Shown one piece after another: positions 1 through 64,000 of a stretch of DNA of 64,000 nucleotides; the stretch's first letter is position 1; each line of letters starts with the position of its first letter. The DNA comes from an uncultured Chloroflexia bacterium (lineage in GTDB: Bacteria > Chloroflexota > Anaerolineae > Anaerolineales > UBA4823): positions 582,802 to 646,801 of the forward strand of contig CAWGGJ010000003.1 in the NCBI GenBank assembly GCA_963822175.1. The letters are read 5' to 3'. Both the position numbers and the translations under genes were made by a program. The notes under the pieces were generated by a model, which was not told where the DNA came from, made no database searches, and was given only the letters and a program-made list of their open reading frames with translations.

Positions 1-1905
1 ATGTACCGGTCTTACCCAATTTACCACGGGAGGCGTGACGTCCACCAGGTTTACCGCTTCACTAACATTGTTGATCAAGTCTGGATCATGGGTACTGTCC
101 GAGTTTACCGTTGCACTATTGATTAACTCCATCGTCTGTGTGATTTCCACGGTTGTGGTGATCACTACCTGTGCTTCCTCAGCCTGGCTTAGGTTTCCTA
201 TCGGGCAGGTCACCTCCAGGTCAGAAATTGTGCAATTATCCGGATATGAACCGATGAACCTCACCTCGCCCGGCAGCGTGTCGACCATGCTTACCCCCAG
301 CGCATCCGATGGTCCCTGGTTGGTAACCGTGATGTTGTAAATGAGTATGCCTCCCGGCAATAGGACTTCCGGATTGCCCAGGGCTGTCACTGCCAGGTCC
401 GCGGATGGGATCACTGTTGTCGATGCTTCCGACGTATTATTACTCATATTTTTATCATATCCTGGTGACCCCACATTCGCCAGGTTGGTGATCACCCCAT
501 CCATCGTGGTGGTAACCACGATCGTTATGCTTGCCGTGGATAGTGCCTGGACAATTCCCAGGCTGCACACCACTATGCCATTGTCGAAGGAACACTCTCC
601 CTGCGAAGGTTCAGCTGTGTCTGCAATTACCAGTGCAGGCAGGGTGTCGGTCACCACAACCCCGGGCGCATCCAGGTTGCTTGTGTTGGAAATGGTTAGC
701 TGGTAGGTTAATGCTTCACCTGCAAACAGAGGGTCTGGAGAATCGGTTTTACCGATGGCCAGGTCGATCAATCCCTGTTCCAGGCCTAAAGTGACGCCTG
801 GTTCCGGGTCGCGGTACTGGCGGATATACACATAATCCACTTGTAGATTGGTATTTGAGCCCGCGTCGTTATAGAACGTGACCGGTAGGAAGCTGCTGGG
901 TACCTGCCCGGGTTGCGCCGATACTGCCGTGGAGGCACCATGGTCAATATCGCCGCTACTCTGCCCATTGCTCCAGCGCACTTCATAGGTGTGGTAAGCT
1001 TCATGCCAGGGTATTCCATCCACGCGTGGCAGCATCATGGTTTCGTCTTCAGTCACACGGTCGATCAGGTACAGATCATCCACGTCATCCAACCGATCCC
1101 CGATCATGGTCCGCTGCCCGCTGGTGCCGTTGATAAATCCTGCCCATTCCTTCCCCATCCCCAGGCCGTAATTCGCCCGGAATCCCACTGCCTTGTATTG
1201 GAAGGAATTTACTGTCCTGATTCCCGTTCCTTCGGGCAATGTTAATACGCCTGCCGAGACGGTCGGAGAACCGGTGAGAATCTGCCACAGATCAAAAGAT
1301 TGGAGATTGAAGTTGAATAACTCAGCTATCCCACCCGATTTTTCCAGGTCCAACACGGGTCGGATGGCATCGCTGCCGTCTCCAAGCTTGCATCCCCCAC
1401 CCGGGAACTGGCACCAGTGGTCATCGAAGAAATCAAATGTGGTTGTGCCGTCACTGATCGCCACCGCGGTCGGATTATCATAGTAAAGGTAGATCACCGT
1501 ATCCCCATTTGCCAGCGATGGCACCCGCACCCACACATATGCCAGCTGGTTGCTGCTGTCCCACCATTCGGTCCAGTATTTCAGCTCTGTCGTTCCATCG
1601 CTGTGCGTGAAGCGTATATCCGCGCCATCCACTTTCACCCGGCTGAAATCAAAGTTGCTTTCGTCCAGCTTTACCAGGACCTGGTAATAGGACAGCATCG
1701 TTCCACTATTGGAGACGATCACCTCACGCCGGTAATGCCAGTCCTCGTTGTACCATGGTGGACCCGCTTGTTCAGGATCTCCATGCTCACCTGCCAGGGT
1801 CAACTGTAGTGGCGACGCCTCGGAGGCTCTGGCTGATAAAAAGATCACAGTTAAAAAGATGCTCAATAGCCCAATGGGGATGGTCAGGCTTATGATTTTC
1901 TTCAT
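1..1905 (-). CDS. Secreted surface protein with DUF2341 + LamG-like + DUF11-type repeat regions (3' end runs off the left edge)
   Basis: Absent from the ORF track because it has no stop inside the window. Minus-strand ATG at 1905-1903 with GGAG 5 nt upstream. I translated this frame at several points (1905-1681, 790-700, 130-1) and it stays open to position 1 (635 codons). Signal peptide MKKIISLTIPIGLLSIFLTVIFLSARA. PWYNEDWHYRREVIVSN...VKVDGADIRFTHSDGTTELKYWTEWWD...YVWVRVPSLANGDTVIYLYYDNP is the DUF2341 signature. DLAIGKTDSPDPLFAGEALTYQLT and SATVNSDSTHDPDLINNVSEAVNLV are DUF11-type repeat motifs. Plus-strand ORFs 35..1809 are shadows. Confidence 0.85.
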   Translation of the reverse strand, partial: MKKIISLTIPIGLLSIFLTVIFLSARASEASPLQLTLAGEHGDPEQAGPPWYNEDWHYRREVIVSNSGTMLSYYQVLVKLDESNFDFSRVKVDGADIRFTHSDGTTELKYWTEWWDSSNQLAYVWVRVPSLANGDTVIYLYYDNPTAVAISDGTTTFDFFDDHWCQFPGGGCKLGDGSDAIRPVLDLEKSGGIAELFNFNLQSFDLWQILTGSPTVSAGVLTLPEGTGIRTVNSFQYKAVGFRANYGLGMGKEWAGFINGTSGQRTMIGDRLDDVDDLYLIDRVTEDETMMLPRVDGIPWHEAYHTYEVRWSNGQSSGDIDHGASTAVSAQPGQVPSSFLPVTFYNDAGSNTNLQVDYVYIRQYRDPEPGVTLGLEQGLIDLAIGKTDSPDPLFAGEALTYQLTISNTSNLDAPGVVVTDTLPALVIADTAEPSQGECSFDNGIVVCSLGIVQALSTASITIVVTTTMDGVITNLANVGSPGYDKNMSNNTSEASTTVIPSADLAVTALGNPEVLLPGGILIYNITVTNQGPSDALGVSMVDTLPGEVRFIGSYPDNCTISDLEVTCPIGNLSQAEEAQVVITTTVEITQTMELINSATVNSDSTHDPDLINNVSEAVNLVDVTPPVVNWVRPVH

Positions 1906-2128
1906 GGTTTCTCCTCGCTAGCTAAGATTATACGCTAATCTTTCCCATATTCGAGGTTTGCTTTTTGTAATCCTGCCTGGTTATTTCCCCATGGGTGGTC
2001 TGGCAATATATGACACTGGTGACCATTTGGAAGCGCAAAAATCCCTCAGGATAGGATACTTTTTTCATGAGTCATTATTTATTAATAGTGGAAATAAAAC
2101 TAGCTGGAAGGTTCGGGATTTACTCCCC

Positions 2129-3190
2129 TTATGGCGTAGGTGTATTGGGTTGTGTAGGTATATCTGTAGGAGGCGTTGGCTGGGTTGGTGTGGGTGGTTC
2201 AGGAGTTCTTGTCGGCGTTGGTGGTACAGGCGTATTGCTCGGTGTTGGGGCTGCCGTAGTGCTTGTCGGTGATGGTGCTGCCGTTGTTCTTGTCGGCGAT
2301 GGTGCTACCGTTGTGTTTGCAAGCGTTGGTGCCGCTGTTGTTCTTGTCGGTGTTGGCCCTGCTGTTGTTTTTGTCGGTGTTGGCCCAGCCGTGGTCGGTG
2401 TGTTCGTCCTTCCCGGTGTAGGGGTCACTGCTGCAGTGGTTTTAATCGCTGTTTTTGTCGGGGTTCTTGTCGGCGTGAACGTGTTTAACCAAGGAGGCCT
2501 TGATGTTGGGCTGGGTGTTACTGTGCCAGATGGAGGAGTGAGCAAGCCGGTCGCTGTGGAGGTCACACTCGGTGTCTGGGTTGCAGTCAGGCTGGGTGTC
2601 AGGCTTAGCAAGGAAGTTGGAGTTCCCGTGGGAGTGGGAGTTTCCGTTAACACCACCGGTGGCACTCCCTGGCAAGCTGAGACACCCGTCAATCCAAGGT
2701 TATATGCTTCAAGGGCATTATACAGCTGCACACCTGTCACTCGCTCGCTATCCGGGAGAAGATTGCCATCTGGATGGGTCACCAGCCAACCGTAAGCCTG
2801 GAAGATCGTCCCTTCGATGGATCTCTCATCTGCGCCCGAGGCAATATTCAGGAATGCCCCAACGAGCTGTACCTTGAGTTTGTTGGCTGGGTCTTCACTC
2901 TCATCTGCAAGCACCGTCGCAATTTCATTTGCCTGGTAAATGTCGTTTCCGATCACGATCTGAGCTGGGTAAAGCTCAACGTGCTCCTTCCAAAAATAGA
3001 CCGGATAGGTGCAGTTTTTATCCACCATTGAGCTAACCGCAGTACTGCTGGGTCCCGCTGAGGTTAATAGGTTCCATGGTTCGAGCGTAGCGATAAGCCA
3101 TACCAGACCAATAAAAATTACTGCCGTCGCAACGACAAGAATGAGCACCAGCCCTCGCTTTGTGGTTATCTCATTGTTCATGGATTGCAT
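2129..3190 (-). CDS. Membrane-anchored protein with globular ectodomain and long Pro/Thr-rich C-terminal tail
   Basis: 353-aa ORF with N-terminal TM anchor GLVLILVVATAVIFIGLVWLIA. The last ~190 aa are almost only P/T/S/A, with 9-aa (27-bp) tandem units such as TTAGPTPTK/TTAAPSPTS. The 242-aa plus-strand ORF 2067..2795 is its low-complexity shadow. No family recognised. Confidence 0.7.
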   Translation of the reverse strand: MQSMNNEITTKRGLVLILVVATAVIFIGLVWLIATLEPWNLLTSAGPSSTAVSSMVDKNCTYPVYFWKEHVELYPAQIVIGNDIYQANEIATVLADESEDPANKLKVQLVGAFLNIASGADERSIEGTIFQAYGWLVTHPDGNLLPDSERVTGVQLYNALEAYNLGLTGVSACQGVPPVVLTETPTPTGTPTSLLSLTPSLTATQTPSVTSTATGLLTPPSGTVTPSPTSRPPWLNTFTPTRTPTKTAIKTTAAVTPTPGRTNTPTTAGPTPTKTTAGPTPTRTTAAPTLANTTVAPSPTRTTAAPSPTSTTAAPTPSNTPVPPTPTRTPEPPTPTQPTPPTDIPTQPNTPTP

Positions 3191-3392
3191 TCACACTGCC
3201 TACCCAAATATACTCCAACCTGCCTCATCATTTCAGTCTAAAATTGACGCCCCAATACCACCAGGGGATGATTTCTTACAAAATTTAAATCATCCACATA
3301 TCAAATATTAACAATTTTACTCTATAGTAAGGCAAGATTTAGGAAATCAAATGGTTATAGATAGATAGAAAAATAATAAGGAGGTAAAAACT

Positions 3393-3863
3393 ATGTTAAC
3401 TCGTTGGGATCCATTCCAGGAAATGTTAAATCTTCGCCGCACTGTCGATCGTCTGTTCGACAACGCCAGCCAGGATCATGACTGGGCTCAATCTTCTGCG
3501 TGGGGTTTGGCTGTGGATGTTGTCGAAAACAAGGAAGACTTCATTGTTAAAGCCTCTGTCCCCGGGATTAATCCGGATGATCTGGATATCTCGTATGTTG
3601 ACGACACCCTCACCATCAAGGGTGAGATCAAGTCGGAAAATGAAGTCAAGGAAGACCAGTATCACCTGCGCGAGCGTCGCTATGGCACCTTCTCCCGCAG
3701 CATCACCCTGCCCACCAAGATCAAAGGGGATGCCATTGATGCTTCCTACCAAAATGGTGTCATAACCCTGCGGTTGCCCAAGGCTGAGGAAGTCAAGCCC
3801 AAGCGCATCGCCATCAAAGTCGGCGATCAAAAGATGATCGAAGGCAAAGTCAAAAGCAAATAA
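3393..3863 (+). CDS. Small heat-shock protein, Hsp20/alpha-crystallin family
   Basis: 156 aa with AAGGAGG 8 nt upstream of the ATG. Alpha-crystallin domain motifs: DVVENKEDFIVKASVPGINPDDLDISYVDDTLTIKGE, RERRYGTFSRSITLP, GVITLRLPK. Followed by a clean intrinsic terminator. Confidence 0.95.
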   Translation: MLTRWDPFQEMLNLRRTVDRLFDNASQDHDWAQSSAWGLAVDVVENKEDFIVKASVPGINPDDLDISYVDDTLTIKGEIKSENEVKEDQYHLRERRYGTFSRSITLPTKIKGDAIDASYQNGVITLRLPKAEEVKPKRIAIKVGDQKMIEGKVKSK

Positions 3864-3895
3864 CCGCTCGATCGCAGATCAAAGATTAAGGATTC

Positions 3896-3946
3896 GAATC
3901 CCCCACATCCATTGAATGACCCTAAGGAGTGGGGGATTCTTTTTTA
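3896..3946 (+). terminator. Rho-independent terminator of hsp20
   Basis: GAATCCCCCA (3896-3905) pairs with TGGGGGATTC (3930-3939), followed by a T6 run (3940-3945). Confidence 0.8.
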
Positions 3947-4307
3947 ATAAGCCTTCATGTAGGGGTTAGCAGATTAGTATTGGGGATATCAACTTTTATC
4001 GTGTGCAGCCATTATTTCATAAAGATTGTTTCATCAAGCTTCACTGCATTCGGTGTGACCAAACCATCGATGAACTCAACAGTTTATCCTGCATATTCGG
4101 AAGCAAGTGGCAAGAGATGTCGGTTGGTAGTGAGATTCTCACCAGAAAGGGACACATTGTCAGGCATCCTTACCGAGTGCCCTTTTTATGGTTTGAATTT
4201 CCGTTTAATGACCTACTCACACCCCGGTAGTCATTTTTGAATGTTCAGAATTAAATATTGCTAAACCAGGGTCTTTGGTGGTAAGTGGTACGAGTGATGT
4301 TTACGTT

Positions 4308-6467
4308 CTATTGCATAATGAGCGGCATGAACTTTATTATCCCCGCGAACAGATGCAGGGAGTTATTATGGTAATACAAGGACCACCGAATTTCTGCTAT
4401 CGGGGGGATCGTTACTGGTGAAAAATCGCCTGTCCGAGAGTTATACGACAGGAGGATAAAGTGATCACCAACCTGGGGAGTGTAGCCACCGGTAAAACTG
4501 ATATTGTATGGTCCATTCAAATAAAAATCAGTGGCAGTCATTTGGCTATAATCAGTGGCTGGTATGGTACCTTGAATCGCCAGGTTGGTGATTCCATCAG
4601 CTTCCTGCCTGAAGGTGGTCACCCAGATATTCCCGGTGGTCAGGTTCAGGATTCCGTAATTGTTAAACGTCCCTTCATTGCGAACTACATATGCACCGGA
4701 AGTCTGGATGGTAAATGTTGCCCCAGCCTGGTTGTTGAAGATGGCTGAATTATTCATACTCAAATAGCTGGTTTTAGTCCAGGTGGCAACACCGGCATTA
4801 TTGAATGTACGATCCAAAATGCTGATCTCTGCTGTACCGGTGAAGTTGACCGCACTGGTGGCATTGGTCACACCGCTGCCAGACATCGTCCCACTATCCC
4901 AGTTGATCGTATCAGCAGTCAGGTCACCCGCACCGGTCAATGTCCCACCGGTCATGTTCAGGATCGTTGTGGTGGCGGTGCTGCCGGTGCCCAGGCTTAA
5001 TATGCCGCTGATGATAGTAGTACCATCGGTGAACGCATACGTCCCATCGACGTTGACACTACTCACAATATCGACCGTTCCAGTCCCGCTGAAGGTTACC
5101 TCCCCACTCAGGTTATTCGTCCCACTTAGGCGTAAGCTGGCACCTGATGAGATATCAAATTCACCGCTGATGGTCGAGCTCGCCGTGTTGAGTAACTCCA
5201 GCGTTTCCGCCTCAATATTGACAATGCCGGAGGCAAAATTATTAAACCCTACATAGAATGTGGTATTCCCTGAGCTGCTCTTCGTGATGGTGCCGTAATT
5301 GTTAAACGTCCCTTGAATGCGAACTACATACGATCCGGAAGTCTGGATGGTAAATGTTGCCCCAGCCTGGTTGTTGAAGATGGCTGAATTATTCATACTC
5401 AAATAGCTGGTTTTGGTCCAGGTGGCAACACCGGTATTGTTGAATGTACGATCCAAAAGGCTGATCTCTGCTGTACCGGTGAAGTTGGCAATGGTGCTGG
5501 CGGTGGTTGAGCCACTGCCAGACATCGTCCCACTATCCCAGTTGATCGTATCAGCAGTCAAGTCGCCCGCACCGGTCAATGTCCCACCGGTCATGTTCAG
5601 GATCGTTGTGCTGGCGGTGCTGCCGGTGCCCAGGCTTAATATGCCGCTGATGATATTAGTACTGCCGGTGAACGCATACGTCCCATCGACGTTGACACTA
5701 CTCACAATATCGACCGTTCCAGTCCCGCTGAAGGTTACCTCCCCACTCAGGTTATTCGTCCCACTTAGGCGTAAGCTGGCACCTGATGAGATATCGAATG
5801 CACCGCTGATGGTCGAGCTCGCCGTGTTGAGTAACTCCAGCGTTTCCGCCTCAATGTTGACAATGCCGGAGGCAAAATTATTAAATCCTACATAGAATGT
5901 GGTATTCCCTGAGCTGCTCTTGGTGATGGTGCCGTAATTGTTAAACGTCCCTTGAATGCGAACTACATACGATCCGGATGTCTGGATGGTTAATGTTGCC
6001 CCAGCCTGGTTGTTGAAGATGGCTTCATCATTCATACTCAAGTAGCTGGTTTTGGTCCAGGTGGCAACACCGGCATTGTTGAATGTACGATCCAAAAGGG
6101 TGATCTCTGCTGTACCGGTGAAGTTGGCAATGGTGCTGGCGGTGGTTGAGCCACTGCCAGACATCGTCCCGCTTTCCCAGTTGATCGTGCCGGCAGTCAG
6201 GTCTCCTGCCCCTGTCAATGTCCCATTAGACAGGGACAGGCTTCCCACCTCTGCACTACTGGATACAGTGACCGTGCTACCGATATTAATGATGGCATCA
6301 TCATCGACACCAGGGACATGTCCGCAGCTCCAGTGGGTGAGATCATTCCAGTCACCGCTGACACCTGTCCAGGTGCAGCTGGCAGCCTGGGCGGTGTCGG
6401 TAGAAGAAATAAATAGGAAAATCATCAAAAAAAGTAATATGGATATGAAATGCATTCTGGTTTTCAT
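4308..6467 (-). CDS. Secreted repeat protein (beta-strand-rich, three ~213-aa tandem repeats)
   Basis: 719 aa with signal peptide MKTRMHFISILLFLMIFLFISSTDTAQA. Repeated block TLTGAGDLTA[GD]TINW[ED]SGTMSGSG...TFNN[AT]GVATWTKTSYLSMN...GTFNNYGTITKSSSGNTTFYVGFNNFASGIVNIEAETLELLN. Ends in FMPLIMQ. Family not recognised beyond Gly/Thr/Asn-rich beta-helix-like composition. Confidence 0.85.
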   Translation of the reverse strand: MKTRMHFISILLFLMIFLFISSTDTAQAASCTWTGVSGDWNDLTHWSCGHVPGVDDDAIINIGSTVTVSSSAEVGSLSLSNGTLTGAGDLTAGTINWESGTMSGSGSTTASTIANFTGTAEITLLDRTFNNAGVATWTKTSYLSMNDEAIFNNQAGATLTIQTSGSYVVRIQGTFNNYGTITKSSSGNTTFYVGFNNFASGIVNIEAETLELLNTASSTISGAFDISSGASLRLSGTNNLSGEVTFSGTGTVDIVSSVNVDGTYAFTGSTNIISGILSLGTGSTASTTILNMTGGTLTGAGDLTADTINWDSGTMSGSGSTTASTIANFTGTAEISLLDRTFNNTGVATWTKTSYLSMNNSAIFNNQAGATFTIQTSGSYVVRIQGTFNNYGTITKSSSGNTTFYVGFNNFASGIVNIEAETLELLNTASSTISGEFDISSGASLRLSGTNNLSGEVTFSGTGTVDIVSSVNVDGTYAFTDGTTIISGILSLGTGSTATTTILNMTGGTLTGAGDLTADTINWDSGTMSGSGVTNATSAVNFTGTAEISILDRTFNNAGVATWTKTSYLSMNNSAIFNNQAGATFTIQTSGAYVVRNEGTFNNYGILNLTTGNIWVTTFRQEADGITNLAIQGTIPATDYSQMTATDFYLNGPYNISFTGGYTPQVGDHFILLSYNSRTGDFSPVTIPPIAEIRWSLYYHNNSLHLFAGIIKFMPLIMQ
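4640..6233. repeat. Intragenic tandem repeat, ~639-bp unit, about 2.5 copies
   Basis: The same DNA block recurs with starts near 4783, 5413 and 6052 (see the near-identical shadow ORFs in the track). The protein copies differ at only a few residues. Confidence 0.9.
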
Positions 6468-6727
6468 TGTGTACCCTCCTTGAATTTTTCCGCCTCTATT
6501 AATTTACTCTTAATAATCCATTATTTATTATATCCCCAATCTAGAAAATCATCACACCACCGCTCGGTCATGTTTATTGAGATTCCCAATCAGTCTCTCA
6601 AAATCATCACAGTGAGTCTCTTTCAAGTTATTCTGCACAACCAGTCGCTCAAATGCCTGGCGCGGTTTGTGGCATTATATAGAACGTCCCTATTCAATTA
6701 CAAATCCATGTGTTTAGAAACTGGTTG

Positions 6728-7756
6728 TTACCTGATCAAAAAATCCCATGGGTTGACTTTCCCATAGATACTACTGAGTAGTTCAAAGTGTAAATGAGGA
6801 CCAGTAGAATTACCGGTTGTACCTAGTCCGCCAATCACCGTTCCTTGCCCTACGCTCTGCCCACAGATAACACCTACCGAGCTTAAATGAGCATATGCAG
6901 ATTGCCAACCGTTCCCATGATCCAACACGATCAGGTAACCATACCCATACTGACTCCAACCCGCAAATACAACCACGCCACTATCTGTGGCGTAGATTGC
7001 GTTGCCTTCGCCACCGGCAATATCAATCCCATTATGAATCGGAGGGCTGTAATCATAACCAGACAGGGTGGTTGCCACTGTAGGCCAGATAAAACTGCCA
7101 ATTCCAACGGCACCCTCATAGATCTCACCACAATAACCTTCGCCGTAATAAGCTGCCGCTGCCGGATTGCTCCGCGTGATCGGGGGAGGTCCCCAATCTT
7201 TCAATACACGCTTTCCACCGGGAATGATCAGCCAGGTTCCTACCGCGATATCCGGTGATGTCGGATCAGTCAGGTCAGTTAGAAGCCGGTTCCCCGGGTA
7301 ATCGAGGATTGCATCTGGCTCCACCCGGAAAAAGTTGGCTACAGAGGTAACATTATCACCTTCCACCCATTGATAATAAACACCATCTGTGGGCAGGATA
7401 TTTAATTCCTGTCCAGGGCTCAAGAATTGTGGGTTATCCCGCAAAACTTCGTAATTCCCCCACAATACAGTCTCTGGACGTAAACCATATTTCTCGGCAA
7501 TTAAAAACAGGTTGTCACCTGGCTTTACTTTATATTTAGTTACATCCACGGATGGTCGTTTTGGAATGGTGGTATCAAGAGAAACCAGCCTTGGGATGCC
7601 GTGAATATAGGTATCATCGGGTGTAAGATAGTCAGGCAGATCAACCATTGCCGGTGAGTTTGATGTTTGAGGCGGGGATGTACCTTCCCTATACATTGCA
7701 GAAGTAACTCCTGATGATTTTGACCTGATGGTCTGCTGGACGCCATAGACAGCCAC
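6728..7756 (-). CDS. LysM domain + M23 family metallopeptidase
   Basis: LysM motif YKVKPGDNLFLIAEKYGL. M23 motifs HNGIDIAGGEGNAIYATDSGVV and GTTGNSTGPHLHFEL. The track start (GTG 7756) lies inside a hydrophobic segment. A better N-terminus exists at ATG 7815 in another frame (see finding). Confidence 0.9.
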   Translation of the reverse strand: MAVYGVQQTIRSKSSGVTSAMYREGTSPPQTSNSPAMVDLPDYLTPDDTYIHGIPRLVSLDTTIPKRPSVDVTKYKVKPGDNLFLIAEKYGLRPETVLWGNYEVLRDNPQFLSPGQELNILPTDGVYYQWVEGDNVTSVANFFRVEPDAILDYPGNRLLTDLTDPTSPDIAVGTWLIIPGGKRVLKDWGPPPITRSNPAAAAYYGEGYCGEIYEGAVGIGSFIWPTVATTLSGYDYSPPIHNGIDIAGGEGNAIYATDSGVVVFAGWSQYGYGYLIVLDHGNGWQSAYAHLSSVGVICGQSVGQGTVIGGLGTTGNSTGPHLHFELLSSIYGKVNPWDFLIR

Positions 7757-8071
7757 CAGGAGTAGTGCAGTTGCAATAATCCAATTCCAATCTTAGATAG
7801 AGTGTGTTTGGTCATAATTATGGTGTGGTCAACTTTTGCAAGCCCATCGCTACCTCACCGCCGCCAGGGACGATATGCACCTATTCTTTGTGCTTCAGGA
7901 TCCTGTGCAACAGGTGATTCAAGCTGGGGTGGGCAGTTAACAGGACGGGAATTATAACCCATCCAGGGTGAAAACCGCCCTGCGAAGATGCTTTGGGTTT
8001 TATTCTTTAAAGTAGCACATGTGAACGGATCAGTGCATTCCATAAAAATCGGTTTATTTTCTATCGGCATA

Positions 8072-9556
8072 TTATGGCACAATGGTCGCCGTGGTTGGAA
8101 GCTCCACCCCAACATCGATCGTTAGCACCCATCCAACGATAGCTCCGCCATCTCCTGTCAGGTACTCCACCAGGACGCACTCGCGGCTAAATTCGTCGAA
8201 GCGCCGTTCAGCTGGCAGAAAGCGCACGCTTTCACCGGACGGAATCCTTCCTATGGCGGTGAATTTTTCGTAACATCCATTCCGGGCAAACACTTCCCTT
8301 TGCGTGAAGGCAGCTATGGGGGTCGGGGTAAGCGTGGCTGTCAAAGTAGGCAGCAATGTGGGGGTCAGCGTGGCTGTCTGGGTAGGCGAGGGGGTAAATG
8401 TGGCGGTGGACGTGGCAGTGAACGTCAGGGTGGGGGTCTGGGCTACCATGTAAGCCTGGTATTTTCCCTTACCCCATGTGCCTAAGACAACCAGGATAAG
8501 GATCACCACCAGGACAAGGCCAGCCTTGATCCCTCTCAATTTCCAGCGATAGCCGCCCAGTTTTCGCTGCAGTTCTTTCACGCCCGGATCAATTGGAAAA
8601 CGCTTTACCACTTCGGTGCTCAAGCGGGCGGCTTCAGCTGGCCAGGCCGGATTTTTCTCATAAGCCTGGTTGGCAGCCTGCAGATCGTTATCGTATTTCT
8701 GAAAAGTGCGCTGCTGGCGCTCGATCTCACTTTGCAGGCGGTCCAGGCTTTCGTCTATACCCTCCAGGTTTCGAATTTGCGCCAGGCTTTGCCGAGCCTG
8801 CTTGTTTAGGTACAGTCCTTCCTCGAGTGTGGTAGCGTGTTCAGCCTGGTTCGTCAGCGCCCGTGTCTGTTCTTTTAATGGCTCTACCACGCGTGGCGTG
8901 ATGGCTTTAAAGCGCTCGATCAGCCGTTCAAAAGCCGGATTTTCTCCGTATTCGACCACCAGCGCATCCAGGCTGGCTTTCGCCTGCGATGCAGCTTGTG
9001 GGTCAAGGTCAGCCTGGTTTAAACTGTCGTAGATCGAACGCAAGCTGTCTTTAACTTTCCGGAGACTCTGCGCCCGCTCTGAATACTTCGGCATGCCCGT
9101 CGCACTAACCGCGGCTTGTATCCTCTCAATGGCCTCCTCAATATTCCCTTGCCGGAAAAGATTAAGCCCTTCTTCATAGGCGATTTCAGCATCGATGTTT
9201 TCCTGGAGCTTTTGAGCGAAGTCTTGGCCTTCTTGCCAGCGTTGAATACCCAGCTCATGCAATGCCTTCTGGGCGCTTTCCAACAACACCAGGGCATCGG
9301 CAAAGCGTCCCACCCGGGCAGCAGATTGTGCTTTACCGTATGCAGAGGCTGCATCCGCCGGTAAGGCAACCACCGGGATGTAACCGGTTCGTAAGTAATT
9401 CTCAGCCTCGGTGCGGTGCTGTCGAGCTCGTTCCCAATTTGGCTCCAACTGCAAGATACGGTCGAAGATTTGTACAGCTTCGGCATAGCGACCGGTGTAG
9501 AATAGCTTCTCGGCCATTTCCATCTGTGATTCAGCCGCTGGGTTATGTTCTCGCAT
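8072..9556 (-). CDS. TPR/coiled-coil protein with one TM helix, PT linker and SH3b-like C-terminal domain
   Basis: The track ORF is 8072..9640. I prefer ATG 9556 (GGAG 3 nt upstream, 13 nt after the stop of the preceding small ORF). TPR-like N-terminus (AEKLFYTGRYAEAVQIFDRILQLEPNW), long helical region, TM GLVLVVILILVVLGTWG, TPT-rich linker, then C-terminus ...GESVRFLPAE...GGAIVGWVL. Confidence 0.7.
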   Translation of the reverse strand: MREHNPAAESQMEMAEKLFYTGRYAEAVQIFDRILQLEPNWERARQHRTEAENYLRTGYIPVVALPADAASAYGKAQSAARVGRFADALVLLESAQKALHELGIQRWQEGQDFAQKLQENIDAEIAYEEGLNLFRQGNIEEAIERIQAAVSATGMPKYSERAQSLRKVKDSLRSIYDSLNQADLDPQAASQAKASLDALVVEYGENPAFERLIERFKAITPRVVEPLKEQTRALTNQAEHATTLEEGLYLNKQARQSLAQIRNLEGIDESLDRLQSEIERQQRTFQKYDNDLQAANQAYEKNPAWPAEAARLSTEVVKRFPIDPGVKELQRKLGGYRWKLRGIKAGLVLVVILILVVLGTWGKGKYQAYMVAQTPTLTFTATSTATFTPSPTQTATLTPTLLPTLTATLTPTPIAAFTQREVFARNGCYEKFTAIGRIPSGESVRFLPAERRFDEFSRECVLVEYLTGDGGAIVGWVLTIDVGVELPTTATIVP

Positions 9557-9569
9557 CGGCTCCGGAAGG

Positions 9570-9860
9570 TTAGTTGCCTGGCTCGGATTTTGTTTCTTGG
9601 AACACAGCGGATTCCTGGTCCTGGCCAGCTGTCTTTTCAACCGCTACATCACTTCCATTTTCCAATTGCTGGATCCGCTGCATTAATTCCTTGCGCCTTG
9701 CCTGAAGTGTGCTGCGCTGGTCAAGCGCCAGGGTCTGGTAATCAGGTGAGTTGACCAGCTCTTCAATGTCAAGCAGGAGATGTCGCACATCAACCACGCC
9801 AGCGGAGGAGCTGTCTTGGAGCTCTTGATATTTCTTTTCTATTTCTTCAAATGAATCCAT
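9570..9860 (-). CDS. Small acidic coiled-coil protein (hypothetical)
   Basis: 96-aa ORF between the kinase-like gene and the TPR gene on the same strand with short gaps (34 and 13 nt). Helical heptad-like sequence. No strong RBS seen. Confidence 0.5.
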   Translation of the reverse strand: MDSFEEIEKKYQELQDSSSAGVVDVRHLLLDIEELVNSPDYQTLALDQRSTLQARRKELMQRIQQLENGSDVAVEKTAGQDQESAVFQETKSEPGN

Positions 9861-9894
9861 ATGTTTTTAAACGTTCGTGCTCTTGTATGCTTTC

Positions 9895-12800
9895 CTAATT
9901 CTTATCTGGTCCCTGAAGCTGTTGGTAGATGTCCAACAGGTCCTTCCGGATATCGCTAACCTGAGTATACCCCTGGTTCAGCGTCTGTTCCAGAATGCTT
10001 CGAAGCTGGTTAGGTAGGCGTTCGTCGTCGTACGTCCAGTTAACCGGGTAATGGGTGGATGCTTTCTCGATGTCCTCCGGTCGGTTGGGACCCAGCGGTA
10101 GGCTGCCCTGGGCAGGCCGCCCGGTGAATATATGGTGCAGCGCACGCGCACCGAACTGGACCAGGTCAAATTGCTTTTCTGCATCCGACAACCCTTGAGG
10201 CTGGCGCTTGGCAATGTTCCAATCGATCATCGTCACTCCGTGAGTGTTAACGTCCCAATAATAATGCAAGATTTTATGATCACGGTAGACAATATTGCGG
10301 TCGTGAGCAAACTGTAGGATGTCACATATCTGCAAGGATAAGACCAAGCTGTCTCGCACCGTCAGGAACCAGCCGTGGGTATAACTCGCGTCGCAATAAT
10401 GTAGCAGATTGTACTCCGGGCTGCGTCTCACCAACACCAGGTACGGCAGCCATCCAATAGATATCTGTCTATCCATGGTAGCCAGGAAATTTTGAGCTTG
10501 TTCGACACCGTAATGGATCACCTGCCCGTGCAGCTCCTTTGCCGAGGCATGGCTATCGTCGCTGGGTAGGGCCTGCCCATTATCGATCTTCATAAATCCA
10601 CATTCCACCAGGGGTGTAATGCCCGGTACATCGCGCAACATGGTCAGGATCTGGATCTCTTCAATGAATAAGGGGAGAGCATAATCCATCTGGTCCGCTC
10701 GCATGATCTTGAAGGCGAATGACTCGGCCTGCTTACCCCGCTGATGTAGATGCCCGGCAAAGACGCGGGCCGAAGAGCCGCGCGCTTCCGGCATCCAGGT
10801 ATCCAAGGGTTCAGCCAGCACCATGCTCTGGTGAGGTCCAAACCTGCCTTCTACCACTCCTTCAGTGATCGTGGATGGGAATTGCATGTCGCTATCCCTT
10901 TCCACCGTGATGGGACGAGTGTGCGGCAGAGACAAGATCTCGCGCGATTTGTGTTCATTCACCCAGGGAAGCTCGCGCATGATCTCAGGATATTCGATCA
11001 TCAGGTCAGCCGTTCGCTCACCCCTGCGTAAGCATTTGAAAGCCTCCAGCGTCTCATCCAACCATTTCGATGACCCAATCTGGTTGCGCAGGGTGCGTCC
11101 TGCCAGCTCAACCGAGGTTAAATAATCATAAAAAGGTTCATCCTTATCAGCCCCTTTGCGCACGCGTGCCAACCACTGCGGTGCTGCTTGGATCGCCTTC
11201 TCCGCTGTGAGCAGTCGGGTACGGTCTGGGTCCCACACCAGGATCGAGCGCAGTCCACGGCGGGCAAGTTCGAAATCCTTGTGCTCCCAGGCATTTAAAA
11301 CCAGATCGACCTGGGCTTTCGGCTGAGTCAACGATTTTTCAATCTCCTCACGCGCACCTGGTAAAAGGTCTTCGATCGGACCGATCACACTGTCCACCTC
11401 GCTATAATCGATGCCGGAATTCGGTGGGCAGGGTTCGATTTCTTTCCACTTTTTTATCACTTCTTCACGCATGGTAGCAATGAGCTCTTCACTGGCCTGC
11501 CAATGAAAATTCTCCCGTTCTTGACCGTTGTTGCCGATCCCTTCTGCAGCCACACGCAAGCGCCGGTCGCCTTTCTTGGTGACTTCAGCCTGTAGGGTGT
11601 AATAGAGGCGATAGAACATGGTGTAAGGAGATAAAGCCTCTGGCTCAAGACCTAAAGCTACTGTGCGCACCTGCTCGCTGATTCTTCCCCACCAGTCCGG
11701 GCGCGGCTTGTCGCCCAGGTATTCCAACAATTCCCACAGCGCAGCAGTCCAATCCCCAGCCACACCGGCTGCTAGGGAATTCGAGAAAGCAGTTTGGGCT
11801 AGCTCATCTGTATCTGCTGTTTGCCTGGCCACTGCTGCAATTTCGGATAAAAGTTTCCATTTATCAGGAGAGGTGGATGGTAGCCTGGCGGCATTCTCAC
11901 AGACCATTTGAAACTCAGCCAGTCGATTCTCGGAAGCCATTTGAATGGCTGCTTTGGACAGAAAGTTGATCGTACTGACATTATCTGGCACTTCACCATG
12001 CGCTGACAGCTGCAGCTGCAATTCTGCAATTTTTGCCATCTGTTCCAGCCCTGGCCTAGATTGGCTGTGCAGATCCAATTCCTGTTGGCGCAGTAATTTC
12101 AGCTGTTCAGCATCAATTTCATGCAGGTCAGTTAACTTTTCCTTCAGTGGCTGGATGATCTGGCCATAGATGTCTCCACTAGCTTTGCTTTCAGGCCATC
12201 CTAGCCGGGCATACAGGTTTGGATTGGCCTCGGCGATAAAACTACCCATTTCCTGGATAAACTGTCGGAAGTCATCCAGGGCAGTGTAATGGCGGTCTTT
12301 GGTAACCCCATCACTCTCTAGGAATTGACTGTTGCCCCAATCGATCACCGTCAGGCTGACGTTTAAGGGATCCCAATACAGGTGCTCCGGTTTGACATCG
12401 TTCCAGATCACGCCGGAATAGGTATACTGTTCATTACGGATTTCGGTGGTATGGATCGTCTCAAGCAGATTAAGCACGCCCAACAGGATACGGACTAACA
12501 ATGGCTGTGGAAATTCCATAAACTGGGACCATTGTTGGAAAAAGAATGTTGATTCTTGGTCTGTTGGGAGATTCGAGATACTGGCTGGACCGAACCGGAT
12601 GACCTGGCTGAGTAGTTTTAAGTCCAAACCATTAGCCTGTTCAATGATGATAAAGGTTTGCTCGCCCAACCCTTGTTCCAACCCATTCTGATCTATCAGG
12701 GTGGGGATGGTTAGCTGAAGGCTCTGGTTCTGGTACGCAGCTCTTGCCAGCCCGAGTAAGATACTTCCTTCTGTTCTGATCTGGCTTGCCTGGCGTAAGA

Positions 12801-12966
12801 TGTCGCTGAAGAAAGAGCCTCTCCGGGGCCGTTTCAAGATCGCTGGGTGATTATCCACAGAAGACCCAACCTGGTAAACTTCACCTGCATCCCCTTCCCC
12901 TAATTTCTTGACCAGGTTCCATCTTTGTCGCTGTCCCTGGATGGTTTCGTTTAATTCTATTAGCAT
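9895..12966 (-). CDS. Large protein with two eukaryotic-like protein-kinase-fold domains (tandem kinase)
   Basis: 1023 aa with AAGGA upstream of the ATG. Domain 1: LGEGDAGEVYQV (G-loop), AILKRP (Lys), VIWNDVKPEHLYW (catalytic loop), TVIDWGNS (DFG-like). Domain 2: FAFKIMR, EEIQIL, IVYRDHKILHYYW, TMIDWNIAK. Confidence 0.8.
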   Translation of the reverse strand: MLIELNETIQGQRQRWNLVKKLGEGDAGEVYQVGSSVDNHPAILKRPRRGSFFSDILRQASQIRTEGSILLGLARAAYQNQSLQLTIPTLIDQNGLEQGLGEQTFIIIEQANGLDLKLLSQVIRFGPASISNLPTDQESTFFFQQWSQFMEFPQPLLVRILLGVLNLLETIHTTEIRNEQYTYSGVIWNDVKPEHLYWDPLNVSLTVIDWGNSQFLESDGVTKDRHYTALDDFRQFIQEMGSFIAEANPNLYARLGWPESKASGDIYGQIIQPLKEKLTDLHEIDAEQLKLLRQQELDLHSQSRPGLEQMAKIAELQLQLSAHGEVPDNVSTINFLSKAAIQMASENRLAEFQMVCENAARLPSTSPDKWKLLSEIAAVARQTADTDELAQTAFSNSLAAGVAGDWTAALWELLEYLGDKPRPDWWGRISEQVRTVALGLEPEALSPYTMFYRLYYTLQAEVTKKGDRRLRVAAEGIGNNGQERENFHWQASEELIATMREEVIKKWKEIEPCPPNSGIDYSEVDSVIGPIEDLLPGAREEIEKSLTQPKAQVDLVLNAWEHKDFELARRGLRSILVWDPDRTRLLTAEKAIQAAPQWLARVRKGADKDEPFYDYLTSVELAGRTLRNQIGSSKWLDETLEAFKCLRRGERTADLMIEYPEIMRELPWVNEHKSREILSLPHTRPITVERDSDMQFPSTITEGVVEGRFGPHQSMVLAEPLDTWMPEARGSSARVFAGHLHQRGKQAESFAFKIMRADQMDYALPLFIEEIQILTMLRDVPGITPLVECGFMKIDNGQALPSDDSHASAKELHGQVIHYGVEQAQNFLATMDRQISIGWLPYLVLVRRSPEYNLLHYCDASYTHGWFLTVRDSLVLSLQICDILQFAHDRNIVYRDHKILHYYWDVNTHGVTMIDWNIAKRQPQGLSDAEKQFDLVQFGARALHHIFTGRPAQGSLPLGPNRPEDIEKASTHYPVNWTYDDERLPNQLRSILEQTLNQGYTQVSDIRKDLLDIYQQLQGPDKN

Positions 12967-13576
12967 TTTCCTTCATCTCAACCGGGTTTGAGTGTACACC
13001 CATAACCCGGTGTTTATGCCTATCGGCATTATGTTACGAAGTATACAAGAAATAAGTTCAGGAATTATTAGCGGAAAATTAGGGTATTGTTCATTTCTGC
13101 ACAGAATGACAACAAAATGCCTTATAACAGGGCATTTTGTTTTCCCAGGAATATTGTTTTTGATAAATCACCCTCCTGGCTGGGCTGCAAGGTGCCTTCC
13201 CTTGCTTCATCCGCAGGTATGATTCGAGAACCAATGTGCTCAAAACAGAATGGTTATACCGGGATTTCAAAGACTTAATAGACTTTTTTTCTTTTCTTCT
13301 ACCTTTTTATCCATCTCACTAAAGAGGTCGAGGGCTCGAATTCCACCAGGTCATCATAATTATCCCGCACATAGTGGGGTAATTAAATAATAATGTCTAC
13401 ATATACGGGTTTTTGGATTAATGGAGGGGTTGGGTTTTGCCCGAAATGTTTAAAAATCAGATCAAAGGCTGATGGTGAATCTCGTTATTTGCATAAGTGT
13501 AAGCGAAAATTTATTTATGTATCAGAGTATTTGCATAGGTGTATGCTAAGTCCTATGAAAATCATGTAAAATATGT

Positions 13577-13604
13577 TTGACAATCGACGAATATTTGATA
13601 ATTT
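13577..13604 (+). promoter_or_regulatory. Candidate sigma70-type promoter upstream of the DUF11 surface-protein gene
   Basis: Perfect TTGACA at 13577-13582, a 16-nt spacer, then TAATTT (weak -10). Sits ~160 bp upstream of ATG 13760 in an AT-rich intergenic region. Confidence 0.3.
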
Positions 13605-13759
13605 TTATTAGCAAAATTAGGTCTCCAATATGAGAAAAATCTTGCAGCACAGGATAACCTTTCTCCAGTATAAGAGATGAGACCAAAACAACTCTGGATA
13701 ATATATATTATTAATGTCATTATCCATTTAGGTATATTGTAATCAGAAAGGTCTTTTTT

Positions 13760-16555
13760 ATGCATTCACGCAAATGGTTTCGGACCATAATAACCCTGGC
13801 AGTAATCTCACAACTGCTCATATCTTACAGAGCCCCAGCGCAGGCTGCAGCTGTTGAAGAAGTAACAATCGGGCAAGGTTTGAATGTTGACAGACCAATG
13901 CTCTCCCAGCTTCCAGTCATAAACCTGGGAGCAGTTGCTGAATCACTTAGTCCTAAAGGTGGACTAGTGGACGATACCACCTTGTCGGTGAGCATATTGA
14001 GCTCACCCTGGGCGATTCTCGACTCAAACGACCCGGAGGGTTTACATGGACCGGTTCCACAGGTTTTTGTGGTTGAGGGACTGGTGACGAATGTTGGAGC
14101 TTCCCCTGCTACCAATGTCGTCTTTACCCTGGATTACAACGAGGACCCTGCAAATGGTTGGGTGCTGCTGCCAGGAGAAGATCCCGATCGCACGATCGAT
14201 ACCCTTGCTTCAGGTGCAGAATACCATGCATACTGGTTTGCACGCTATGCCTTGGTACCCAACTCTCCCCATCAATATACAATTTCTGCACTTGCAGATA
14301 ATTCACCACTGGTTTCCACATCGGATAATTTCTATGGTAACCCACAACCTGGCTATACAGTTGAGACCATTTCTAACTTGAGTACCGGTAATAGTGGGAT
14401 AGCCGGGATAAGCGCGGATATCATTGTTGGGGTTGAGTTTACCGTAACAGTGACCTACGATCTTGGCACTAATCCGTTTAACTTGGTTTTCAGTCCAGTG
14501 GGCAATACCAATTTTAACCCAGCTGGGTATCGATTTTTATCTTCTTCGGTTCAATTTTATGATGATGCGAGGACATGGCAGGAATCTGTCGCAGATCGGC
14601 TTTTCTTCCCAGTACTGGACACTCGTGCCCAGAATGCACAGGTGACCTTTACCTTCCTCGATTTATTACCTGATAACACATATGTCTGCCCATATGTCGG
14701 GGTCGACTATTCTTCAACCCGAAAATACGACCAATTCTATTGTGATCCAGATCAAGGCACGGTCCTTCCATTGGAGGGAACGCTGATCTTTTCTATGGAT
14801 AAACAAGCCAGTAGCAGTACGATTCAACAAGGAGAAGTCCTGACCTATACGATCTACTATTCCAACACGGGCAGCTTACCCTTGTCTTATGTATGGATAT
14901 GGGATGAAATCAATACCTCCCTCGGCTCGGTGATTACTCCTACAATCAGCCCTCCTCCTGACCCTGCAGAAACCACCACCAGCCGGATAGCATGGTATCT
15001 CAATCATGTCCCTGCCAACGGGCAGCCAGGCAGCTCTGGCATCCTCACATTTTCTCTTCTGGTCGATGGAGCAGGTCAGGATATCGCTGATAATACGCCA
15101 TTAATTAATATCGCGAATTTTGGTATTAACCCAAACAGCTTGCCTCATAATCCGGCGTTATCGGATAGCGTTACGACGATCATCCAAGCGCCGATGATCA
15201 GTGCAAATAAAACTGATGGTGTGAACTTTGCTGAGCCTGGAGATCGCCTTAACTATACACTTCATGCTAGCAACTACGGATCTGTGACGGCTTATGGGGT
15301 GGTGATCACGGATGTTCTTCCCAGCGATATAACTCTAATCGGGACACCAATTCCCGTGCCCGATATCCATAATGGTCAGACACTGGTCTGGACCAACCTG
15401 GGACCGATGCCGCCTGATGGGAATATCACCATTCATATCCCAGTGAGGGTCAATACTAAAACACCGATCGGAACTTTCTTAATCAATAACATGGCTGTAC
15501 AATACTCAAGTCCTGTTGGGCATTTGTACGCCATCCAGACCGCAACTGACACAACCACAGTCACCGCACCGCTATTTACTGTCAGTAAAAGCGCTTCTCC
15601 CGATCCAGTTTTTGCTGGTCAACCTCTCGTTTATACAATTGATTATGCAAACATTGGAACTGCAGCGGCGACAAATACGGTCATCACAGATACCGTACCG
15701 TTAAGCACAACCTATCAATCGTGTGGTGGTGCACCTTGTAGCATAAGCGGTGGGATCGTGACCTGGCAGGTGGGCAGTGTACCTGAAAATTCAATCGGGA
15801 CGGTCAGTTTTACCGTATTGGTGGATGATTCTATACCAAAGGAAAGCGTGATCTACAATAATAATTATGGAATTGTTTCCGACCAGACGTATTTCCTGGC
15901 TGGCGCTCCCGTAACAACACCGGTTATTATGCTTGCTGACTTGGTGATAGATAAATCAAGCACGCCAAATCCGGTAATGGCTGGAGAAATGTTGACTTAC
16001 ACGCTAAATATTAGTAATCAGGGTCCATCAATTTCTGAAAACGTAATCATCACAGACGAATTGCCTTCTACAGTCACTTTCAATAGCGTTATCAGCCAAC
16101 CTCCCTCCTTAACTGGTCCAGTCCAGACGGGGCAGATACTCACCTGGACGACACCAGCATTGTTGTCTGGTGAAAACGGAGCAATCGTCTATACGGTGCT
16201 GGTGGACCCAGATATCATTGATCCGCTAACGAATGTTGCTGTCATTAGCAGTAACACCGCCGATCTGGCTCTGGACAACAATCAAGATATTGAGCATACC
16301 CTGATCAGTTTACCAAATCTGGCGATTGTCTATGGATGGGTGTATGAAGATACGAATGGTACTGGGGTGAAAGACCCAGGTGAGATCGGTATCCCGGATG
16401 TGGTAATCACGTTGGATGGTGGTATAACAGCTACAACCGGGTTGGATGGTTGGTATGATTTCATCACCGATGAAGCGGGAATTCATATTCTAGTGGAATC
16501 GGATCCCGTTGATTTTTTCTCCACGACACCTAATGAGGTGCAAGTTATTTGTTAG
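13760..16555 (+). CDS. Cell-surface protein with DUF11 repeats and SdrD B-like domain (5' part of a frameshifted gene)
   Basis: 931 aa with signal peptide ...LAVISQLLISYRAPAQA. DUF11 motifs: LTYTIYYSNTGSLPL, LNYTLHASNYGSVTAYGVVITDVLP, LVYTIDYANIGTAAATNTVITDTVP, LTYTLNISNQGPSISENVIITDELP. SdrD-like YGWVYEDTNGTGVKDPGEIGIPDVVITLDG. Ends abruptly in ...STTPNEVQVIC. Confidence 0.9.
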   Translation: MHSRKWFRTIITLAVISQLLISYRAPAQAAAVEEVTIGQGLNVDRPMLSQLPVINLGAVAESLSPKGGLVDDTTLSVSILSSPWAILDSNDPEGLHGPVPQVFVVEGLVTNVGASPATNVVFTLDYNEDPANGWVLLPGEDPDRTIDTLASGAEYHAYWFARYALVPNSPHQYTISALADNSPLVSTSDNFYGNPQPGYTVETISNLSTGNSGIAGISADIIVGVEFTVTVTYDLGTNPFNLVFSPVGNTNFNPAGYRFLSSSVQFYDDARTWQESVADRLFFPVLDTRAQNAQVTFTFLDLLPDNTYVCPYVGVDYSSTRKYDQFYCDPDQGTVLPLEGTLIFSMDKQASSSTIQQGEVLTYTIYYSNTGSLPLSYVWIWDEINTSLGSVITPTISPPPDPAETTTSRIAWYLNHVPANGQPGSSGILTFSLLVDGAGQDIADNTPLINIANFGINPNSLPHNPALSDSVTTIIQAPMISANKTDGVNFAEPGDRLNYTLHASNYGSVTAYGVVITDVLPSDITLIGTPIPVPDIHNGQTLVWTNLGPMPPDGNITIHIPVRVNTKTPIGTFLINNMAVQYSSPVGHLYAIQTATDTTTVTAPLFTVSKSASPDPVFAGQPLVYTIDYANIGTAAATNTVITDTVPLSTTYQSCGGAPCSISGGIVTWQVGSVPENSIGTVSFTVLVDDSIPKESVIYNNNYGIVSDQTYFLAGAPVTTPVIMLADLVIDKSSTPNPVMAGEMLTYTLNISNQGPSISENVIITDELPSTVTFNSVISQPPSLTGPVQTGQILTWTTPALLSGENGAIVYTVLVDPDIIDPLTNVAVISSNTADLALDNNQDIEHTLISLPNLAIVYGWVYEDTNGTGVKDPGEIGIPDVVITLDGGITATTGLDGWYDFITDEAGIHILVESDPVDFFSTTPNEVQVIC

Positions 16556-17480
16556 CCTGGGTAATAGCTATCGGGTGGACTATGGTGACTATCCTTTATG
16601 CACCTGCCCTCCAGATAATTTCGAGAACGATGATTCTCAGGCTGAAGCAAAGCCGATCTCAGTCGGACTGTCGGGCATGCAGGAACGTACTTTCTGCGAC
16701 GATGCAACCGACTGGATCACCTTCGCTGCAGAGACTGGTAGAGTATATACAATCACTACCGACTCTTATGGTCAGCGTGCAGATACATTCCTGGCATTGT
16801 ATGATACTAATGGAGAAGATCTTCTGGCTGCCAACGATGATTACCAAGGTGCGCCAGATTATTCATCGCAAATTGTATGGCGCGCTCCAGACTCTGGTGT
16901 TTATTATATCCATGTAAATAACCGGGCTGGTCTGAACTGCTGTCAGACAAATTATCGGATATGGATTGAAGCATCAATCAGCCTGAATTACTTCCTGCCG
17001 ATAATCAACAAGAATTTCCAGAATATATCCGCTGAAATCAATGGCTTTCTGTCAGCGAATCCTGATGGGGTAATCTACCATTTATGCCCTGATACCTATG
17101 AAGTGGATGATACCTGGGAGCAGGGAAGAGCGATTGTCCCAGGCGAGCTGCAGCTGCACTCGTTTGATAGTAACCCGCTAATCTATTCAGCCGATAAGGA
17201 TGTGCTCGGTTTCGATGTGAGTGCCTATGATGAGGTTACGTTCACCGTGGTGACCATCACGAATACTCAGACGCTGCTAGAGCTATTTGACGAGAACGGG
17301 AATTCACTGGATATTACCGGAACTACCCAGATCATTTGGCGAGCACCTGAGGCGGGTCAATACTACCTAAGTGTAAGCCCTATGGAGCAATCTTTTGGCT
17401 GCTCAGATATAGCTGGTTATCAACTACGAATGGAAAGATATACGCCGCCTAAAATCTATCTACCATTAATTAGCCGGTGA
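16509..17480 (+). CDS. Two pre-peptidase C-terminal (PPC)-like domains (3' part of the same frameshifted gene)
   Basis: The +1 frame continues ...VSLGNSYRVDYGD. Two modules follow: CPPDNFENDDSQAEAKPI...ADTFLALYDTNGEDLLAANDDY...VYYIHV and CPDTYEVDDTWEQGRAI...LLELFDENGNSL...QYYLSV. Ends in IYLPLISR. Confidence 0.85.
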   Translation: MIFSPRHLMRCKLFVSLGNSYRVDYGDYPLCTCPPDNFENDDSQAEAKPISVGLSGMQERTFCDDATDWITFAAETGRVYTITTDSYGQRADTFLALYDTNGEDLLAANDDYQGAPDYSSQIVWRAPDSGVYYIHVNNRAGLNCCQTNYRIWIEASISLNYFLPIINKNFQNISAEINGFLSANPDGVIYHLCPDTYEVDDTWEQGRAIVPGELQLHSFDSNPLIYSADKDVLGFDVSAYDEVTFTVVTITNTQTLLELFDENGNSLDITGTTQIIWRAPEAGQYYLSVSPMEQSFGCSDIAGYQLRMERYTPPKIYLPLISR

Positions 17481-17814
17481 GTTGTACATAAAACCCAGGG
17501 GTTTTTATCGACACCAGCCTCTGGGTTAATATTGTCTGCTTGAGGTTCACTTTCTTTGCTATTTAGTTCAAGAAACAAAAAGCCTTCTAGCTCAACCCGG
17601 CAATGCTGTAGGTTCTTAAGCACCTGATTCAACGTTCCAACCCTTCAGTGTTTACTTATCATATAAAAAGGCGAGATATTCCCCCTTGGGTTCAAGTTTG
17701 CATGTCCTTCCTACTGCTGTTGGCAACCACAGAAACGCAGCATGGATATAATGGACATCCTGGATAATTTATTCCCCCAGGATATCCCCTCCTTTCAAAT
17801 GTTATACTTGCCAT

Positions 17815-18513
17815 ATGCAGGTGTGTCACGTCCGCCATCTTGGAATGGTGCCCTATCAGCAAGCCTGGGATTTGCAGGCTCAGCTTGCCGTCCAGGTTGC
17901 AGCTGGAGAAATTCCTCCCACGTTGCTCCTGCTTGAACACCCTCACACCATCACCTTTGGGCGCAGTGGCAAGGCTGCCAACCTGCTATGGAGTGATTCC
18001 GAGCTGAAAGAACGGGGTGTACAGGTGTTTTGGGTGGACCGCGGTGGTGATGTGACCTACCATGGCCCCGGTCAATTCGTGGGATATCCGCTCATCCCCT
18101 TGAACGCCACCGGTTTGGTCCATCCCCCTCAGCACGATGCTGACACCCTTCCCAAAGCTGATTACATTTCTTACCTGCGCCAGCTTGAGCTGGTACTGAT
18201 CCTTACCCTGCAGCAATTTGGGGTCACCGCTCAAACGATCACCGGCCTCACCGGTGTTTGGGTCAACCAGGCCAAGATCGCCGCCATCGGGGTGAAAGTG
18301 GATGCCCACGGCATCACCCGCCATGGATTTGCCCTCAACGTTTCTCCCGACATGACCTATTGGAATAGTATCATCGGCTGTGGGCTGGCTGATTGCGCGG
18401 TCACCAGCATGGCTGAGGTCCTCGCCACACCCCCCTCCATGCATAAGGTCATGCAAGCATTGATCGCTTCTTTTGAGCATATCTTTGAGATGAATTGCCT
18501 CCTGGTTACCTAA
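17815..18513 (+). CDS. lipB: Octanoyltransferase (lipoyl(octanoyl) transferase)
   Basis: 232 aa. Motifs: LLLLEHPHTITFGRSG, RGGDVTYHGPGQFVGYP, KIAAIGVKV, HGFALNV. Confidence 0.92.
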   Translation: MQVCHVRHLGMVPYQQAWDLQAQLAVQVAAGEIPPTLLLLEHPHTITFGRSGKAANLLWSDSELKERGVQVFWVDRGGDVTYHGPGQFVGYPLIPLNATGLVHPPQHDADTLPKADYISYLRQLELVLILTLQQFGVTAQTITGLTGVWVNQAKIAAIGVKVDAHGITRHGFALNVSPDMTYWNSIIGCGLADCAVTSMAEVLATPPSMHKVMQALIASFEHIFEMNCLLVT

Positions 18514-18570
18514 GGTATAATACCCTTGTGTCCAGGGTTAGTCCCGATCATCACAAGTGGAGGGAAATCT

Positions 18571-19584
18571 TTGTCTGACTCGTCCTTGAAAATCGTCATC
18601 CTCATGGCGGGGTATGGCACCCGTTTACGACCACACACCCTCAGCCGTCCCAAGCAGCTGCTTCGCATGGCCGACAGGCTTGTGCTCGATCACCTTCTGG
18701 ATACTTTTTCCACCGTCCCGGCTTCACTCAATCCTGAATATATCTTCGTCATCGGCTATCTGGGCGACCAGATCCGCCAGTATGTCCATCAGGCTCATCC
18801 CAACCTCAAGGTGACCTATGTGGAACAGGCAGAGATGCGTGGCCAGTCCCATGCCATATCCATCACCAGGCAATATCTGCATGGTCCAATTTTGGTAATT
18901 TACGCCGATACGCTCATTGAAACCGATTTCTCCTTCCTGGCTTCTAAGCCATCGGATGCGGTCACCTGGGTAAAGGCCGTTCCTGACCCGCGACGCTTTG
19001 GGGTTGCCAACCTCGGTACAGACGGTTGGGTTACCCACCTCGTCGAGAAACCGCAGGTTGTGGAAAATAACCTTGCCCTGGTTGGCTGTTACTACTTTCC
19101 AGACCCAAAATCGGTCCTTCAAGCCATCGATGAACAGGTGGAGCGCAACCTCAGCCTGAAAAATGAGTTCTACCTGGCAGATGCGGTCAACGTCATGCTG
19201 GAGCACGGGTTGAAGATGCGTGTTCAGGTTGTGGAAACATGGCTTGACGCAGGCACGATCGATGACGTCTTGAGCACCAATCGATATTACCTGGAGCATG
19301 GCTGCAATAACACCCCCCTGGCCATCCGGCGGAAAAATGTCGTCATCCTCCCGCCCGTTTATATCCACCCCGAAGCCGTGGTCGAGAATTCGGTTATCGG
19401 TCCCCATGCTGTCATCGGGGCTGGATGCAAGGTAAATAACAGTATCCTCCGCGATAGCATTATCGATGACGGCTCAGAGGTCACCGATGCGGTCCTGGAG
19501 CATTCTCTCATTGGTCAGCGGGTTCATCTGCAGGGTAAAGCCGGCGTGCTGAATCTCGGCGACCATTCAGTGCTGGGTCTGTGA
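18571..19584 (+). CDS. Sugar-phosphate nucleotidyltransferase with C-terminal left-handed beta-helix
   Basis: Signature KIVILMAGYGTRLRPHTLSRPKQLL (GxGTRxxP). C-terminal hexapeptide-like repeats (VIGPHAVIGAGCKVNNSILRDSIIDDGSEV). The track ORF starts at 18526. I prefer TTG 18571, which has GGAGGG at 18559-18564. Confidence 0.85.
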   Translation: MSDSSLKIVILMAGYGTRLRPHTLSRPKQLLRMADRLVLDHLLDTFSTVPASLNPEYIFVIGYLGDQIRQYVHQAHPNLKVTYVEQAEMRGQSHAISITRQYLHGPILVIYADTLIETDFSFLASKPSDAVTWVKAVPDPRRFGVANLGTDGWVTHLVEKPQVVENNLALVGCYYFPDPKSVLQAIDEQVERNLSLKNEFYLADAVNVMLEHGLKMRVQVVETWLDAGTIDDVLSTNRYYLEHGCNNTPLAIRRKNVVILPPVYIHPEAVVENSVIGPHAVIGAGCKVNNSILRDSIIDDGSEVTDAVLEHSLIGQRVHLQGKAGVLNLGDHSVLGL

Positions 19585-19796
19585 TGGGCGATCGGGTGGA
19601 GGTCCGCTCAGACCATGACTATATCGGCCGTCCGCTGGCATTTGATTTTCAAGGTATGCGCCTGGAGGTAACTGAAGTAATTTCACAAACCCGAAATCCA
19701 GCTGGATATGCGTTTCGGGTGCTTAATGAAAATTTTGGGATTTTCGAGCTCAATTATGATACCCGATCAGACCAATGGTCTGTTAATCAACTTTGA
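19581..19796 (+). CDS. Hypothetical 71-aa protein, translationally coupled to the nucleotidyltransferase
   Basis: Its ATG overlaps the upstream TGA (GTGATG). No family recognised. Confidence 0.5.
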   Translation: MMGDRVEVRSDHDYIGRPLAFDFQGMRLEVTEVISQTRNPAGYAFRVLNENFGIFELNYDTRSDQWSVNQL

Positions 19797-19810
19797 TCTA
19801 AGGAGCGAGC

Positions 19811-20974
19811 ATGAATGATAGGTACCTGGCCCGTCATGTAGTCGGGTTAAAGCCCTCTGGCATCCGTAAATTCTTCGATATTGTTGCCACCATGAAAGAT
19901 GTTATTTCCCTGGGCATCGGTGAGCCGGATTTCGTCACCCCTGAACCCATCATCGAGGCCGGCATCCGTGCCCTGCATGCCGGTCAAACCCATTACACTT
20001 CCAACGCCGGTCTGTTCGAGCTGCGCAAGGCCATCACCGATCACATTTTCCAGACCTATGGCGTCGAATATGACCCCGCTACAGAAGCCATCATCTCCGT
20101 TGGCGTGTCCGAAGCCCTCTATCTGACCATGACCGCCCTGCTCAACCCGGGTGAGGAAGTCATTATCCCCACTCCCTGCTTCGTCTCCTACCAGGCGGAA
20201 GTCATCCTGGCTGGTGGCGTACCCGTGGAAGTCCCCACCTTTGTGGAGGATGGCTTTCAAGTCAAGCCGGATCGGCTGGAGGCAGCCATCACCCCGCGCA
20301 CCAAGGCTATCCTGCTCGGCTACCCCAACAATCCCACCGGCGCGGTCTACACCCGCGCAGTCCTACTTGAGATCGCCCGTATTGCTGAACAACACGATCT
20401 CATCGTCATCTCCGATGAGCTCTACGACCAGCTGGTCTATGGTGTCCAGCATGTATGCTTCCCCGCACTCCCTGGCATGCGCTCCCGCACCATTCTCCTG
20501 GGAGGTTTCTCCAAGAATTACGCCATGACCGGTTGGCGGGCAGGTTTTGCCTGCGGTCCAGCAGAGATCATCCAGGGACTCGTTCGTATCCATCAATACA
20601 CCATCATGTCCGCCCCCACTATGTCACAGATGGCGGCTCTGGAAGCCATTCAGCATGGTCAGCCATATGTCGACCAGATGCGTGAGGAGTATGACCGCCG
20701 CCGCAAACTCATCGTCACCGGTCTGAACCAGCTCGGTCTGCCCACCTTCGAGCCTCACGGTGCCTTCTACGCCTTCCCAAATGTAGCCATCACCGGCATG
20801 GATGATGAAACTTTCGCCAAGAAATTGCTCGATGAAGAACGTGTCGCCGTCGTCCCGGGGAACTCCTTCGGAGCGGGTGGTGAGGGATATGTGCGCTGTT
20901 CCTATGCCACTGCCTACGAGAAGATCGAGGAAGCCCTGGTCCGCATGCAGCGTTTCATGCATCGCCACGGATAA
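19811..20974 (+). CDS. Class I/II pyridoxal-phosphate aminotransferase (aspartate aminotransferase-like)
   Basis: 387 aa with AGGAG RBS. Motifs: GEPDFVTP, LGYPNNPTG, and PLP-lysine motif SFSKNYAMTGWRAGF. Confidence 0.92.
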   Translation: MNDRYLARHVVGLKPSGIRKFFDIVATMKDVISLGIGEPDFVTPEPIIEAGIRALHAGQTHYTSNAGLFELRKAITDHIFQTYGVEYDPATEAIISVGVSEALYLTMTALLNPGEEVIIPTPCFVSYQAEVILAGGVPVEVPTFVEDGFQVKPDRLEAAITPRTKAILLGYPNNPTGAVYTRAVLLEIARIAEQHDLIVISDELYDQLVYGVQHVCFPALPGMRSRTILLGGFSKNYAMTGWRAGFACGPAEIIQGLVRIHQYTIMSAPTMSQMAALEAIQHGQPYVDQMREEYDRRRKLIVTGLNQLGLPTFEPHGAFYAFPNVAITGMDDETFAKKLLDEERVAVVPGNSFGAGGEGYVRCSYATAYEKIEEALVRMQRFMHRHG

Positions 20975-21169
20975 CTGCTGGATCTAAAAAGCGATGGCAA
21001 CCCCATATGCAAATCATCACCATCCGGCACGCAAATTGTGTGGCATTCGTCACTTGACGACATGTCTGACATTGATTAACCTTAAGCTAGACCGGAATGG
21101 CGTTTTTAACCCAAGTGAGGCTGCAAAATTGAGCATGTTGGATCACCATCTGGTAGTTTTTGATTAATT

Positions 21170-21204
21170 GCGGGCACCGAACCGGGTTGCCCGCTTATAT
21201 TTTG
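21170..21204 (+). terminator. GC-rich hairpin + T-rich tract between the aminotransferase and gdh (terminator or 5'-UTR structure)
   Basis: GCGGGCA (21170-21176) pairs with TGCCCGC (21188-21194), with an inner CC/GG extension, followed by TTATATTTT. Confidence 0.35.
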
Positions 21205-21234
21205 AAAATTCATTAAATTAACCAGGAGTAGATT

Positions 21235-22521
21235 ATGACCGAACAGATCAATGCTTTCCAAATGGCACAGCGCCAGTTTGATGGCGTCGCCAAGCAGCTC
21301 AACCTCGACCCGCAGGTGGCTGAAATCCTTCGCTGGCCAGCCCGCGAGTTTAAATTCACCATCCCGGTGCACATGGACGATGGCTCTTTGCGTGTTTTCA
21401 CCGGCTATCGTGTCCAGCACAACGACGTGCGCGGTCCCAATAAGGGCGGTATTCGCTTCCACCCCGCTGAGACCCTCGATACCGTCCGTGCCCTCGCCAT
21501 GTGGATGACCTGGAAATGCTCCGTTGCCGATATCCCCCTGGGTGGCGGTAAAGGTGGCGTTCCGGTCGATCCAGCCACCCTCTCCGTCTACGAGAAGGAA
21601 AAACTGGTCCGCGGCTGGGTGGACCAGATGTGGCGCAACATCGGTCCCCGCCAGGACGTCCCTGCTCCCGATGTAGGTACTACCCCTCAGATGATGGGCT
21701 GGATGATGGACGAGTATTCCAAGATGGTCGGTCAATATACCCCGGGTGTGATCACCGGCAAGCCCCTCGGTGGTGGTGGCTCTCTTGGCCGCACTGAAGC
21801 CACCGGTTTCGGCGTCATCTACACCGTGCGCGAGGCTATGAAGCACCTCAAGATCGATCCTGCCAAGGCAGTCGTAGCCATGCAGGGCTTTGGCAATGTA
21901 ACCCAGTATGCTGCCATTGGTTTCATTGATATGTTGGGTGGCAAGGTCGCCTGCGTCTCCTGCTGGGACCGCACCGACAAATGCTCCTATACCTTCAGCC
22001 ATCCCAAGGGCGTTGACCCCAGGTTCCTGCAGTCCATCACCGACCAGTATGGCACCATTGATAAATCCAAGGCTCATGAGGCTGGCTACGTGCTTGAAGA
22101 AGGCGATGCCTGGATCACCAAGGAAGCGGATGTCCTAATGCCCGGTGCCCTGGAAGGTCAGGTCACTGGCGAGACCATCAAGAAGATCCACAGCCGTGTC
22201 CGCATTATTGCCGAAGGCGCCAATGGTCCCACCACGCCCGAAGCGGATGCCGTCATCAAGGCCAATAACATCTTCAACATCCCCGATTTTCTGTGCAATG
22301 CAGGTGGCGTCACCTGTTCGTACTTTGAGGGCGTCCAGAACGACATGAACTTCTACTGGACCAAGGAAGAGGTGCTCCAGCGCCTTGATACCAAGATGAC
22401 CCAGGCCTTCAATTCCGTCCTCGAAATGTCCGAGAAGGAAAAGGTCTACATGCGCGATGCGGCTTACATGGTCGCCATCGCCCGTGTGGTCAAAGCCATG
22501 GAATTGCGCGGCTGGATCTAA
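21235..22521 (+). CDS. gdhA: Glutamate dehydrogenase
   Basis: 428 aa with AGGAG RBS. Motifs: GPNKGGIRFHP, ADIPLGGGKGGV, VPAPDVGT, GFGNV. The antisense ORF 21106..22077 is a shadow. Confidence 0.95.
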   Translation: MTEQINAFQMAQRQFDGVAKQLNLDPQVAEILRWPAREFKFTIPVHMDDGSLRVFTGYRVQHNDVRGPNKGGIRFHPAETLDTVRALAMWMTWKCSVADIPLGGGKGGVPVDPATLSVYEKEKLVRGWVDQMWRNIGPRQDVPAPDVGTTPQMMGWMMDEYSKMVGQYTPGVITGKPLGGGGSLGRTEATGFGVIYTVREAMKHLKIDPAKAVVAMQGFGNVTQYAAIGFIDMLGGKVACVSCWDRTDKCSYTFSHPKGVDPRFLQSITDQYGTIDKSKAHEAGYVLEEGDAWITKEADVLMPGALEGQVTGETIKKIHSRVRIIAEGANGPTTPEADAVIKANNIFNIPDFLCNAGGVTCSYFEGVQNDMNFYWTKEEVLQRLDTKMTQAFNSVLEMSEKEKVYMRDAAYMVAIARVVKAMELRGWI

Positions 22522-22542
22522 ACCAGTTTCGTCACCATCTCA

Positions 22543-22581
22543 CAGGATATAAGGATGATTTCCTTATATCCTGTTTTTTTT
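22543..22581 (+). terminator. Rho-independent terminator of gdh
   Basis: CAGGATATAAGGA (22543-22555) pairs with TCCTTATATCCTG (22561-22573), followed by a T8 run. Confidence 0.85.
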
Positions 22582-22715
22582 ATTTCGCCTTAAATGGAAA
22601 TATATTATCAACCTGCTAGCTATAGGAGTTAATCATTTAATCTATACGCCTCAGTAAGGACTCTTTATAATTACCTTGTTTGCCAATCTGATTACTTTTA
22701 CCCCAAGGAGTCCAT

Positions 22716-23381
22716 ATGACCCATTCACAACCTGATGGCTTTCTCGCCCTCCCACCCACCGGTGATGGACCCGGTGTATTGGTCCTTCACGCCTGGTGGG
22801 GCTTGAACGCCACCATCAAGGCTGTCTGCACCCGTCTGTCAGAATCCGGTTTCGTCGCCTTTGCCCCTGATCTTTACCATGGCAAGGTCGCCAGCACCAT
22901 CCCCGAGGCAGAAGTGCTCGGCAGTGGTGTCGACACCAACCACCTCCAGGCCGAAGCTGAGATCCTGGATGCAGCCAGGTTTCTCACTGAAAGGGTTGGA
23001 CGATCTCACCCCGGCCTTGCCGTGATCGCCTTTTCCCTGGGTGCCTATTATGCCTTGCAGCTCGCCGATGCTGATCCCGAAAACATCCGTTCCGTCGTCC
23101 TCTTTTATGGCACCGATGGCACGGTGGGAGGTGACTACCCCAATTCGCGTGCAGCCTACCTCGGTCACTTCGCCGAAAATGACCAGTATGAGACGCCTTC
23201 CAATGTCGACACCCTCGAGAAAACCCTGAGGGATGCCGGCCACCCGGTCACTTTCTTCCGTTACCCTGGCACCAGTCACTGGTTCTTCGAGCCCGACGTC
23301 ATCGAAGCTTACCACCAGGCAGCTGCCACCCTGGCCTGGGATCGCACCCTGGCCTTCCTCAAGCATTCCTCTACCTTATAG
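22716..23381 (+). CDS. Dienelactone hydrolase family protein
   Basis: 221 aa. Motifs: GPGVLVLHAWWGLN, IAFSLGAYYA, YPGTSHWFFEPD. AAGGAG RBS. Confidence 0.8.
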   Translation: MTHSQPDGFLALPPTGDGPGVLVLHAWWGLNATIKAVCTRLSESGFVAFAPDLYHGKVASTIPEAEVLGSGVDTNHLQAEAEILDAARFLTERVGRSHPGLAVIAFSLGAYYALQLADADPENIRSVVLFYGTDGTVGGDYPNSRAAYLGHFAENDQYETPSNVDTLEKTLRDAGHPVTFFRYPGTSHWFFEPDVIEAYHQAAATLAWDRTLAFLKHSSTL

Positions 23382-23393
23382 GAGATTCCCACC

Positions 23394-23915
23394 ATGGATA
23401 CCCAACCCGAAACCACCCTCGTCGAGCTCATCCGCTACAACAACTGGGCTAACGCCCAGGTCCTCCTCGCCTGCCAGCAGCTCACCCCCCACCAGCTCGA
23501 TGCCACCGCCCCCGGCACCTACGGCACGATCTACGCCACCCTGAGGCACATCATCCGGGCAGAAGCAGACTATGTGGGTCGCCTGACCGGTGTCAGCCCC
23601 CAACCATCCTTCAAGTGGGAGCACCAGCCAAGCATTGCTGAAATTTCCGCTTTCGCTGAACAGGTGGCTGATGCCCTGCTTGATGCCGTCCAGCGCATCC
23701 CTCCCACCCACCTCGTCCATGAGGAGGAGGATGGCAAGTTCATCGACTATATTGCCATGCACCTTTTCATTCAGGTCATCGACCACGGTATCGAGCACCG
23801 CACCAACATCACCACCATCCTCAGCAGTCTCGATCACCCCGCCCTCGAAGTGGATGGCTGGAGCTACCTCTTTTCGCACCCGGAGCGGTTTGAGCTGCAG
23901 GAAGGTACCCTGTAA
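23394..23915 (+). CDS. DinB family protein
   Basis: 173 aa. Motifs: LIRYNNWANAQVL, YGTIYATLRHIIRAEADYVGRL, IDHGIEHR (His-rich metal-site pattern of DinB_2-like proteins). Confidence 0.8.
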   Translation: MDTQPETTLVELIRYNNWANAQVLLACQQLTPHQLDATAPGTYGTIYATLRHIIRAEADYVGRLTGVSPQPSFKWEHQPSIAEISAFAEQVADALLDAVQRIPPTHLVHEEEDGKFIDYIAMHLFIQVIDHGIEHRTNITTILSSLDHPALEVDGWSYLFSHPERFELQEGTL

Positions 23916-24022
23916 GCGAAATGGGATCCCTTTCACTCGCGTGAAGGGAGCTTGACCAACGGTCATTGCCGGTAAATGTACCGCCAATGGCACATGGAAG
24001 ACACATTGCAGGAGGTGAAAAG

Positions 24023-24493
24023 ATGGACATAACCGGGATCCTGGTCTCTCAATATCTGGCCTCGCTTGAAATGCTCAAGCAGACCATCACCTTGTGCCCT
24101 GAGTCGCTCTGGAATGCACCCGGCGACAGGAACAAATTCTGGCAGGCAGCCTACCATGCCCTTTTCTTTACCCACCTCTATGTCGCAGACTCCGAAGAAA
24201 GTTTTATTCCCTGGATTAAGCACCGGGACGGATACGAAGATTTCGTGACCCACTTTCGTGAGCCTTATGATAAAGCCACCCTCCTGGAGTACCTGGCCTT
24301 CTGCCAGCAGGAGGTGGCACACAGGGTACCGCAGCTAAACATGGAGGAAGGTTTTAGTGGCAGGCCTTACCCGAAGTTGGAGTTACAGATCTACTCGATC
24401 CGCCACATCATGCAGCACACCGGCGAGCTGATGGAGCGCCTCGGTTCCCGGGCAGACGCCCACATCGATTGGGTGGGAAGCAAACATGGTTGA
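24023..24493 (+). CDS. DinB superfamily protein (second paralogue)
   Basis: The track ORF starts at 23966. ATG 24023 has AGGAGGTG 6 nt upstream. Motifs: FWQAAYHALFFTHLY and HIMQHTGEL. Confidence 0.75.
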   Translation: MDITGILVSQYLASLEMLKQTITLCPESLWNAPGDRNKFWQAAYHALFFTHLYVADSEESFIPWIKHRDGYEDFVTHFREPYDKATLLEYLAFCQQEVAHRVPQLNMEEGFSGRPYPKLELQIYSIRHIMQHTGELMERLGSRADAHIDWVGSKHG

Positions 24494-24507
24494 TGAATAG
24501 TCAGAAT

Positions 24508-25059
24508 TTAGACCCTCAGTGAGCCACGAAAAGCCCTGGCGCCATAGTAGGATTCTGCACCGTTGTGATACACGAAAACATGGTCATAGCGGCGATCGGC
24601 AAAGATGGCCCCGCCGAGTTTTCGAATTTCAGCCGGTGTTTTCAACCAGCTCGATGTCTTCAGATCGAAATTTCCAAGTTTCTGCAGCTCTCGATATTGC
24701 TCTTCCGTTAAGACCTCGATCCCCATGGCAGCGGCCATGTCCATGGCGCTATCTGCTGGTTTAAATTCCTTCCTGGACTCCAACGCTTCACGGTCATAAC
24801 ACACATTTCTGCGCCCTTTAGGGCTTTCCGCTGCACAATCATAAAAAATGATTTCGCCCGTCTTTTCATCCTGGCCAACCACATCCGGTTCACCACCGGT
24901 TCGTTCCATTTCATGCAGCGACCACAGTTTTTCAGGGTTAGCCTCCAGCTTTGCCTGTACTTTAGCCCAGTCAAGACCTTCATGGCGCTTCATGTTTTTC
25001 TCAAAACGGGCTTTCAATGTTCTGAGTAGTTCTTCCCTTTGCTCCGTTGATAATTTCAT
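24508..25059 (-). CDS. DUF4256 domain protein
   Basis: 183 aa. Pattern I recognise for DUF4256: LHEMERTGGEPDVVG...IIFYDCAAESPKGRRNVCYD...AAAMGIEVLTEEQYRELQ...TSSWLKTP. Confidence 0.75.
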   Translation of the reverse strand: MKLSTEQREELLRTLKARFEKNMKRHEGLDWAKVQAKLEANPEKLWSLHEMERTGGEPDVVGQDEKTGEIIFYDCAAESPKGRRNVCYDREALESRKEFKPADSAMDMAAAMGIEVLTEEQYRELQKLGNFDLKTSSWLKTPAEIRKLGGAIFADRRYDHVFVYHNGAESYYGARAFRGSLRV

Positions 25060-25137
25060 TTTTTTCCTCGTCTGACATGGTTTTTATGTTATCTAACCAA
25101 GTGGTTCATTTTTATATATACTAGATCATGGTATTGG

Positions 25138-25737
25138 TCATAATTTTATAGTTAAATTTAATCCCTTACCATTGAGAATTTGTTGCATATATTTTTCAAC
25201 CCTCGCCTCCCGGGTTTTGGATTGTTTGGGTGCAGAAAAATAAAGGATGTATGCTCTTTGCCGTCCCGGCGTCAATGCATCAAAAGCAGTTTTCAAGCCG
25301 GGATTTTCATCTAATTTATTTTGAAATTCTTCAGGTATGCTGTATTCTGTTGTCTTTTTATAATTCACTTTCAAACCAGCTTTTTCCACTTCAATCGCTT
25401 CATAAATATAGGCTTTCAATGTGGCTTCCAGCTCAACGATTTCTCGAACATTGCTGAATCGGATCTGGCGCCCCGCCTGGACATTCTCCGTTTGTGTGAT
25501 CAGAATACCCTTGGTGTCATTTAACAAGGCACCTTTGATAAACAAAAGCGCACAGTATTCTTTAAATCCATGCATTAAAACGATGTTTCTGTCTTCAAGC
25601 GTGTAACAGGGAACACCCCACTTCAATTCTTCGCTCAGCCCACAATCAAGAATGATCATCCTCAATGTTTCGAATTCATCCTGCCACTTTTGGGCATTAC
25701 TTAGAAATTCATCAACCTTTGGGTTCATGGCATTCAT
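25138..25737 (-). CDS. YdeI/DUF1801-type protein
   Basis: 199 aa. Motifs: KVDEFLSNAQKWQDEFETLRMIILDCGLSEELKWGVPCY and C-terminal PGRQRAYILYFSAPKQSKTREARVEKYMQQIL. Confidence 0.7.
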   Translation of the reverse strand: MNAMNPKVDEFLSNAQKWQDEFETLRMIILDCGLSEELKWGVPCYTLEDRNIVLMHGFKEYCALLFIKGALLNDTKGILITQTENVQAGRQIRFSNVREIVELEATLKAYIYEAIEVEKAGLKVNYKKTTEYSIPEEFQNKLDENPGLKTAFDALTPGRQRAYILYFSAPKQSKTREARVEKYMQQILNGKGLNLTIKL

Positions 25738-25970
25738 TGCTTGATCCTCTAAAATATATTGCGCATATCTCTGCTTGCACTTCCGCTCATTTGTTCATAC
25801 TCAATAACGGTAATATCGCCTACCACCCACTAAACTGCAGGTTTCTCAGCTGACTTTTCGAGTGAGCTGACGAATTGCACCCTGTCATTATAATAAAGAT
25901 GTTTCAACAAGGGTATTAATACCATTTTTAAAATTTAATTAAGTATTAATATTTATTATCGTTTGGTTCC

Positions 25971-26039
25971 ATGCTACACAACGGCCTCGGCTCTCGTATA
26001 AACTCCCACATCGATTGGGTCGCATCAATGCATGGCTGA
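25971..26039 (+). pseudogene. Relic of the 3' end of a DinB-superfamily paralogue
   Basis: Translates to MLHNGLGSRINSHIDWVASMHG-stop. The end of the 24023..24493 gene reads MQHTGELMERLGSRADAHIDWVGSKHG-stop. No upstream ORF remains. Confidence 0.6.
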
Positions 26040-26543
26040 TTGCTTTAGACCTCACAAACACGCATATCTATTGATCTAAACAAAAGGATGAAATCCATAC
26101 AGGATCGATCAATTACCACGGACCAAATCCTGGCCTGCCTGAATCGTTCTTTTCCCTCGTGAGTATATCCAACCCTGACTTCCAGGCGAAGCATAAAGTG
26201 GATGTTGGAGATTCTCAGCTTATATCATCAGTGAGCACTGCCCTCATGAAGTCCGTTACCAAAGCTTCTTGCATAAACGCGTAATTCCAGGTTGTCCAAA
26301 ATATTTACGGTAAAATGACAGGTACAACGATGGAATAATGGGAAATAAATGGTCTCCTATCAGGGCAGACTTGAACACAATTCCCAAATTGAACCCTACC
26401 AACCCCTCAAATTTGACCTGATTCCTTTACCCTACTTTTCACCTATCAGTATCGGGCAGGATGAAAGTGGTATAGCATCAGATGCCTGCTCGAATGAGTA
26501 TAATTCGATTAAAATCGGATAGATTCCCTTCAATGGGGTATGA

Positions 26544-29201
26544 ATGCTCTTGATCAAAAACATCAGTGAACGAATCACCTCAAACAAATACCTCTGGTCG
26601 ATAATATTTGCATTGTCTGCTTTGGAAGGGCTGATCGCCCTCCTCGCCGTTGCCAGCCTGCCATCGGATCAGGATGTGCGTGTCGTTCTGGGCCTATCTG
26701 TAGGTCGACTGATATTGTTAGCCCTGATGGCAGCATTTATCCTATTATTTATTTGCCTGGCATTACTCAACCTTCATTCAACCTGGCAAGCACATTGGAA
26801 TAAGCAGATGAGGGCAGATGCTCGTTGGGGATCTCTCCTTTTCATTGTATTACCGATTTTTGCGATAATTTCTGTTTATATCCCGTATTTATTGAAATCC
26901 TCTTATCTTGCTACAGGTGATGTTTACTACCTGGCCTACTTCCACCGCCTATGGCCTTTTTTTGTTTGGGGATACCTTGTCAGTCTGCAGGTCTGGGTGA
27001 TACTGGTCTGGAAGGGTGGATTTCATTGGTCTGCGCTGCAAGCTGAGCGCTCCGTACTTCGTGCAGGCATAATTGTCTTCCTGATAACCCTCCTTATGGC
27101 CATCTTCGTGGCGTTAAGTGGAATTGGCATAACACCGGATACGGTCGGTTGGGGTACTCCAGCAGTAGCCTTGCTCGAATGGCAGGTTTTACTCAGCTGG
27201 TTATGCGCAGCCCTTTTTCTGGTTCTTCTATTACACCACCGCTGGCCAAGGTGGGCAGATCTCGTCCTGGCAGTCGGGATTTGGTTCCTGGCTGCTGGGG
27301 TATGGTTGAGCGTACCTACCAAACCCAGCCTTTACGCCACCCCTGGGCGCCTCCCCAACTATGAGATTTACCCATTCTCCGACGGCGCGTACTATGACCT
27401 GTTCTCCCAAAGCGCTCTGATCGGTAATGGTTTCAAGGGTGAAGGCATCCCTGCTCGGCCGATGTACGTTAGCCTGTTGACTCTGTTCCATCTGGTAGCA
27501 GGTCAGGAATATGATTTAGTAATTTTTGTACAGACGCTGCTGCTCGCATTTTTCCCAGTCGTGTTGTATTTCTTAGGTAAGGAACTGCATAGTCGCCCCA
27601 CCGGCCTCCTAATCGCATTGCTCGCTATCTTACGTGAGTGGAATGCCGCTATTGCTTTGCCATTCATTTACAATGGCTCCTCCTCCAAGCTGTTCTTCGC
27701 TGACCTGCCAACTGCCTTGGTGATCAGTGTGTGGACTCTTCTTGCCATCTTATGGCTGAAAGCACCTACTCACCGGATGTATTTACCCATATTGGTTGGC
27801 GGTGTGCTTGGCGTGGCGGTTTTGTTTCGCACCCAAACGATATTGCTCCTCCCACTCATCCTGCTCCTGGCGCTTATGGTCCTGCACAGGTACTGGCGCT
27901 TATGGTTGATCTCTGCGGGATTGATGATTATCGGTTTCTTCCTGGCAGTTACTCCCTGGCTATGGCGCAACGCACAGATCACGGGACAACTGATCTTCGA
28001 TGATCCATTTTCACAGGTAAGTGTCATGGCGGATAGGTATAGCCTTGAAGGCAGGGATCTGCGATTTCAACAACAACCCGGTGAAAGTATCAGCGAGTTC
28101 ACTGACCGTGCAAACCAGGAGGTGCTCCAATTTCTGAGAGCTCACCCCGGGTTTGTCGCCCACTTCATCGCCAACCACTGGCTCAATGCTGAAATCAGCA
28201 ATTTGCAAATACTCCCCCTGCGAAATATCTTGGAAGAATGGAAAGGCCTGCTTATTCCAACCGCGCCTTTCTGGGAGTGGTGGGATGGCACCCCAGGTTT
28301 CCTGCAATTAGTTCTGTTGCTTCTTTACCTCTCACTTGTCGCCTGCGGGATTGGCGCTGCCTGGTTCCGGGCTGGTTGGGTGGGGATGGTGCCTCTACTG
28401 GTCAATCTGGTTTACAATGCCAGTACTGCTGTAGCCCGATTATCCGGCAATCGCTTCCTGCTGCCTGTCGATTGGGCTGCTTATGTTTATGCTGCCATTG
28501 GCTTGATGGAAATTGCTGTTCTGGTGAGTTACCTGCTGGGAGTCTCCTCAGATCGAATCGCTTACTTGTTGATCCAGCGAAGCCCCCAACCTGAGGGGCG
28601 TACGGTGCCACCTCTGAAATGGCAGCCATTGATTGGTATTGGAACCATGATCCTGTTCATCGGTTTCTTGCCACTCATTGTGGCGGGATTCATCCCCAGG
28701 CGCTATCCAATCCAATCGCAGGCTGAGCAGGTTTCCGAGCTGATGCATTCCATGCGCCAATTTGACCCCAGCTTCGACCTATCTCAGTTACAGGTATTGT
28801 TGCTCGATCCGCAAGCTCAAGTCATCAAAGGGAGAGCGCTTTTCCCGCGGTATTATCCCGCCGGTGATGGAGAACCTCAGACTGCCAAAGCTGGTTATGC
28901 GCCTCTGCCTTTCCCAAGGACTTTATTCCTATTGGCTTCAGATGAATATAATGGGCTGGTGATGCTCAAAATGCTGGATCCACCAGCTTATTTCCCCAAC
29001 GCCTCGGATGTTATCGTGGTGGGCTGTAAAACCGAGAAATACCTGGAAGCCCAGGTGGTGTTGATTCCAGGGGAACCAGGTGATCTGCTGATTTCAGATG
29101 GCGAGCTGCCATCCCAATGTCCTTCCAGTACAATCGGCACCCGAAACATACCCCTTGTCGGAGGTGAGACATTTTTGTTACGCAAATTACCTCTCCGGTG
29201 A
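26544..29201 (+). CDS. Large polytopic membrane protein, GT-C-type (ArnT/PMT-like) glycosyltransferase candidate
   Basis: 885 aa with more than 12 predicted hydrophobic helices over the first ~640 aa, followed by a soluble C-terminal domain. This architecture is typical of GT-C glycosyltransferases. The functional call is tentative. Confidence 0.6.
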   Translation: MLLIKNISERITSNKYLWSIIFALSALEGLIALLAVASLPSDQDVRVVLGLSVGRLILLALMAAFILLFICLALLNLHSTWQAHWNKQMRADARWGSLLFIVLPIFAIISVYIPYLLKSSYLATGDVYYLAYFHRLWPFFVWGYLVSLQVWVILVWKGGFHWSALQAERSVLRAGIIVFLITLLMAIFVALSGIGITPDTVGWGTPAVALLEWQVLLSWLCAALFLVLLLHHRWPRWADLVLAVGIWFLAAGVWLSVPTKPSLYATPGRLPNYEIYPFSDGAYYDLFSQSALIGNGFKGEGIPARPMYVSLLTLFHLVAGQEYDLVIFVQTLLLAFFPVVLYFLGKELHSRPTGLLIALLAILREWNAAIALPFIYNGSSSKLFFADLPTALVISVWTLLAILWLKAPTHRMYLPILVGGVLGVAVLFRTQTILLLPLILLLALMVLHRYWRLWLISAGLMIIGFFLAVTPWLWRNAQITGQLIFDDPFSQVSVMADRYSLEGRDLRFQQQPGESISEFTDRANQEVLQFLRAHPGFVAHFIANHWLNAEISNLQILPLRNILEEWKGLLIPTAPFWEWWDGTPGFLQLVLLLLYLSLVACGIGAAWFRAGWVGMVPLLVNLVYNASTAVARLSGNRFLLPVDWAAYVYAAIGLMEIAVLVSYLLGVSSDRIAYLLIQRSPQPEGRTVPPLKWQPLIGIGTMILFIGFLPLIVAGFIPRRYPIQSQAEQVSELMHSMRQFDPSFDLSQLQVLLLDPQAQVIKGRALFPRYYPAGDGEPQTAKAGYAPLPFPRTLFLLASDEYNGLVMLKMLDPPAYFPNASDVIVVGCKTEKYLEAQVVLIPGEPGDLLISDGELPSQCPSSTIGTRNIPLVGGETFLLRKLPLR

Positions 29202-29284
29202 TCTTCTATCCGTACCCTGGCACCACGCACAGGTTATTTGATCCTGACGTCACGCAGGCATACAACCCCGCCTCCCAGCTGAAA
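29201..29284 (+). pseudogene. Relic of the 3' end of a dienelactone-hydrolase paralogue
   Basis: IFYPYPGTTHRLFDPDVTQAYNPASQL compared with VTFFRYPGTSHWFFEPDVIEAYHQAAATL in the 22716..23381 gene. The similarity is also visible at DNA level. It abuts the stop of the membrane-protein gene. Confidence 0.55.
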
Positions 29285-29339
29285 TCAAACATTACCACAC
29301 ACTCCTCCCCTGAATACCGACCTGTGGTAATCGGAGGTG

Positions 29340-29830
29340 GCCTGGTGAGCCTCGCGGCCACCTGCACAGTCTTTGTGCGGATCCCTTCAGCGAGGAGCGC
29401 ACTGTGCAATTTAGCCTCGCGAAGTGTTTTTCAAGCGAGGCTGGGAGGGGGTTGGTTTCTTATTCCATCCATCTACACCGCCGATGGATGAATCCACCGT
29501 CTACCAAAACCACGAAACCCGCTCAGCGGGTTTTCTTACATTAGCCGATGGATTTTATCCATCGGCACTCCTCCCCTACTTCCGCATTTTGAAATTTAAA
29601 TCCCAAATGGTTTCATCGGGTGTGGGGAGGTTGGGTGAGCTTCGCGGCCACCTGCACGGTCTTTGTCCGGTTCACTTCACCGAGCAGCGTACTGTGCAGA
29701 ATCCCGAGGAAATTGAGGAGACGAAGCCTCGTGAAATGTTTCCCGAGCGAGGTGAGGCAGGGGCTCTTCCTCCCTCTCCAAATGCTGGCTTTACATTTGG
29801 GGAGGGCTGGGCAAGCCTCGCGGTCCATTC
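29340..29830. repeat. Mosaic hairpin-repeat locus A
   Basis: Contains two copies of the GGTGAGCYTCGCGGCCACCTGCAC...ACTGTGCA module (29343-29410, 29633-29700). Hairpins: 29481-29499, GAAACCCGC-TCA-GCGGGTTTTC (29513-29535), GCCGATGGAT-TTT-ATCCATCGGC (29544-29566) and CCAAATG...CATTTGG (29770-29800 region). Confidence 0.85.
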
Positions 29831-29942
29831 AGCGAGGGAGAGGCCTACAGCATTGTGGTGTATTATACTTATCGATGATATTATGGGAATTACCATTTGA
29901 ATCTTGGGTACTTACCCTGAAAAAAATAGCATTCGGAGAAAA

Positions 29943-30686
29943 ATGCCTGATCTCAAAATAAATGCCGTGGTGAATGGTCATCGTTTATTTGGATTACTTT
30001 CTGGTGAAGGCGCAACCACAGTAATTCTTGACGCAGGCTTGGGCAGCACCTCGGAAGATTGGTCAAAGGTTCAGCCAGCCGTAGCCACCTTTTCAAAGGT
30101 TTTCAGCTATGACCGGGCAGGGCTGGGGCAGAGCGAAAAGGCTCCAGTTCCAAGGACTTGCCAGGACATCATTGGCGACCTCCGGGATTTATTGTTATCC
30201 ACAGACCTTCACCCTCCGTATATTCTTGTCTCCCACTCGTGGAGCGCGATCAATGCTCGCTGGTTCGCAAATCAATATCCTAATGAAATTGCCGGGATGG
30301 TCTTAATTGACCCCGTTCATGAAAATAAATACGCGCAATTTGAAAAGGTTATTTCTGCAGAGCAGGCAGGCCGTATGTGGGCGTCTGTCAAAGACCCATC
30401 TAAAAACGATGAGAACATTGACCGGATTGCAAGTATCGCCCAGATTCATGGCAAACAAACCCTGTTTGACTTTCCGCTGATTATCCTCACCCGTCTCACC
30501 GATTCCGATGAACTGAATCAGATCGAGACAAATTTACAGGCTGAATTTTTGAGGTTGTCAGCCCACAGTAGGCAATATTTTTCAAAATACGACGATCACT
30601 TTATTCAAAGATCAGAACCTGAGCTTGTGATCGATTCGATTTGTCAAATTGTAGAATCAATTAAGCCAGGCAGTATGGATTTCTAA
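29943..30686 (+). CDS. Alpha/beta hydrolase
   Basis: The track ORF starts at 29904. ATG 29943 has GGAG upstream. Motifs: VILDAGLGSTSEDW, YDRAGLGQSE, nucleophile elbow LVSHSWSAINA. Confidence 0.8.
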   Translation: MPDLKINAVVNGHRLFGLLSGEGATTVILDAGLGSTSEDWSKVQPAVATFSKVFSYDRAGLGQSEKAPVPRTCQDIIGDLRDLLLSTDLHPPYILVSHSWSAINARWFANQYPNEIAGMVLIDPVHENKYAQFEKVISAEQAGRMWASVKDPSKNDENIDRIASIAQIHGKQTLFDFPLIILTRLTDSDELNQIETNLQAEFLRLSAHSRQYFSKYDDHFIQRSEPELVIDSICQIVESIKPGSMDF

Positions 30687-30810
30687 AACGCACCCTGCTA
30701 AGCGTTAGGTTGGAAGAATAAATCATTGATTACATCAATATTTCCCTCCATAAACGTCTTCCCAAATGCCTTCGCCAGTGGATTCAACAACCGGTGTGGT
30801 GCTGATGTTC

Positions 30811-31006
30811 TTTTTTGGGGGATTATCATCAAGGTTGTTCTTTGCCCGCAGCATCGCGAACGATTTGTGTGAGCGAGGTACGATGAGCGGTTTATGCGAA
30901 GAAGCAATCTTCTCCACAACTTAATGAATTCACATTCTGCATAAACCACGAAACCCGCCCTGCGGATTTTCTATCATTAGCCTGAGGATTATATCCATCA
31001 GCTAGC
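30811..31006. repeat. Mosaic hairpin-repeat locus B
   Basis: Colinear with 33125-33300 and with the reverse complement of 41492-41650: TTTTTGG..ATCATCAAGG...GCATCGCGAACGATTTGTGTGAGCGAGGTACGA.GAGCGGTTT.TGCGA...GCAATCTTCT...TGCATAAACCACGAAACCCGC. Confidence 0.85.
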
Positions 31007-31091
31007 CGTGACCCGTCTGCTGGTTTCTTTTTCCTCCATTTACCATAGCACTCAATACGGTGTATATTATCCATAACAGGCCCAAATAATT

Positions 31092-33031
31092 GTGAGGAGG
31101 ATAAGCATGGCTAAGAAGCGAATGATCACGCTGGCACTGACGGTTAGTTTGCTTGGTGTGCTGTTGGCTGTAGCTGGAATGACAGTCAGGGCTCAAAACC
31201 AGCAGGGTACTTCTTCAACAAATCAGGAGTTGTCGATAATTCCGGAATTAATTGGCCAAGTGGGTGGAACTAGCTATGCCAGTGCCTGGCAAGGTAATTA
31301 TGCATACCTGGGGGTCGGCCCAAAGCTGGTGATCCTGGATGTCTCAGATCCTTCAACACCCTTCATCACCGGGCAGACGGGGATTTTTCCGGATATAGTC
31401 CAGGGAATAAGCGTGGTGGGTAACGTTGCTTATGTGGCTGATTATACTGGAGGGTTACGAATAATCGATATCACGAACCCGGATACCCCTGCGGAAATAG
31501 GCTTTTACGATACAGGAAGTTACGCTAGTGCGATAGCGGTTGCTGGTAAGTTATGCTTATGTATCTGATGGATGGGATGGGTTAAGGATAATTGACATTT
31601 CTACCCCTCTGCACCGGCAGAAGTTGGGTTTTACGACACAGCAGGGTCGACTTATGACACGGTGATTCAGGGAGATTATGCTTATGTAGCTGATGCTGAT
31701 ACTGGGTTGCGCATCATCGATGTTTCTGATCCGCGAATCCGGCGAAGTTGGGTTTTACAACACACCAGGCTATGCGAATGGGGTTGATGTAGCGGGGAGT
31801 TTTGCCTATATTGCCGATTCATTCAACGGGTTGCGCGTTATCGATATCTCCAACCCGGCAGCACCAGTCGAAGTAGGTTTTTTCATCACTCCTGGTCGAG
31901 GCATTGAAAGTGGTGGTGGAGGGAAGTTATGCCTACGTGGCTGGCAGCGATAGTGGATTACGCATTATCGATATCTCCACCCCTACTGCTCCCGTGGAAT
32001 TTGGCTTCCTTGTCACCCCCGGTTTAGCCACTGGAGTATCTCTGGGGGAGAGCCATGCATATGTCGCCAGCCAGTGGGGTGGTTTACGTATCATCGATAT
32101 TTCACAACCAGCCGATCCCGTTGAAGATGGATTTTACCTTGCAAAACCTGCCATCGCTGTAAAAGTGGAGCTGGCAGGCACCCATGCATATGTCATCGAC
32201 GTGGAGGGGCTCCATATAATTGACACCTCGGACCCAACAGCCCCAACCGCAAGTGGTTTTTGCGCTATTCCTGGAGGCCCCTTTGCACTTACCGTATCAG
32301 GTGGATATGCCTACGTTGCGGCTGGATCGAATGGATTGCGCATTATCGACATATCCAACCCGGCGGCTCCGTTGGAGGTTGGATTCTCAAACACATTGGG
32401 TGGTGACGAAGATGTGGCGGTAAGGGGGAACTATGCTTATATCGCAGAAAGCTCACCAGGCAGGCTACATGTCATAGATATATCCGATCCGACACAACCT
32501 GTGGATGTAACCTGGCGCGATACCCCGGGATATGCCTTGGGGGTGACGGTGGTGGGGTCTTATGCGTACGTTGCTGATGCAGACTTTGGGCTATTCATCT
32601 TTGATATAACTAACCCCGCCGATCCAGTACAAACCGGTTATGTTAATACCCCGGGTCTTGCCGATGATGTGGCAGTGGCCGGAAATTATGCTTATGTTGC
32701 CGATGGGCCGATGGGAGGCTTACGCGTTATCGATGTCTCCGATCATGCAAATCCCACGGAAGTAGGGTACTTCCTCACCGATAGTGCCAGGGAGGTGGTA
32801 TTCGCCTATCCTTATGTCTTCGTGGCTGATTTTTTTATGGGGTTAAGGATTATTGATGTATCCGACCCAACCCTGCCCATCGAAGCTGGATTTTACGATA
32901 CTCCCAATTATGCCGCGGGAGTGGCGTCATTGGGTCCATATATATCCGTCGCTGATTTAGAGGGCGGGTTGGATATTTTTTATCTGTACAGAAATATTCC
33001 CAGCGTATATCTGCCCCTAGCTCAAAAGTAA
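31092..33031 (+). pseudogene. LVIVD-repeat beta-propeller surface protein, disrupted by at least 4 frameshifts
   Basis: Fragments are 31092..31568, 31693..31953 and 31904..33031 plus unlisted pieces. Signal peptide MAKKRMITLALTVSLLGVLLAVAGMTVRA. About 14 units of G.YAYVAD...[14 protein letters not shown]. The repeat pattern continues across every ORF break in a different frame. Confidence 0.85.
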
Positions 33032-33074
33032 GCAGGTGTGGATGATACAGTAATGTAACGGAGGTCTGGGAAGG

Positions 33075-33605
33075 AACACTTCCTCTCCAAATGCCGGTTT
33101 TGCATTTGGGCAGGGCTGCTGTCCTTTTTTGAGGTGTCATCGAGGGTGACCTTTACCCGAAGCATCGCGAACGATATGTGTGAGCGATGTACGAGGAGCG
33201 ATTTTTGCGACCAAGCCCCGAGTAATGCGAGGGGGTGGCAATCTTCTTCATAATTATTCGAATCCACCTTTTGCATAAACCACGAAACCCGCAGGGGACA
33301 TAAAAAATATTGTCATTGCGAATGCCTGGCGAACTTCCAGGCATGTGGCAATCTTCTTCATAGTTATCTGAAACCACCGCTGTGGAAATAAACGAATGCC
33401 GCATGACCGCTTTCGACGGTGGATGAATCCACTGTCTGCTTAAACCACAAAACCCGCACAGCGGGTTTTCTAGCACTAGCCGATGGATTTTATCCATCGG
33501 CACAGGGTATTAATCCCCCCTGCGAAGGATGGGTGAGCCTCTCAGCCACCTCCACGATCTTGGTGCGGTTCCCTTCTGCGAGGGAGCTGCCTGCATCCTG
33601 CTCCT
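33075..33605. repeat. Mosaic hairpin-repeat locus C
   Basis: CCAAATGC-CGGTTTT-GCATTTGG (33087-33109). Module colinear with locus B (33125-33300). GCCTGG-CGAACTT-CCAGGC (33323-33341). Three-hairpin block 33415-33501 nearly identical to 29481-29566. GGTGAGCC...CACC module at 33530-33600. Confidence 0.85.
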
Positions 33606-33807
33606 GAGAGGAGGACTTCTCTTGGAGGATGGTCAACCTTCAGATAATGGGATGGTGTATGTAGAGAAACAAGCCCCCGAACCTCCGAATATGGAACGCT
33701 TGCGAGACTGCGTCGTAAAGAGAGCTCCTTGTGGTTGGGTTTCGGGTGAAAGAACACCGCCTATCACCTGACCTACAAAGCATTGTTTGCAACCTTGTCT
33801 GCATTTT

Positions 33808-36800
33808 TCAACCGGGCAGTGCATTCCTCAAGCCAGCTCTTGGGCGGTAGCGTAACATGTCGCGCTGCAGACCACGCTGACGGGCAGCCTCGACGTCCTC
33901 TTCTGGCAGGTCGGCTGAGGCGGAGGTTACATACTGCCCGACAATTTTCTCCATCCATGGACTGACTTTCCAGATCGGATCATCCAACACCAGCGTGTAG
34001 AGCTCAACGGCTTGGACTGCCCGGCCTTCTCTGGCCAGGATCAAAGCCATGGCTGCCAGAGAATGCTTGAGAGCATGATGTGCGCGGGTTTTCACCGAAA
34101 TCTGCAGGGCTTCAACAAGGGCAACTATTAGCTGACTTCGGCCATGCCCAGTGTAGTAATGGATGTTCGCCAGCACTGCCAGCGCCCAGCCCAGCTCGTC
34201 TTGGTGACCCACCTGGCGATATAGATTAACCGACTCTTGCATGAGGTCATGCGCATCCAGGATTTCGCCCTGCGCCAGGGCACATCCGCCCAAGATCGAA
34301 TTTCGATAAAGCCATCTCTCTTCGTAGACCGTTTTCTAGCGCAAACTGCAATCCCATCTGTGTATAATATTTGACCTGATCATACTTTCCATGTAGCATC
34401 TTACCTAATCCGATAACCATATAAACAAAGGTGGAATTATAGCGATCACCCAGGTCTTGATACAATGGGAGACTTTGTTGCAACAAGCGGAAGGATTCAT
34501 CAAATTGGCCTTGCCAGACCAAAAGCCGGCCCATCCACATCAGCCCATCAGCCATGCTGCGCTTTATCGCCGATCGATTGATTTATCGCCAACGACTCAC
34601 GCATCAGGGATACGCATTTCTCAAGCAAACCAACCCGGCTAAAATTAAAAGCCAGCCAGGTAAGCGCATAAGCCAACCCGCGCTGGTCGTCCATAGCCCT
34701 GCGCATGGCAATACATTCCATCAATGGCTCGGTCGCCTCAGCATAATCCCCCGAATGCTGTAGGTTGATCCCCAGATCCACCAAGGCAGCTGCCAGGTGC
34801 CATTTGTCACCGATCTGCCGATAAAGCTCTACGCTCCTCTGCAGGTGCTCACGTGCCAGTTTGAGGTCAGCAGTAAATATGGCTTCGCCGGCTTCCAGCC
34901 AGATAAAAGCCTGTAAACGACGGACATCCTGGCCTGGCGATTCCAGGCGGCTGGCAAGTTCCACGGCTTCCTCCCACTGCTGGTGAGCAGGTTCAAGCTC
35001 ACCCAGCAATCGACTGAAGCGACTCTGCCAGATGTGCAGATGCGCTTGCAGGAAGCAAGATTGCGGGTTATCGGCACCTGCCAATCCATATACAACAGCC
35101 CTGGCAAGCACTCTGTCCTTCTTTAAAACGGGCACTGAGCTCATAATACAGGCACAACCCCTCCAGCCCATTGGTTAAAGGGTCGATCTCAGCCTGTTGG
35201 CAAGCCCAATCCCAGGCTGCCCGCACATCGTTGATCTGCTTATCCGCCTGTGCCAGCATGGCGATTTGCCCTGGTCCTTTGAACAAACTACTCCATCCAG
35301 TTGCTATCCTGAGGAAATATTCACTATGTGTCTGCCTGGTTGCCCTTTCCAATCCATCCTCAGCAAGGGTCAGCTTTTCCTGGCTGTACTGACGCACAAG
35401 ATCATGCATTTGATATTGGCCTTCAGATGTACTCCCCAATAAACTCTTGCCCACCAGCGCATGCAACACCTTCGGGGTGGCATCTGCCACTTCAAACGCG
35501 GCTTGCGCACTGAAGGCATTTCGGAAAACTGATAATTTCATCAGAACCTGCTTTTCGGGTAGACTGAGCAGGTCCCAGGAATATTCAAAGGTCGCTCGCA
35601 GGCTGCGCTGGCGTGCCGGCAAGTCCGCCCACTCCACCGATAGGAAGTCCAGGCTGCGCTCGATCTGCTCGGCGATCTCCCGTGTCGGATATTCGCCCAC
35701 CCAGCTGGCTGCCAGGATCAGGCTGAGCGGCATGCCCTCCACCACCCGGCAGATTTGGGCAATCCCCTCCAGGTCCTCGGGGAGATAACCCGGTTTCACC
35801 CGCCGAGCTGCCTCCAGGAACAGTGCCACTGCACTGTAGTCCAACACCTGTTTTACATCTATGGGTGGAATATTCATCCCTTTAATTGGGTACACCTGCT
35901 CCCCGCTCAATTCCAGCCTCACCCGGCTTGTCACCAGCAGCTTGCTTCCCGATGAAGCCACCAGTATCTCTGCCACCAGTCCTGCACTCTCCGTCACTGT
36001 CTCAAAACTGTCAAGCACTAGCAGCAACTTCTTGTTGCGTAGGTAGTCCAGTAGCTGCTGTTGGTGCTCCCCTTTTTCTCGGAAGTTGAAGCCCAATCTC
36101 TCCGCCAGGGCTGAGAGCAGCGAGCTACCCGTCCCAAGGGCAGATAGCGGAACGAAATACACCCCATCCGCGAAGTGATAGCGTTGCCGATGGGCGATCT
36201 CGAGTGCCAGGCGTGTCTTACCACTGCCACCCGTTCCCAGGATGCAGATCAGCCTGTGCCCGGGGTCGACCAGCCAGCCCCATAGCTCGGTCAGCTCTGT
36301 CTTCCGCCCGATGAAGGGCGTCAGGCTGGCGGGTAAATAGCCTGGTTCGGTCCCGGCTTGCTCGTTGCGCAGGCGCTGGTAAAGCAATCTGCTCTCCTGG
36401 CCTGGCTCGGCTCCCAGCTGTATGGCCAGTGTCTGGCGGAATGATCCATATTGCTCCAGTGCCTCCTCCCGCCGGCCCAAGAGAGCCAGCAAGCGTATAA
36501 TATGAGCATTGCCGGCCTCCCCCAGGTCGTCCAGCACCACCATCTTTTGCGCATACCTGAGGGCGTGGTCCAGCTCTCCCTGCTGTTCGAATGCCACCAC
36601 CAGGTTATCCAGCACCTCCATCACATCCAGGCGCAGCTGCTCGCGCAAGCACGGTAGCCCATTCCTCAAATCCCAGGCTCTTCGGCAGGTAAAACCCATC
36701 CAGGAAATCCCCAGCATACAGCTGGGCTGCCTCCTGGTAACGCTTCAAGCATTCTTCACATACTTTTTTTGGGGGATGGGCATGCGTTCTGCATGCATCT

Positions 36801-37174
36801 ACCAATCCTGAGAACTCAGCCACGTCCGTTATAAGATCACATTGTGGATTGAGCTGGATCTCCTGGGTGGTGACCAGCAGGCAGGGTTTGCGGGTCTGGT
36901 TGGTAGTTTCAACGGATAGGGTGCCTGCTTGCTCCCGATCGCCAAGGATACCTCGCAATTGGTACAGCGTCTGGCTCAAGCTGCCCCGGGCATGAGTTTC
37001 GTCAGACTCAGGCCAGAGCAAGCCAATCAGTTTTTCACGGGGGTGGGGATGATCTCTCTCAATTGCCAGGTATGCCAGCAAGGCACGCGCTTTATCGGAC
37101 TTGAGGTTGACCACAGAGTGTCCATCCATGCTCAATCTGTACAAGCCTAACAGCTTCAAGCTCAGGTGTGTCAT
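33808..37174 (-). pseudogene. SARP/AfsR-type regulator (winged-helix + BTAD + NB-ARC ATPase + TPR), split by 4 frameshifts
   Basis: Fragments are 36605..37174, 35068..36717, 34548..35171, 34247..34555 and 33808..34293. The first carries OmpR-type wHTH and the BTAD start (ARALLAYLAIE...LIGLLWPE...YAGDFLDGF). The second carries the rest of BTAD plus the Walker A motif ILGTGGSGKTRLA and LLVLDSFE. The last three are TPR repeats. Sequence continuity across each junction was checked by hand. Confidence 0.85.
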
Positions 37175-37409
37175 TCCATCCTCACCACAGTAAGCAGCCA
37201 GGAATTACCCGATAAAAGATTATGTCTAGTCATAGTATATCAAATTTCTAATGATAAATTAATCTTAAATCAGAGTTTAATGAGAGCGGTTTGTTACAAA
37301 TAGGATGGAGCCAATCTGAGATTGGTGAGTATTGATTTCACAGTAGATCAGATTGAGTGTGAGGGTCGCTCTTTCATAAATCCTTGGTAAATTGATTATT
37401 GGAGGTGTA

Positions 37410-40400
37410 ATGATGAACAAATCCCTTCGTTTATTTATTCCCCTCATTCTATTCTCCATGCTGGGAAGCTGCCATTGAGACCAGTCAGAGTCCACACAAG
37501 CAGCGCTTTCGGCCTTACAACCCGTTCCTGGGGCTGCGGAGATCCAGACGATCAAAGCCCCCATTGATCCAAATGTCTACCTGGCCCTGGAGAGCCAGGG
37601 TACAGCCCAGGTGCTGGTCATCCTGCAGCAGCAGGCAGACCTGAGCGGGGCCTCCCGGCTGCAAACCAAAGCCGAAAAAGGGGTATTCGTCTATGATCAG
37701 CTGACCAGGATCGCCGAACGAACCCAGGAACCCCTGCGCCTCTTCCTGGATTCCCGGGGGGCTGAATACAAGGCTTATTGGATCCAGAATATGCTCCTGG
37801 TAAGCCTGGATGAACAACTGCTTGCTGAATTAGCCCGCCAACCCGGGATTGAGCGCATCGAGAGCTATATTCCACCCGGAGTGGAACCGTTCGAGCAAAA
37901 TCTGGGGTTGGATTTTGGGAAAGAATTCGGTCCATTCCCTTCGGCCACATTATCTTCCGTATCCGATCGCAGCCTGGGTAGATATGGCACTGAATTTGGC
38001 CCGGCCAGCGCTGCAACCGTGGAATGGAACATACAGCGGATTGGTGCGGATGATGTCTGGGCGTCAGGTTTTACCGGGCAAGGTGTGGTGGTTGGCAGCC
38101 TGGATTCGGGCGTAGATTGGTCACATCCTGCGCTAGTCAACCATTACCGACCACAGATACCGGGCATGCCGGGACCTCATGATTACAACTGGTTCGACGG
38201 TATAGAAGGTTCTTTAGTGCCAAAAGATTATAGCTACCATGGTACGGTCACCATGGGTCCTATCGTAGGTGATGACGGTGCTGGTAATCAGATCGGTGTG
38301 GCTCCAGGCGCATATTGGATTGCTTGCCCTGGCACTACCAGTCCGTATGTAGGAATAATTGACTGCCTCCAGTGGTTCCTGGCCCCTACCAAGTTGGACG
38401 GAACAGATCCACGCCCTGACCTGGCTCCTGATGTAATTAATAATTCATGGGGATCAGGTATCGACTACCAGACTGCTTTTCACGCTTTATATGCTGCCGG
38501 CATTTTTTCTACTTTCATATCTGGTAACTCTGGTCCGCGTTGTAATACTCTGATTAACCCCAGCCAGTGGTCTGAAGGATTCACGAGCGGTGCCTTTGGG
38601 CAGGGAGATATCATTTGGGAATTCTCCAGCCGTGGGCCAGCACCAATTGGACATGAATTAAAATTCAAACCGGATATTGCAGCACCAGGAGTGAACGTAC
38701 GTTGCACTCTTCCAGGTGGCGGTTATTACCCCTCATGCACTGGAACCAGCTTAGCTGCCCCACATGTCACTGGAGCGGTGGCTTTGCTGATCTCTGCCAA
38801 CCCCGAGCTACATGGAAATGTCGATCTTATCCAAATGTTGCTTAAAACGAATGCGGAGCCCATGGCTACAGACGAATGTACACCAGCTGGTGGTGTTCCA
38901 AATAACGTATGGGGATGGGGAATCCTGAATGTCTATAATGCTGTGCTGGCAGCACAGGCACTTGAGTTGGGTGTAATCAAAGGGCTGGTGGTTGAAACCG
39001 GAAACCAGAACCCGATCGCAGATGTTCAGGTGACTTTTACAGATACAACTCTCGATTGGCCTTACTACGAAACGAGTGATGACCTGGGAAATTTCATACA
39101 CACATTGCCATCAGGGAGCTATGATCTCAAGGCCAGCCACTATGGATTCCTGGATAACACGATCAGCGGGGTGGAAATCAACCCGGGGATTACCATCACA
39201 CAGGATGTTGAGATGATACCCGCACCCGTATGGACTATAACAGGTGTGGTAACTGACTCTCAGACTGGCGAGCCGCTGCCTGCCTCCATTATTCTGGAAG
39301 GTACTCCTATTTCAACAAACACTGATCCCGAAAGTGGAGTTTATTCTGTGCAGGCGGCACAGGGAGAGTGGTGGCTGGAGGTGACCAGCCCTGGCTATGC
39401 CAAACAGGTACTTAAAATCGTATTGGATCAGGATAAGGTAATAAATTTCAGTATCGAACCAATCATCAATTATTATATGGCCCGTTCGGTGGATGGTCAT
39501 TGTGGACCACTATATGAATGGATCGATGCGAAATCTGGGGGAACAGCGCATCCATTGAGCGATGATGACAGTGAATATATCCCCTTCCCGGATGGGAGAG
39601 CATTTACTTTTTATGGCATTCAGTATAATGGCATCACTGTTGGCTCGAATGGTATTGCAACATTCGGTGAGGAAGGTAAATTATGGAGTGGACCTTTCCC
39701 TAATCAGGCAAACCCCAATAATGGTATCTATCCATTTTCCACCGATCTTGACCCATCAATGGGTCCGGGAAAGATTTACACGAAATATATCGATAACCGA
39801 TATTATGTGATCGAATGGTATCAGGTACAGCACTTCCCTCAAGGCAGGTCAGAGACTTTCGAGGTCATCCTTGACATGTTCACGGATGTTATCAAGATCC
39901 AATATCTGACCGTTGCTGATCCTTCGAATGCTGTTGTTGGGGTAGAGAATTCCGCAGGCACAGAAGGAACTCTCTATGCAGATGGAGACCCAGGATTAGT
40001 CGCTAACTACACGGCTGTCGAGTTCTACCCGGTGTTCGGTGCTCCACCTCCTTCAGGTGGATCTGGCGAGATGTTGGGCACGGTCACAGATCGTGACACG
40101 GAATTGCCGATTGAGGGGGCATTGGTTACTGCTGATGCATTCACATTCGGTGAAACTTTCACCTATACCACAGGCCTGACGGGCACTTATTCGGCTTCGC
40201 TTTGTGCGGATTGGTATGATGTAAAGGTTGAAGCATCAGGCTACATACCAAGCGCAGAAGTGCGCGCTTCGGTATATTCGGGCACACAGACCATCCAGGA
40301 TTTTGCGCTGCTACCGATTGTTTATCCTCCGAATGTAGTTACTCTAAGCGGTCCAGGTGAAGGCAGGGTGAATATTTCATATACTTTCACCGCCACGGTT

Positions 40401-40739
40401 GAGCCTGTTTCTACCACTCTACCGCTCACTTTCGTCTGGGAATCCGATGGACAAGTGCCCATCACCCACACCGGCGGGTTAACTGATACGGTAGATTTCA
40501 CCTGGGAATTTCCTGGTACACAGGTCATCACCGTCACAGCTAGTAATCTGGTTGGTGAAGTCTCTGCAAACCATATGATCACCATCACAACACCAATATA
40601 CCAAACATATCTTCCACTTATGATCAAACCCGCCGTACCACCTTTTGGATCGGTACCTGCCCCCTCCAGTCTAGATAGAGGGTTGCAATTGGGCTTACTC
40701 ACAATTGGGATTGTCGGCTGGAGGAAAAGGAGAGGATAG
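37410..40739 (+). pseudogene. Subtilisin-like S8 serine peptidase with I9 propeptide and C-terminal Ig/CarboxypepD_reg-like domains; in-frame TGA after the signal peptide
   Basis: ATG 37410 (GGAGGTG RBS) encodes MMNKSLRLFIPLILFSMLGSCH, then TGA (37476-37478). The same frame continues DQSESTQAALS...VLVILQQQADLS into track ORF 37611..40739. Catalytic motifs: VVVGSLDSGVDWSHP (Asp), YHGTVTMGPIVG (His), GTSLAAPHVTGAVALL (Ser). Confidence 0.8.
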
Positions 40740-40800
40740 GTATAAGCACTTGCCGGACGATAGATGGGTAAAAATATTCATGAAAAGCGATAAATAAACA

Positions 40801-40839
40801 GACCGGCTTCCAGGGTGATCTGGAAGCCGGTCCTTTTTT
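40801..40839 (+). terminator. Rho-independent terminator of the S8 peptidase gene
   Basis: GACCGGCTTCCAG (40801-40813) pairs with CTGGAAGCCGGTC (40820-40832), followed by CTTTTTT. Confidence 0.85.
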
Positions 40840-41148
40840 GGGAGACAGGAAATCATTCTCGATTTTCGTTCTTATAAATAATAATCGGTATCGGTGTGAG
40901 AATTTCATCCATCACGCAAGCTCCTTCTTCCTGCATTTTTGGGATGGAATGAGCATAAGACTAAAACATGATCATGATGCAATGACCCGGCTTCCCAGCC
41001 ACGATAATCAGAGGAACCGATGAATGGGTATGATCAGGGCAGTGATAACTTGTCGGTTCAATCGGCTGTTTGTTTTATTAACCAGGATGACGCTAATATA
41101 TGTTTCTAAATTTATCCAAAACCTCTTCCCCTCTTTTCCTTAAACCCC

Positions 41149-41176
41149 TTGTGGATTAGAACATTTGTGCTATAAT
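41149..41176 (+). promoter_or_regulatory. Promoter-like head of element D (extended -10)
   Basis: TTGTGG (41149-41154), 16-nt spacer ending in TGC, then perfect TATAAT (41171-41176). Identical to 50924-50951. Confidence 0.5.
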
Positions 41177-41746
41177 AAGGGTGCGTGAAACACATCCGAA
41201 ACCGCGAGCGTTCTTTGCGAGGGGTGAGGTGCGATCTTTGCACCCCCTGTCGCGAACGCTCTTTGTGAGCGAGAAACCGCGAGTGCAGGGTTCTTCCCGA
41301 AACCTTGAGCGTTCTTTGCAAGAGGCGTTCTTTGTCCGCAGTGTCGCGACCGTTTTTTGGGAGCGATACGAGAGGCATTTTTTGGGAGCGAAGCAGTCGC
41401 GAGGGCTTTATACGAGCGATCCAGAAACCAATGCCAAAATCTCATTTCTCCACCCTCTCGTTAATGGATCATCCACCTGCTGTTCACCAGCAACCCGCAA
41501 AGCGGGTTTCGTGGCTTTTGCAGCCGGTGGATTCATCTTCCCGAGGAGAAGATTACAACGTCGCAAAAACCGCTCCTCGTACCTCGCTCTCACAAATCGT
41601 TCGCGATGCTTCGGGAAAAATGCACCCTTGATGACACCAAAAATAATCTCCAAACCCGCAAAGCGGGTTTCGTGGCTTTTGCAGCCGGTGGATTCATCCA
41701 CCGGCACAGGATTATCTATGATAATGATATCTTTCACCAGCGGAAG

Positions 41747-41966
41747 CTGGCAGCGTTTATCTGTGGTTAAAGGTTTTACCTTTTTTAATCAATGTTTTTC
41801 ATCTGTGTGCATCTGTATTTATCTGTGGTTCAAGGTTTTATCTTTATAAATAAGAGGTTTCCATCCGTGTGCATCTGCGTTATCTGCGGTTAAAGGTTTT
41901 ATCTTTATAAATAAAAGTTTTTCATCCGTGTGCATCTGCGTTTATCTGCGGTTAAAGGTTTTATGG
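41747..41966 (+). repeat. Tandem units with phased ATCTGYGK 8-mers (element D)
   Basis: Four units (one partial) of the form GTTTTTCATCTGTGTGCATCTGTATTTATCTGTGGTTCAAGGTTTTATC plus an AT-rich spacer. Ten 8-mers are mostly spaced 10 nt apart. Confidence 0.9.
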
Positions 41967-41996
41967 CACGAATTGAATCCATTTGTATCCCTAAAA

Positions 41997-42400
41997 CTAT
42001 TCAAATGTGGTGGTCCAATTAAACTGGACACAAAAATGGCTTATCTTAGGGGGATGTCTGCTCCACTCTTCGAATTCGACCGGTGTCAGATATCCCAATG
42101 ATGAATGGATGCGTGTTGTATTACGCACATCCCTCAAGAAACGACCAATCTGGCGATACGTATTTGCATAGTTTTGATAATCTGACCAATCCACCTCCTC
42201 TTCTTTGATCGTGCGTATCAAGCGCTCGTCATACCCAGTTTCCCAAGTCTCACTTTTGGTAGACATATTGATCTGCACATGCCGGGCGTGTAAAGCATTC
42301 GCTTACTCAAGTGTCGCTTAATGGATACCCTGGGTACTGACGTGGATCATCCTCTCATAAAATAAGTGGTAAGCGTAATAACGAATCGTCGTTTTCTAAA
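41997..42400 (-). mobile_element. IS3-family transposase (rve/integrase core) 3' remnant, pseudogene
   Basis: Track ORF 41997..42278 encodes ...GYDERLIRTIKEEEVDWSDYQNYANTYRQIGRFLRDVRNTTRIHSSLGYLTPVEFEEW, a typical IS3 OrfB C-terminus. Upstream, the same frame reads LFYERMIHVSTQGIH-stop-ATLE-stop-ANALHARHVQINMS. There are two in-frame stops and no N-terminal half. Confidence 0.8.
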
Positions 42401-44420
42401 TTAATCCTTGATTAATGCCTCACTATATATGATAATATTACAAGCATATTCAGGGGAATATAGAAATGTGTAGTTTGGTTTTTCTTGAATTGTTGGGGTT
42501 GACTAGCCTAAATAAATTGGGACTGCAATGCGCCACCAATCTCGCCTTATACATCACTCTAGTCAGTTATTTTCTCTTTTTCTACGAGTAGATATGAGTT
42601 TTTATCCACCAGCATTAGATAAGGTTTGAGATTTTCTAGAGCGTATCAAAAGGGAGGTCGAAAATGTCTAAAAGTAAGCTGATCTTTCAGGGGGTTATTT
42701 TGCTCATTGCTGTTCTCATCTCCCCTATTCCTATTATTTCCGCAAGTCAACCCAGCCTTGTTGATCAACCCGGGGTGAATGGAAATGGGAATCCCGCATC
42801 CCCTCGACCAACCCTTTTCACTTTTACATCCAAAGCGGATAGCTATGTTGATCAACAGAATCCCACCACAAATTACGGCAAAGCTTACAACATAAGCGTA
42901 GCCAGCTTTCCCACAAAAAATGCATATCTGAAGTTCAACGTCACCGGTTTTTCTGGTGTCATTAAGCAAGCCATATTGCAGGTTTATGCAACCAATAAAT
43001 CGAATGCCATCATTTCAGTACGTGGGGTTGCAAACAACGACTGGGATGAATATTCGATTACATATTCCAACGCGCCTTCCCTTTCACGTATCATTGCAGG
43101 CTCGTCAAAGAAAATCACAAATCCAGGGTGGGTTTCCATTGATATCACCGCACTTGTAAGGGATACCGGTGTAGTTAGTATTGGCTTGACTTGTACCAAT
43201 GAAGTAATGACGAATCTCATGAGCCGGGAAGCGGGCTTGAATCAGCCAAAACTGGTTGTTTATGTCTATCCTTCTGGCACATCGACCCCCACAGCAACCT
43301 CCACCCCTACGAAAACGTTAACACCCACACCTACAAATACACCGACACCCACGGATACACCTACTGCAACAGCCACTCCTACAGACACTACCACTCCCAC
43401 TGTCACCTACACCCCGACTCCCACCGATACTTTTACTCCAACCCCCACAAGCACATATTCCCCAACACCCACCGACACATATACCCCGACCCCTACCGCT
43501 ACAGAAACCCCTACACCAACCGACACTAATACTCCCACCCCCACCAACACAACCGAACCTACACCTGACCCGATCATAGATCACTGCGGCACAATTTCTG
43601 CGGATGAGACCTGGCAGGCTGGTGACGTTCACCGGATAACCTGCACTGTCTCGGTAAACCAGGGGGTCACCCTGACCTTATCCCCAGGCGCGATTGTGAA
43701 GTTCATGAGCGAAACGGGTTTATTTGTGGATGGTAACATTGTTGCGAATGGGACGACGGAAGACCAAATTCACTTCACCAGCTATAAGGATGACAGTGTG
43801 GGTGGGGACAGCAACGAAGACGGGAACACCAGCAGTCCGGCTCCCGGTGATTGGGCTGAAATTTGGTTATATGGCACGGGTAATCTCAATCTCGATCATG
43901 CTATCGTCCGCTACGGAGGCGGTAGTCTTAGCTGGGAACACGGCACGATCATGGCTTACCTGACCAGTTCTCCCAGTGATGGTGTTACTGCCTCCATCAG
44001 TAACAGTGTCATTGAGCATAATACTGATGATGGGGTTTATCTTCGCGACGAGGACGCAACTACCCTTTCCAACTTATCGATTAACAGCTCCGTTATCCGT
44101 AACAACGGTCGTAATGGTGTTAGCACACAAGGCGTTGGGAGTGTTTTACTCGCTAATAACGTCCTCTCCAATAATGGGGCTACATATATAGGTTCCGCGG
44201 CTTTAATCTATGCTCAGACAGCCATCGTAAGTGGCAATACCTTTACCAATAACCCTTCTGGATTGTCTCTGGGAGCTGACAGTATCACACTGACAGATAA
44301 TCTATTTATCGATCAGACCTATGAGCACGCATTTATTAATTCAACGGATGACCTGATCTTCTATGGGAACAGTACCCATGGACAGCCACGCTTGTTCAAG
44401 TTGTATGGAGTCCATCTCAG

Positions 44421-46063
44421 ATGATGTCACCCTCGATTCTGCCATCCAGGTGTATGAGCTCGGATTGAGTGTCAATCCCGGAGCAACCCTGACCCTCCTT
44501 GAAGGCGTGCTTGTGAAATTATCAGAAAATTACAGCTCCAATCTCACAATTTTCGGTACCTTAAACATCCAGGGGACAGAGTCCAATCCTGTCGTGATCA
44601 CGTCATTGAAAGACGATACATACGGCGGAGACACGAATAATGACGGAGCCTCCACCTCACCGGCTCCCGGTGACTGGGGTGAAATTTGGCTATATGGCAC
44701 AAGTAATCTCAATTTCGCTCATGCTATCATTCGCTATGGAGGCGGTAATCTTAGCTGGGAACACGGCACGATCATGGCTTACCTGACCAGTTCTCCCAGT
44801 GATGGTGTTTCGGTTTCCATCAGTAACAGTGTCATTGAGCATAATACTGATGATGGGGTTTATCTTCGCGATGAGGATCCTACCACCCTTTCCAACTTAT
44901 CGATTACCAACTCCACGATCCGTAACAACGGTCGTAATGGTGTTGGCGCACAAGGCGTTGGGAGTGTTTTACTCGCTTATAACGTCCTGTCTGAAAATGG
45001 ATTAGTTTATCCAGTTTCAGCGGCTGCAATCTATGCTCAGACAGCCATTGTAAGTGGTAATACCTTTTCCAATAACCCTTCTGGATTGTCTCTGGGAGCT
45101 GATAGTATCACATTGACAGATAATCTATTTATCGATCAATCCTATGAGCATGCATTGATTAATTCCTATAATAACCTGATCTTCTATGGGAACAGTACTT
45201 CTGGCCAGCCACGCTTGTTCAAGTTGTATGGAGTCATCTCAGGTGATGTCACCCTCGATTCTGCCATCCAGGTGTATGAGCTCGGATTGAGTGTCAATCC
45301 CGGAGCAACCCTGACCCTCCTTGAAGGCGTGCTTGTGAAGTTATCGGAAAATTACAGCTCCAATCTCACAATTTTCGGTACCTTAAACATCCAGGGGACA
45401 GAGTCCAATCCTGTCGTGATCACGTCATTGAAAGACGATACATACGGCGGAGACACAAATAATGACGGAGCCTCCACCTCACCGGCTCCCGGTGACTGGG
45501 GTGAAATTTGGTTATATGGCACGAGTAATCTCAATTTCGCTCATGCTATCATTCGCTATGGAGGCGGTAATCTTGGTTGGGAACATGGTGCGATCATGGC
45601 TTACCTAACTGGATTCTCCAGTGATGGTGTTTCGGTTTCCATAGTAACAGTGTCATTGAGCATAATACTGATGATGGGGTTTATCTTCGCGATGAGGATC
45701 GCTACCACCCTTTCCAATTTATCGATTACCAACTCCACGATCCGTAACAACGGTCGTAATGGTGTTGGCGCACAAGGCGTTGGGAATGTTTTACTCGCTT
45801 ATAACGTCCTGTCTGAAAATGGATTAGTTTATCCGGTTTCAGCGGCTGCAATCTATGCTCAGACAGCCATCGTAAGTGGTAATACCTTTTCCAATAACCC
45901 TTCTGGATTGTCTCTGGGAGCTGATAGTATCACATTGACAGATAATCTATTTATCGATCAATCCTATGAGCATGCATATGATTAATTCCTATAATAACCT
46001 GATCTTCTATGGGAACAGTACTTCTGGCCAGCCACGCTTGTTCAAGTTGTATGGAGTCATCTC
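44421..46063 (+). repeat. Two near-identical ~822-bp modules (modules 2 and 3 of the RHS N-terminal region)
   Basis: The landmark TTGTATGGAG recurs at 44401, 45223 and 46046. Modules 2 and 3 differ by only a handful of substitutions and indels. Module 1 (~43600-44420) and module 4 (46064-~46640) are more diverged. Confidence 0.9.
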
Positions 46064-47260
46064 AGGTGATGTCACCCTCGATTTGCCATCCAGGTGTATG
46101 AGCTCGGATTGAGTGTCAATCCCGGAGCAACCCTGACCCTCCTTGAAGGCGTGGTTGTGAAGTTACCGGACAGGCGAGCTCCAATCTCACAATTTATGGT
46201 AACCTTAAACATCCAGGGGACAGAATTTAAATCCTGTCGTGATCACGTCTTTAAAAGACGATACATACGGCGGAGACACAAATAATGACGGAGCCTCCAC
46301 CTCACCGGCTCCCGGTGACTGGGGTGAAATTTGGTTATATGGCACGGGTAATCTCAATCTTGATCATGCCATTGTGCGCTACGGAGGCGGTTATCTTGGT
46401 TGGGAACATGGCACGATCACTGCCTATATAACCTTATACCCAAGTGATGGTGCTTCGGTTTCCATAAGTAACAGTGTCATTGAGCATAATTTATATGATG
46501 GAGTATTTCTGCACGATGAGGACGCGACTACCCTTTCCAACTTATCGATTACCAGCTCCACGATCCGCAACAACAATTGGAATGGAGTTACCACCGAAGG
46601 CATAGGGATCGGATTTGCCATAATAAGAGGAAGCTCAATATATAATAGCGCAGGATATGGCGTTTACAATGGAAATATTAGTAATGGTTTCGACGCCCGC
46701 TATAACTACTGGGGCTCGGACAATGGTCCTGCTCCTTATGGTCAAGGGGATGCCATCAACACGTACCAGGAGTGGGATCCCATTTGCGAATGTGTCGTCA
46801 CTAAACCAGCAGTGATATTCACCCCTCCGCTGGATTCTTCCGGTCAGATTGTCGGTCCACCACCCGCCCAGACTTACGGCACCCCCTCCACCACCACGAG
46901 CATTTCAGTGGCTGACCCCGTCAACGTGGTTTTCGGCAACTACACCTACCAGTATACCGACCTGGCTTTCCCGACACTGGGTGAGGGCTTTACCTTCCTG
47001 CGTACCTACAACTCCGCCAGCACTGATTTTGGTCCGCTAGGCTTAGGCTGGACGCATAGTTATGACATCTTCGCCACCCAACCCACCACCAACACGGTCG
47101 TTATCCTGCGCGAGGATGGACGCAAGGACATGTACACCGATGCGGGTGGAGGCAATTACCTGTCACCCCCCGGCGTCTACGACACATTACGCTTCGTCAC
47201 CGACCACTTCGTGCTCACCCGCAAAGACCAGGCGGTCTATTCTTTAACCCGGATGGCACA

Positions 47261-50200
47261 TTGGCTAGCCTGGCCGATCATACTGGTAACACAACGGCAT
47301 TTTCTTATTCAGGTGGCAACCTGGTCTCACTCACCGAGCCCGCCGGTCGACAGGTCACTTTCACTTATTCAGGGAACCTGCTTACACAGATCAGCGATCC
47401 TCTTGGACGCACAGTCAGTTTTAGTTACACCGATAGCTTGTTGACCAGCGTGACCGATGTCAATGGTCATAGCACCACCTATGCCCACGATGGTTCTGGT
47501 AAGCTGGAGTCGATCACCGATGCCAACGGTCATACATTTGTCCACAATTTCTACGATACCGAAGGGCGCGTGGTTGAGCAGCGCGATGCGCTGAATAACC
47601 TGACCACATTCTCTTATGATCCCACTACACGCATCAACTCGGTCACCAACCCGCTTAATTTCACCACCCTTTACCAGTATGACAGTGCCTATCGCCTGGT
47701 CTCTGAGACTGACCCTTTAGGTTATACCCAATCGTATGCCTTTGACGCCAACAACAACCAGATCAGCGCCACCGATAAGCGCGGTAATACCACCACTTTC
47801 AGCTATGATACCCGCGGTAATGTCCTCACCATCACCGCTCCTCTGGGAGTTGTCCGAAGCTTCAACTATGATGATCATAACAACCTGCTCACCGAGACCG
47901 ATCCGCTCAGTCATTCAACCAGCTATGCTTATGATGGAGCAGACAACCTAACCAGCATCACCGATGCTTTGAATAACACCTCCACATTTACCTATAACTC
48001 TTTGGGGCAGGTGCTCGCCTCCACTGGTCCACGCGGGTACACAGCCTCCTTCGGCTATGATGCCTATGGTCACCAGGATAGCCTCACCGATTATTATGGA
48101 AATGAAACTACCTTCATCTTTGATATCGTCGGACGCAAGCTGAGCCAGACCGACGCCCTGGGGCATACCACCACTTACTCGTATGATAATGCCAACCATT
48201 TGTTGACGGTTGATGAGCCAATGGGTCGCTCAACCAGCTACACCTATGACCTGGTCGGGAACCGCCTGTCTGTTACCGACCCAATGGGTGGCAACACTGC
48301 CTCCACCTACGATGCCAAGGACCGCATGGTAACGGTCACTGACCCCTTAGGACATGTCACCACCTATGGCTATGATGCGCTCAACAACCAGGTCTCCATT
48401 ACGGATGCATTGGGGCACGTCACCACCTTCGAGTATGATGCCCTTAACCGCAATATCTCCACGATTGATCCGATGGGGCATACCACAAGTTCCCAGTATG
48501 ACCCGGATGGCAACCGCACCCAGTTAATTGATGCTAATGGTAACAGCACCTATTATGTTTATGATCAGCTCAGTCGCCTGACCTCTGTTACCGACGCTGC
48601 TGGTGGGACTGTGAGCTACACTTATGACATGGTCGGCAATCGCCTCTCCATGATGGATGCCAACTCTCACACCACCAGCTACACCTACGATGCTCTGAAC
48701 CGGTTGGCAACCTTCACAGATCCCTTGAGCTTTGTCACCAGTTATACCTATGACCAGGCGGGCAACCGCATCACCTGGAATAAGCCTGATAATTCCACCG
48801 TCCATTACACCTACGACCGGCTTGACCGGCTGGAAACAGTGACTGCCACGGGGATCAACATCAGCTACACCTACGATGAGCTGGGGAACCGCCTTACTTT
48901 GGTCAATTCAACCGGCACCACCAGCTACACCTATGACGATCTGAACCGTTTGGTCGAGGTCGTCAACCTGCAAGGCAATCTGGATTATGCCTACGATCTC
49001 AACAATAACCGCACCTCGTTGACGTACCCGGATAGCAAGACTGTCATCTATACCTATGACCCGGCAAATCGTTTGATCACCGTAACGGACTGGGCTTCTC
49101 AAATCACGACCTATAGCTATGATTACACCAACCTGCTGACCGGGATCGCCTACCCCAACGATGTTGTTGCCAGCTATGCATATGACGAAGCCAGCCGTCT
49201 GATAAGCATTGGGTACACCGGGCCTGCTCCCTTGGAATCCTTCAGCTATACCCTGGATGCGGTCGGGAACCGGCTGAGCATGGCTGACGCAGATGGGAAC
49301 ACCAGCTATACCTACGATGTTCTATACCGTCTCACCGGTGTCAGTTATCCAGTTGGATCCCCTGCCAGTGTCAATTATGCCTACGATCCAATGGGCAACC
49401 GGCTGAGCATGACTCAGGATGGTGCTACCACAGCATATACTTACGATGCAGTGGATCGGCTGTTGTCCACTGATACCAGTGGAATGGTCACCAGCTTCAC
49501 CTGGGATAATAATGGCAATATGCTCACCAAGGGGGGCCAGTCCTTCACTTGGGATGCCCTTAATCGCATGGTCGCCTGGACAGATGGCACGAACACATCC
49601 AGCTATACCTACAACGGTGATGGTGTGCGCCTAGGTCGGACAGTGAATGGTTCAACCACAGCATATCTGCAGGATCTGGCTGCTGGTTTGCCCGTGGTAC
49701 TGAGAGAGACCACTTCAGGCGTGAACACAGATAATGTTTATGGAAATGACTTGATCACCTCCATCGATAGCAGTGAAATTTCCTCCTTTTACCATACCGA
49801 TGGACTGGGCAGCACGCGCCTGCTGACCGATAATAGCAGTGCTGTCACCGACCGCTACAGCTACGATGCCTTTGGTTCACCTCGCACCCATGCCGGCTCG
49901 AGCACCCAGCCCTTCACCTTCACCGGCGAGCAGGTCGACCCCGAGGCAGGTCTGGTGTTCTTGAGAGCAAGATATTATGATCCAAGAACTGGCAGATTTA
50001 TTAGCTCTGATCCATTTTTTGGAGACATTATTCTCTCCCAATATATAAATCGCTACACATATACACATAATCGACCAATAATTACCACAGATCCTAGTGG
50101 TAAGTTTCCTCTCATCGTTTTAATTGGTGGTGGAATAGTTGTATATAAGGTGGGTAATTATGTTGTAAACTACGTTGATTCTTATATTAAAGCAATTTCA

Positions 50201-50602
50201 TATAATTCGTTTAAGCAATCTATGTGGAATGCGACAGACGCAGAAACAGCTAGCTATTATCAGTTCAAAGCTGCAGAATATAGTCATGAATTTACACAAT
50301 CTGTAAAGAAAGATACACTTCCTCCATATGGCACATCAATGAACTTTAGCCCAGTTCCTCAAAGCTTTTCGGAAGTGGATGCAATCGGTAGAATTATTAC
50401 CTTTGTAGAAGAAAATACCTTAAAATTTACTGATTGGTTATTTAGTCAAAATAGAGGAGATGTAAAAGGTGAAATGACTGAAAATTTGTATCAAGGGGAG
50501 TCTTCTATTCAAAGATCTCAACTTGAAATAAATTTCTATGGTTCTGCCTTGGGAGCAAGAGGAGGCGTGTATTTTGGTATCCCAGCTAGCCATGGAAAAT
50601 AG
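47261..50602 (+). CDS. RHS repeat-associated core fragment with C-terminal tip (largest intact piece of the toxin gene)
   Basis: 1113-aa ORF with dozens of YD repeats (e.g. TYSYDALNRL, YTYDELGNRL). Core end FLRARYYDPRTGRFISSDPF...NRYTYTHNRPIITTDPSG is followed by ~165 aa of unrecognised sequence. Its true 5' continuation is in ORF 46239..47444. Confidence 0.9.
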   Translation: MASLADHTGNTTAFSYSGGNLVSLTEPAGRQVTFTYSGNLLTQISDPLGRTVSFSYTDSLLTSVTDVNGHSTTYAHDGSGKLESITDANGHTFVHNFYDTEGRVVEQRDALNNLTTFSYDPTTRINSVTNPLNFTTLYQYDSAYRLVSETDPLGYTQSYAFDANNNQISATDKRGNTTTFSYDTRGNVLTITAPLGVVRSFNYDDHNNLLTETDPLSHSTSYAYDGADNLTSITDALNNTSTFTYNSLGQVLASTGPRGYTASFGYDAYGHQDSLTDYYGNETTFIFDIVGRKLSQTDALGHTTTYSYDNANHLLTVDEPMGRSTSYTYDLVGNRLSVTDPMGGNTASTYDAKDRMVTVTDPLGHVTTYGYDALNNQVSITDALGHVTTFEYDALNRNISTIDPMGHTTSSQYDPDGNRTQLIDANGNSTYYVYDQLSRLTSVTDAAGGTVSYTYDMVGNRLSMMDANSHTTSYTYDALNRLATFTDPLSFVTSYTYDQAGNRITWNKPDNSTVHYTYDRLDRLETVTATGINISYTYDELGNRLTLVNSTGTTSYTYDDLNRLVEVVNLQGNLDYAYDLNNNRTSLTYPDSKTVIYTYDPANRLITVTDWASQITTYSYDYTNLLTGIAYPNDVVASYAYDEASRLISIGYTGPAPLESFSYTLDAVGNRLSMADADGNTSYTYDVLYRLTGVSYPVGSPASVNYAYDPMGNRLSMTQDGATTAYTYDAVDRLLSTDTSGMVTSFTWDNNGNMLTKGGQSFTWDALNRMVAWTDGTNTSSYTYNGDGVRLGRTVNGSTTAYLQDLAAGLPVVLRETTSGVNTDNVYGNDLITSIDSSEISSFYHTDGLGSTRLLTDNSSAVTDRYSYDAFGSPRTHAGSSTQPFTFTGEQVDPEAGLVFLRARYYDPRTGRFISSDPFFGDIILSQYINRYTYTHNRPIITTDPSGKFPLIVLIGGGIVVYKVGNYVVNYVDSYIKAISYNSFKQSMWNATDAETASYYQFKAAEYSHEFTQSVKKDTLPPYGTSMNFSPVPQSFSEVDAIGRIITFVEENTLKFTDWLFSQNRGDVKGEMTENLYQGESSIQRSQLEINFYGSALGARGGVYFGIPASHGK

Positions 50603-50923
50603 TGTCTATTCAACAAGATAAATCCTATAATCGACTCGAATTATTATTAACTAACCTTTTTGGTAAATAAAGGCAGGTTTAGTGCCGTTACTACTTAGAA
50701 CTATTCGCAGTCTTTTATCCTTTACTTATTCCTCTCCTATTTTCGTAGAAAATGGTGGAGCTTGCAGTGTCGGCATGCTTTCACTAGCAGGTGGAACTTT
50801 TACCAAATAAATTACTATTATAAACTGATCGTATGTCAGCCAATTCATTGTTTGTATCATGGCTTATCGCTCAAAGATCACCAACGCCCTTTCATTAGAA
50901 ACCTTAAATTAATCATAACACTC

Positions 50924-50951
50924 TTGTGGATTAGAACATTTGTGCTATAAT
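50924..50951 (+). promoter_or_regulatory. Promoter-like head of element E (extended -10)
   Basis: TTGTGG (50924-50929), 16-nt spacer ending in TGC, then TATAAT (50946-50951). The block 50923-50960 is identical to 41148-41185. Confidence 0.5.
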
Positions 50952-51412
50952 AAGGGTGCGCTCTTTGCACCTAAAACCGCGAGCTTCCTTTGCGAGGGGT
51001 GAGGTGCGATCTTTGCACCCCCTGTCGCGAACGCTCTTTGTGAGTGAGAAACCGCGAGTGCAGGGTTCTTCCCGAAACCTTGAGCGTACTTTACGAGAGG
51101 CGTTCTTTGCGAGTGGTGATGTGCGCTCTTTGCACCCCCTGTCGCGAACGCTCTTTGTGAGCGAGAAACCGCGAGTGCAGGGTTCTTCCCGAAACCTTGG
51201 GCGTCCTTTGCGAGAGGCGTTTATACAGTGTCTTCATGGATTCACTGCTTTACCCGCTGTCGCGAAGGCTTTATACGAGCGATCCAGAAACCAATGCCAA
51301 AATCTCATTTTTCCACCCTCTCGCTATTGGATCACCCACCTGCTCTTCACCAGCAACCCGCAAAGCGGGTTTCGTGGCATTTTCAGCCGGTGGATGAATC
51401 CACCGGCTGAAG

Positions 51413-51684
51413 CTGGCAGCGTATATCTGCGGTTAAAGGTTTTATCTGTTTACTTAACGGGTTTTCATCTGTGTATATCTGTGTTTATCTGTGGTTAATG
51501 GGTTTTATCTTTTTACATAGCGGGTTTTCATCTGCGTTTATCTGCGGTTAAAGGTTTTATCTATATATATAATAGGTTTCCATCCGTGTTCATCTGCGTA
51601 TATCTGCGGTTAAAGGTTTTATCTTTTTTTATAACGGGTTTTCATCTGTGTATATCTGTGTTTATCTGTGGTCAAAGATTTTAT
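51413..51684 (+). repeat. Tandem units with phased ATCTGYGK 8-mers (element E), 200 bp upstream of dnaN
   Basis: Five units, for example GGGTTTTCATCTGTGTATATCTGTGTTTATCTGTGGTTAATGGGTTTTATC plus an AT-rich spacer. Twelve 8-mers in total. Confidence 0.9.
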
Positions 51685-51885
51685 GGCACGAATTGAATCC
51701 ATTTGTTTCCTTAATTCAATTCAAATATTCCCTTCCCTTCCACCTTCCTCCCATGAGCCTGCTCAACTTTTCACCCTCATCCCGCACAGTTCTCCCCGAT
51801 TACTGGAAAATTTCCGCCTATCGTTGTATACTCAGAGCACGCTTGAGCGCTCTCTACGCGCTCCCAACCGAGGAGAAGTTCTGAT

Positions 51886-53019
51886 ATGAGAGTAACCGTC
51901 CTGCAAGAGAATCTGGCTCACGGCCTGAGCATCGTCTCGCGTGCCGTATCCCCCCGCAGCACCCTGCCCGTGCTGGCCAACGTCCTCGTCGCCACCGATG
52001 AAGGTCGCTTGCGCCTATCCGCCACCAACCTTGAGTTGGGCATCACCTGTTGGATCGGTGCCAAGATCATCGAGGAAGGCTCCACCACCGTCCCCGCCCG
52101 CACCTTCAACGACCTTGTTGCCACCCTCCCCGCTGACCAAATTGAGATGACTCTCAACGTCCGCAACCAGAAGCTGAACATCCGTTCCGCCGCATCCAAC
52201 ACCGATATCAACTGCATCGATTCCCAGGAATTCCCTCCCATGCCCACGCCGGACCTATCGGATGCCATCCCCATCAACGTGACTGAGCTGAAGGAGATGA
52301 TCCAGCAGGTGGCGTTTGCCGCCTCCACCGATGAAGCCCGCCCGGTGCTTACCGGCGTTTTGCTCTCTGCCCAGGGTAACCAGATCACCATGCAGGCGGC
52401 TGACGGTTTCCGCCTCTCCATCCGTAAGGCTGAGCTCTCCTCCGCCCTTCCCCGTCCGATCAAGGCCATCATCCCCGCCCGCGCCCTGGCCGAGCTGGCT
52501 CGCGTCGCTGGCGATGGCGACACCACCGTCACCATGGTCCTGCCTCCCAATCGCGGCCAGGTCATCTTCCACATGAAGGATGTCGAGCTGGTCTCCCAGC
52601 TCATTGAAGGCTCCTACCCCGACCTGGAGCAGGTCATCCCCCGCTCCCATCAGACCCGCACCGCCATCTCCACCCCGGCAATCCTCAAAGCCTGCAAGCA
52701 GGCAGAGATCTTTGCCCGTGAGGGCACCCACATCGCCCGCATCCAGATCACCCCCGGTGTCGATAACCAGCCGGGTACAGTTGAGATCTCCGGCCAATCC
52801 GAGGAGACCGGCTTCAACCAGACCGTGATCGATGCCAACATCGAGGGGAGCGGTTTACTCATTGCATTCAACGTGCGCTTCCTGCGCGAAGTCCTCGACG
52901 TGATCAAGACCCCCAACGTCATCCTTGAGACCAATATTGAAACCACACCCGGCGTATTCAAACCCGCCGGTGAGGATAACTTCCTGCACGTCATCATGCC
53001 CATGCACCTGGGTGGTTAA
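51886..53019 (+). CDS. dnaN: DNA polymerase III beta sliding clamp
   Basis: 377 aa with GAGGAG RBS. N-terminus MRVTVLQENLAHGLSIVSRAVSPRSTLPVLANVLV...LRLSATNLELGI. C-terminus ...FLHVIMPMHL. Confidence 0.95.
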   Translation: MRVTVLQENLAHGLSIVSRAVSPRSTLPVLANVLVATDEGRLRLSATNLELGITCWIGAKIIEEGSTTVPARTFNDLVATLPADQIEMTLNVRNQKLNIRSAASNTDINCIDSQEFPPMPTPDLSDAIPINVTELKEMIQQVAFAASTDEARPVLTGVLLSAQGNQITMQAADGFRLSIRKAELSSALPRPIKAIIPARALAELARVAGDGDTTVTMVLPPNRGQVIFHMKDVELVSQLIEGSYPDLEQVIPRSHQTRTAISTPAILKACKQAEIFAREGTHIARIQITPGVDNQPGTVEISGQSEETGFNQTVIDANIEGSGLLIAFNVRFLREVLDVIKTPNVILETNIETTPGVFKPAGEDNFLHVIMPMHLGG

Positions 53020-53094
53020 GATCCACTTCCTATCCTGGCGGGCAATGCCCGGTTTTACCATCAAGCGGATCTCGTCCGCTTATCCAATCAAAAC

Positions 53095-55425
53095 GTGATG
53101 ACCCTGCCATCTGTCAACGTCGAAAAGACCCTGCGCATCTACCTGGCGCTAGCTCAATATCCCATCCTGCGCACCCAAATTCGAGCCCGTATGCGCCGTG
53201 AGCTCTTTGAGCGTGGGGTCATCTCCCAGCAGGATTTCGAGACCGAAGTACGTGAGCAAGCCATCCAATCCCAGGCTCGCGAAGCCTTGCAGGATCCGTT
53301 GTCCGAAGAACCTGTGGATGTCTGGGAGCTGCGCCTTTCCCGCCTGCGCGACCATCTCACCGATTTCTACTTTGCCTACAACCTGCCCTACGAGCTGTTC
53401 GAGCAGATCGTGCGCGACACCCTGGCTGAGCGCGGTGTGCTGGTGCGCGACATGATGGTCTCCTTCAACGCTGAGCTTGCCCCACAATACATGCTCTTCG
53501 AGCAGGCTGCTGCCATTGAAAAGCTATCCACGGATGAACGCCTCCTGGCTGAGCCTCACCTGCGCGAGATCAAGGTCGTCCTCATCCGTACCCTCATCAG
53601 CGACCAGCTTGCCTATGTCAACATCGCCAAGGATTGGCTCACCATCCAGGACCTGCGCGAGATCCACCAGCACAAGATCGGCAGTGGCAAGATCGGCGGC
53701 AAGTCAGCAGGCATGCTTCTCGCCCGGCGCATCCTCATGAATACGGCCTCCCCCGAGCTGAATGCGCACCTTACCATCCCCGAGTCGTATTACCTGGGCG
53801 CGGATGTCACCTACACCTTCATGATGATGAACAACCTGATGCACTGGAACGACCAGAAGTATAAGCCGGAGCGCAGTATCCGCTCGGAATATCCGCAGAT
53901 CGTCACCGATTTCCTGGCGGGTAAGTTTCCCCAGGAAACCCTGTCTGAGCTGCGCACGTTGCTCAAGAAGGTGGGCGATCAGCCCCTCATCGTCCGCTCC
54001 TCCAGCCTGCTGGAAGATAACTTCGGCACCTCCTTTGCGGGCAAGTACGAGAGCCTGTTTTGCCCCAACCAGGGCACCCTTGAGGAAAACCTGCACCAGC
54101 TCACCCAGGCCATCCAGCGCATCTATGCCAGCATCCTCAACCCCAATGCCTTGCTCTACCGGCGCAGCAAAGGTCTGCAGGATTATGACGAACGCATGGC
54201 CATCCTCATCCAGGTGGTGCAGGGGGAGCGCATGGGTCGCTATTTCCTCCCCCACGGGGCTGGGGTCGCTTTCAGCCGCAACCAGTTCCGCTGGAACCCG
54301 CAGATCCGCCGCGAAGCAGGGTTTATCCGCCTCGTGTGGGGGCTTGGAACCCGTGCCGTCGAGCGTGTCGGCTCAGATTATCCCCGCCTGGTGGCTCTCA
54401 GCCACCCTCTGCTCCATCCTGAAGCCACCCCCAGGCTCATCAGCCAGTATTCCCAGCACTTCGTCGACCTGATCGACCTGCAGGAAAACCAGCTGAAATC
54501 GTTGCCCGTGGAAGATGTGCTCACCAACCATTATCCAGGCTTGCGCTACATTGCTCAAGTATACAGTGAAGATTTCTTGCTCCCCATCCGCAGCAACCTG
54601 TTGGATGGTGGTACCAGCACCCTGGTGATCACCTATGATGAGCTGTTTCGGCGCACCCCCCTGGCACAGCGTTTTCGCGAGATGCTGGGGAAGCTGGAAG
54701 AGCATTACCACTCCCCCATCGATACCGAATTCACCCTGAAGCTGGTCAATCCCTATTCCACCCAGCCTCAGGTGGATATCTGCCTGTTGCAGTGCCGTCC
54801 ACAATCCCATTTCAAGGAAAGCCGGGTCCGTCTGCCCAGCAGTGTCAATCCTGCCGATGTGATCTTCTCCACCCAGCGCATGGTGCCTGCCGGGCAGGTG
54901 TCTGGGATCACCCGGGTCATCTTTATCTCGCCGGAGGCTTATTTCTCCCTTTCCACCCAGGCAGAAAGGGCGCACATTGGGCACCTTGTCAGCCAGCTGA
55001 ATGCAAAACTGGTTGGCACTACCTTCATCACCATCGGGCCGGGTCGCTGGGGCACGGTCAACCCGGACCTGGGGGTGCCGATCAATTATGGGGATATCTA
55101 CAACACCCGCTCCCTGGTCGAGCTCGCTGGCCATACTGCCGATGCCGCCCCCGAACCCTCCTTTGGCACGCATTTCTTCCAGGACCTGGTCGAGTCCAAT
55201 ATCTACCCGCTGGCGATCTACCTGGAAGACCCTGAAGTCCAATTTAATCACCCCTTTTTCTATGACACCCCCAACCATCTGGCTGATTACCTCCCGGATG
55301 CTGCCGGGTGTTCTGATGTTGTCCGCCTGGTCGAAGTGGCCTCCTTCCGCCCGGATCATCACCTGGAGCTGATCATGGACGATGAAAAAGCCCAGGCATT
55401 GGCTTACCTGGTGCCGGACGAATAA
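53095..55425 (+). CDS. PEP/pyruvate-binding (PPDK_N-type) domain protein
   Basis: 776 aa. KIGGKSAGMLLARRIL and PLIVRSSSLLEDNFGTSFAGKYESLF match the ATP-grasp nucleotide-binding domain of PEP synthase/pyruvate phosphate dikinase. No phosphohistidine swivel or PEP-utilising C-terminal domain recognised. Confidence 0.75.
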   Translation: MMTLPSVNVEKTLRIYLALAQYPILRTQIRARMRRELFERGVISQQDFETEVREQAIQSQAREALQDPLSEEPVDVWELRLSRLRDHLTDFYFAYNLPYELFEQIVRDTLAERGVLVRDMMVSFNAELAPQYMLFEQAAAIEKLSTDERLLAEPHLREIKVVLIRTLISDQLAYVNIAKDWLTIQDLREIHQHKIGSGKIGGKSAGMLLARRILMNTASPELNAHLTIPESYYLGADVTYTFMMMNNLMHWNDQKYKPERSIRSEYPQIVTDFLAGKFPQETLSELRTLLKKVGDQPLIVRSSSLLEDNFGTSFAGKYESLFCPNQGTLEENLHQLTQAIQRIYASILNPNALLYRRSKGLQDYDERMAILIQVVQGERMGRYFLPHGAGVAFSRNQFRWNPQIRREAGFIRLVWGLGTRAVERVGSDYPRLVALSHPLLHPEATPRLISQYSQHFVDLIDLQENQLKSLPVEDVLTNHYPGLRYIAQVYSEDFLLPIRSNLLDGGTSTLVITYDELFRRTPLAQRFREMLGKLEEHYHSPIDTEFTLKLVNPYSTQPQVDICLLQCRPQSHFKESRVRLPSSVNPADVIFSTQRMVPAGQVSGITRVIFISPEAYFSLSTQAERAHIGHLVSQLNAKLVGTTFITIGPGRWGTVNPDLGVPINYGDIYNTRSLVELAGHTADAAPEPSFGTHFFQDLVESNIYPLAIYLEDPEVQFNHPFFYDTPNHLADYLPDAAGCSDVVRLVEVASFRPDHHLELIMDDEKAQALAYLVPDE

Positions 55426-55499
55426 TGCCAGCATTCGATCATGAAATTATGCTTATTCGATAAATCTACTTTTGTTCAATAGATCGAGGAGATGAGACA

Positions 55500-56159
55500 A
55501 TGAAGAAATTCGTGGCAGTCGCAGGCAACATAGGCGTCGGAAAATCCACCCTGGTGAGCATGTTGTGCGACCATCTTGGTTGGCAGCCGTTTTTTGAGCC
55601 CGTGGGTGAGAACCCCTACCTGTCCGATTTCTACCGCGATATGCACCAGTGGGCGTTTCACTCCCAGATATTCTTCCTCACCCGCCGCTTGCGTTCTCAC
55701 CGCCAATTGTGTGACCATCCCACCTCCGCCATCCAGGACCGTAGCGTCTATGAGGATGCCGAGGTCTTTGCCCACAACCTCTTCATCAATGCCATGATGG
55801 ACGAGCGTGACTACCTCACCTATCGTGAGCTTTATCGTGTCCTGACTGAGTTTCTACCCCCACCCGACCTGGTGCTCTATCTGCGTGCCTCGGTGGGCAC
55901 CTTACAGCAGCGTATTGCCTCCCGCGGCCGCGACTACGAGCGTACGATCACCCCCGATTACCTGGGCCAGTTGAACGTTCTGTATGAGGATTGGATCGAC
56001 AATTTCAGCCTGTGCCCTGTGCTCACTGTCCCCGCCGACCAGCTGGATTATGTCGCCCATCCGGGTCACCTGGATTTGATCGCCCAAAAAGTGGATGAAA
56101 AACTGACCGGCAAGGAGGAGGTCGTTTTCTCTGCGGATGAGCTGGCCAATTCCGTCTGA
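55500..56159 (+). CDS. Deoxynucleoside kinase
   Basis: 219 aa with GAGGAG RBS. P-loop AGNIGVGKSTL. Motifs: FEPVGENPYL, DRSVYEDAEVFA, IASRGRDYE. Confidence 0.9.
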   Translation: MKKFVAVAGNIGVGKSTLVSMLCDHLGWQPFFEPVGENPYLSDFYRDMHQWAFHSQIFFLTRRLRSHRQLCDHPTSAIQDRSVYEDAEVFAHNLFINAMMDERDYLTYRELYRVLTEFLPPPDLVLYLRASVGTLQQRIASRGRDYERTITPDYLGQLNVLYEDWIDNFSLCPVLTVPADQLDYVAHPGHLDLIAQKVDEKLTGKEEVVFSADELANSV

Positions 56160-56261
56160 TCATATATTGAGATAGGTGAGTAGTCCTCCTGATAGGCATT
56201 ACGTAAATCATCACCTGCATTTTTCCCACCTGTCCAGGCTATTGTGCCCTTCAGGCTGGCA

Positions 56262-57965
56262 TTAAACCTGCTCCAGTTTTTCTATCATCCCCTCCGCTAG
56301 GCTCACCACCTGCCGGACTGTCTCCACGTCAAAGGCAAACTTCGCCCCGGCCGCCTCATACAGCTTCGGGATGGGTAATGTCCCTCCATAGGATAGCGCT
56401 CGCCGGTAAGCTGCCACCGCAGCCTTCCGGTCTTTCATCGCATTGGCCCAGATCTGGAATGCGCCCAGCGATGCCAGTCCATACTCAATGTAATAGAATG
56501 CCACCTCGAAGATATGCTGCTTCCGCTGCCAGCCGGTGACCATTTCATCCTCCAGCCCGCTCCAGTCCACTCCGATCATGTACCTGTGCCACAGCTCAGC
56601 CCACATCTGGTCGCAGTTCTCGGGATGCATGGCATCTGCCGGGTTTTCGTAAGCCCAGTGTTGGAAGGCATCCACCACCACCATGTATGGCCAGAAGAGC
56701 ACGCATTCCTCCAGGTGCTCAATTTGAGCCCGGGCGGCATCCTTTTCGGAATAGAAACCACCTTCACTTGCCACCAGGTAGGGGAAAGCCAGCAATTCCA
56801 TCGCCATCGATGCCACCTCAGCCATCTCCATGCCTACAGGCAGCTGCTGATAATACGGCAGGCGTGCTTCTTCAAATACGTGGAATGCATGCCCGCCCTC
56901 ATGGATCAGCGTGGATACATCCGTATGTAATCCCACTGCGTTCTCAAAGATGAATGGCAGACGCACCAGGTCGTAGTTATTACAGTAAGCACCCGGGGCT
57001 TTACCCTTGCGGTTCTCCAGGTCAAGCAGCCCTTCGCGGCGCATGATCTCAAAGTATTCGCCCAGCTCCGGGTCCACCCGGTGGAAGATGGCAGAAACCT
57101 TCTCTTCCAGCTCGGTGATCGCCTGGTATGGTTTGAGCGCCTCACGACCTTGGGGGTCGACGTTTAGATCCCATGGACGCAGGCTGCTGAGACCCAGCTG
57201 CTTGCGCCTTTTCTCATAGATGCGACTGGCAGCCGGTACCACCACCCGCTCAATTGCCTGATGAAATTGCCTGCAATCCTCTGGTGTGTAATCAAAACGA
57301 AGCAGCTCCTGCCAGCGATAAGCCCGGTAATCCGGAAAGCCCGCATTCCTGCCAATTCGAACGCGCACGTCCAGCAGTTTGCCCCAGGCTTCATTCACCC
57401 TCTGCCTGTCCGCAAGCTTGCGCTGCATCACCAACCGCCACGCCTTTTCACGGTCAGCCCGGTCCTGGCTCAGGGAAACTGGTTCCAGCTGTGTCGGTGT
57501 GACTTCCTCACCCTCCCATATAACGGTTTGCGCCCCGATGATCTCATCATATTCATTTCCCAGCTTTTTCTCTTCGGAGAGTAGTGCCAGGTTCTCTTCT
57601 CGGAAGATTTCAGCCTCAACGCGCATATTGCGCAGGGGAATTTCAAATCCCTCAGGTTGTAATCCGCTGCTCAGCAATTTCTCTTTGAGCCTCTGGTTGG
57701 ATGCCTGGAAAGGATCATAAATCTCATCCAGGAAGGAGTTGAACCGATTTTTGACTTCCGCATCGGTCGTATTGACCGTGGTTGCAACCCACAGGCGGCC
57801 AAAGATCTCTGAAACGAGTCGATTCAGGTCAGACCAATCCCTTACCCAATCTTCCAGGCTTTCTGGTGAGATTGGGCGTTTTTGTAGATCATCGGCAAGT
57901 GGTTTTATCTGTGTCCATTTCCATTGGAGAAACTCTTGTGGATCCCTGGGTATATTCCTGAACAT
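56262..57965 (-). CDS. pepF: M3 family oligoendopeptidase (PepF-like)
   Basis: 567 aa with zinc motif HEGGHAFH and downstream E (EVASMAME). Overall length and layout are typical of M3B. Confidence 0.85.
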   Translation of the reverse strand: MFRNIPRDPQEFLQWKWTQIKPLADDLQKRPISPESLEDWVRDWSDLNRLVSEIFGRLWVATTVNTTDAEVKNRFNSFLDEIYDPFQASNQRLKEKLLSSGLQPEGFEIPLRNMRVEAEIFREENLALLSEEKKLGNEYDEIIGAQTVIWEGEEVTPTQLEPVSLSQDRADREKAWRLVMQRKLADRQRVNEAWGKLLDVRVRIGRNAGFPDYRAYRWQELLRFDYTPEDCRQFHQAIERVVVPAASRIYEKRRKQLGLSSLRPWDLNVDPQGREALKPYQAITELEEKVSAIFHRVDPELGEYFEIMRREGLLDLENRKGKAPGAYCNNYDLVRLPFIFENAVGLHTDVSTLIHEGGHAFHVFEEARLPYYQQLPVGMEMAEVASMAMELLAFPYLVASEGGFYSEKDAARAQIEHLEECVLFWPYMVVVDAFQHWAYENPADAMHPENCDQMWAELWHRYMIGVDWSGLEDEMVTGWQRKQHIFEVAFYYIEYGLASLGAFQIWANAMKDRKAAVAAYRRALSYGGTLPIPKLYEAAGAKFAFDVETVRQVVSLAEGMIEKLEQV

Positions 57966-58021
57966 GGTCTATCCTTTCAGCCGTATCGGCTAATGGCACT
58001 GTGGTTCCTGGCAGTCATCCA

Positions 58022-59005
58022 TTAAATGCCAGGCTCTTGCTCACTCTCCCAATCTTTGGTATACCAGCGCAGGTAGTCTTCAACATGTGCCTGCCAGTAT
58101 TCCTCATTATGGTATCCCGCAAACATATGCCACTCGTGTGGAAGATTATATTTGGTCAATATACTCTCCAGCCATCTGGCTGGTGGCATTAAGTTTGGAT
58201 CACTGGCACCGATATCCAGATATATCCTTGGTCTTAAATCTTCCGGCATTTGTTTAAGCCACTGGTGGATCTCTTTCACATCACTTTGAAACACAAAACC
58301 ACTGTGTACTCCTAGTGCGCTGAATAGTTCCGGGTGTGACATCACCAGGCGAACCGCCCAGGCTCCCCCCCTGGATAATCCACCAACCGCCCGATGTGCC
58401 CGGTCCGGGATCGTGCGATAATGCTCATCCACCCAGGGGATCAGCGCTTGCTCCACTGCAATCCCAAAATGATCATAGGCTGGCTCGTGCCAGACACGAT
58501 CCCTGGGCATCACGACGATGAATGGGGCAGCTTCTCCTGCTGCGATCAGCCGGTCTGCAATTTCGGGCACTCCCAGGCGATCCCACTGATCATCCGTATA
58601 GGTCTGACCGTGGATCAGGTACAGGACTGGATAAGCGAGCTCAGGCTGCTCTTTATAGCACGGTGGCAGGTAGATCCGGAAGACCAGTGGTTGTGGCAGC
58701 AGGTCTGTCTTGAACTCACTCACCTCCACTGTCCCCCCTGCCTTCATGCAGGCGGTCAGGGTAGGCGTGGACATTGGAGGCCTTGGGGTGCGGCTGGAGG
58801 TGGGCGTCTGAGTTGGCAGGCGTGGCGTTTGCGTGGGTGTGCTGGTCAGTGTGGATGTGGCTTTTACTGTTGCAGTCAGCGTCGGCGTAGGTGATTCCTG
58901 TACACCCGAATCCGTAGGCATGCTTTGCTGCATTTGTAAGCTAGCTACACCACACGACGGTATAAGGAAAATGATCAAACATGCTGCAAGGAGGAATTTC
59001 CACAC
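58022..59005 (-). CDS. Esterase-family lipoprotein (putative esterase/CE1-like alpha/beta hydrolase)
   Basis: Lipobox LIPSC, then a PT-rich linker. Motifs: YPVLYLIHGQTYTDDQWDRLG and GGLSRGGAWA (GxSxG). Confidence 0.8.
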   Translation of the reverse strand: MWKFLLAACLIIFLIPSCGVASLQMQQSMPTDSGVQESPTPTLTATVKATSTLTSTPTQTPRLPTQTPTSSRTPRPPMSTPTLTACMKAGGTVEVSEFKTDLLPQPLVFRIYLPPCYKEQPELAYPVLYLIHGQTYTDDQWDRLGVPEIADRLIAAGEAAPFIVVMPRDRVWHEPAYDHFGIAVEQALIPWVDEHYRTIPDRAHRAVGGLSRGGAWAVRLVMSHPELFSALGVHSGFVFQSDVKEIHQWLKQMPEDLRPRIYLDIGASDPNLMPPARWLESILTKYNLPHEWHMFAGYHNEEYWQAHVEDYLRWYTKDWESEQEPGI

Positions 59006-59130
59006 CCTCGCAGTTTACCACAAGATATCCCATGCCTGGTAAATTAAACCCACGTGAGTGTGTGAAAGGGTTCACCCAGATTCAATCTTTCGCTGGTAAA
59101 ATTGCTGGATATTTACCCATGGAGAAACCT

Positions 59131-60414
59131 ATGAAGAAGTTATTCCTGTTTTTACTGCTCATGGCTGTCGGTCTGGTTGGATGCATCCCCCAGCCACAGG
59201 CTACTCCCACCGTTACTGCCACCAGTGAGCCCCGCCCGGTTCCCACAGTCGTGCTATCAGTCCCGACAGAATCCACCTTTCTGCCTGACTCTGGCTGCAC
59301 CGTGATCACGAAGCAGCCTACGCCAGGCCCGACTGCTGAATCGATCTATCCACCTGTCACGGATGCAGATCACAGCAAAGGACCTGAAGACGCCAAGGTG
59401 ACGATCATCGAATATTCCGATTTTCAGTGACCCTACTGCGCCCAGCTTGCTCCCGTGATGGAGCAACTCCTCAAGCAATACCCGGATGATCTGCGTTTTG
59501 TTTATCGCCAGTTTCCCCTCATCGGTACACCCGAAAATCCGTTCCACGATAAAGCCGCCCTCGCCACCCAGGCTTCTGAAGCCGCCGGTAAACAGGGTAA
59601 ATTTTGGGAAATGCATGATGTCCTCTTCAATGAACAAGCGGATTGGTCGGCAATGACGGTTGCAGATTTTGAGCAATGGCTGATCCAAAAAGCTGGAGAG
59701 ATCGACCTGGATGTGGAAGAATTCTCAAAAGATCTGAATAGTGAAGAACTAGTGAAGCTGGCCCAGGCCGGCTGGGATGATAGCCAGAAAATGGGCTTGT
59801 CGGGTACACCATCCCTATTCATCAATGGCCAGGCCTGGCCGAGTAATGTGAGTATCAATGCCTACAACCTGTCAACGCTCATCGAGCTAACCTTGCTGGA
59901 AGATCGCCAATTCACCCAGTGCCCTCCGATGGCCATTGACCCCACCAAACAATACGTTGCCACCCTGCACACTGAAAAGGGGGATGTGGTCATCGAGCTT
60001 TTCGCTGACAAAGCCCCCCTCGCCGTAAATAGCTTCATCTTCCTGGCCGAGAATGGCTGGTTCGATGGTGTTACCTTCCACCGGGTCATCCCCGGGTTCG
60101 TTGCCCAGGCAGGTGACCCCAGTGGGACGGGTTATGGCACACCGGGCTATGCCTTTAAGAACGAGATCTCCCCCGACCTGAAATTCGATGGTCCGGGTGT
60201 ATTAGGCATGGCCAATGCCGGCGCCGATTCAAATGGCAGCCAGTTCTTCATCACCTACGCTGCCCAACCCACACTGGATGGCAGTTATACCGTTTTCGGT
60301 CATGTGATCGAGGGCATGGACGTGGTAACCAGCCTCACCGAGCGGGATCCAGCCTCTTCCGGCGACCTTCCACCAGGTGACAAAATCCTCAGCATAACCA
60401 TCGAGGAAAAATGA
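59131..60414 (+). CDS. DsbA-like thiol:disulfide oxidoreductase fused to cyclophilin-type PPIase; lipoprotein; in-frame TGA (codon 100) at the first Cys of CPYC (possible Sec)
   Basis: Track ORFs 58981..59430 and 59455..60414 are in the same frame, separated by TGA 59428-59430. Read-through gives VTIIEYSDFQ-TGA-PYCAQLAPVMEQLLKQYPDDLRFVYRQFPL...GKFWEMHDVLF (DsbA/Thioredoxin_4). The C-terminal part reads GDVVIELFADKAPLAVNSFIFLAENGWFDGVTFHRVIPGFVAQAGDP...GMANAGADSNGSQFFI (cyclophilin). GGAG lies 6 nt before ATG 59131. Lipobox LVGC. Confidence 0.75.
59447..59466 (+). promoter_or_regulatory. SECIS-like stem-loop downstream of the in-frame TGA
   Basis: TTGCTCC (59447-59453), loop CGTGAT, GGAGCAA (59460-59466). 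A perfect 7-bp stem beginning 16 nt after the TGA, extendable by A-T and G-C pairs if C59446 bulges. Confidence 0.45.
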
Positions 60415-60471
60415 GTTTATCCCTTCCAGGAACAGGTTTTTCCCATCTGCTCCTGGAAGGATGATCCTGTT

Positions 60472-61908
60472 ATGTCCACACCTTACCCATCCAACCAGCC
60501 TTCAGCCACACCGATCAACGGACCAGCTCTGATACAGCTGGTATTCAGCGCCTTGGCAGCCATACTATTGCTGGGTTTGGCGGTTCTGATCGCTGTTTCG
60601 GGTATTTTCCAGTATCTCAGCCAGGAATTTAGCAGCACCGAGCTCACCCAATCAATGATGGTTGCCTCCAGCCTGGCATTTGCCGGGGTGTTGGTACTGC
60701 CCTCTGCCTGGTACGCCTGGGTGGATTTCGCCAATCCCCAGGCAGTACACAAATCGCGGCCCGAACAACGTGACTATACTCTTATACTCACCTTGCTGGT
60801 ACTTGTTGGTGTATCTCTCGCCCTATTGCTGGGTAGCTGGGCTTCACAAAATGACCAGCTTTCATGGTTCCTGCTTCCGTTCCTTAACATCATCGCCACT
60901 GGGTTGCCAGCTTTATGGCTGGTCTATATTGGCACGCATGGCCTGCTTTTCGGTTCACCCAGGCGTCGATGGGGGGTATTTGCCAGCGGTCTGATCTTGA
61001 GCCCAGCGATCATCCTGGTTCTGGAGCTGTTTGTAATCATCGCCCTGCTTTTCCTGGTCCTTTTTTGGGCGATGGTGGATCCCAATATCTCTAGCCAGCT
61101 CACCAACCTGGTATTTCGATTGCAAAATTCTACGCTCAACCCGGATGATGTTCTGAATATTCTCTCTCCCATGTTCCTCCGTCCAGGGATAATATTTCTC
61201 GTCTTTGCCTTCATTTCGGTCATCATCCCCCTGATCGAGGAAGCATTAAAACCCATTGGTGTATGGTTCCAGGCTGGTCAAAAAATCACCCCAGCCCAGG
61301 GGTTTGCCTACGGTGTTCTCTGCGGGGCTGGTTTCGGTCTCTTTGAAAACCTTGGAAACACCAGTGTCGGGGGCGAAATGTGGGTGGTCCTGGCCTCCAC
61401 CCGCATCTCCACGCTGCTCCTGCATAGTCTGACCACTGGCCTGGTGGGTTGGGCATTAGCGTCTGCCTGGAGCCAGAAACGATACATGCGCCTCGGTCTT
61501 GTTTACACCTTTGCTGTATTATTGCATGGCTGTTGGAATGGGTTGGCAGTTTTAAGCTCCCTTAGCTCCCTCGAATTCCAGGCAAACATTCCCCTACCTG
61601 ATTTCCTGCTCCAGATCGGAAATCTGGCCATCATCGGGATAGTTGGCTTGGGTGCATTTAACCTCGTCCTGTTTATCAGCTTTAGCACATTTTTACGCAA
61701 TAGCCTTAAAAGACAATCACCACCATCAACAGGGTTAGATGGTTTTAACACACCCCTCATCGACGAACCCACTTCAGTCGAGTACGGTGAAATTTCAACC
61801 CTTTCCACGCAGTCGCCAAGCCGATCACCTGGATTGGAACCATCACCCCCTCCGATCGTCGATGACAACCCCTTCACGATTGAAGAAAATCCTCCTTCTA
61901 CCGGATGA
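60472..61908 (+). CDS. PrsW-family intramembrane protease
   Basis: 478 aa, polytopic. Motifs: IEEALKPIG (EExxK), FGLFENLGN, LLHSLTTG, LLHGCWNG. Pro/Ser-rich cytoplasmic tail. Confidence 0.75.
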   Translation: MSTPYPSNQPSATPINGPALIQLVFSALAAILLLGLAVLIAVSGIFQYLSQEFSSTELTQSMMVASSLAFAGVLVLPSAWYAWVDFANPQAVHKSRPEQRDYTLILTLLVLVGVSLALLLGSWASQNDQLSWFLLPFLNIIATGLPALWLVYIGTHGLLFGSPRRRWGVFASGLILSPAIILVLELFVIIALLFLVLFWAMVDPNISSQLTNLVFRLQNSTLNPDDVLNILSPMFLRPGIIFLVFAFISVIIPLIEEALKPIGVWFQAGQKITPAQGFAYGVLCGAGFGLFENLGNTSVGGEMWVVLASTRISTLLLHSLTTGLVGWALASAWSQKRYMRLGLVYTFAVLLHGCWNGLAVLSSLSSLEFQANIPLPDFLLQIGNLAIIGIVGLGAFNLVLFISFSTFLRNSLKRQSPPSTGLDGFNTPLIDEPTSVEYGEISTLSTQSPSRSPGLEPSPPPIVDDNPFTIEENPPSTG

Positions 61909-61914
61909 AACCTG

Positions 61915-62580
61915 ATGAATTTAATGCTCTATATTATTGACTTGATCCTTCACATGGATAAATATCTTGGTCAGATCATCCAGGAGTATGGCACCTGGAC
62001 ATACCTGATCCTGTTTATTGTGATTTTTATGGAAACCGGTTTTGTGGTTACCCCTTTCCTCCCAGGCGACTCGTTGCTGTTCGCTGCAGGTACTTTTGCT
62101 GGTATGGGATACTTGAACATTGGGATTTTATTCGCTCTCATGGCGATAGCCGCCATCGCCGGGGATACGGTCAATTATTGGATTGGTCATAAAGTCGGCC
62201 CACGTGCTTTTAGTGGTAATGTCCGCTATCTTAAAAAAGAGTACCTGGACCGCACCCATGCATTTTATGAGAAGCATGGTGGCAAGACCATAATCATCGC
62301 TCGCTTCATCCCCATTATCCGTACCTTCGCCCCTTTTGTTGCTGGTGTGGGTGCAATGACCTATGGCAGGTTCGTTTCTTTCAACGTAATCGGTGGCCTG
62401 GCATGGGTGGCATTGTTCACCCTCGGGGGTTATTTTTTTGGCAACCTGCCCTTCGTACAGGATAATTTCTCCATAGTCATCATTGCAATTATCCTCATTT
62501 CAGTCATGCCTGCTGTCATTGAGTTACTCAAAAGCCGCAGGAGACCCAAACAGGAACCGGAACCCCCTGCCAGTGTTTAA
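61915..62580 (+). CDS. DedA family membrane protein
   Basis: 221 aa. Motifs: FVVTPFLPGDSLLFAAG, HGGKTIIIARFIPIIRTFAPFVAG. Confidence 0.9.
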   Translation: MNLMLYIIDLILHMDKYLGQIIQEYGTWTYLILFIVIFMETGFVVTPFLPGDSLLFAAGTFAGMGYLNIGILFALMAIAAIAGDTVNYWIGHKVGPRAFSGNVRYLKKEYLDRTHAFYEKHGGKTIIIARFIPIIRTFAPFVAGVGAMTYGRFVSFNVIGGLAWVALFTLGGYFFGNLPFVQDNFSIVIIAIILISVMPAVIELLKSRRRPKQEPEPPASV

Positions 62581-62618
62581 ACTCGCTTTCACCCATGTAA
62601 CGCGGTAAAATCATCCAT

Positions 62619-63452
62619 ATGGATCAGCCATCCCTTGAGGCTACCCTGGCTGATTTAAACCTGCCAGCGATCCGCTACTTTCAAAGTATTGGCTCCACGA
62701 ATGATGAAGCCTGGAATTGGATTGGAGCTGGAGCTCCAAACCAGGCTCTGGTGGTTGCAGATGAGCAGACTGCCGGCCGTGGACGGGTGCATCGTCGTTG
62801 GACCACGGTTCCAGGTGCAGGGCTGGCTTTTAGCCTGGTCCTGCTCTCTCCTCCGCTTGATCCAGTCTTCATTCCTCGCCTCACAGGGTTGGGAGCAGTT
62901 GCAATTCAAAAAGCTTTGATCAAGGAATATGCTCTACCTGCTGAGATCAAGTGGCCGAACGACATCCTGGTAAAATCCCGGAAGGTAGCCGGGGTGTTAG
63001 TGGAGGCGCATTGGAGCGGTGAAACCCTTGTTGGTGTGATCGTTGGGATTGGCATTAACATTGCACCTGAATCGGTAAGCGAGGTTAATCTACCTGCATT
63101 AGGGTTGAATTTCCCCGCCACATGCCTCGAAAATGAATATGGAAGGTCGATTGACCGTCTGGAGCTGTTACATAACATCATGGGCGAATTACTCACCAGG
63201 CTGCCAATGATTTCTCTTCCGCAATTTATCGATGAGTGGGAAACTGGCCTGGCTTTTCGAGGGCAGTGGGTGGAGTTGTCATCTGGGCTGTCTCCATTGT
63301 CCACTCAAGCACGATCAGCCCGATCCATCCCAGTAGTGGGTAAGGTGATCGGTCTTACCCAGGCTGGTTCATTAAAATTACTGACGAGTTCTGGCAAGAT
63401 CGTTACCACGGCGGAGGGTGAGTTGCGATTAAGACCTGCTCCGGCAGGTTGA
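62619..63452 (+). CDS. birA: Biotin--[acetyl-CoA-carboxylase] ligase (no N-terminal HTH)
   Basis: 277 aa. Motifs: STNDEAW, QTAGRGRVHRRW, KWPNDILV, KVAGVLVE. Confidence 0.9.
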   Translation: MDQPSLEATLADLNLPAIRYFQSIGSTNDEAWNWIGAGAPNQALVVADEQTAGRGRVHRRWTTVPGAGLAFSLVLLSPPLDPVFIPRLTGLGAVAIQKALIKEYALPAEIKWPNDILVKSRKVAGVLVEAHWSGETLVGVIVGIGINIAPESVSEVNLPALGLNFPATCLENEYGRSIDRLELLHNIMGELLTRLPMISLPQFIDEWETGLAFRGQWVELSSGLSPLSTQARSARSIPVVGKVIGLTQAGSLKLLTSSGKIVTTAEGELRLRPAPAG

Positions 63453-63490
63453 CTTTCCTTACCATCCGCTAGACCTGGAGGAAGAACACC

Positions 63491-63715
63491 ATGTTCGAAG
63501 ATTTCCGCAAACAAGCTGAACAAGCTGACTTTTCTGATGAACAACAGGAAGATGAGTTACAGGTAAAACACCCGAACGCCCATCAAGGACAATTTTTAGG
63601 CCTTAATCCCATGCAGCGTTTCATCGTTGCCTTAATGCTGTTGTTTATGATCATTGTCCTGGGAGTATTGTTCCTTCTTGTCACCTCAAAGATCACCTTC
63701 CCCTTTCTTGGATAA
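63491..63715 (+). CDS. Small membrane protein (hypothetical)
   Basis: 74 aa with an acidic N-terminus and one TM helix FIVALMLLFMIIVLGVLFLLV. GGAGGAAG upstream of the ATG. Confidence 0.5.
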   Translation: MFEDFRKQAEQADFSDEQQEDELQVKHPNAHQGQFLGLNPMQRFIVALMLLFMIIVLGVLFLLVTSKITFPFLG

Positions 63716-63765
63716 TCACCAGCTTTCCAGGGTCGTGAGCTTTATGAGAATTGACAAGCCTGACC

Positions 63766-64000
63766 TCATTCACTTTCTTTCACCCCTGCAAGCAGCAGGT
63801 CTTTTGTAGAAATTCTCGCCAACGAAGCAACGTAGTCCTCTGCTTCCAGGGAGATCAATAGGTCACAGCGGGTTGTCCTTCCCCCGCTCTTAACATCTTT
63901 CACTCTTTGCCTTAAAACCACCCCATTCGCTGAGATGATCGTCAATTCATCCACTGCTTGCACCACCCTGGCTGCAGCAATGATCCCAAAAGCCTTCAGG
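63766..64000 (-). CDS. 3' end of a gene running off the right edge; last blade resembles a GyrA/ParC C-terminal beta-pinwheel repeat
   Basis: The frame is open from the window edge: ...LKAFGIIAAARVVQAVDELTIISANGVVLRQRVKDVKSGGRTTR..LISLEAEDYVASLARI. The pattern (D.L.LIS..G...R..V.D.....R...G..L..L...D.V.....I) is like gyrase A CTD blades. The match is weak. Confidence 0.35.
   Translation of the reverse strand, partial: LKAFGIIAAARVVQAVDELTIISANGVVLRQRVKDVKSGGRTTRCDLLISLEAEDYVASLARISTKDLLLAGVKESE

Follow-up and report, generated by a model that had tools for sequence, protein, structure and literature searches.

The window, a 64,000-nt stretch of an uncultured Anaerolineales contig (CAWGGJ010000003.1), carries two non-coding elements, D (41148-42006) and E (50923-51726), that bracket a transposase remnant and an RHS-family toxin locus with nothing else in between (Table 1), as a sequence-only reading had described. 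The remnant contains a 93-aa rve_3 fragment on the minus strand (41997-42278; Pfam rve_3, E = 4e-6), and its terminal sequence is presumably an IS3-type end. The RHS locus encodes CBM96 and beta-helix repeats, DUF6531, 18 RHS repeats, and a C-terminal domain. The same reading had called this gene decayed; the frame breaks are present, but decay is uncertain, as the C-terminal frame of 1113 aa is intact. They fall within near-identical 822/823-nt tandem repeats, where assembly indels could account for them.

In the window, about 29 kb of lineage-specific DNA (22522-51885) separates the glutamate dehydrogenase gene (GDH) from dnaN, and the RHS locus takes up the final 10 kb of it. In six contigs from five relatives (dnaN product 89-92% identical), the GDH-dnaN distance is 0.4-2 kb. 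Across relatives, this interval is hypervariable over its full extent. The RHS locus is absent from the relatives compared, and their best match to the S8 peptidase is not close (70% identity).

Table 1. Features of elements D and E and of the adjoining DNA
Feature	Position	Strand	Content and basis
D head, promoter-like core	41139..41176	+	-35 TTGTGG 41149-41154; 16-nt spacer; extended -10 TGcTATAAT 41168-41176; predicted start near G41183; exact core match in related MAGs and IMG/VR
D leader	41183..41491	+	CGCGA/CTCTTTG-rich hairpin stretch; 4 GYTCTTTG, all sense; one 117-nt unit
D-specific insert	41492..41650	-	inverted ~145-nt B/C-type module (hairpins, GGTGGAT..ATCCACC, AAACCCGC hairpin); alignment
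D terminator-like hairpin and palindrome	41653..41705	+	AAACCCGCAAAGCGGGTTT (then CGTGGCTTTT), then palindrome GCCGGTGGATTCATCCACCGGC; repeat family D15; terminator-like-site scan
D tandem array	41757..41964	+	62-nt units x 3.4; 9 ATCYGYG motifs
D tail	41965..42006	+	GGCACGAATTGAATCCATTTGT...ATTCAAAT; palindrome with degraded second arm; adjoins the transposase remnant
DDE transposase remnant	42007..42290	-	last ~93 aa of integrase core (rve_3); putative terminal repeat TGTGGTGGTCCAATTAAACTGG
RHS-family toxin locus	42664..50602	+	four reading frames
E head	50894..50951	+	distal box ATTAGAAACCTTAAA 50894-50908 plus promoter-like core; -35 50924-50929; -10 50946-50951; predicted start near G50958
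E leader	50958..51354	+	two 117-nt units (~50974-51090, ~51091-51207); 5 GYTCTTTG, all sense
E terminator-like hairpin and palindrome	51355..51407	+	hairpin, then palindrome GCCGGTGGATGAATCCACCGGC; repeat family D15
E tandem array	51419..51684	+	periods 52, 62, 115 nt; 12 ATCYGYG motifs
E tail	51685..51726	+	palindrome GAATTGAAT (51690-51698) ... ATTCAATTC (51714-51722)
dnaN promoter-like site	51804..51832	+	TGGAAA, 17-nt spacer, TATACT

D and E can be aligned end to end and are real copies of one non-coding cassette. The 38-nt head is the same in both and occurs twice in the window against zero copies expected by chance; outside it, identity is 86-96% (95.6% in the 117-nt unit, 92.4% in the middle block, and 86.2% across the last units and the tail). 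This full-length alignment bears out the earlier description of a paralogous pair in direct orientation, and the duplication is, as proposed, not recent. Both structural differences noted at that stage are present: a 117-nt duplication in E (94% matches) and an extra inverted B/C-type module in D (~41492-41634). Searches of sequences other than the source genome recovered no further complete D/E body. A conserved distal box places the start of the E cassette further upstream than 50923. D lacks this box, and the D/E homology therefore begins within the cassette. The right end of D is imposed by the transposase remnant from ~42007 (TGTGGTGGTCC...), and need not be the original right limit of the duplicated segment.

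The head is a ~70-nt promoter-like cassette. Its 24-nt core has 49 exact copies in ~16 related MAGs and three in IMG/VR contigs, and downstream of TATAAT the sequence is unrelated from one copy to the next. At least eight copies lie at contig ends, which fits a repeat at which assemblies break. Across 46 aligned copies, the segment from TAAACCYC to TATAAT is invariant, and both a distal box (ATGAGAAATCTTAAA) and a 36-nt core are conserved around ~20 variable nt, indicating that the head is under site-specific constraint rather than recently copied. At orthologous loci the head is identical although the genes are only 70-86% identical. On this sequence evidence, a conserved regulatory cassette appears to be the best explanation of the head, and the invariant spacer suggests a dedicated binding factor. 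Its promoter activity and the transcript ends are predictions. The -35 hexamer matches the consensus at only three of six positions (L011 has TTGACG there), and the head was not among the sites returned by a generic promoter scan.

Tails accompany the heads. Ten of 12 tail palindromes lie on the same strand as a head and within 1 kb downstream of it (binomial p = 3e-12), and heads and tails together form a dispersed cassette family with 5-10 members in each related genome, in varied contexts. What lies between head and tail changes from one genome to another even where the loci are orthologous. In other genomes, about 40% of heads point at the 3' end of a gene that runs toward them, leaving many cassettes without an obvious driven gene.

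The leaders are marked by a strand-biased motif. All 13 copies of GYTCTTTG in the window are on the + strand (4.2 expected, both strands combined), and nine of them fall in the leaders of D and E. Within 700 nt after heads in other genomes, 81 copies of YGNTCTT are in sense and 23 in antisense (background 0.67 per kb). Enrichment after heads is 6.5-fold for hairpins with G-N-W-C-T-T-T loops, this 7-nt loop being common to hairpins with unrelated stems. Whole-leader folding beats shuffles only modestly (z about -2), with z-scores of -2.1 (sense) and -0.6 (antisense) for D and -1.9 for E.

The sense-strand bias and post-head enrichment, in the window and in other genomes, and the use of one loop on unrelated stems could also be explained if D and E were stand-alone non-coding RNA genes whose hairpin array titrates an RNA-binding factor, like a CsrB-like sponge, the downstream DNA repeats being incidental. 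Convergent genes lie opposite many cassettes, whose product could then be the RNA in its own right. One candidate factor would be NusB/NusE acting on boxA-like GYUCUUUG loops. BoxA is bound by NusB/NusE, and GYTCTTT equals the first seven positions of its consensus GYTCTTTAANA (PMC5725501); the boxA of this lineage may differ from that consensus. However, the AANA part is missing, Rfam gave no match, the folding z-scores are modest, and the head-tail modules vary even between orthologous loci, which is unusual for a conserved RNA gene. We consider this alternative unlikely.

Beyond the leader, the hairpin AACCCGC-AAA-GCGGGTT followed by GCCGGTGGAT..ATCCACCGGC occurs at 41492, 41653, and 51355 and is a putative terminator in D and E. 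The inverted insert of D belongs to the module family seen at 29.4, 30.8, 33.1, and 33.4 kb; its repeat I1 (143 nt) is 80% complementary to 30826-30968, and there are further pairs I2-I5. One inverted module in D indicates that modules are not strictly bound to the direction of transcription. In the tandem arrays, ATCYGYG motifs are spaced 10 bp apart within units that recur every 62 bp, as read from the letters. Clusters of this motif (ATC[TC]G[TC]G) were found only in D, E, and two viral contigs, L059 and L060, where the clusters immediately precede a TerS-like gene and keep the orientation to the head seen in D and E. Ten heads stand before TerS-like frames, which match phrog_1889 and NF040601 weakly; in L060, annotated in detail, the frame is followed by genes for a portal protein (1e-26), a GH25 endolysin, and a holin.

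Short direct-repeat arrays phased by one helical turn are typical of phage cosB/pac sites and of plasmid or phage centromere iterons. The D and E arrays share the helical-turn phasing and, in L059 and L060, the position directly upstream of a TerS-like gene. The functional core of D and E might be the DNA array rather than a transcript: an orphan phage-type protein-binding array, such as a packaging signal (pac or cos), a centromere-like site, or a replication iteron. A protein encoded by a resident phage-like element, TerS-like or otherwise, would recognize it, which could allow the adjacent RHS region to be packaged or mobilized. The restricted occurrence of the clusters favors this idea, as does a 19-mer common to D, E, and L059/L060-type phage that is also present in other IMG/VR contigs and, in at least four (L062, L064, L069, L070), forms part of a 10-bp tandem array. 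However, neither a terminase nor other phage genes were found in the window, and no terminase or partition gene adjoins the arrays, unlike cosB/pac or centromere sites. The likeness to the phage region is at the level of motifs and is not significant by BLAST, other TerS-like loci do not contain the motif, high-GC phage contigs carry arrays in structural-gene regions away from terS, and the unit core has only chance matches in the JGI metagenome collection. We judge such a role to be improbable.

The sequence-only reading saw in the pair long direct repeats flanking an island or, alternatively, non-autonomous mobile units. Such an island could have arisen by Campbell-type integration of circular DNA that carried a copy of the element, and recombination between D and E could excise or amplify the RHS locus. 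The direct orientation, the purely mobile or accessory content of the D-E interior, the transposase remnant adjoining D, and the hypervariability of the GDH-dnaN interval all fit. A repeat of 0.8 kb at ~92% identity, as in D and E, is enough for RecA-mediated recombination. Recombination between copies, or Campbell-type integration, is a possible source of the flanking layout. However, the accessory region is the 29 kb between GDH and dnaN, not the 10 kb between D and E, and the D-E interval cannot stand as the whole island. It contains no integrase or att-like features. The homology starts within the head cassette, the upstream halves differing between D and E.

A transposon-like unit is not supported. 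No target-site duplication was found around D or E, and the proposed weak inverted-repeat relation between head and tail is not significant, as 7-12% of shuffles score equally. Target duplication as a source is not supported either, since 0.8 kb is far too long and the flanks have nothing in common. The search of related genomes for copies, which that reading had proposed, found heads and tails in many non-island contexts; they are not island-specific, and this dispersal is in essence what the reading itself had named as evidence against its island. On balance we find the island or mobile-unit explanation unlikely. D and E look more like transcription units assembled from shuffled repeat modules than like transposon ends or a boundary made for an island.

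The place of E immediately before dnaN, together with its phased, AT-rich tandem repeats with TTATC-containing motifs, could point to E, and by duplication D, as all or part of the origin of chromosome replication. This assignment is disfavored and highly improbable: D and E each contain only two or three one-mismatch DnaA boxes without a cluster, GC skew keeps its sign, the motif cluster also occurs upstream of the TerS-like gene in viral contigs, and no E-like sequence was found upstream of dnaN in the relatives examined. An E-tail palindrome is present at the matching place in relative L053. The promoter-like site of dnaN itself is conserved in relatives and lies outside E.

The D/E family resembles several known systems in part. 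Processive antitermination signals of phages and rRNA include, besides boxA, lambda nut sites and the pR'-qut late promoter, in which Q binds between the -35 and -10 elements. The family would share with these a strong promoter with a conserved spacer and a long untranslated leader with repeated GYUCUUU, and its heads are used ahead of a phage packaging and lysis gene cluster. It differs from boxA in matching a 7-nt core only, with many copies in hairpin loops, and we identified no N-like or Q-like protein. Like the BOX elements of Streptococcus pneumoniae (boxA, a variable number of boxB, boxC) and similar modular intergenic repeats (PMC3049150), D and E are dispersed, non-coding, intergenic, and hairpin-rich, have fixed first and last modules around a variable number of internal ones, lack a transposase of their own, and would be transcribed with or beside neighboring genes. 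They are unrelated to BOX in sequence, their units exceed those of BOX in length (0.25-0.95 kb) and also occur in clusters of phage-like genes, the first module is a promoter-like cassette with an invariant spacer, and the internal modules come from many families and vary between orthologous loci too. The B/C-type modules at 29-34 kb match the description of REP/BIME mosaics and REPINs, palindromes of 20-40 nt in intergenic mosaics, often at gene 3' ends (PMC2817692, PMC3733652, PMC3116915); neither a REP-type GTAG or CGTC tag nor an associated RAYT transposase gene was established. The hairpins of the D/E family combine a common loop with differing stems. REP families show the reverse pattern, each consisting of copies of a single palindrome. 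Reused or "putative mobile" promoters likewise place a near-identical promoter-sized sequence before unrelated genes, within a genome and across species (PMC3575422). The heads, unlike these, persist at orthologous sites under site-specific constraint and have a characteristic leader and tail, so their identity is put down to conservation and not to recent movement.

Our preferred reading of D and E is a pair, duplicated or gene-converted, from a dispersed family of head-to-tail cassettes, and we regard this explanation as a whole as modestly probable. Each would be a diverged copy of a modular non-coding cassette dispersed in an uncultivated Anaerolineales clade, and most likely a transcription unit firing rightwards. 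A sigma-70-type promoter with extended -10 would drive an untranslated leader of 330-420 nt, containing short hairpins with sense-strand GYUCUUUG, up to a terminator-like hairpin (AAACCCGC/GCGGGUUU), followed by a DNA array in which ATCYGYG sites have 10-bp phasing and by a palindromic tail, with fast turnover of the modules between head and tail. We infer that duplication, or gene conversion with the conserved head as its anchor, gave rise to the pair, and that transposition did not. E would occupy an ancestral site upstream of dnaN, and D would be the second copy, later cut by the transposase insertion, both within a hypervariable accessory region. Judged by its modules, the family is a modular intergenic repeat that appears distinct from BOX in sequence and from REP in its hairpins, with a promoter-like first module.

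A dispersed family of cassettes, which run from a promoter-like head to a palindromic tail, has one of its members present here in two copies, elements D and E. As the sequence-only reading had held, the pair is paralogous: the copies align end to end at 86–100% identity and stand in direct orientation, as direct repeats at both ends of the interval between them. The parts described for them are also present. The 38-nt head is the same in D and E (2 copies in the window at ≤3 mismatches, for a chance expectation of 0), a hairpin is followed by a palindrome, and tandem units recur with a period of 62 nt in D and of 52, 62, and 115 nt in E. E carries a 117-nt duplication, and D carries an extra inverted module with relatives at 29.4, 30.8, 33.1, and 33.4 kb. 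Identity declines from left to right, from 100% in the head through 95.6% in the 117-nt unit and 92.4% in the middle block to 86.2% in the last repeat units and tail. The conserved head cassette reaches ~30 nt farther upstream in E, where a distal box is found, and its upstream half in D differs from that in E. Because D is bounded on the right by the start of a transposase remnant (~42007), the duplicated segment itself may have had a different right end.

The interval between D and E holds a 93-aa rve_3 fragment on the minus strand and an RHS-family locus, and nothing else, in line with the earlier description. That description had also called the RHS gene decayed. The frame breaks are present, and decay is uncertain: the breaks lie within tandem repeats and, since they coincide with the switches of unit length from 822 to 823 nt and back, may stem from indels of the assembly instead.

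Coordinates of the features in the window and in related loci (L-numbers)
Feature	Position	Description
Element D	41148 to ~42006	
Element E	50923 to ~51726	
Distal box of the E head cassette	50894-50908	
Hairpin, then palindrome	41492, 41653, 51355	
RHS-family locus		four reading frames; CBM96, beta-helix, DUF6531, 18 RHS repeats
822/823-nt unit	43801-46568	N-terminal part of RHS-family gene; four tandem copies, 87-100% identical
Glutamate dehydrogenase gene (GDH)	21235-22521	
Accessory genes	22522-51885	~29 kb
dnaN	51886-53019	
NB-ARC/BTAD and TPR frames	34548-37174	minus strand; 35068-36717, 36605-37174, 34548-35171
~145-nt modules	29440-29600, 30800-31030, 33110-33300, 33380-33520	just 3' of plus-strand genes
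Third AGAAC-N4-GTKCT site	13227	
~165-nt TerS leader	L010:90-275(-), L034:5295-5480, L050:2370-2555	
~165-nt TerS leader	L059:6410-6595(-), L060:7163-7348(-), L061:10094-10279(-)	
TTCGTTCCGWTTCGTTTT...CGAAT module	many loci, e.g. L012, L015, L017, L029, L030, L032, L046, L049	

We examined whether the elements carry the marks of mobile DNA. The suggested inverted repeat between head and tail proved insignificant, as the best local alignment of the head with the reverse complement of the tail spans 13 nt and is equaled by 7–12% of shuffles. The flanks of D and E have no common direct repeat, in a check for target-site duplication that is complete for E and limited at D, the right end of which is cut by the transposase remnant. 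The full D/E body was found in 2 copies, both in the window, and is absent from 52 head-bearing loci and from other relatives' loci. No match to D was found in deposited phages and plasmids, and a JGI metagenome scan with the 62-nt unit core gave three chance matches only, each single and AT-rich. With no significant terminal inverted repeat, no target-site duplication, and no multi-copy near-identical body, the proposal that each element is a non-autonomous mobile unit is not supported. D and E have no transposon hallmarks, and their shared body is, as far as the collections show, restricted to the source genome.

The other proposal, an island bounded by the D and E repeats, is not supported by synteny: what is missing in relatives is the whole 29 kb, not the D–E interval alone. 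Among proteins of uncultivated Anaerolineales and Chloroflexota MAGs, identity to the dnaN product of the window reaches 95%. In 6 of 6 contigs from five relatives (dnaN product 89–92% identical), GDH lies 0.4–2 kb upstream of dnaN, and the gap contains small varying inserts, namely membrane proteins, a PIN toxin–antitoxin pair, or a small reading frame. In the window, this place is taken by the accessory genes, which include hydrolases, a DUF4256 protein, LVIVD-repeat proteins, an NB-ARC/TPR protein, an S8 peptidase, and the RHS locus; the D–E interval is the last 10 kb of this variable region. A close S8 peptidase was not found in any relative, the best match being 70% identical. Overall, the region upstream of dnaN looks like a hypervariable integration spot. 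A replication origin at D and E was considered and rejected: DnaA boxes do not cluster there, the GC skew does not switch, and relatives have nothing E-like upstream of dnaN.

Two further observations concern the accessory genes. The NB-ARC/BTAD and TPR frames overlap or split and may be one STAND-type regulator gene broken by frameshifts. The ~145-nt modules are composite and palindromic, made up of GGTGGATGAATCCACC, a hairpin AAACCCGC-N3-GCGGGTTTT, and GCCGATGGAT..ATCCATCGGC; they look like REP/BIME-type terminator modules, and D has one, inverted.

Because the D/E homology begins inside the conserved head and identity drops away from it, the pair fits an origin by duplication or by gene conversion with the head as its anchor. 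A possible alternative for this direct-repeat pair is that the RHS locus came in by Campbell-type integration; no integrase lies within 41–52 kb. At L053, a relative's dnaN locus (dnaN product 93% identical), a tail palindrome stands before the conserved dnaN promoter at just the place where it does in E. The modules before it differ from those of E, and two further relatives have no tail there. Since L053 keeps the tail at E's place, the E site is the ancestral one for this sub-lineage, and of the two copies D is more likely to be secondary.

The head can be read as a sigma-70-type promoter with a −35 TTGTGG, a 16-nt spacer, and an extended −10 TGcTATAAT, the −35 agreeing with the consensus at 3 of 6 positions only, for which reason a generic promoter scan passed over the head. 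In the GTDB set, 49 exact copies of its 24-nt core are spread over ~16 species-level MAGs, as many as 9–10 in one genome, and at least 8 of the 49 stand at contig ends; 3 IMG/VR contigs have the core as well. Directly after TATAAT, the copies split into unrelated classes. An alignment of 46 copies comprises a conserved distal box ATGAGAAATCTTAAA, ~20 variable positions, and an invariant TAAACCYCTTGTGGATTAGAACATTTGTGCTATAAT; this alternation of constrained and free positions indicates that selection, rather than recent copying, keeps the head. For several cassettes at orthologous loci in different species, the flanking genes are 70–86% identical at the DNA level and the head is identical. Some heads precede ordinary host genes, and ~40% face the 3′ end of a convergent gene. 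At the related locus L011, the copy reads TTGACG for the −35 and lies ahead of a 598-aa serine recombinase.

A LexA operator within the head is a possible lead. Its AGAAC-ATTT-GTGCT has one core mismatch, invariant and coinciding with the TG of the extended −10, to the SOS LexA operator consensus, which we take to be GAAC-N4-GTTC and from which the clade's own operator may differ. A third AGAAC-N4-GTKCT site lies outside a promoter context and is probably due to chance. Separately, L013, L019, L037, and L049 have insertions of tiny hairpins (~15–20 nt, e.g., TGGTCAAAGACCA and TCGAATGCTTTTCTCGA) that separate the distal box from the promoter core and leave both intact.

Downstream of the head, the leader is marked by a strand-biased motif. 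The 64-kb window has 13 copies of GYTCTTTG, none of them on the minus strand (4.2 expected, both strands together), and the leaders of D and E account for 9 of the 13, each in the sense direction. Within 700 nt after heads in other genomes, YGNTCTT is found 81 times sense and 23 times antisense, for a background of 0.67 per kb. Hairpins with such loops are 6.5-fold enriched after heads, and the 7-nt loop G-N-W-C-T-T-T is common to hairpins with wholly different stems. As the bias is for the sense strand and one loop recurs on different stems, these data point to a putative single-strand recognition in the direction of transcription. On the sense strand, folding of the whole leaders is modestly better than that of shuffles (z = −2.1 and −1.9), and on the antisense strand it is not (z = −0.6). 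The leader motif agrees with the boxA consensus GYTCTTTAANA (PMC5725501), which is gamma-proteobacterial and may not be this clade's, at the first 7 positions and not at AANA; we regard this possible likeness as a lead only.

A known RNA family was ruled out for D and E, as Rfam gave no match in the window at the gathering threshold, none at E ≤ 5 over 40.9–52 kb, and tRNAs only over 19 related loci. Coding was likewise rejected: Pfam gave no match for the frames that span D and E, and there is no remnant of a small-terminase-like (TerS-like) frame. Other modules were seen downstream of heads in related loci. Modules of 150–300 nt bounded by a perfect 12-nt inverted repeat, GTAATTACTCAC ... 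GTGAGTAATTAC, are present at L008, L018, L028, L035, L036, L040, L047, L052, and ~12 other loci, often with the same 6 nt (TAGAAT, CAGGAG, ATCAAG, or TAGACT) on both sides, and could be either module junctions or small insertion elements that have duplicated their target. Another recurrent module, TTCGTTCCGWTTCGTTTT plus 8–12 nt and CGAAT, often lies right before a gene start.

The motif of the tandem arrays recurs in viral contigs. Within each 62-nt unit, ATCYGYG motifs are spaced at exactly 10 bp, and across the ~543 kb of window and loci searched, groups of four or more are confined to D (9), E (12), and the viral loci L059 and L060. There, the cluster lies between the leader and a TerS-like gene, in the same orientation to the head as in D/E. 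A 19-mer common to these arrays is also found in other IMG/VR contigs, in at least four of which (L062, L064, L069, L070) it falls within a 10-bp tandem array; these phages are high-GC, and the arrays that can be placed do not adjoin a terminase gene. The D/E arrays look like candidate phage-type protein-binding iterons. Units of 10 bp of the GTTCATCTGC kind, which match the D/E array motif, are intergenic in the uncultivated phage genomes L062, L064, L065, L067, L069, and L070 (IMG/VR, 58–67% GC), with ~12 tandem copies in L070 and 3–4 in L062, L064, and L069.

The E tail consists of the palindrome GAATTGAAT, 15 nt, and ATTCAATTC. Its motif GAATTGAATSCATTT (≤2 mismatches) occurs 12 times in related loci, and 10 of the 12 have a head on their own strand ≤1 kb upstream (binomial p = 3e-12, with 4.7% of the sequence qualifying). 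Because tails follow heads beyond chance, head-to-tail units of 0.25–0.95 kb are a recurrent architecture. The D/E cassette is most likely a rightward transcription unit, with a predicted order of promoter, hairpin leader, terminator-like hairpin, DNA-binding array, and palindromic tail.

Ten heads are located upstream of small TerS-like reading frames, which show weak but consistent matches to several small-terminase families; the TerS-like proteins of L059/L060 are of 117 aa and 149 aa. In L060, the TerS-like genes are followed by a large-terminase-like (TerL-like) gene, a GH25 endolysin, a portal protein (phrog_10963, 1e-26), and a holin. No terminase gene lies near D or E; a place beside a small-terminase gene, as for phage pac/cos sites, is seen for the motif cluster of L059/L060 alone, and by blastn and tblastx the head is the only sequence common to the window and the viral contigs. 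In three species, the flank upstream of the phage-like cluster is conserved. The cluster may occupy orthologous places in the chromosome, which would be in keeping with a domesticated phage-like or gene-transfer-agent-like cluster passed on by vertical inheritance.

Several features of these loci are worth recording. The fullest gene set of the cluster (TerS-like, TerL-like, endolysin, portal) is that of L060. The flank upstream of the head and TerS-like cluster in L004 is 67–76% identical in nucleotides to each of L034 and L050, the cluster genes of which are 71% identical to each other. L016, L021, and L045 each have a head, a hairpin leader, and a ~147-aa TerS-like frame as a stand-alone unit, away from any other phage gene, and in two of the three (L021 and L045) the frame is succeeded by a tail. 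A conserved structured leader of ~165 nt between head and TerS-like gene is closed by a 16-bp stem, GAACCCCUGGCACGGG / CCCGUGCCAGGGGUUC, with compensatory changes in 2 pairs only. An Rfam scan of this leader in L010, L034, and L050 gave no match.

A broader reading, which we consider improbable, is that the head defines a clade-wide regulon common to host loci and a phage-like, possibly gene-transfer-agent-like, cluster with TerS-like, TerL-like, portal, and lysis genes. The cassettes would then be new portable transcription units with an invariant promoter/operator, boxA-like loop arrays that make long untranslated transcripts termination-resistant, and phased protein-binding iterons. If this were true, D and E would bring both the RHS toxin locus and the dnaN region into that phage-linked control, or tag the two for packaging.

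The cassette resembles known systems in parts. Its architecture is similar to that of pneumococcal BOX elements (PMC3049150), a modular intergenic comparison, and of REP/BIME mosaics (PMC2817692), having 20–40-nt imperfect palindromes in a mosaic, intergenic arrangement; GTAG follows some CCGGTA hairpins in other loci. The head is similar to reused promoters (PMC3575422), and the leader motif has a possible likeness to boxA (PMC5725501), in the 7-nt core only. Unlike all of these, the cassette unites an invariant promoter-like head with a characteristic leader and tail, has hairpins alike in loops and not in stems, turns over its internal modules even at orthologous sites, and is also present in phage-like clusters.

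For the window, these results describe an RHS locus without a dedicated mobile-element frame, in what looks like a hypervariable spot upstream of dnaN, between two copies of one common, putatively regulatory repeat. For this uncultivated Anaerolineales clade, they describe a promoter-sized sequence that is identical at paralogous and orthologous sites amid genes diverged to 70–86%, is followed by sense-strand hairpin motifs, and is shared with phage-like clusters. When such MAGs are assembled from short reads, the cassettes also cause breaks. The head, if a real promoter, would offer a phylum without genetic tools a strong promoter that is ready-made, and also a way into a co-regulated set of genes, among them a phage-derived packaging cluster.

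Follow-up and report, generated by a model that had tools for sequence, protein, structure and literature searches.

A compositional break inside the RHS core end of an Anaerolineae genome points to an exchanged C-terminal cassette of a rare tip family

The locus considered here lies in a window (the whole stretch of DNA that was analysed) of 64,000 nucleotides from an Anaerolineae genome assembled in 14 contigs. Its main gene is of the RHS/YD-repeat type. The open reading frame at 47261-50599 matches PF05593 in 23 stretches (E 2.5e-127), which are RHS/YD repeats, and a DUF6531 domain (Pfam) lies upstream. Its product is exported by Sec and has surface modules of the CBM96 and beta-helix types. 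Its shell ends in an Rhs_assc_core domain (TIGR03696, matched by residues 70-149 of the piece 49655-50599), in which both autoprotease Asp-Pro motifs, GRFISSDP and RPIITTDPSG, are kept on direct reading. Upstream of this frame, the gene has an apparent frameshift, with earlier fragments of the RHS gene further upstream; if real, this frameshift would mean that the locus is not expressed as a single protein. On its flanks, the RHS locus has an IS remnant and direct repeats of 0.8 kb. Repeats are also present upstream of dnaN, where an initial DnaA-box reading was dropped, and Rfam gave no match over 40-54 kb. A whole-genome search found a single RHS core end and a single copy of the tail described below. 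Neither orphan tips, which an earlier note on this DNA had proposed to look for, nor further core ends were found elsewhere in the genome. The features discussed in the text are as follows:

47225..47260 (about 47240), + strand: apparent 1-nt frameshift in the RHS gene, between RKDQAVY and FNPDGTLASL
49862..50101, + strand: Rhs_assc_core domain, the end of the RHS shell, with DPSG as its last residues (TIGR03696, E 2.2e-21)
49955..49961, + strand: breakpoint and putative recombination junction between GLV and FLRARYYDP (change-point 49958, GC3 fall, inside a block of 88-92% identity)
49958..50101, + strand: AT-rich end of the core, putatively imported, about 48 codons (GC3 0.22; Arg AGA four times)
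50102..50602, + strand: C-terminal tip (cargo), 166 aa plus stop, 18.6 kDa, pI 5.7, of a rare uncatalogued family
50102..50176, + strand: hydrophobic N-terminal helix of the tip (KFPLIVLIGGGIVVYKVGNYVVNYV), Kyte-Doolittle 19-residue mean 1.83
50321..50404, + strand: most conserved family motif, PPYGTS..P.PQSF..DAIGRIITF, from the family alignment
50552..50599, + strand: Gly-rich end and clade-wide C-terminal tail (..GGVYFGIPASHGK-stop), consensus [S/N]WGxPPSxGK-stop
50603..50888, no strand: AT-rich 3' flank of the cassette, GC 34.7%, with short ORFs only and no credible gene
50889..51726, + strand: element E, the cassette boundary, outside the cassette, a direct repeat of 41141-42006

Base composition changes abruptly within the RHS gene. 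GC content is 61.7% at 49801-49920 and 35.8% at 49981-50100, values that the earlier note had counted by hand as about 62% and 36%. A scan with 150/150-bp windows placed the best change-point at 49958 (GC difference 0.31), close to the predicted position of about 49960 and, as had been claimed, within the conserved core end, here the Rhs_assc_core domain (49862-50101). The RHS frame has a GC content of 52.5% up to 49954, followed by 35.2% at 49955-50602 and 34.7% at 50603-50925. The whole genome has 48.3%, and only 1.1% of its 970-bp windows are as poor in GC as the cassette. The drop sits at synonymous positions: ahead of the break GC3 amounts to 0.62 (range 0.62-0.77), against 0.22 over the 49 remaining core-end codons and 0.23 over the tip. 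Arginine is encoded by CGC in 24 of 38 cases before the break and by AGA in 8 of 10 after it.

The swapping of tips is a textbook phenomenon among RHS genes, and related genomes allow it to be examined at this locus. Two Anaerolineaceae MAGs (L119 and L120) carry RHS cores that are 50-75% identical to that of the window at the amino acid level, with identity reaching 88-92% at residues 888-912, that is, across the break. The tips of all three are mutually unrelated (about 0-15% amino acid identity), and those of both MAGs are low in GC as well. Similarity at the DNA level (blastn) stops at 50004/50005, and in L119 GC falls from 0.49 to 0.29 at the matching point of the core end. Ahead of the break, the core shares 52-54% identity with a clade of tail-bearing RHS genes, compared with 24-38% for the other RHS genes of the genus, and the part after the break shares 53-63% amino acid identity with the core ends of the tail-bearing clade. 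In L020-22, from the same clade, an orphan cassette with core homology over about 230 aa lies behind the main gene. The break at synonymous sites, together with a shared core that leads into divergent tips, supports recombinational tip swapping, the reading that the earlier note had put forward. It also supports a foreign origin of the tract, which recombination would have joined to the gene within the conserved end of the core. A donor sequence for the tract was looked for and not found. A crossover within the core-end domain would also mean that the autoprotease motifs move together with the cargo. What goes beyond ordinary swapping is the position of the crossover, which the three related Anaerolineaceae genomes place within this domain.

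The tip itself comprises 166 aa (50102-50599), where about 165 had been estimated, and its size of 18.6 kDa is compatible with an RHS cavity. It opens with the hydrophobic segment noted previously, which exceeds the Kyte-Doolittle transmembrane threshold (19-residue mean 1.83; 1.9-2.2 in close relatives). A glycine zipper was rejected for this helix, as the (G/A/S)xxxGxxxG spacing is absent. Several other RHS tips in the genus also start with a hydrophobic helix, followed by different domains, one of them with HExxH. The helix is missing from the distant relative P0010 and from Gly-rich tip types.

No toxin family could be assigned to the tip in the earlier note, and database searches agree with this. 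Pfam gave only a chance match under the cut-off (E 0.038), NCBIfam and PADLOC gave none, and a PDB sequence-profile search returned chance matches only (S-layer protein, E 0.027). An AF2 model of low confidence (pLDDT 44.5) contains three helices and a disordered tail, with helix 5-43 spanning the hydrophobic segment. Foldseek found no PDB match for this model below E=1, and no Rhs or Tse5 chain was recovered either by Foldseek or, at E values up to 10, by the PDB profile comparison. The profile and structure searches that had been recommended therefore yielded no known family or fold.

Relatives of the tip are rare. A word-index protein search with the tip alone or with the full ORF, limited to residues 925-1113, gave no match, a two-sequence tip alignment found no relative in genome and metagenome contigs, and plasmid and phage collections held none at the DNA or protein level. 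A tip-family profile gave sub-threshold matches only in 400 genomes of the phylum. The relatives that were identified include P0003 (E 8e-6 among 1.8 billion proteins), P0007, P0008 and L018, and hhalign of the tip against the family gave a probability of 96.9% (E 1.3e-10). In all, billions of proteins yielded six family members; the family occurs on five metagenome contigs, each time joined to an RHS core. A fragment from an independent Logan assembly (P0002) is 97% identical to the tip. We define these sequences as the 'TPYGTS' RHS tip family, in which DPxGK is followed by a hydrophobic helix, a TPYGTS..PPxSF..DAIGxIxxF motif and a Gly-rich end with the tail; judged by these alignments, the tip of the window is a member. 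Invariant or near-invariant columns (K70, P75, T78, G96 and F101) cluster in and around the central motif, with K70 just upstream of 50321..50404, and close members also conserve D93 and E48. Alignments of the wider family contain no conserved His, Cys, Ser-His or acidic dyad. We infer that the cargo is membrane-acting and non-enzymatic.

The last ten residues of the tip (YFGIPASHGK-stop in the window) belong to a tail shared well beyond this family. The [S/N]WGxPPSxGK form was found at at least 14 loci, on at least five unrelated tip types, all within one Chloroflexota RHS clade. Searching the same 400 phylum genomes for its DNA pattern gave one chance match (L019), on the strand opposite a TadE-like ORF. 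One conserved 10-residue tail closing unrelated cargoes is out of the ordinary, and in a non-exhaustive literature search we know of no earlier description of a constant tail on RHS tips. If it acts as a delivery signal, the tail would provide a handle on cargo release by the RHS shells of monoderm-type/Chloroflexota bacteria, outside T6SS and Tc systems. Such cargoes could then also be traced in metagenomes by the tail as a simple sequence tag.

Downstream of the tip, 50603-50925 contains no credible immunity ORF. A 62-aa ORF that overlaps element E (50762-50950) is present as reported in the earlier note, whereas the antisense ORF has 44 aa and not 47; a further ORF has 42 aa. The longest stop-free frame in the flank spans 83 codons (P=0.04 vs shuffles) and runs into the repeat element. 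The flank at 50603-50888 has no similarity to the downstream regions of relatives. An AT-rich tract up to element E, as described previously, was recovered, but its end lies nearer to about 50889 than to 50925: repeat homology begins there, so the foreign tract would stop slightly short of the proposed position. The promoter-like head of element E is repeated in 21 of 21 genus genomes searched.

This situation is not particular to the window. None of the downstream genes is conserved as a partner among the five tip-family relatives, all-against-all comparison of stop-to-stop frames revealed no shared peptide downstream of eight tips, and most other loci of the tail-bearing RHS clade likewise have no partner gene behind the tip. 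A convergent gene often comes next in relatives, as in L005. In two of the five close relatives (L003 and L018), the tip is followed by a gene in the same direction that encodes an exported or membrane protein. The tips share 50-61% identity, yet the two neighbouring proteins are not related; they could be non-homologous immunity proteins. L003 also has a NifS-like gene, with best matches in a Meiothermus MAG and an Anaerolineae MAG. As the partner is absent in relatives too, its absence at this locus looks like a trait of the tip family and not the local loss that had been suggested; the same tip was indeed found elsewhere, in no case with a conserved partner. The usual toxin/immunity pairing is thus missing across the family and most of the RHS clade, which is out of the ordinary.

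The explanation we favour, and consider reasonably probable, is an exchanged RHS cassette with a membrane-acting, non-enzymatic cargo, a tail that serves as a signal to the shell and no cognate immunity gene. Under this explanation, 49958 to about 50890 would be a horizontally exchanged C-terminal cassette of the genome's single RHS/YD-repeat gene. The crossover would have fallen where the core end is most conserved (FTFTGEQVDPEAGLVF/LRARYYDP). A low-GC member of this Chloroflexota RHS clade would have supplied the sequence that replaced the last ~48 shell codons with their autoprotease Asp-Pro motifs, the entire cargo and ~290 bp of 3' flank. The predicted cargo layout is a hydrophobic helix following the cleavage site, two to three amphipathic helices around TPYGTS..PPxSF..DAIG, a Gly-rich linker and the tail. 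The Sec-exported shell would enclose this cargo and release it by autoproteolysis, with cleavage expected after DPSG and before K. Once delivered, the cargo may insert into a target membrane and cause depolarisation or form a pore, non-enzymatically and in a manner resembling Tse5-CT, with the tail standing outside the toxic activity as an exit, threading or docking signal with the shell. For a family without a cognate immunity gene, the producer presumably offers no target. As a counterpoint, the lack of immunity fits a pore-forming-toxin model poorly; the pore-forming polymorphic toxins Tse5, CdiA-CT ionophores and EsxX have immunity genes (PMC10684867, PMC11630599, PMC12744356). A further proposal, possible but on balance doubtful, is that the Sec-exported RHS proteins of this Chloroflexota clade share an undescribed cargo format, in which an exchangeable middle sits between the DPxG-K site and a constant Gly-rich tail, the tail is a required shell signal and the targets of the cargoes, the TPYGTS family among them, are other than kin. 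Targets other than the producer's kin would explain how the cargo travels without immunity genes.

Several known systems share parts of this arrangement. RHS/YD polymorphic toxins, including the Rhs proteins of E. coli, Salmonella and Dickeya and WapA of B. subtilis, have exchangeable tips and orphan cassettes (Zhang et al. 2012, PMC3482391). The locus resembles them in its RHS repeats, its Rhs_assc_core with DPxG, its low-GC hypervariable tip and the orphan cassette in L020, and like WapA-type proteins it has a Sec signal and surface modules. Unlike in these toxins, the breakpoint lies ~48 codons before the core/tip boundary instead of at it, the residue past the cleavage motif is K and not L or W, a cognate immunity gene is neither present here nor conserved in relatives, and a constant C-terminal tail closes the tips of the clade (at least five types). 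Tse5-CT, the 16-kDa cargo with which the Pseudomonas aeruginosa Rhs effector Tse5 forms pores (PMC9637101, PMC10684867), is similarly small (18.6 kDa for the tip), hydrophobic/amphipathic and non-enzymatic, and release from a shell by an aspartyl autoprotease is proposed here as well. However, the two have no detectable sequence or fold similarity (PDB profile, Foldseek), Tse5 is T6SS-delivered and has the immunity protein Tsi5, and membrane activity of the tip is predicted from hydrophobicity and helices only.

Tox-WTIP, a predicted pore-forming RHS-linked domain with two membrane helices and RxxR and Wx[ST]IP motifs (Zhang et al. 2012, PMC3482391), is likewise a predicted non-catalytic, membrane-spanning helical domain at an RHS C-terminus; the tip differs in having one hydrophobic helix, neither motif and no Pfam match. 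In Tc toxins, a cocoon holds the TcC hypervariable region unfolded; its N-terminus lies at the cleavage site, its C-terminus leaves first, and a particular C-terminal sequence is not needed (PMC6868009). The role that we propose for the tail draws on this analogy of a cargo with a free C-terminus inside an RHS-type cocoon. In contrast to TcC, a specific tail is conserved here, and TcA/TcB partners are absent. Finally, the T6SS DNase Tde1 needs an N-terminal glycine-zipper helix for translocation (PMC10240207). A hydrophobic, Gly-containing helix also opens the delivered fragment here, without the canonical (G/A/S)xxxGxxxG pattern or an enzymatic domain after it.

Other explanations differ mainly in what the cargo does. 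It may not be a toxin at all, and instead extend the C-terminus of a surface RHS protein for structural or regulatory purposes, its helix anchoring the protein or lining the shell and its tail acting as a sorting or processing signal. Sec export, the surface modules, the signal-like constant tail, the lack of conserved catalytic residues and the lack of an immunity gene conserved across the family or the clade would all suit such an extension, and teneurins show that non-toxic roles are possible for YD shells (PMC8765631). We still regard it as unlikely: hypervariability on a conserved core, foreign composition and an orphan cassette in the clade are signatures of diversifying conflict, a helix that is missing in P0010 and Gly-rich tips is no general anchor, and the kept autoprotease motifs imply release of the region (PMC8765631). 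An enzymatic toxin of a new fold, with a target absent or shielded in the producer and a helix used for entry only, appears considerably less plausible. The tips of the genus in which the same kind of first helix precedes varied domains suggest a generic entry module, for which Tde1 is a precedent, and K70 and T78 (with D93 and E48 in close members) are conserved. Against this, the part after the helix is short, with ~90 ordered residues predicted to form two helices and a loop, the wider family lacks the conserved residues sought above, and no enzyme profile or fold was matched.

Two further explanations concern the history of the locus. In a classical toxin/immunity cassette, the immunity gene could have been deleted here, for example by a rearrangement of element E or the island, and the loss tolerated as the RHS gene was already a frameshifted pseudogene. 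The apparent frameshift and upstream fragments, the IS remnant and repeats beside the locus, the ~290 bp of AT-rich, gene-less DNA past the tip and a longest frame marginally above chance would be in keeping with this. We consider it quite unlikely, given that the five relatives have no homologous downstream gene (convergent in L005, unrelated in L003 and L018), that most other tail-bearing loci are partnerless and that the tip is intact, with all family features including the terminal tail. Least credible, to the point of near-dismissal, is a chimeric join at a conserved RHS motif in this metagenome-assembled genome. A 14-contig assembly with repeats and apparent frameshifts at the RHS locus, and a junction within a motif common to many RHS genes, might invite such an artefact. 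Yet the frame stays open through the junction and ends in a clade-specific tail, the core on either side of the break comes from the same RHS clade, and the GC drop in L119 falls at the matching point. Two misjoins within 1 kb would also be needed, as the tract rejoins genus-typical sequence at about 50889, and the nearly identical tip fragment P0002 comes from an independent assembly.

The RHS gene of the window ends in a genuine, well-delimited cassette that was gained through recombination within the conserved core end, an ordinary kind of event. Its C-terminal cargo after DPSG is here called the tip, and elements D and E are the left and right copies of a 0.8-kb direct repeat flanking the locus. 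The features are as follows.

41141-42006: element D, left direct repeat
41141-41185 and 50889-50960: promoter-like heads of elements D and E (TTGTGGATTAGAACATTTGTGCTATAATAAGGGTG)
41997-42278, minus strand: C-terminus remnant of an IS3-type (rve-like) transposase, 93 aa by direct reading
42.0-50.9 kb: RHS locus, between the repeats
47225-47260: RHS frame change, within 'tattcttt'
49862-50101, plus strand: profile match to Rhs_assc_core (NCBIfam TIGR03696), the conserved shell end
50102-50599, plus strand: tip, residues 948-1113 of the ORF, 166 aa, 18.6 kDa, pI 5.7
50916-51726: element E, right direct repeat

Sliding windows and a change-point scan place a sharp GC break at base 49958, between GLV and FLRARYYDP and 48 codons ahead of the DPSG|K boundary. 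Since the TIGR03696 match extends on both sides of this base, the break lies within the conserved core end, as the earlier note had proposed. Its hand-counted switch near 49960, from about 62% to about 36% GC, is likewise borne out by measured values of 61.7% at 49801-49920 and 35.8% at 49981-50100. The RHS ORF before the break (to 49954) has 52.5% GC, bases 49955-50602 have 35.2%, the 3' flank (50603-50925) has 34.7% and the whole genome 48.3%; just 1.1% of the genome's 970-bp windows are equally AT-rich. Amino-acid composition does not account for the drop, because synonymous usage shifts too: GC3 falls from 0.62 in the core (0.63-0.77 in the windows just ahead of the break) to 0.22 in the 49 core-end codons past it and 0.23 in the tip, while arginine codons change from CGC (24/38) to AGA (8/10).

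Among 40 relatives searched, no DNA shared with the RHS gene was found; DNA matches were confined to the 38 nt that head element E. RHS genes occur in 5/21 other genomes of the genus, with cores only 24-44% identical to that of the window. A search of named genomes with the core-end alignment returned 79 loci, the best two of which are in Anaerolineaceae MAGs (L119, PABH01000026.1; L120, DIWN01000073.1), with RHS cores 50-75% identical to the window core across more than 400 residues. Identity to the window is 88-92% at residues 888-912 (FTFTGEQVDPEAGLVFLRARYYDP), 52-56% at 913-937 and about 0-15% past residue 947, and blastn similarity ends at window position 50004/50005 in both. In L119, GC falls from 0.49 to 0.29 at the matching point of its own core end. 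A single core thus bears three unrelated tips and its most conserved block spans the break, as recombinational tip replacement predicts; the proposal of a foreign tip swapped in at the conserved core holds.

On both sides of the break, the window core is closest to one clade, the Chloroflexota RHS genes nearest to it (52-54% identity before, 53-63% after), which points to a low-GC member of this same clade as the probable donor. The exchange mechanism itself is visible within the clade, on the L020-22 contigs, where the main RHS gene is followed by an orphan cassette (P0013) that carries a different tip and a repeat of about 230 core residues.

As the earlier note described, the tip opens with a hydrophobic segment. 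It falls in no catalogued toxin family: it has no match among Pfam, NCBIfam and PADLOC models or in a PDB sequence search. When 1.8 billion representative proteins were searched exhaustively with HMMER, two real relatives emerged: P0003 (E 8e-6, 36% identity), which is joined to an RHS core end, and P0002, a fragment of 97% identity in a Logan assembly. A search from P0003 added P0007 and P0008, plus the more distant P0009, P0010 and P0012, and a metagenome scan added locus L018. Comparison of the window tip with the close trio by hhalign gave 96.9% probability (E 1.3e-10). Separately, the P0002 contig (1375 bp) comes from an independent public assembly; the identity covers tip residues 92-154, and the end lies in a different frame and therefore lacks the GIPASHGK tail.

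Members of this helical TPYGTS family share a hydrophobic helix immediately after DPxGK (KD19 1.8-2.2), a helical stretch of polar character, an amphipathic helix rich in Trp and Phe, a Gly-rich end and the motif K(T)A..TPYGTS.SGPPPTSF..DAIGEI.GF. Across the wider family, alignments show K70, P75, T78, G96 and F101 to be invariant and no conserved His, Cys or acidic pair. An AF2 model from a seven-sequence alignment, of low confidence (pLDDT 44.5), places helices at 5-43, 47-71 and 91-116 and leaves the end disordered, and Foldseek found no match with this low-confidence model. Together, these features suggest a small non-enzymatic, membrane-interacting cargo. Its family is rare, uncatalogued and probably membrane-acting. 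The nearest functional analogue would be Tse5-CT, a cargo of 16 kDa that is carried in an RHS shell and forms pores (PMC9637101, PMC10684867). In several other RHS tips of the genus, DPSG-H is likewise followed by a hydrophobic helix and then by differing domains; this helix may thus serve for entry, as in Tde1 (PMC10240207).

No credible immunity ORF follows the tip, in agreement with the earlier reading. The ORFs 3' of its stop are all short (22, 42 and 62 aa on the plus strand, 44 aa antisense), and no start-to-stop ORF there has a hydrophobic segment above the transmembrane threshold. The 62-aa ORF terminates within the repeated head of element E, and the longest frame free of stops, at 83 codons, exceeds chance length only marginally (P=0.04). 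The suggestion that an immunity gene had been lost at this locus is not supported by the relatives. After the tip, L005 has a convergent AP-endonuclease gene, L004 has 371 bp to the contig end with no ORF, L003 a co-directional 232-aa lipoprotein-like protein and L018 a co-directional 289-aa membrane protein. The last two proteins are mutually unrelated, while their tips are 50-61% identical to other close members. The same tip with a constant downstream partner was not found in other genomes, nor was a second tip copy, as an orphan cassette or otherwise, elsewhere in the window's own genome. Judged from these neighbourhoods, having no conserved partner gene would be a trait of the tip family and not a loss peculiar to the window.

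Elsewhere in the clade, a convergent gene comes next in L006, L023, L024, L020-main, L120 and L128, and the remaining loci have mutually unrelated neighbours, namely PDDEXK_3 proteins, toxin-antitoxin pairs, IS fragments and, in L121, a 326-aa membrane protein. Two small co-directional ORFs in L119 may represent a broken immunity gene, and an immunity-less state is therefore not claimed for the whole clade. In two loci (L020-22 and L124), a Gly-rich, P0013-like tip is followed by a 264-aa PDDEXK_3 protein that is nearly identical between the two; in L020-22, an inverted block of small genes, one of them with a weak PIN match, lies between the main RHS gene and the orphan cassette.

Several tip types of the clade share a common end, a Gly/Ser-rich run followed by [S/N]WGxPPSxGK-stop (YFGIPASHGK-stop in the window). 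This tail closes helical TPYGTS tips (window, L003, L018 and, after a contig frameshift, L005; L004 has a compatible end split across two frames), the P0009 and P0010 types (L024, L006), a Gly-rich beta-like type (P0013, P0014, L125 and the Trp-less variant L124) and further types (L123, L128, L122, L020-main). Degenerate variants occur in L119 (SSWGKPLSAMK), L120, L121 and L124. Within the set of 79 named loci, the tail is confined to those nearest the window core, almost all of which carry a Chloroflexota annotation (the label of L122 is Gammaproteobacteria MAG), and was not found in cyanobacterial, acidobacterial or other RHS genes. It is kept at the protein level while GC ranges from 35% to 66%. 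To our knowledge, no such clade-wide C-terminal tail has been described earlier.

In Tc toxins, the cocoon cargo exits with its free C-terminal region first (PMC6868009); by analogy, the tail may act with the shell, for exit or docking. Tc toxins need no specific C-terminal sequence (PMC6868009), and a required tail would differ in this respect. Clade-wide, K usually follows DPxG, and the tail (P-[PA]-S-x-G-K-stop, window 50579-50599) resembles the cleavage motif DPSGK (window 50093-50104).

The RHS gene appears to shift frame by 1 nt near 47240 (RKDQAVY|FNPDGTLASL), with more breaks upstream; one added base at the frame change would fuse the DUF6531 ORF (46239-47444) with the RHS ORF (47261-50602). 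The metagenome relatives L004 (6160-6830) and L005 (600-760) are also frameshifted, inside their tip ORFs: L005 has the conserved ..WGGPPGAGK-stop end in another frame, and L004 shows ..SSWGGP and ..PAKGK-stop in two separate frames. Assembly errors are the probable cause (the contig names of L004 are of long-read style), and sequencing error is therefore a live possibility for the window gene as well.

At the left end of the locus, the IS3-like remnant lies between element D and the RHS gene start, and dnaN follows the locus at 51886. The D/E head has many matching sites per genome in 21/21 other genomes of the genus and is absent from the searched other genera of the family and order. The dnaN-upstream region has no synteny in four relatives. 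One of the same genus (G007, C57:507900-516600, L035; dnaN 93% identical) carries another RHS locus immediately upstream of dnaN, with a core only about 29% identical to that of the window, a different tip and a second RHS fragment; the three others have neither an RHS gene nor the S8 peptidase at this position, which may be a hotspot for islands. Elsewhere in the genus (L027-L034, on G001:C11, G020:C3 and G007:C57), RHS genes form arrays of core-end fragments, six of them in G001:C11. The GK tail is in none of these loci; their tips often have a hydrophobic helix after DPSG-H (HCPWCIVIGAVIGG.., HCVICVIVLGVAL.., HCPFCIAIPFVG..), and one contains a HELGH metallopeptidase motif.

Follow-up and report, generated by a model that had tools for sequence, protein, structure and literature searches.

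Operators read by winged-helix proteins (the pho boxes of PhoB, the decameric tor boxes of TorR and the heptads of SARPs) and the TTGC-N6-TTGC operator of lambda CII consist of short asymmetric sites arranged head to tail every 10-11 bp, often two to four of them, on one face of the helix. Plasmid and phage iterons and parC-type centromeres (R1 parC, Vibrio ori2 12-mers) combine phased direct repeats with A/T-rich DNA nearby. REP, BIME, REPIN and USS/DUS sequences are short, conserved and intergenic and occur as inverted doublets able to form hairpins, with USS/DUS lying downstream of genes. MraZ boxes are GTG[G/T] repeats with a 10-bp period, and stoperators are located in short intergenic gaps. 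Mycobacteriophage stoperators are described as numerous asymmetric repressor-binding sites across the phage genome that halt transcription elongation (PMC9283540). The class II termination core of T7 RNA polymerase, ATCTGTT, works independently of a hairpin (bioRxiv 10.1101/2021.01.11.426313).

Here, we analyzed a 64,000-nt stretch of DNA from an uncultured Chloroflexia bacterium (the window), in which a sequence-only reading had noticed a helically phased ATCTGYGK array upstream of dnaN and a duplicate nearby. Sequence inspection, repeat detection and shuffling confirmed that both are real (Table 1). The exact 8-mer occurs 33 times in the window, compared with 8.7 +/- 3.0 times in shuffled sequences, and none of 100 shuffles reached 33; 18 of the 33 fall inside the two arrays, all on the + strand. 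With up to one mismatch allowed, array E has 12 same-strand ATCTGYGK-type sites in five units, plus one pseudo-site (ATCTGTTT at 51444, where an exact ATCTGTT is also found), and array D has 10 sites in four units, which reproduces the earlier counts. In array E, each site cluster is followed by TTAAAGGTTTTATCT, an A/T spacer of ~10 nt and GGTTTTC. The core of the unit can be written ATCYGYGT-nn-ATCTGYGT-nn-ATCTGYGG-TTAA (~30 bp) within a composite unit of ~62 bp.

Table 1. Features of the two arrays and their surroundings, in coordinates of the window
Feature	Position	Strand	Remarks
Broken AfsR/SARP-type regulator	33808..37174	-	Trans_reg_C (weak match), BTAD, NB-ARC and TPR; several overlapping ORFs
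Duplicated cassette, copy D	41149..42006	+	similarity to copy E stops at 42006, beside the IS3 remnant
Array D	41757..41964	+	four units; Tandem Repeats Finder period 62 bp x3.4
Array D site clusters	41759-41766 (1 site), 41801-41828 (3), 41863-41889 (3), 41924-41951 (3)		
IS3-type transposase C-terminal remnant (rve_3)	41997..42278	-	stop codon 33 nt from array D
Duplicated cassette, copy E	50924..51726	+	bounded by P_up and the conserved inverted repeat; array E inside
P_up, promoter-like	50924..50951	+	TTGTGG-16 nt-TATAAT, TGC before -10; second copy 41149-41176
117-bp module, two tandem copies	50988..51221	+	one copy in cassette D, 41199-41334
REP-like double hairpin	51355..51407	+	AACCCGCAAAGCGGGTT then CAGCCGGTGGATGAATCCACCGG; just 5' of array E
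Array E	51419..51684	+	five units; Tandem Repeats Finder periods 52/62/115 bp
Array E site clusters	51425-51432 (1 site), 51467-51494 (3), 51530-51547 (2), 51582-51609 (3), 51644-51671 (3)		
Conserved inverted repeat	51690..51722		GAATTGAAT-N15-ATTCAATTC; 3' of array E and 5' of the dnaN promoter
Proximal dnaN promoter-like site	51804..51832	+	TGGAAA-17 nt-TATACT
dnaN, DNA polymerase III beta clamp	51886..53019	+	Pfam, all three beta-clamp domains

The sites follow one another at 10 and 10 bp (9 bp once) and then at 42-43 bp, and their phase drifts by less than 3.5 bp (modulo 10.5) across 190-240 bp. This spacing places every site of an array on one helix face, as had been claimed. Moreover, head-to-tail repeats with the 10-11-bp period of direct-repeat operators are found both in the array and in the phage modules described below. 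Phasing and same-strand orientation count in favor of an array of protein-binding sites, but a 62-bp tandem duplication generates phasing automatically, which counts against that reading; by a rough estimate, a unit length lies within ~1.5 bp of a multiple of 10.5 by chance in ~30% of cases. As for intrinsic curvature, the AA/TT periodicity is strongest at 10.2-10.5 bp, a result that is non-significant alone, as ~10% of shuffles show the same.

The statement that the array is neither coding sequence nor CRISPR also stood. The ORFs that traverse the repeats (41181-41849 and 50956-51498) have no Pfam match, and a 10-bp period cannot be reconciled with a reading frame. The apparent CRISPR spacers are similar A/T-rich segments rather than unique ones, the repeats have an internal 10-bp periodicity, and no cas genes were found. 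A structured non-coding RNA was likewise set aside: the fold z-scores of the arrays (+0.34 and -0.28) give no RNA-structure signal, and the Rfam search returned no family match, only one sub-threshold chance hit.

The duplicate had been placed at 41747-41987. The duplication exists and is larger than that, spanning ~0.8 kb (41149-42006 versus 50924-51726) and also carrying the promoter-like element, the 117-bp module and REP-like hairpins. The IS3 remnant marks the limit of D/E similarity; array D is thus part of a segmental duplication that stops there, and the idea of a second functional locus did not hold. Array D lies within a 29-kb island bearing RHS and STAND-type genes. Related repeats are scattered nearby: modules resembling the 117-bp module at 30826-30905 and 33137-33216, and further REP-like hairpins at 41492-41544, at 41652-41705 and, in inverted orientation, at 29.4-33.5 kb. 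The D copy of the hairpin scores as terminator-like, and a terminator-like hairpin sits between P_up and the array, an arrangement that we count in favor of protein-binding sites. P_up is predicted to be a promoter from its match to the consensus; it is conserved in relatives L019 and L015, and the inverted repeat downstream of array E is also present in relatives L019, L020 and L005.

Array E ends ~180 bp ahead of the dnaN ATG, as the sequence-only reading had it, and covers the region ~130-410 bp upstream of the dnaN promoter-like site; the array does not abut the -35, its end lying ~130 bp before that site. ACTGGAWAATTTACGCCTCTCGTTGTATACTCA around the promoter-like site is conserved in all nine aligned relatives. 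The array is absent from the gdh-dnaN gap of 7/7 related Anaerolineales genomes whose DnaN is 89-93% identical, one of them from the same 90% DnaN cluster, and the relatives keep the gdh-dnaN-PPDK_N-dNK synteny. No phased 8-mers were found in ~185 kb of the relatives' sequence. Since the array is missing in all relatives examined, any function must be dispensable. The arrays therefore have the look of a tandem amplification confined to this strain. The dnaN gene of this lineage does not adjoin dnaA, and the gap upstream of dnaN is a hotspot of insertions and repeats.

Within the nine units, variation is unevenly distributed. Non-consensus letters make up 1/154 of the fixed core positions, compared with 7/43 in the 2-nt linkers (Fisher p = 1e-4) and 16/70 in the A/T spacer (p = 3e-8), and variation in the core is restricted to the pyrimidine-degenerate position of each site. 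This contrast between core and linkers or spacer is what a protein-binding array would show. Homogenization between units mimics constraint: units E2 and E5 carry an identical triple, and the sites of one unit tend to be all C or all T. D and E differ in unit number and unit type, and their indels are whole decamers.

The same module is conserved in phages, which likewise counts in favor of protein-binding sites. A 20-21-mer of the unit proved over-specific and gave single chance matches and no arrays in GTDB genomes and JGI metagenomes. A 30-nt grammar, ATCTGYGT-nn-ATCTGYGT-nn-ATCTGYGG-TTAA, describes 77 distinct sites on ~56 IMG/VR contigs. Several of its features were not demanded by the search, namely the T at position 8 of site 1 (73/77) and of site 2 (76/77) and the T-T-A-A after site 3. 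The flanks of these sites are mutually unrelated, with GC contents of 42-68%. Scans with scrambled motifs gave 8 and 2 matches compared with 62 for the real one, although these controls are imperfect, being decamer direct repeats as well and keeping the GYGK suffix. Plasmids of Nostocales, Skermanella, Bacteroides and Thiodictyon carry the module too, mostly as inverted pairs in intergenic gaps; cultured carriers include Anabaena cylindrica PCC 7122, Skermanella mucosa and Bacteroides finegoldii. Its phages and plasmids span at least five phyla (Verrucomicrobiota-type Mu-like phages, Cyanobacteriota, Bacteroidota, Alpha- and Gammaproteobacteria, and Chloroflexota). Other searches were negative: the whole array had no BLAST match in GenBank phages or PLSDB plasmids, BLAST matches of the triple module in cultured phages did not rise above chance level, matches of the window-specific flank GGTTMAWGGKTTT in viral contigs were all coding or chance, and no match to or description of the motif was found in the searchable literature.

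In phages, the modules lie mainly between co-directional structural genes as inverted pairs, potential ~28-bp hairpins, and we found no tandem direct arrays of the module in viral contigs. Many seemingly single viral sites have degenerate inverted partners and look like decayed doublets; therefore, orientation relative to genes is ill-defined, and we gave no weight to the bias suggested by crude gene calls. Among six related phages, the arms are nearly invariant, with changes only at degenerate or linker positions, whereas the loop, flanks and synonymous sites diverge. In the inverted pairs inspected, judged by eye and uncounted, the linker dinucleotides on the two arms are not complementary, which speaks for recognition of the sites and against selection to keep an RNA stem perfect. 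A role at the RNA level, or one like that of REP elements, would explain the phage inverted pairs as well as DNA binding does, or better. All-against-all ORF clustering found no common protein family in more than 7 of the 62 viral loci. In a conserved block of ~95 bp on three Nostocales plasmids, the module ends ~10 bp 5' of a -35 (TTGACA/TTGATA), while the neighboring genes differ from plasmid to plasmid; activator and repressor sites typically occupy such a position.

Our preferred reading, which we hold tentatively, is that array E consists of amplified phased recognition sites for a putative DNA-binding protein upstream of the dnaN promoter. A composite ~62-bp unit, built on the ~30-bp triple-decamer module, would have been amplified in tandem, each decamer being one recognition site of a putative sequence-specific double-stranded-DNA-binding protein. 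Such a protein may bind head to tail with one protomer per helical turn, comparable to OmpR/PhoB/SARP-type winged-helix proteins, lambda CII or Xis/Cox-type proteins. With 10-bp spacing within modules and 42 bp (four turns) between them, the 10-12 sites would face one side, and, when occupied, could form a phased DNA-bending nucleoprotein patch. Array E occupies the spacer between the terminator-like REP hairpin and the dnaN core promoter. Any effect would most likely be of an architectural or regulatory kind: activation or silencing from upstream, a barrier (roadblock or insulator) to transcripts arriving from the 29-kb island, or titration of the binder. The anatomy and phasing, the conservation pattern, the absence from relatives and the occurrence of the module in phages and plasmids from other phyla are observed, whereas the binding, the type of protein and any effect on dnaN are inferred. 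A speculative candidate for the binder is the fragmented AfsR/SARP-type gene, which lies 4.6 kb from array D; a regulator of the same Trans_reg_C, BTAD, NB-ARC and TPR architecture (WP_202683271.1) is found 0.9 kb from a Skermanella copy of the module, a co-occurrence in two loci only. A role in replication initiation or segregation is not part of the preferred reading.

That role was the one raised by the sequence-only reading, in which the repeats are iterons of a replication origin (chromosomal or of an integrated replicon) or a centromere-like partition site. We regard it as highly improbable. The phased direct repeats, the A/T-rich spacers and the adjoining dnaN speak for it, and in one phage group three TCATGCGGTT decamers adjoin a PriCT-2/AAA primase-helicase gene, which shows that decamer iterons of this general kind exist. 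Nevertheless, GC skew is negative on either side of dnaN in the window and six relatives, and cumulative skew falls monotonically (~9 kb per side), so that none of these seven genomes has a skew inversion at dnaN. There is no cluster of DnaA-like boxes: with <=1 mismatch allowed, 50603-51885 has only 2, and the corresponding gap of five relatives has 0-2. Pfam scans of ORFs found no DnaA, Rep, ParA, ParB or ParR encoded in the window, and no primase or helicase; that no dnaA lies upstream of dnaN in the window had been stated correctly. Together with the absence of the array from syntenic relatives and the origin of copy D as a by-product of segmental duplication, these results leave an origin or partition role tied to dnaN unsupported. 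A related reading, in which the decamers are low-affinity DnaA boxes (register TGTGKWTAW, one orientation) of a titration or regulatory array, datA-like or dnaN-autoregulatory, is very unlikely as well. The 8-mer had been called a non-canonical DnaA box with a 5/9 match; this is correct in the register used then, but in another register the third site and its flank, TGTGGTTAA, agree with the DnaA-box complement TGTGGATAA at 8/9 positions in two units (41762 and 51490). P_up carries TGTGGATTA, likewise 8/9 (41150 and 50925), dnaN is adjacent, and the closely spaced same-orientation weak DnaA sites of E. coli oriC offer a precedent. However, the mismatch falls on the T of box position 4, which to our knowledge is invariant in the described variants (TTAT, TTGT, TTTT, TGAT, TCAT). 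The C-type units (TGCGG, TGCGT) and sites 1-2 of the module match at only 5-7/9 positions, the relatives do without the array, and a module between phage structural genes makes no sense for DnaA.

The decamers might instead act in the transcribed strand, as a pause, termination or processing signal or in a long dnaN leader starting at P_up, with the hairpin being functional in phages. In phages, the element occupies intercistronic gaps, often 0-30 nt past a stop and 7-30 nt before a start, where inverted pairs could fold into ~28-bp stems. The T-type 8-mer matches the T7 class II core at 6/7 positions, the pseudo-site of array E contains that core exactly, and the conserved promoter-like P_up lies upstream in the same orientation. 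We nevertheless consider this reading improbable: the window sites are all direct, which makes a hairpin impossible, fold z-scores are ~0 on both strands, the terminator-like hairpin precedes the array, the linkers lack covariation, and the Nostocales plasmid module lies upstream of a -35. A T7 class II signal proper was set aside, as only T-type sites have the 6/7 match and neither the window nor the phage loci examined showed a single-subunit RNA polymerase. The main rival is that the array is a selfish or neutral minisatellite that grew by slippage and unequal crossing-over in a fast-evolving intergenic region full of repeats, has no host function, and was seeded by one arm of a horizontally spreading palindromic REPIN- or MITE-like element. 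Its absence from all relatives, its setting among other repeats (the REP-like hairpins, the 117-bp modules), the D/E differences with their signs of homogenization and whole-decamer indels, and the position of D beside an IS3 remnant in the island are all as this reading expects. Elsewhere the module appears in a mobile-element-like manner, as inverted doublets with decayed partners across five or more phyla, on phages and plasmids alike, and in one Skermanella copy the changes in one arm are matched in the other. We still judge it somewhat unlikely. No target-site duplication recurs from copy to copy, the element has neither a transposase nor a RAYT associated with it, and related phages hold copies at the same position with no insertion polymorphism seen. 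Genomes share arms and not loops, unlike one transposing sequence, and the core-versus-spacer contrast demands constraint or strongly biased conversion. Inverted doublets of the REP/REPIN/MITE kind are present in the phage and plasmid copies, whereas the window sites are all direct. In a further reading, which we consider unlikely, the module is a previously undescribed, horizontally spreading cis-element with its own putative binder, amplified here into two 10-12-site arrays that could sequester a phage or plasmid protein (a sink or decoy) or act as a roadblock protecting dnaN from the island.

Taken together, phased repeats beside dnaN are unsafe ground for calling an origin in annotation. 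The more useful outcome is the motif itself, a ~30-bp triple decamer carried by plasmids from several phyla and by dozens of uncultivated, unrelated phages. Were one protein family to recognize this module, it would be a regulatory or maintenance signal of mobile DNA that is both new and widely shared.

Of the described systems, MraZ boxes were set aside, as half of the sites carry GCG. The T-type 8-mer resembles the T7 class II signal, which is orientation-specific and hairpin-independent, at 6/7 positions, but that signal needs a single-subunit phage RNA polymerase and a U-run, and the C-type sites deviate further. With REP, BIME, REPIN and USS sequences, the phage and plasmid module shares its intergenic inverted doublets, and the H. 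influenzae USS core, AAGTGCGGT, has TGCGGT in common with site 3. In contrast to those species-specific elements, the motif spans at least five phyla, its arms are non-palindromic, and the window copies are purely direct. Like the stoperators, the phage copies are multi-copy and intergenic; stoperators are single sites of one phage cluster, whereas the module is a triple decamer, often in inverted pairs, in phages of unrelated hosts. The array is similar to iterons and parC-type centromeres in its phased direct repeats and A/T-rich DNA, but its sites measure 8+2 bp rather than 17-22 bp, rep and par are not adjacent, and there is no skew or DnaA-box signal. Regarding winged-helix and CII operators, the 8-mer matches no published box that we know of, each array in the window has 10-12 sites at a distance of >120 bp from the nearest promoter, and the AfsR-like gene is fragmented; the array is nevertheless like these operators in its head-to-tail repeats on one face of the helix, and the Nostocales module abuts the -35.

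The array upstream of dnaN (array E) and its duplicate (array D) consist of tandem units, as direct reading of the sequence confirms for both regions. Tandem Repeats Finder reported a 62-bp period (3.4 copies) over D, and periods of 52, 62 and 115 bp over E. In register, the unit reads [ATCYGTGT nn][ATCTGYGT nn][ATCTGYGG TT] AAAGGTTTTATCT, followed by about 10 nt of A/T and GGTTTTC; a single site is present in the first unit of both arrays, and two in unit E3. The window contains 33 exact matches to ATCTGYGK, compared with 8.7 +/- 3.0 expected from dinucleotide shuffles, and 18 of the 33 fall inside D and E, all on the + strand. When one mismatch is allowed, E holds 12 sites (plus one pseudo-site) and D holds 10, in agreement with the sequence-only reading. 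The helical phasing that it proposed also stands: neighbouring sites are separated by 10, 10 (in one case 9) and 42-43 bp in turn, and the drift (mod 10.5) stays below 3.5 bp along the whole array.

Non-consensus letters were scored over the nine units of D and E by part of the unit. Fixed core positions deviated once in 154, compared with 7 of 43 for the 2-nt linkers (Fisher p = 1e-4) and 16 of 70 for the A/T spacer (p = 3e-8); the counts were 10 of 22 at the one pyrimidine-degenerate position per site and 6 of 121 in the AAAGGTTTTATCT block. Sites within one unit are mostly all-TGTG or all-TGCG, and units E2 and E5 carry an identical triple, so the arrays are also undergoing homogenisation.

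The similarity between D and E takes in the promoter-like element, 117-bp module, hairpins, array and left arm of the inverted repeat (see table), and ends beside a C-terminal IS3-type transposase remnant on the opposite strand. Therefore, D is a duplicate of the dnaN upstream cassette and not an independent second locus.

Positions of features in the window, with counterparts in related Anaerolineales
Feature	Position	Remarks
27-bp tandem repeats	2193-2383	96-nt tRNA-Pro(GGG) call (ARAGORN) at 2214-2309, probably a false positive
639-bp repeats	4654-6231	three tandem copies, 86-100% identical, within ORF 4308-6467 (-) (without Pfam match)
gdh	21235-22521	
Extra gdh-dnaN DNA	22522-51885	
REP-like element	29468-29570, 30904-31004, 33238-33292, 33403-33503, 41492-41544, 41652-41705, 51355-51407	both orientations
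117-bp module	50988-51221 (two tandem copies), 41199-41334; related 30826-30905, 33137-33216	GCGAACGCTCTTTGTGAGCGAG-type motifs
AfsR/SARP-type regulator	33808-37174 (-)	Trans_reg_C, BTAD, NB-ARC, TPR; at least 4 overlapping ORFs
D/E similarity	41149-42006, 50924-51726	
Promoter-like element CTTGTGGAWWTAGAACATTTGTGCTATAAT	50924-50951; second copy 41149-41176	conserved: L019 9525-9553, L015 6531-6560
Array D	41757-41964	
~823-bp repeats	43801-46568	four tandem copies, 68-100% identical; span CBM96/beta-helix ORFs 42664-44424, 44363-45985, 46239-47444
Array E	51419-51684	
Inverted repeat GAATTGAAT-N15-ATTCAATTC	51690-51722	conserved: L019 9873-9906, L005 about 130-165
GC-rich leader hairpin (GAGCGCTCTCTACGCGCTC-like)	51838-51872	also L004, L005, L007; absent in L019, L015, L002, L003
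dnaN	51886-53019	identity confirmed

By its DnaN homologues, whose named sources are 'Chloroflexi bacterium RBG_13_50_21' and Anaerolineales MAGs, the window belongs to Anaerolineales (Chloroflexota). In relatives whose DnaN is 89-93% identical, including contigs of 0.43-1.4 Mb, the gene order is shared: aminotransferase, glutamate dehydrogenase, gap, dnaN, PPDK_N protein, deoxynucleoside kinase and M3 peptidase. In none of these relatives does dnaA adjoin dnaN. Their gdh-dnaN gap is 0.4-2 kb with differing contents (small membrane proteins, a PIN toxin-antitoxin pair, other repeats); the window therefore carries about 29 kb of extra DNA there. Its gene content is island-like, with hydrolases, LVIVD-repeat proteins, a subtilase, CBM96/beta-helix repeat proteins, an IS3 remnant, an RHS/DUF6531 toxin-type protein and a fragmented AfsR/SARP-type (STAND-type) regulator, which is either a pseudogene or split by assembly frameshift errors. 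The ~823-bp repeats suggest a large repetitive surface-protein gene, possibly frameshift-broken.

Three elements before dnaN are conserved in relatives. The strong promoter-like element (TTGTGG, 16-17 nt, TGC-TATAAT) lies 0.33-0.95 kb 5' of dnaN in several Anaerolineales, and a sequence that matches the DnaA box at 8/9 (TGTGGATTA) overlaps its -35; its predicted product is a candidate leader or small RNA. The inverted repeat, which may be an operator, precedes the dnaN start by 160-200 bp, and a proximal promoter-like site and a Shine-Dalgarno sequence are conserved as well. The stretch between promoter-like element and inverted repeat differs in every relative; in the window it holds array E, a REP-like double hairpin and the duplicated 117-bp module. 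That module lies downstream of the promoter-like element, and similar motifs occur in the gdh-dnaN gap of one relative (L007). The REP-like element is dispersed, mostly directly 3' of genes, and forms two or three hairpins (AAACCCGC-nnn-GCGGGTTT between GCCGRTGGAT-nn-ATCCAYCGGC palindromes). No phased ATCTGYGK pairs or triples were found in ~185 kb of the relatives' sequence.

A replication-origin or centromere role, as had been proposed, is unsupported. Both flanks of dnaN have negative GC skew in the window and in six relatives, and the cumulative skew of the window declines without a turning point. Two DnaA boxes (at most one mismatch) fall in the 1.3 kb leading up to dnaN, relatives have zero to two, and genes for DnaA, Rep, ParA/B or similar proteins are absent from the window. 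The 8-mer had also been said not to be a canonical DnaA box; a mismatch does remain, but in a shifted register TGTGGTTAA reaches 8/9 against the box complement in two units. However, C-type units match less well in that register, and the position hit by the TGTGGTTAA mismatch is, to our knowledge, invariant in described box variants. Taken together, we regard DnaA-related, origin or centromere function as improbable.

The module of three sites recurs in mobile DNA. Scanning IMG/VR with ATCTGYGK-NN-ATCTGYGK-NN-ATCTGYGG matched 62 stretches, where a rough estimate of random matches is far below one; six were plain 10-bp microsatellites and were set aside, leaving 77 distinct sites. The triple-decamer ATCTGYGT-nn-ATCTGYGT-nn-ATCTGYGG-TTAA, for which we found no literature match, is carried by about 56 contigs of uncultivated phages (L021-L082). 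Several features not imposed by the pattern, namely T at position 8 (73/77 first sites, 76/77 second sites), pyrimidine-rich linkers and T-T-A-A after the third site, give the viral sites the same grammar as the window's modules, while their flanks show no relationship and GC content spans 42-68%. About 79% are intergenic by predicted genes; in a Mu-like phage, whose portal is similar to those of prophages in Verrucomicrobiae/Limisphaerales MAGs, and in an HK97-type siphovirus, the element stands between structural genes. Most commonly, three sites on one strand are followed by three on the other, and many sites that seem to stand alone are accompanied by a degenerate inverted partner; a search of the viral contigs for tandem direct arrays of modules found none. 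In six related phages, both arms are near-invariant, with changes limited to degenerate and linker positions, whereas loop, flanks and synonymous sites diverge. Additionally, a BLAST search of PLSDB located the module on plasmids from four Nostocales, two Skermanella, Bacteroides finegoldii and Ca. Thiodictyon, as inverted pairs in the latter three genera. In three Nostocales plasmids, a single module inside a conserved ~95-bp block ends ~10 bp 5' of a TTGACA/TTGATA -35, with different neighbour genes in each.

The module has the character of a sequence-specific element of mobile DNA under constraint. A putative protein that reads each decamer on double-stranded DNA would be the simplest explanation of four features: the 8-bp core is conserved, the 2-bp linker is free, the spacing is exactly one turn and the linkers are non-complementary between the inspected arms of inverted pairs. 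On this view, tandem amplification of the predicted binding module would have produced the window arrays, and their effect close to the dnaN promoter would be architectural or regulatory, a reading that we hold tentatively and rate somewhat short of even. Against it, the binder protein was not found, tandem duplication and homogenisation can mimic phasing and constraint, and the array is dispensable, since relatives lack it. Selfish or neutral repeat DNA is somewhat less likely, and a serious contender. A further point against protein binding is the intercistronic hairpin form in phages, which suits an RNA-level or REP-like role at least as well. On either strand of the array, however, fold z-scores are near zero, and Rfam gave no match above threshold, so a structured RNA was rejected; the terminator-like hairpin AACCCGCAAAGCGGGTTT between upstream promoter-like element and array also means that transcription from that element may not reach the array. 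We give a transcription- or RNA-level signal little credence.

Returning to protein binding, SARPs recognise direct repeats that lie on the same side of the helix. One large SARP-type regulator (winged helix, BTAD, NTPase) is encoded 0.9 kb away from the Skermanella module copy, and the fragmented gene, which shares this architecture, is 4.6 kb away from array D; co-occurrence at two loci does not amount to evidence, but it makes such a regulator a candidate binder, as a weak lead.

Other decamer direct repeats with a TGYGG core, TCATGCGGTT in three to five copies and GGCTATGCGG in n copies, adjoin gene starts in further IMG/VR loci (L108-L117). In L108, they lie directly 3' of a PriCT-2/AAA_25 primase-helicase gene and resemble the iterons of phage origins.

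Follow-up and report, generated by a model that had tools for sequence, protein, structure and literature searches.

A conserved in-frame UGA, predicted to encode selenocysteine, in a DsbA-cyclophilin fusion lipoprotein of Anaerolineae

Does a TGA in the middle of a thiol-oxidoreductase gene mark a broken gene, or a codon that is read as an amino acid? The question is posed by a single forward-strand frame, 59131-60414, in the 64-kb stretch of DNA analysed here (the window). As the preliminary description had reported, and as the sequence agrees, the two open reading frames called at this locus (58981..59430 and 59455..60414) lie in one frame and are separated only by the TGA at 59428-59430. 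Translated across that codon from the ATG at 59131, the frame comprises 427 codons (...KVTIIEYSDFQ-[TGA]-PYCAQLAPVMEQLL...) and closes with a TGA terminator at 60412-60414. The comparative evidence below makes it very probable that 59131-60414 forms a single intact gene, that its product is an exported, lipid-anchored foldase and that the UGA is recoded as selenocysteine (Sec); the TGA itself is almost certainly, judging from its relatives, a genuine selenocysteine codon with an mRNA hairpin signal of its own.

The 427-codon frame and its Pfam domains bear out the architecture originally suggested for the product, a 427-aa lipoprotein with a Pro/Thr linker, a DsbA domain and a cyclophilin domain, and orthologues are equal to the predicted selenoprotein gene in length and architecture. 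A Shine-Dalgarno-like GGAGA (59121..59125) precedes the ATG at 59131 by 5-6 nt. An in-frame ATG at 59119 offers a second possible start, and the MEKxMKK N-termini of three orthologues (L135, L157 and L031) correspond to the same start arrangement. The N-terminus (59131..59184) is a signal peptide, MKKLFLFLLLMAVGLVGC, ending in the lipobox LVGC (59173-59184), which is what defines a bacterial lipoprotein. All full-length TGA-type orthologues keep a lipobox that fits [LVI][ASTVI][GAS]C, about 100 codons upstream of the TGA, with AGC, SGC, SAC and AAC as variants among full-length orthologues. We thus predict a lipid-anchored protein. A Pro/Thr-rich linker follows (59185..59364), whose motif GCTV..PTPGPT..P..D.KGP is conserved at the protein level in orthologues.

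The linker leads into a DsbA-like/Thioredoxin_4 domain (residues 79-243; 59365..59859) with the cis-Pro motif GTP at 59803-59811, in which T226 and P227 are invariant among relatives. With Cys placed at the TGA, the Pfam profiles Thioredoxin_4 (PF13462; residues 79-242, 86.2 bits against a cut-off of 23.2) and DSBA (PF01323; residues 91-243, 66.2 bits against 25.6) both match, and both matches run across the TGA. The C-terminal domain (residues 278-420; 59962..60390) is a cyclophilin-type peptidyl-prolyl isomerase by its match to Pro_isomerase (PF00160; 148.8 bits, cut-off 21.7) and to cyclophilins in the PDB (E = 1e-34). It contains FHRVIPGFVAQAGD and GSQFFIT, invariant among relatives, which we take to be the cyclophilin catalytic Arg/Phe/Gln motif. 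Beyond the terminator, an intergenic stem-loop with 14-nt arms, 93% complementary, occupies 60422..60460 (forward strand), between this gene and a downstream PrsW-family gene. At least eight orthologues have a hairpin of other sequence at the equivalent intergenic place, whatever their stop codon, and the element probably acts as a terminator or regulator inside the operon, separate from the recoding signal. A scan of 58900-60600 for promoter and terminator consensus sequences found nothing.

The TGA falls within the active-site motif of the DsbA domain. Read as Sec100, it would take the N-terminal nucleophilic place of a U-P-Y-C motif whose resolving residue, Cys103, is encoded at 59437-59439. 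In orthologues, and in PDB entry 3gyk, the corresponding residue is the first Cys of CPYC or CPFC, in agreement with the original assignment to the first Cys of a CPYC motif. The best PDB sequence matches of the DsbA part (E = 1e-14 to 1e-9) are 3gyk ("27 kDa outer membrane protein"), 4pwp and 4pwo (DsbA), 3eu3 (B. subtilis BdbD) and 4gxz (ScsC); the CPYC/CPxC of these proteins aligns column by column with U-P-Y-C, but all of them are Cys proteins and none is fused to a cyclophilin, unlike the window protein. An AlphaFold model of a Cys orthologue (P0004) places the motif at the N-terminus of helix alpha-1, with Cys97 capping helix 98-113 after strand 87-93; we used only the DsbA region of this model (pLDDT mostly 56-94), which was built from a 10-sequence alignment and has an overall pLDDT of 49.9.

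The same TGA recurs widely among relatives. Among the 120 best-matching protein clusters, 110 (77-98% identity) are cut at the TGA, being proteins of 317-319 aa that start just past it, and the only full-length matches listed among these 120 are 62-69% identical. At the DNA level, DFQ-TGA-P[YG]C is present in eight species-representative genomes (L001, L002, L003, L009, L010, L012, L013 and L031) and in more than 15 metagenome contigs. Altogether, more than 20 independently assembled loci carry the TGA, down to about 55% identity, and all 23 distinct TGA-type fusion genes that we aligned have kept it. Other orthologues have CPYC, CPFC or CPGC here, and the TGA stands opposite the first Cys in more than 15 of them. 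Two relatives, one with Cys (L204) and one with Asp (L203), are positional orthologues, flanked by the same neighbouring genes as in the window, and both the Cys-type and the Asp-type genes are single continuous open reading frames. Aligning orthologues at the TGA column, as the preliminary description had proposed, therefore returns either TGA or Cys, with Asp in a single case among the positional orthologues (L203).

Both halves of the gene are under purifying selection, as judged from substitution patterns. The dN/dS ratio is 0.08-0.17 upstream of the TGA, the linker included, and 0.05-0.09 downstream, and it is 0.07-0.12 for the remainder of the DsbA domain taken alone; synonymous differences (pS 0.63-0.78) indicate that synonymous sites are near saturation.

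A candidate bacterial SECIS element (59444..59468, forward strand) lies inside the frame just past the TGA. Its core is the hairpin TTGCTCC-CGTGAT-GGAGCAA (59447-59466), a perfect 7-bp stem (59447-59453 paired with 59460-59466) around the apical loop CGUGAU (59454-59459), with a lower stem of two further pairs below a bulged C. Published criteria for bacterial SECIS elements call for a loop of 3-9 nt, an upper stem of 4-16 bp, a G in the first two loop positions, a UGA-to-loop distance of 16-37 nt and a free energy of at most -7.5 kcal/mol (PMC13188914). The hairpin agrees with all four structural constraints (the loop has 6 nt with G and U as its second and third residues, the stem has 7 bp and the spacing is 23 nt), and on its own it folds at -9.1 kcal/mol. 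An earlier comparison had set a 16-nt spacer against about 11 nt in E. coli fdhF; the relevant figure is the 23 nt from UGA to apical loop, which falls within the modelled range. The stem and its position were correctly recognised at the outset. The folding of the single sequence lends them no support: a 63-nt segment folds at -13.0 kcal/mol, shuffled versions average -11.5 (z = -0.62), and 46 of 200 shuffles fold as well. Taken in one sequence the hairpin is not beyond chance; only the comparison with orthologues gives it significance.

Across 23 TGA-bearing orthologues, 97.5% of stem cells are paired, and at four of the seven stem pairs both partners have changed in a compensatory way (16 cells). 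Covariation scores 0.295, whereas shuffles score 0.105 and none of 500 reaches the real value; slid controls pair at 24-57%, and RNAalifold returns the identical stem. Compensation in the stem extends to amino-acid swaps: A and E are exchanged in one orthologue (L131), and P to S occurs together with E to K in another (L031). The loop, CGUG[A/U]U, is invariant, synonymous positions included. A perfect hairpin that complies with the model occurs in 75% of 120 TGA-type DsbA-like genes; the 13 Cys orthologues have none, and codon shuffles produce one in 4% of cases. The hairpin has decayed in the Asp orthologue and is absent from the Cys orthologue L204; among other Cys forms, it is degenerate in L011 and intact in L007, where we read it as a fossil SECIS element. 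Relatives with Cys at this column had been named as a point against the proposal if the TGA-bearing homologues lacked a conserved hairpin; what we find in the latter is a hairpin that covaries. Rfam searches, of the window at the gathering threshold and of the site at an E-value threshold, recovered no SECIS or tRNA-Sec family, the sole match being a chance sRNA (E = 9.5); no Rfam family is to be expected for the hairpin, because bacterial SECIS elements are diverse. A crude scan of all loci for bacterial SECIS elements gave mostly noise, save for further DsbA-type matches and a two-Sec rhodanese-DsbA fusion (L178).

Could the TGA nevertheless be an accident? The window does hold several fragmented genes (an RHS/beta-helix run at 42664-50602 and LVIVD pieces), in keeping with the earlier remark on decayed genes, and TGC is one base away from TGA, so that a nonsense mutation of TGC or TGT, or a sequencing error, in a Cys-type DsbA-cyclophilin gene was a reasonable alternative to raise. 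Yet a lesion of this kind would have to be shared by more than 20 loci from independent assemblies, some only about 55% identical, and by 110 of the 120 best clusters, in genes that have kept their frame under dN/dS of roughly 0.05-0.17 on both sides with synonymous sites saturated, and it would have to be accompanied by a covarying hairpin. A pseudogene is scarcely conceivable on this evidence, and a recent TGC-to-TGA mutation is effectively refuted. Reassignment of the genetic code, or a general suppression that reads UGA as Trp, Gly or Cys, would equally explain an in-frame TGA taken by itself. TGA, however, ends eight of the 26 long open frames in the window, among them the present gene and the one after it, in line with the earlier remark that it serves there as an ordinary stop; orthologues terminate with TAA, TAG or TGA interchangeably, and a scan of the window for other in-frame TGAs yielded no credible candidate. 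Stop-codon usage refutes reassignment, the probability of which is practically nil.

A different possibility is that the locus makes two products, a lipopeptide of about 99 residues that stops at the UGA and a cytoplasmic 318-aa protein re-initiated within the hairpin loop. The loop with the G that follows it does contain in-frame GUG and AUG codons (59455 and 59458; UUG in other clades), and gene callers take them as starts. But no Shine-Dalgarno sequence stands ahead of 59455, and the 318-aa product would have neither the signal peptide nor strand beta-1 nor either active-site residue, even though the rest of its DsbA domain is tightly constrained (dN/dS 0.07-0.12). The Pfam domains span the TGA, the Cys- and Asp-type positional orthologues are continuous open reading frames, and the display of a start codon would not need a covarying stem. 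We regard this arrangement as extremely unlikely. Highly unlikely, too, is SECIS-dependent recoding of the UGA as cysteine or some other residue, for example by a SelB-type factor that delivers a tRNA-Sec-like tRNA(Cys) whose anticodon is UCA. SECIS-type recoding by such a tRNA has reportedly been described, and the loci searched link no Sec-synthesis genes to TGA-type genomes. Such recoding is rare, though, and nothing in our data indicates it; position, motif and family match established selenoproteins, and SelA is common in Chloroflexota metagenome-assembled genomes (MAGs).

The searches for Sec machinery can be summarised by their scope. No selA, selB, selD or tRNA-Sec was found in the 64-kb window or in the flanks of TGA-type loci. 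A tblastn search with E. coli SelA, SelB and SelD as queries against 201 sequences (the window and 200 loci, 1.9 Mb) gave a single hit, a SelA in L036; this Chloroflexota MAG has no TGA-type gene. ARAGORN found no tRNA-Sec in the window and six loci; its call of a 96-nt "tRNA-Pro" in the window (2214-2309) is probably false, having no Rfam support. With the SelA of L036 as query, at least 120 clusters of Chloroflexota SelA were listed. Sec-using Chloroflexota are also on record. Across the window, the locus flanks and the SelA clusters, no Sec-machinery gene could be linked with the window genome or with any contig on which a TGA-type gene lies.

The selenoprotein reading is supported by every comparative test that we ran: the TGA is conserved, Sec and Cys pair off at the same column, both halves are under selection and the hairpin past the codon covaries and fits the SECIS model; the interpretation put forward in the preliminary description has held up on each of these counts. 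By the established bacterial pathway, the in-ORF stem-loop at 59447-59466, its apical loop 23 nt past the UGA, would act as a SECIS element and recruit SelB with Sec-tRNA(Sec) to the ribosome. The product would have U-P-Y-C in its active site instead of C-P-Y-C, with Sec as the solvent-exposed nucleophile at the start of helix alpha-1. Sec100 may form a selenenylsulfide with Cys103, speeding thiol/disulfide exchange on secreted substrates, and the fused cyclophilin may isomerise prolyl bonds of the same clients as the DsbA module. Selenium incorporation, dependence on SelB, lipidation and the direction of the redox reaction (oxidase or isomerase) are all putative.

DsbA-like UxxC selenoproteins, known since 2005, are an established family, and the window gene is a further member. 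Their form 1 came to light in the Sargasso Sea metagenome (Zhang, Fomenko & Gladyshev 2005, PMC1088965); a 2026 review (PMC13188914) lists it as PF01323 with UxxC. Form 1 and the window protein share the DSBA/Thioredoxin_4 fold, Sec as the first residue of UxxC, the existence of Cys homologues and a SECIS element inside the frame just past the UGA with a G in its apical loop. Unlike form 1, the window protein has a C-terminal cyclophilin, an N-terminal lipoprotein signal and a Pro/Thr linker, and it belongs to an Anaerolineae clade; its SECIS spacing of 23 and loop CGUGAU also differ from those of stand-alone DsbA-U subfamilies (for example, spacing 34 and loop AGGU). Like the E. coli fdhF element and the consensus model (Zhang & Gladyshev, via PMC13188914), the window hairpin is a stem-loop 3' of the UGA within the frame, and it shares with the model a small loop with G then U, a spacing within 16-37 nt and an energy of -7.5 kcal/mol or lower; it differs from fdhF in having no sequence similarity, no identified bulged U and a lower stem of 2 bp below the bulged C, and SelB binding is putative. 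A related family model is NCBIfam NF041057 ("Rcas_1661 family thioredoxin-like (seleno)lipoprotein"), which describes a lipoprotein of Chloroflexota type whose thioredoxin-fold domain carries UxxC/CxxC; PMC13188914 lists it as "DsbG-like protein, UxxC". It aligns to residues 8-235, signal peptide included, with 81.4 bits (E = 7e-23) against a curated equivalog cut-off of 190, and its 247 positions have no cyclophilin domain; the window protein is a relative of this family, not a member.

The Anaerolineae also have Cys-type DsbA-cyclophilin fusion lipoproteins (P0004/L204, P0007, P0013, L004, L011 and others), which have the architecture and length of the window protein at 62-69% identity and the same gene neighbourhood, with an esterase gene upstream and genes for a PrsW-family protease, a DedA/VTT protein and a lipoate-ligase-like protein downstream. 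They differ from the window gene in having TGY for TGA and no SECIS hairpin, although some keep a fossil of it (intact in L007, degenerate in L011). The literature that we searched makes no mention of a cyclophilin fusion of a DsbA selenoprotein, and the fusion seems undescribed.

On balance, though by no great measure, we favour a broader picture: that this membrane-anchored Sec-DsbA plus cyclophilin foldase, absent from the published catalogues searched, predominates over other forms of the gene throughout a large environmental clade of Anaerolineales, where gene callers cut it to a 318-aa "cyclophilin"; that reversion to Cys, or decay to Asp, has happened repeatedly and left fossil SECIS hairpins behind; and that, taken together with the rhodanese-DsbA fusion, U-type DsbA domains form a modular envelope redox unit. 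For annotation, more than 100 public protein clusters, now entered as 318-aa truncated cyclophilins or as hypothetical proteins (PWB55683.1 is one), would be lipoprotein foldases of about 427 aa. No principle of recoding or of selenoprotein biology is altered by the finding. Positional orthologues in this clade differ in having Sec, Cys or Asp, and their SECIS elements range from intact through fossil to decayed; together they offer a natural system in which to study Sec/Cys exchange and SECIS evolution. More generally, the Anaerolineae, abundant in sediments, soils and digesters, would join the lineages that use selenium in an exported envelope enzyme, which implies a need for selenium in their oxidative protein folding.

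The open reading frames at 58981-59430 and 59455-60414 share one frame, and the TGA at 59428-59430 that the preliminary description had claimed to split a single gene is seen directly in the sequence. Translation from the ATG at 59131, which has GGAGA ahead of it at 59121-59125 (another ATG, in the same frame, is present at 59119), gives 427 codons (...KVTIIEYSDFQ-TGA-PYCAQLAPVMEQLL...). With Cys set at the stop, Pfam finds Thioredoxin_4 (residues 79-242, 86 bits) and DSBA (residues 91-243, 66 bits), both crossing the stop, followed by Pro_isomerase (residues 278-420, 149 bits), which bears out the proposed 427-aa fusion of DsbA and cyclophilin domains.

Among the best 120 matches of a protein search over 5.8 billion clusters, 110 were clusters of 317-319 aa and 77-98% identity, none annotated at full length (an NCBI example is PWB55683.1, a 318-aa 'hypothetical protein'); the 10 full-length clusters were merely 62-69% identical. 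Every locus read as DNA showed why these nearest clusters lack everything before the TGA: the codon stands within the gene. DFQ-TGA-PYC or DFQ-TGA-PGC occurs at 54-77% identity in eight species-representative Anaerolineae MAGs (loci L001, L002, L003, L009, L010, L012, L013 and L031), and a DNA pattern for D-F-Q-TGA-P-Y-C recovered the same TGA in over 15 metagenome contigs of the fusion type and in roughly 100 DsbA-like genes standing alone. The TGA is not peculiar to this genome.

Substitution patterns indicate that both sides of the TGA are coding. In comparisons with 9-13 relatives carrying the TGA, where pS was 0.63-0.78 and thus near saturation, dN/dS was 0.08-0.17 over the ~100 codons ahead of the TGA, 0.05-0.09 downstream, and 0.07-0.12 for the remaining DsbA domain taken alone. 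All full-length TGA-type loci keep both the lipoprotein signal ~100 codons upstream (M-[RK]-K, a hydrophobic stretch, then L-[AS]-G-C or S-A-C) and a GCTV..PTPGPT..DW.KGP motif. The structure model of P0004, the protein of a Cys-form orthologue, is poor overall (mean pLDDT 49.9), with 10-residue block means in the DsbA region mostly 56-94; in it the equivalent Cys starts helix 98-113 directly after strand 87-93, so the TGA is predicted to cut the thioredoxin fold.

The hairpin TTGCTCC-CGTGAT-GGAGCAA was found at 59447-59466 as described. Its stability is unremarkable on the window sequence alone (63-nt fold -13.0 kcal/mol vs shuffles -11.5 ± 2.4, z = -0.62). Judged by the consensus bacterial SECIS model quoted in a 2026 review (PMC13188914), it has an apical loop of 6 nt (CGUGAU; model 3-9 nt), an upper stem of 7 bp (4-16 bp), a G at loop position 2 followed by U (G required in the first two positions, usually then G/U), a UGA-to-loop distance of 23 nt (16-37 nt) and a free energy of -9.1 kcal/mol (<= -7.5 kcal/mol).

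The proposed search for covariation in TGA-bearing homologues came out in the hairpin's favour. When 23 distinct fusion genes of the TGA type are aligned without gaps, 97.5% of stem cells are paired and 4 of the 7 stem pairs show two-sided changes (16 cells); the covariation score of 0.295 (0.105 ± 0.019 when shuffled) was reached by 0 of 500 shuffles, and sliding the 3' arm by 1-3 columns lowers pairing to 24-57%. RNAalifold independently predicted the same stem. The compensating changes alter the encoded residues: L009 and L013 replace GCT/GAG (Ala..Glu) with GCG/GCG (Ala..Ala), the further locus L131 replaces it with GAG/GCT, an Ala/Glu swap, and L031 has TCC/AAG in place of CCC/GAG, exchanging Pro for Ser and Glu for Lys. 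Loop bases are invariant, third-codon positions included. Of 120 TGA-type DsbA-like genes, 75% have a perfect hairpin complying with the model; none of 13 Cys orthologues does, and among codon-shuffled controls the share is 4%. By every test available at the sequence level, the hairpin behaves as a SECIS.

The suggested alignment of orthologues places the first Cys of CPYC, CPFC or CPGC in the TGA column of the other fusion proteins; P0002 alone has Asp (DPFS). The Asp form (L203) and a Cys form (L204, encoding P0004) are positional orthologues, the former sharing with the window the upstream order deoxynucleoside kinase, M3 peptidase, esterase, the latter the downstream order PrsW-family protease, DedA/VTT, lipoate-ligase-like gene. 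In a neighbour-joining tree, the backbone of the clade to which the window belongs consists of TGA forms, with Cys forms and the Asp form nested inside, and a separate deeper clade is entirely Cys. The stem is gone in L204 and has acquired one mismatch in L203, where both redox residues are lost. Two further Cys forms retain it, L007 (CPGC) as an intact 7-bp hairpin at L007:10325-10384 and L011 (CPYC) as a degenerate one with two mismatches at L011:10331-10390, matching the 'fossil SECIS' described where a Cys form descends from a Sec form (PMC1794560). The remnants in L007, L011 and L203 suggest repeated recent loss of Sec.

Where a UGA occupies a Cys position and a hairpin follows on its 3' side, SelB/SECIS is, to our knowledge, the sole bacterial mechanism that makes use of that hairpin. 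A stop at the catalytic site, combined with long-term purifying selection on both halves, implies that the UGA is read through; the argument is indirect but strong, and the finding is in all probability real and the codon Sec. A non-canonical tRNA could instead insert Cys during the same SECIS-dependent readthrough, which we consider improbable. Slightly less credible still is termination at the UGA with re-initiation at a GUG/AUG in the hairpin loop; a Shine-Dalgarno sequence is absent, and the product would lack both signal peptide and active site. The simple TGC-to-TGA nonsense mutation, or pseudogene, weighed in the preliminary description is very unlikely given the same TGA in the eight MAGs and more than 15 contigs and selection on both halves. 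Code reassignment of UGA deserves practically no credence: TGA, as previously claimed, is an ordinary stop elsewhere, ending 8 of the window's 26 long open frames, including this gene (60412-60414) and the next (61906), and orthologue stops interchange between TAA, TAG and TGA.

Neither the 64-kb window nor the regions flanking the TGA-type loci yielded Sec machinery, and no sel gene was located on a contig with a TGA-type copy. Chloroflexota MAGs commonly encode SelA, and members of the phylum that use Sec are on record. A Chloroflexota SelA gene at L036:13312-14703 (45% identical to an approximate E. coli SelA query) lies in a neighbourhood conserved in L201/L202 (stand-alone cyclophilin, BTAD regulator, SelA, M24 peptidase), with no selB, selD or tRNA-Sec adjoining.

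Prokaryotic selenoproteins of the 'DsbA-like protein' family (PF01323, UxxC) have been recognised since the Sargasso Sea work (PMC1088965); in 2016 the tally stood at 41 of ~5200 sequenced organisms (PMC5029168), and the 2026 review (PMC13188914) lists the family. The window protein aligns over residues 8-235 to NCBIfam NF041057, 'thioredoxin-like (seleno)lipoprotein', a model that takes its name from a Roseiflexus gene, but its 81 bits fall short of the cut-off of 190, making it a relative, not a member. In the literature searched, neither a cyclophilin fusion nor any Anaerolineae selenoprotein is mentioned; the domain architecture is thus apparently undescribed, and the novelty is modest, the selenoprotein family itself being known. 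Among other loci, L178 (minus strand, ~3359-4486 in reverse-complement coordinates) holds a single ORF with lipoprotein signal, rhodanese (PF00581) and DsbA/Thioredoxin_4 domains and two in-frame TGAs, in the rhodanese active-site loop (ILYCA-U-GNEG) and at DFQ-U-PYC, probably a two-Sec fusion selenoprotein. At L143:5073 and 5747, two stand-alone DsbA-like genes stand in tandem, each containing DFQ-TGA-PYC followed by a hairpin of its own.

An in-frame TGA scan found no other credible case in the window. The ORFs at 29424-29900 and 29904-30686 (alpha/beta hydrolase) share a frame with TGA 29898-29900 as sole separator; because no Cys-type motif or Pfam domain spans the junction, 29424-30686 probably comprises two adjacent genes. 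The DsbA-cyclophilin, PrsW-family protease and DedA/VTT genes (59131-62580) also run consecutively in one frame, separated solely by TGA stops (60412, 61906) and short stop-free spacers, which looks coincidental given that orthologues end in different stops. An inverted repeat of 14 nt (93% complementary) at 60422-60460 lies 7 nt past the gene's stop, ahead of the PrsW-family gene; at least eight orthologues have a hairpin of differing sequence there, whether the stop is TAA or TGA. No T-tract follows it, and its purine-rich 3' arm (GGAAGG or GGGAG) may be the ribosome-binding site of the downstream gene. Overlapping or adjacent ORFs at 42664-50602 (CBM96 + beta-helix; beta-helix/NosD; beta-helix + DUF6531; 18 RHS repeats) look like a single giant RHS-type toxin gene split by frameshifts, which may reflect either genuine decay or homopolymer errors of long-read sequencing; LVIVD-repeat pieces at 31092-31568 and 31904-33031 resemble this run. 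A 96-nt 'tRNA-Pro(ggg)' called by ARAGORN at 2214-2309, within overlapping ORFs, has no Rfam tRNA match even at E <= 1 and is probably a false positive.

The DsbA part is closest to solved extracytoplasmic DsbA-like proteins (3gyk, 4pwp, BdbD (3eu3) and ScsC (4gxz)), whose CPxC motif aligns with U-P-Y-C; the cis-Pro motif (GTP) is invariant, and the C-terminal half is a cyclophilin of bacterial type. The gene belongs to a conserved cluster of envelope-related genes (esterase lipoprotein, DsbA-cyclophilin, PrsW-family protease, DedA), with no DsbB/VKOR gene among its neighbours. Compared with Cys, Sec is more nucleophilic, leaves more readily and has a lower pKa, giving faster thiol/disulfide exchange. 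Once mature, the protein would be held outside the membrane by a lipid anchor and may act as a bifunctional envelope foldase with Sec in place of the nucleophilic Cys.
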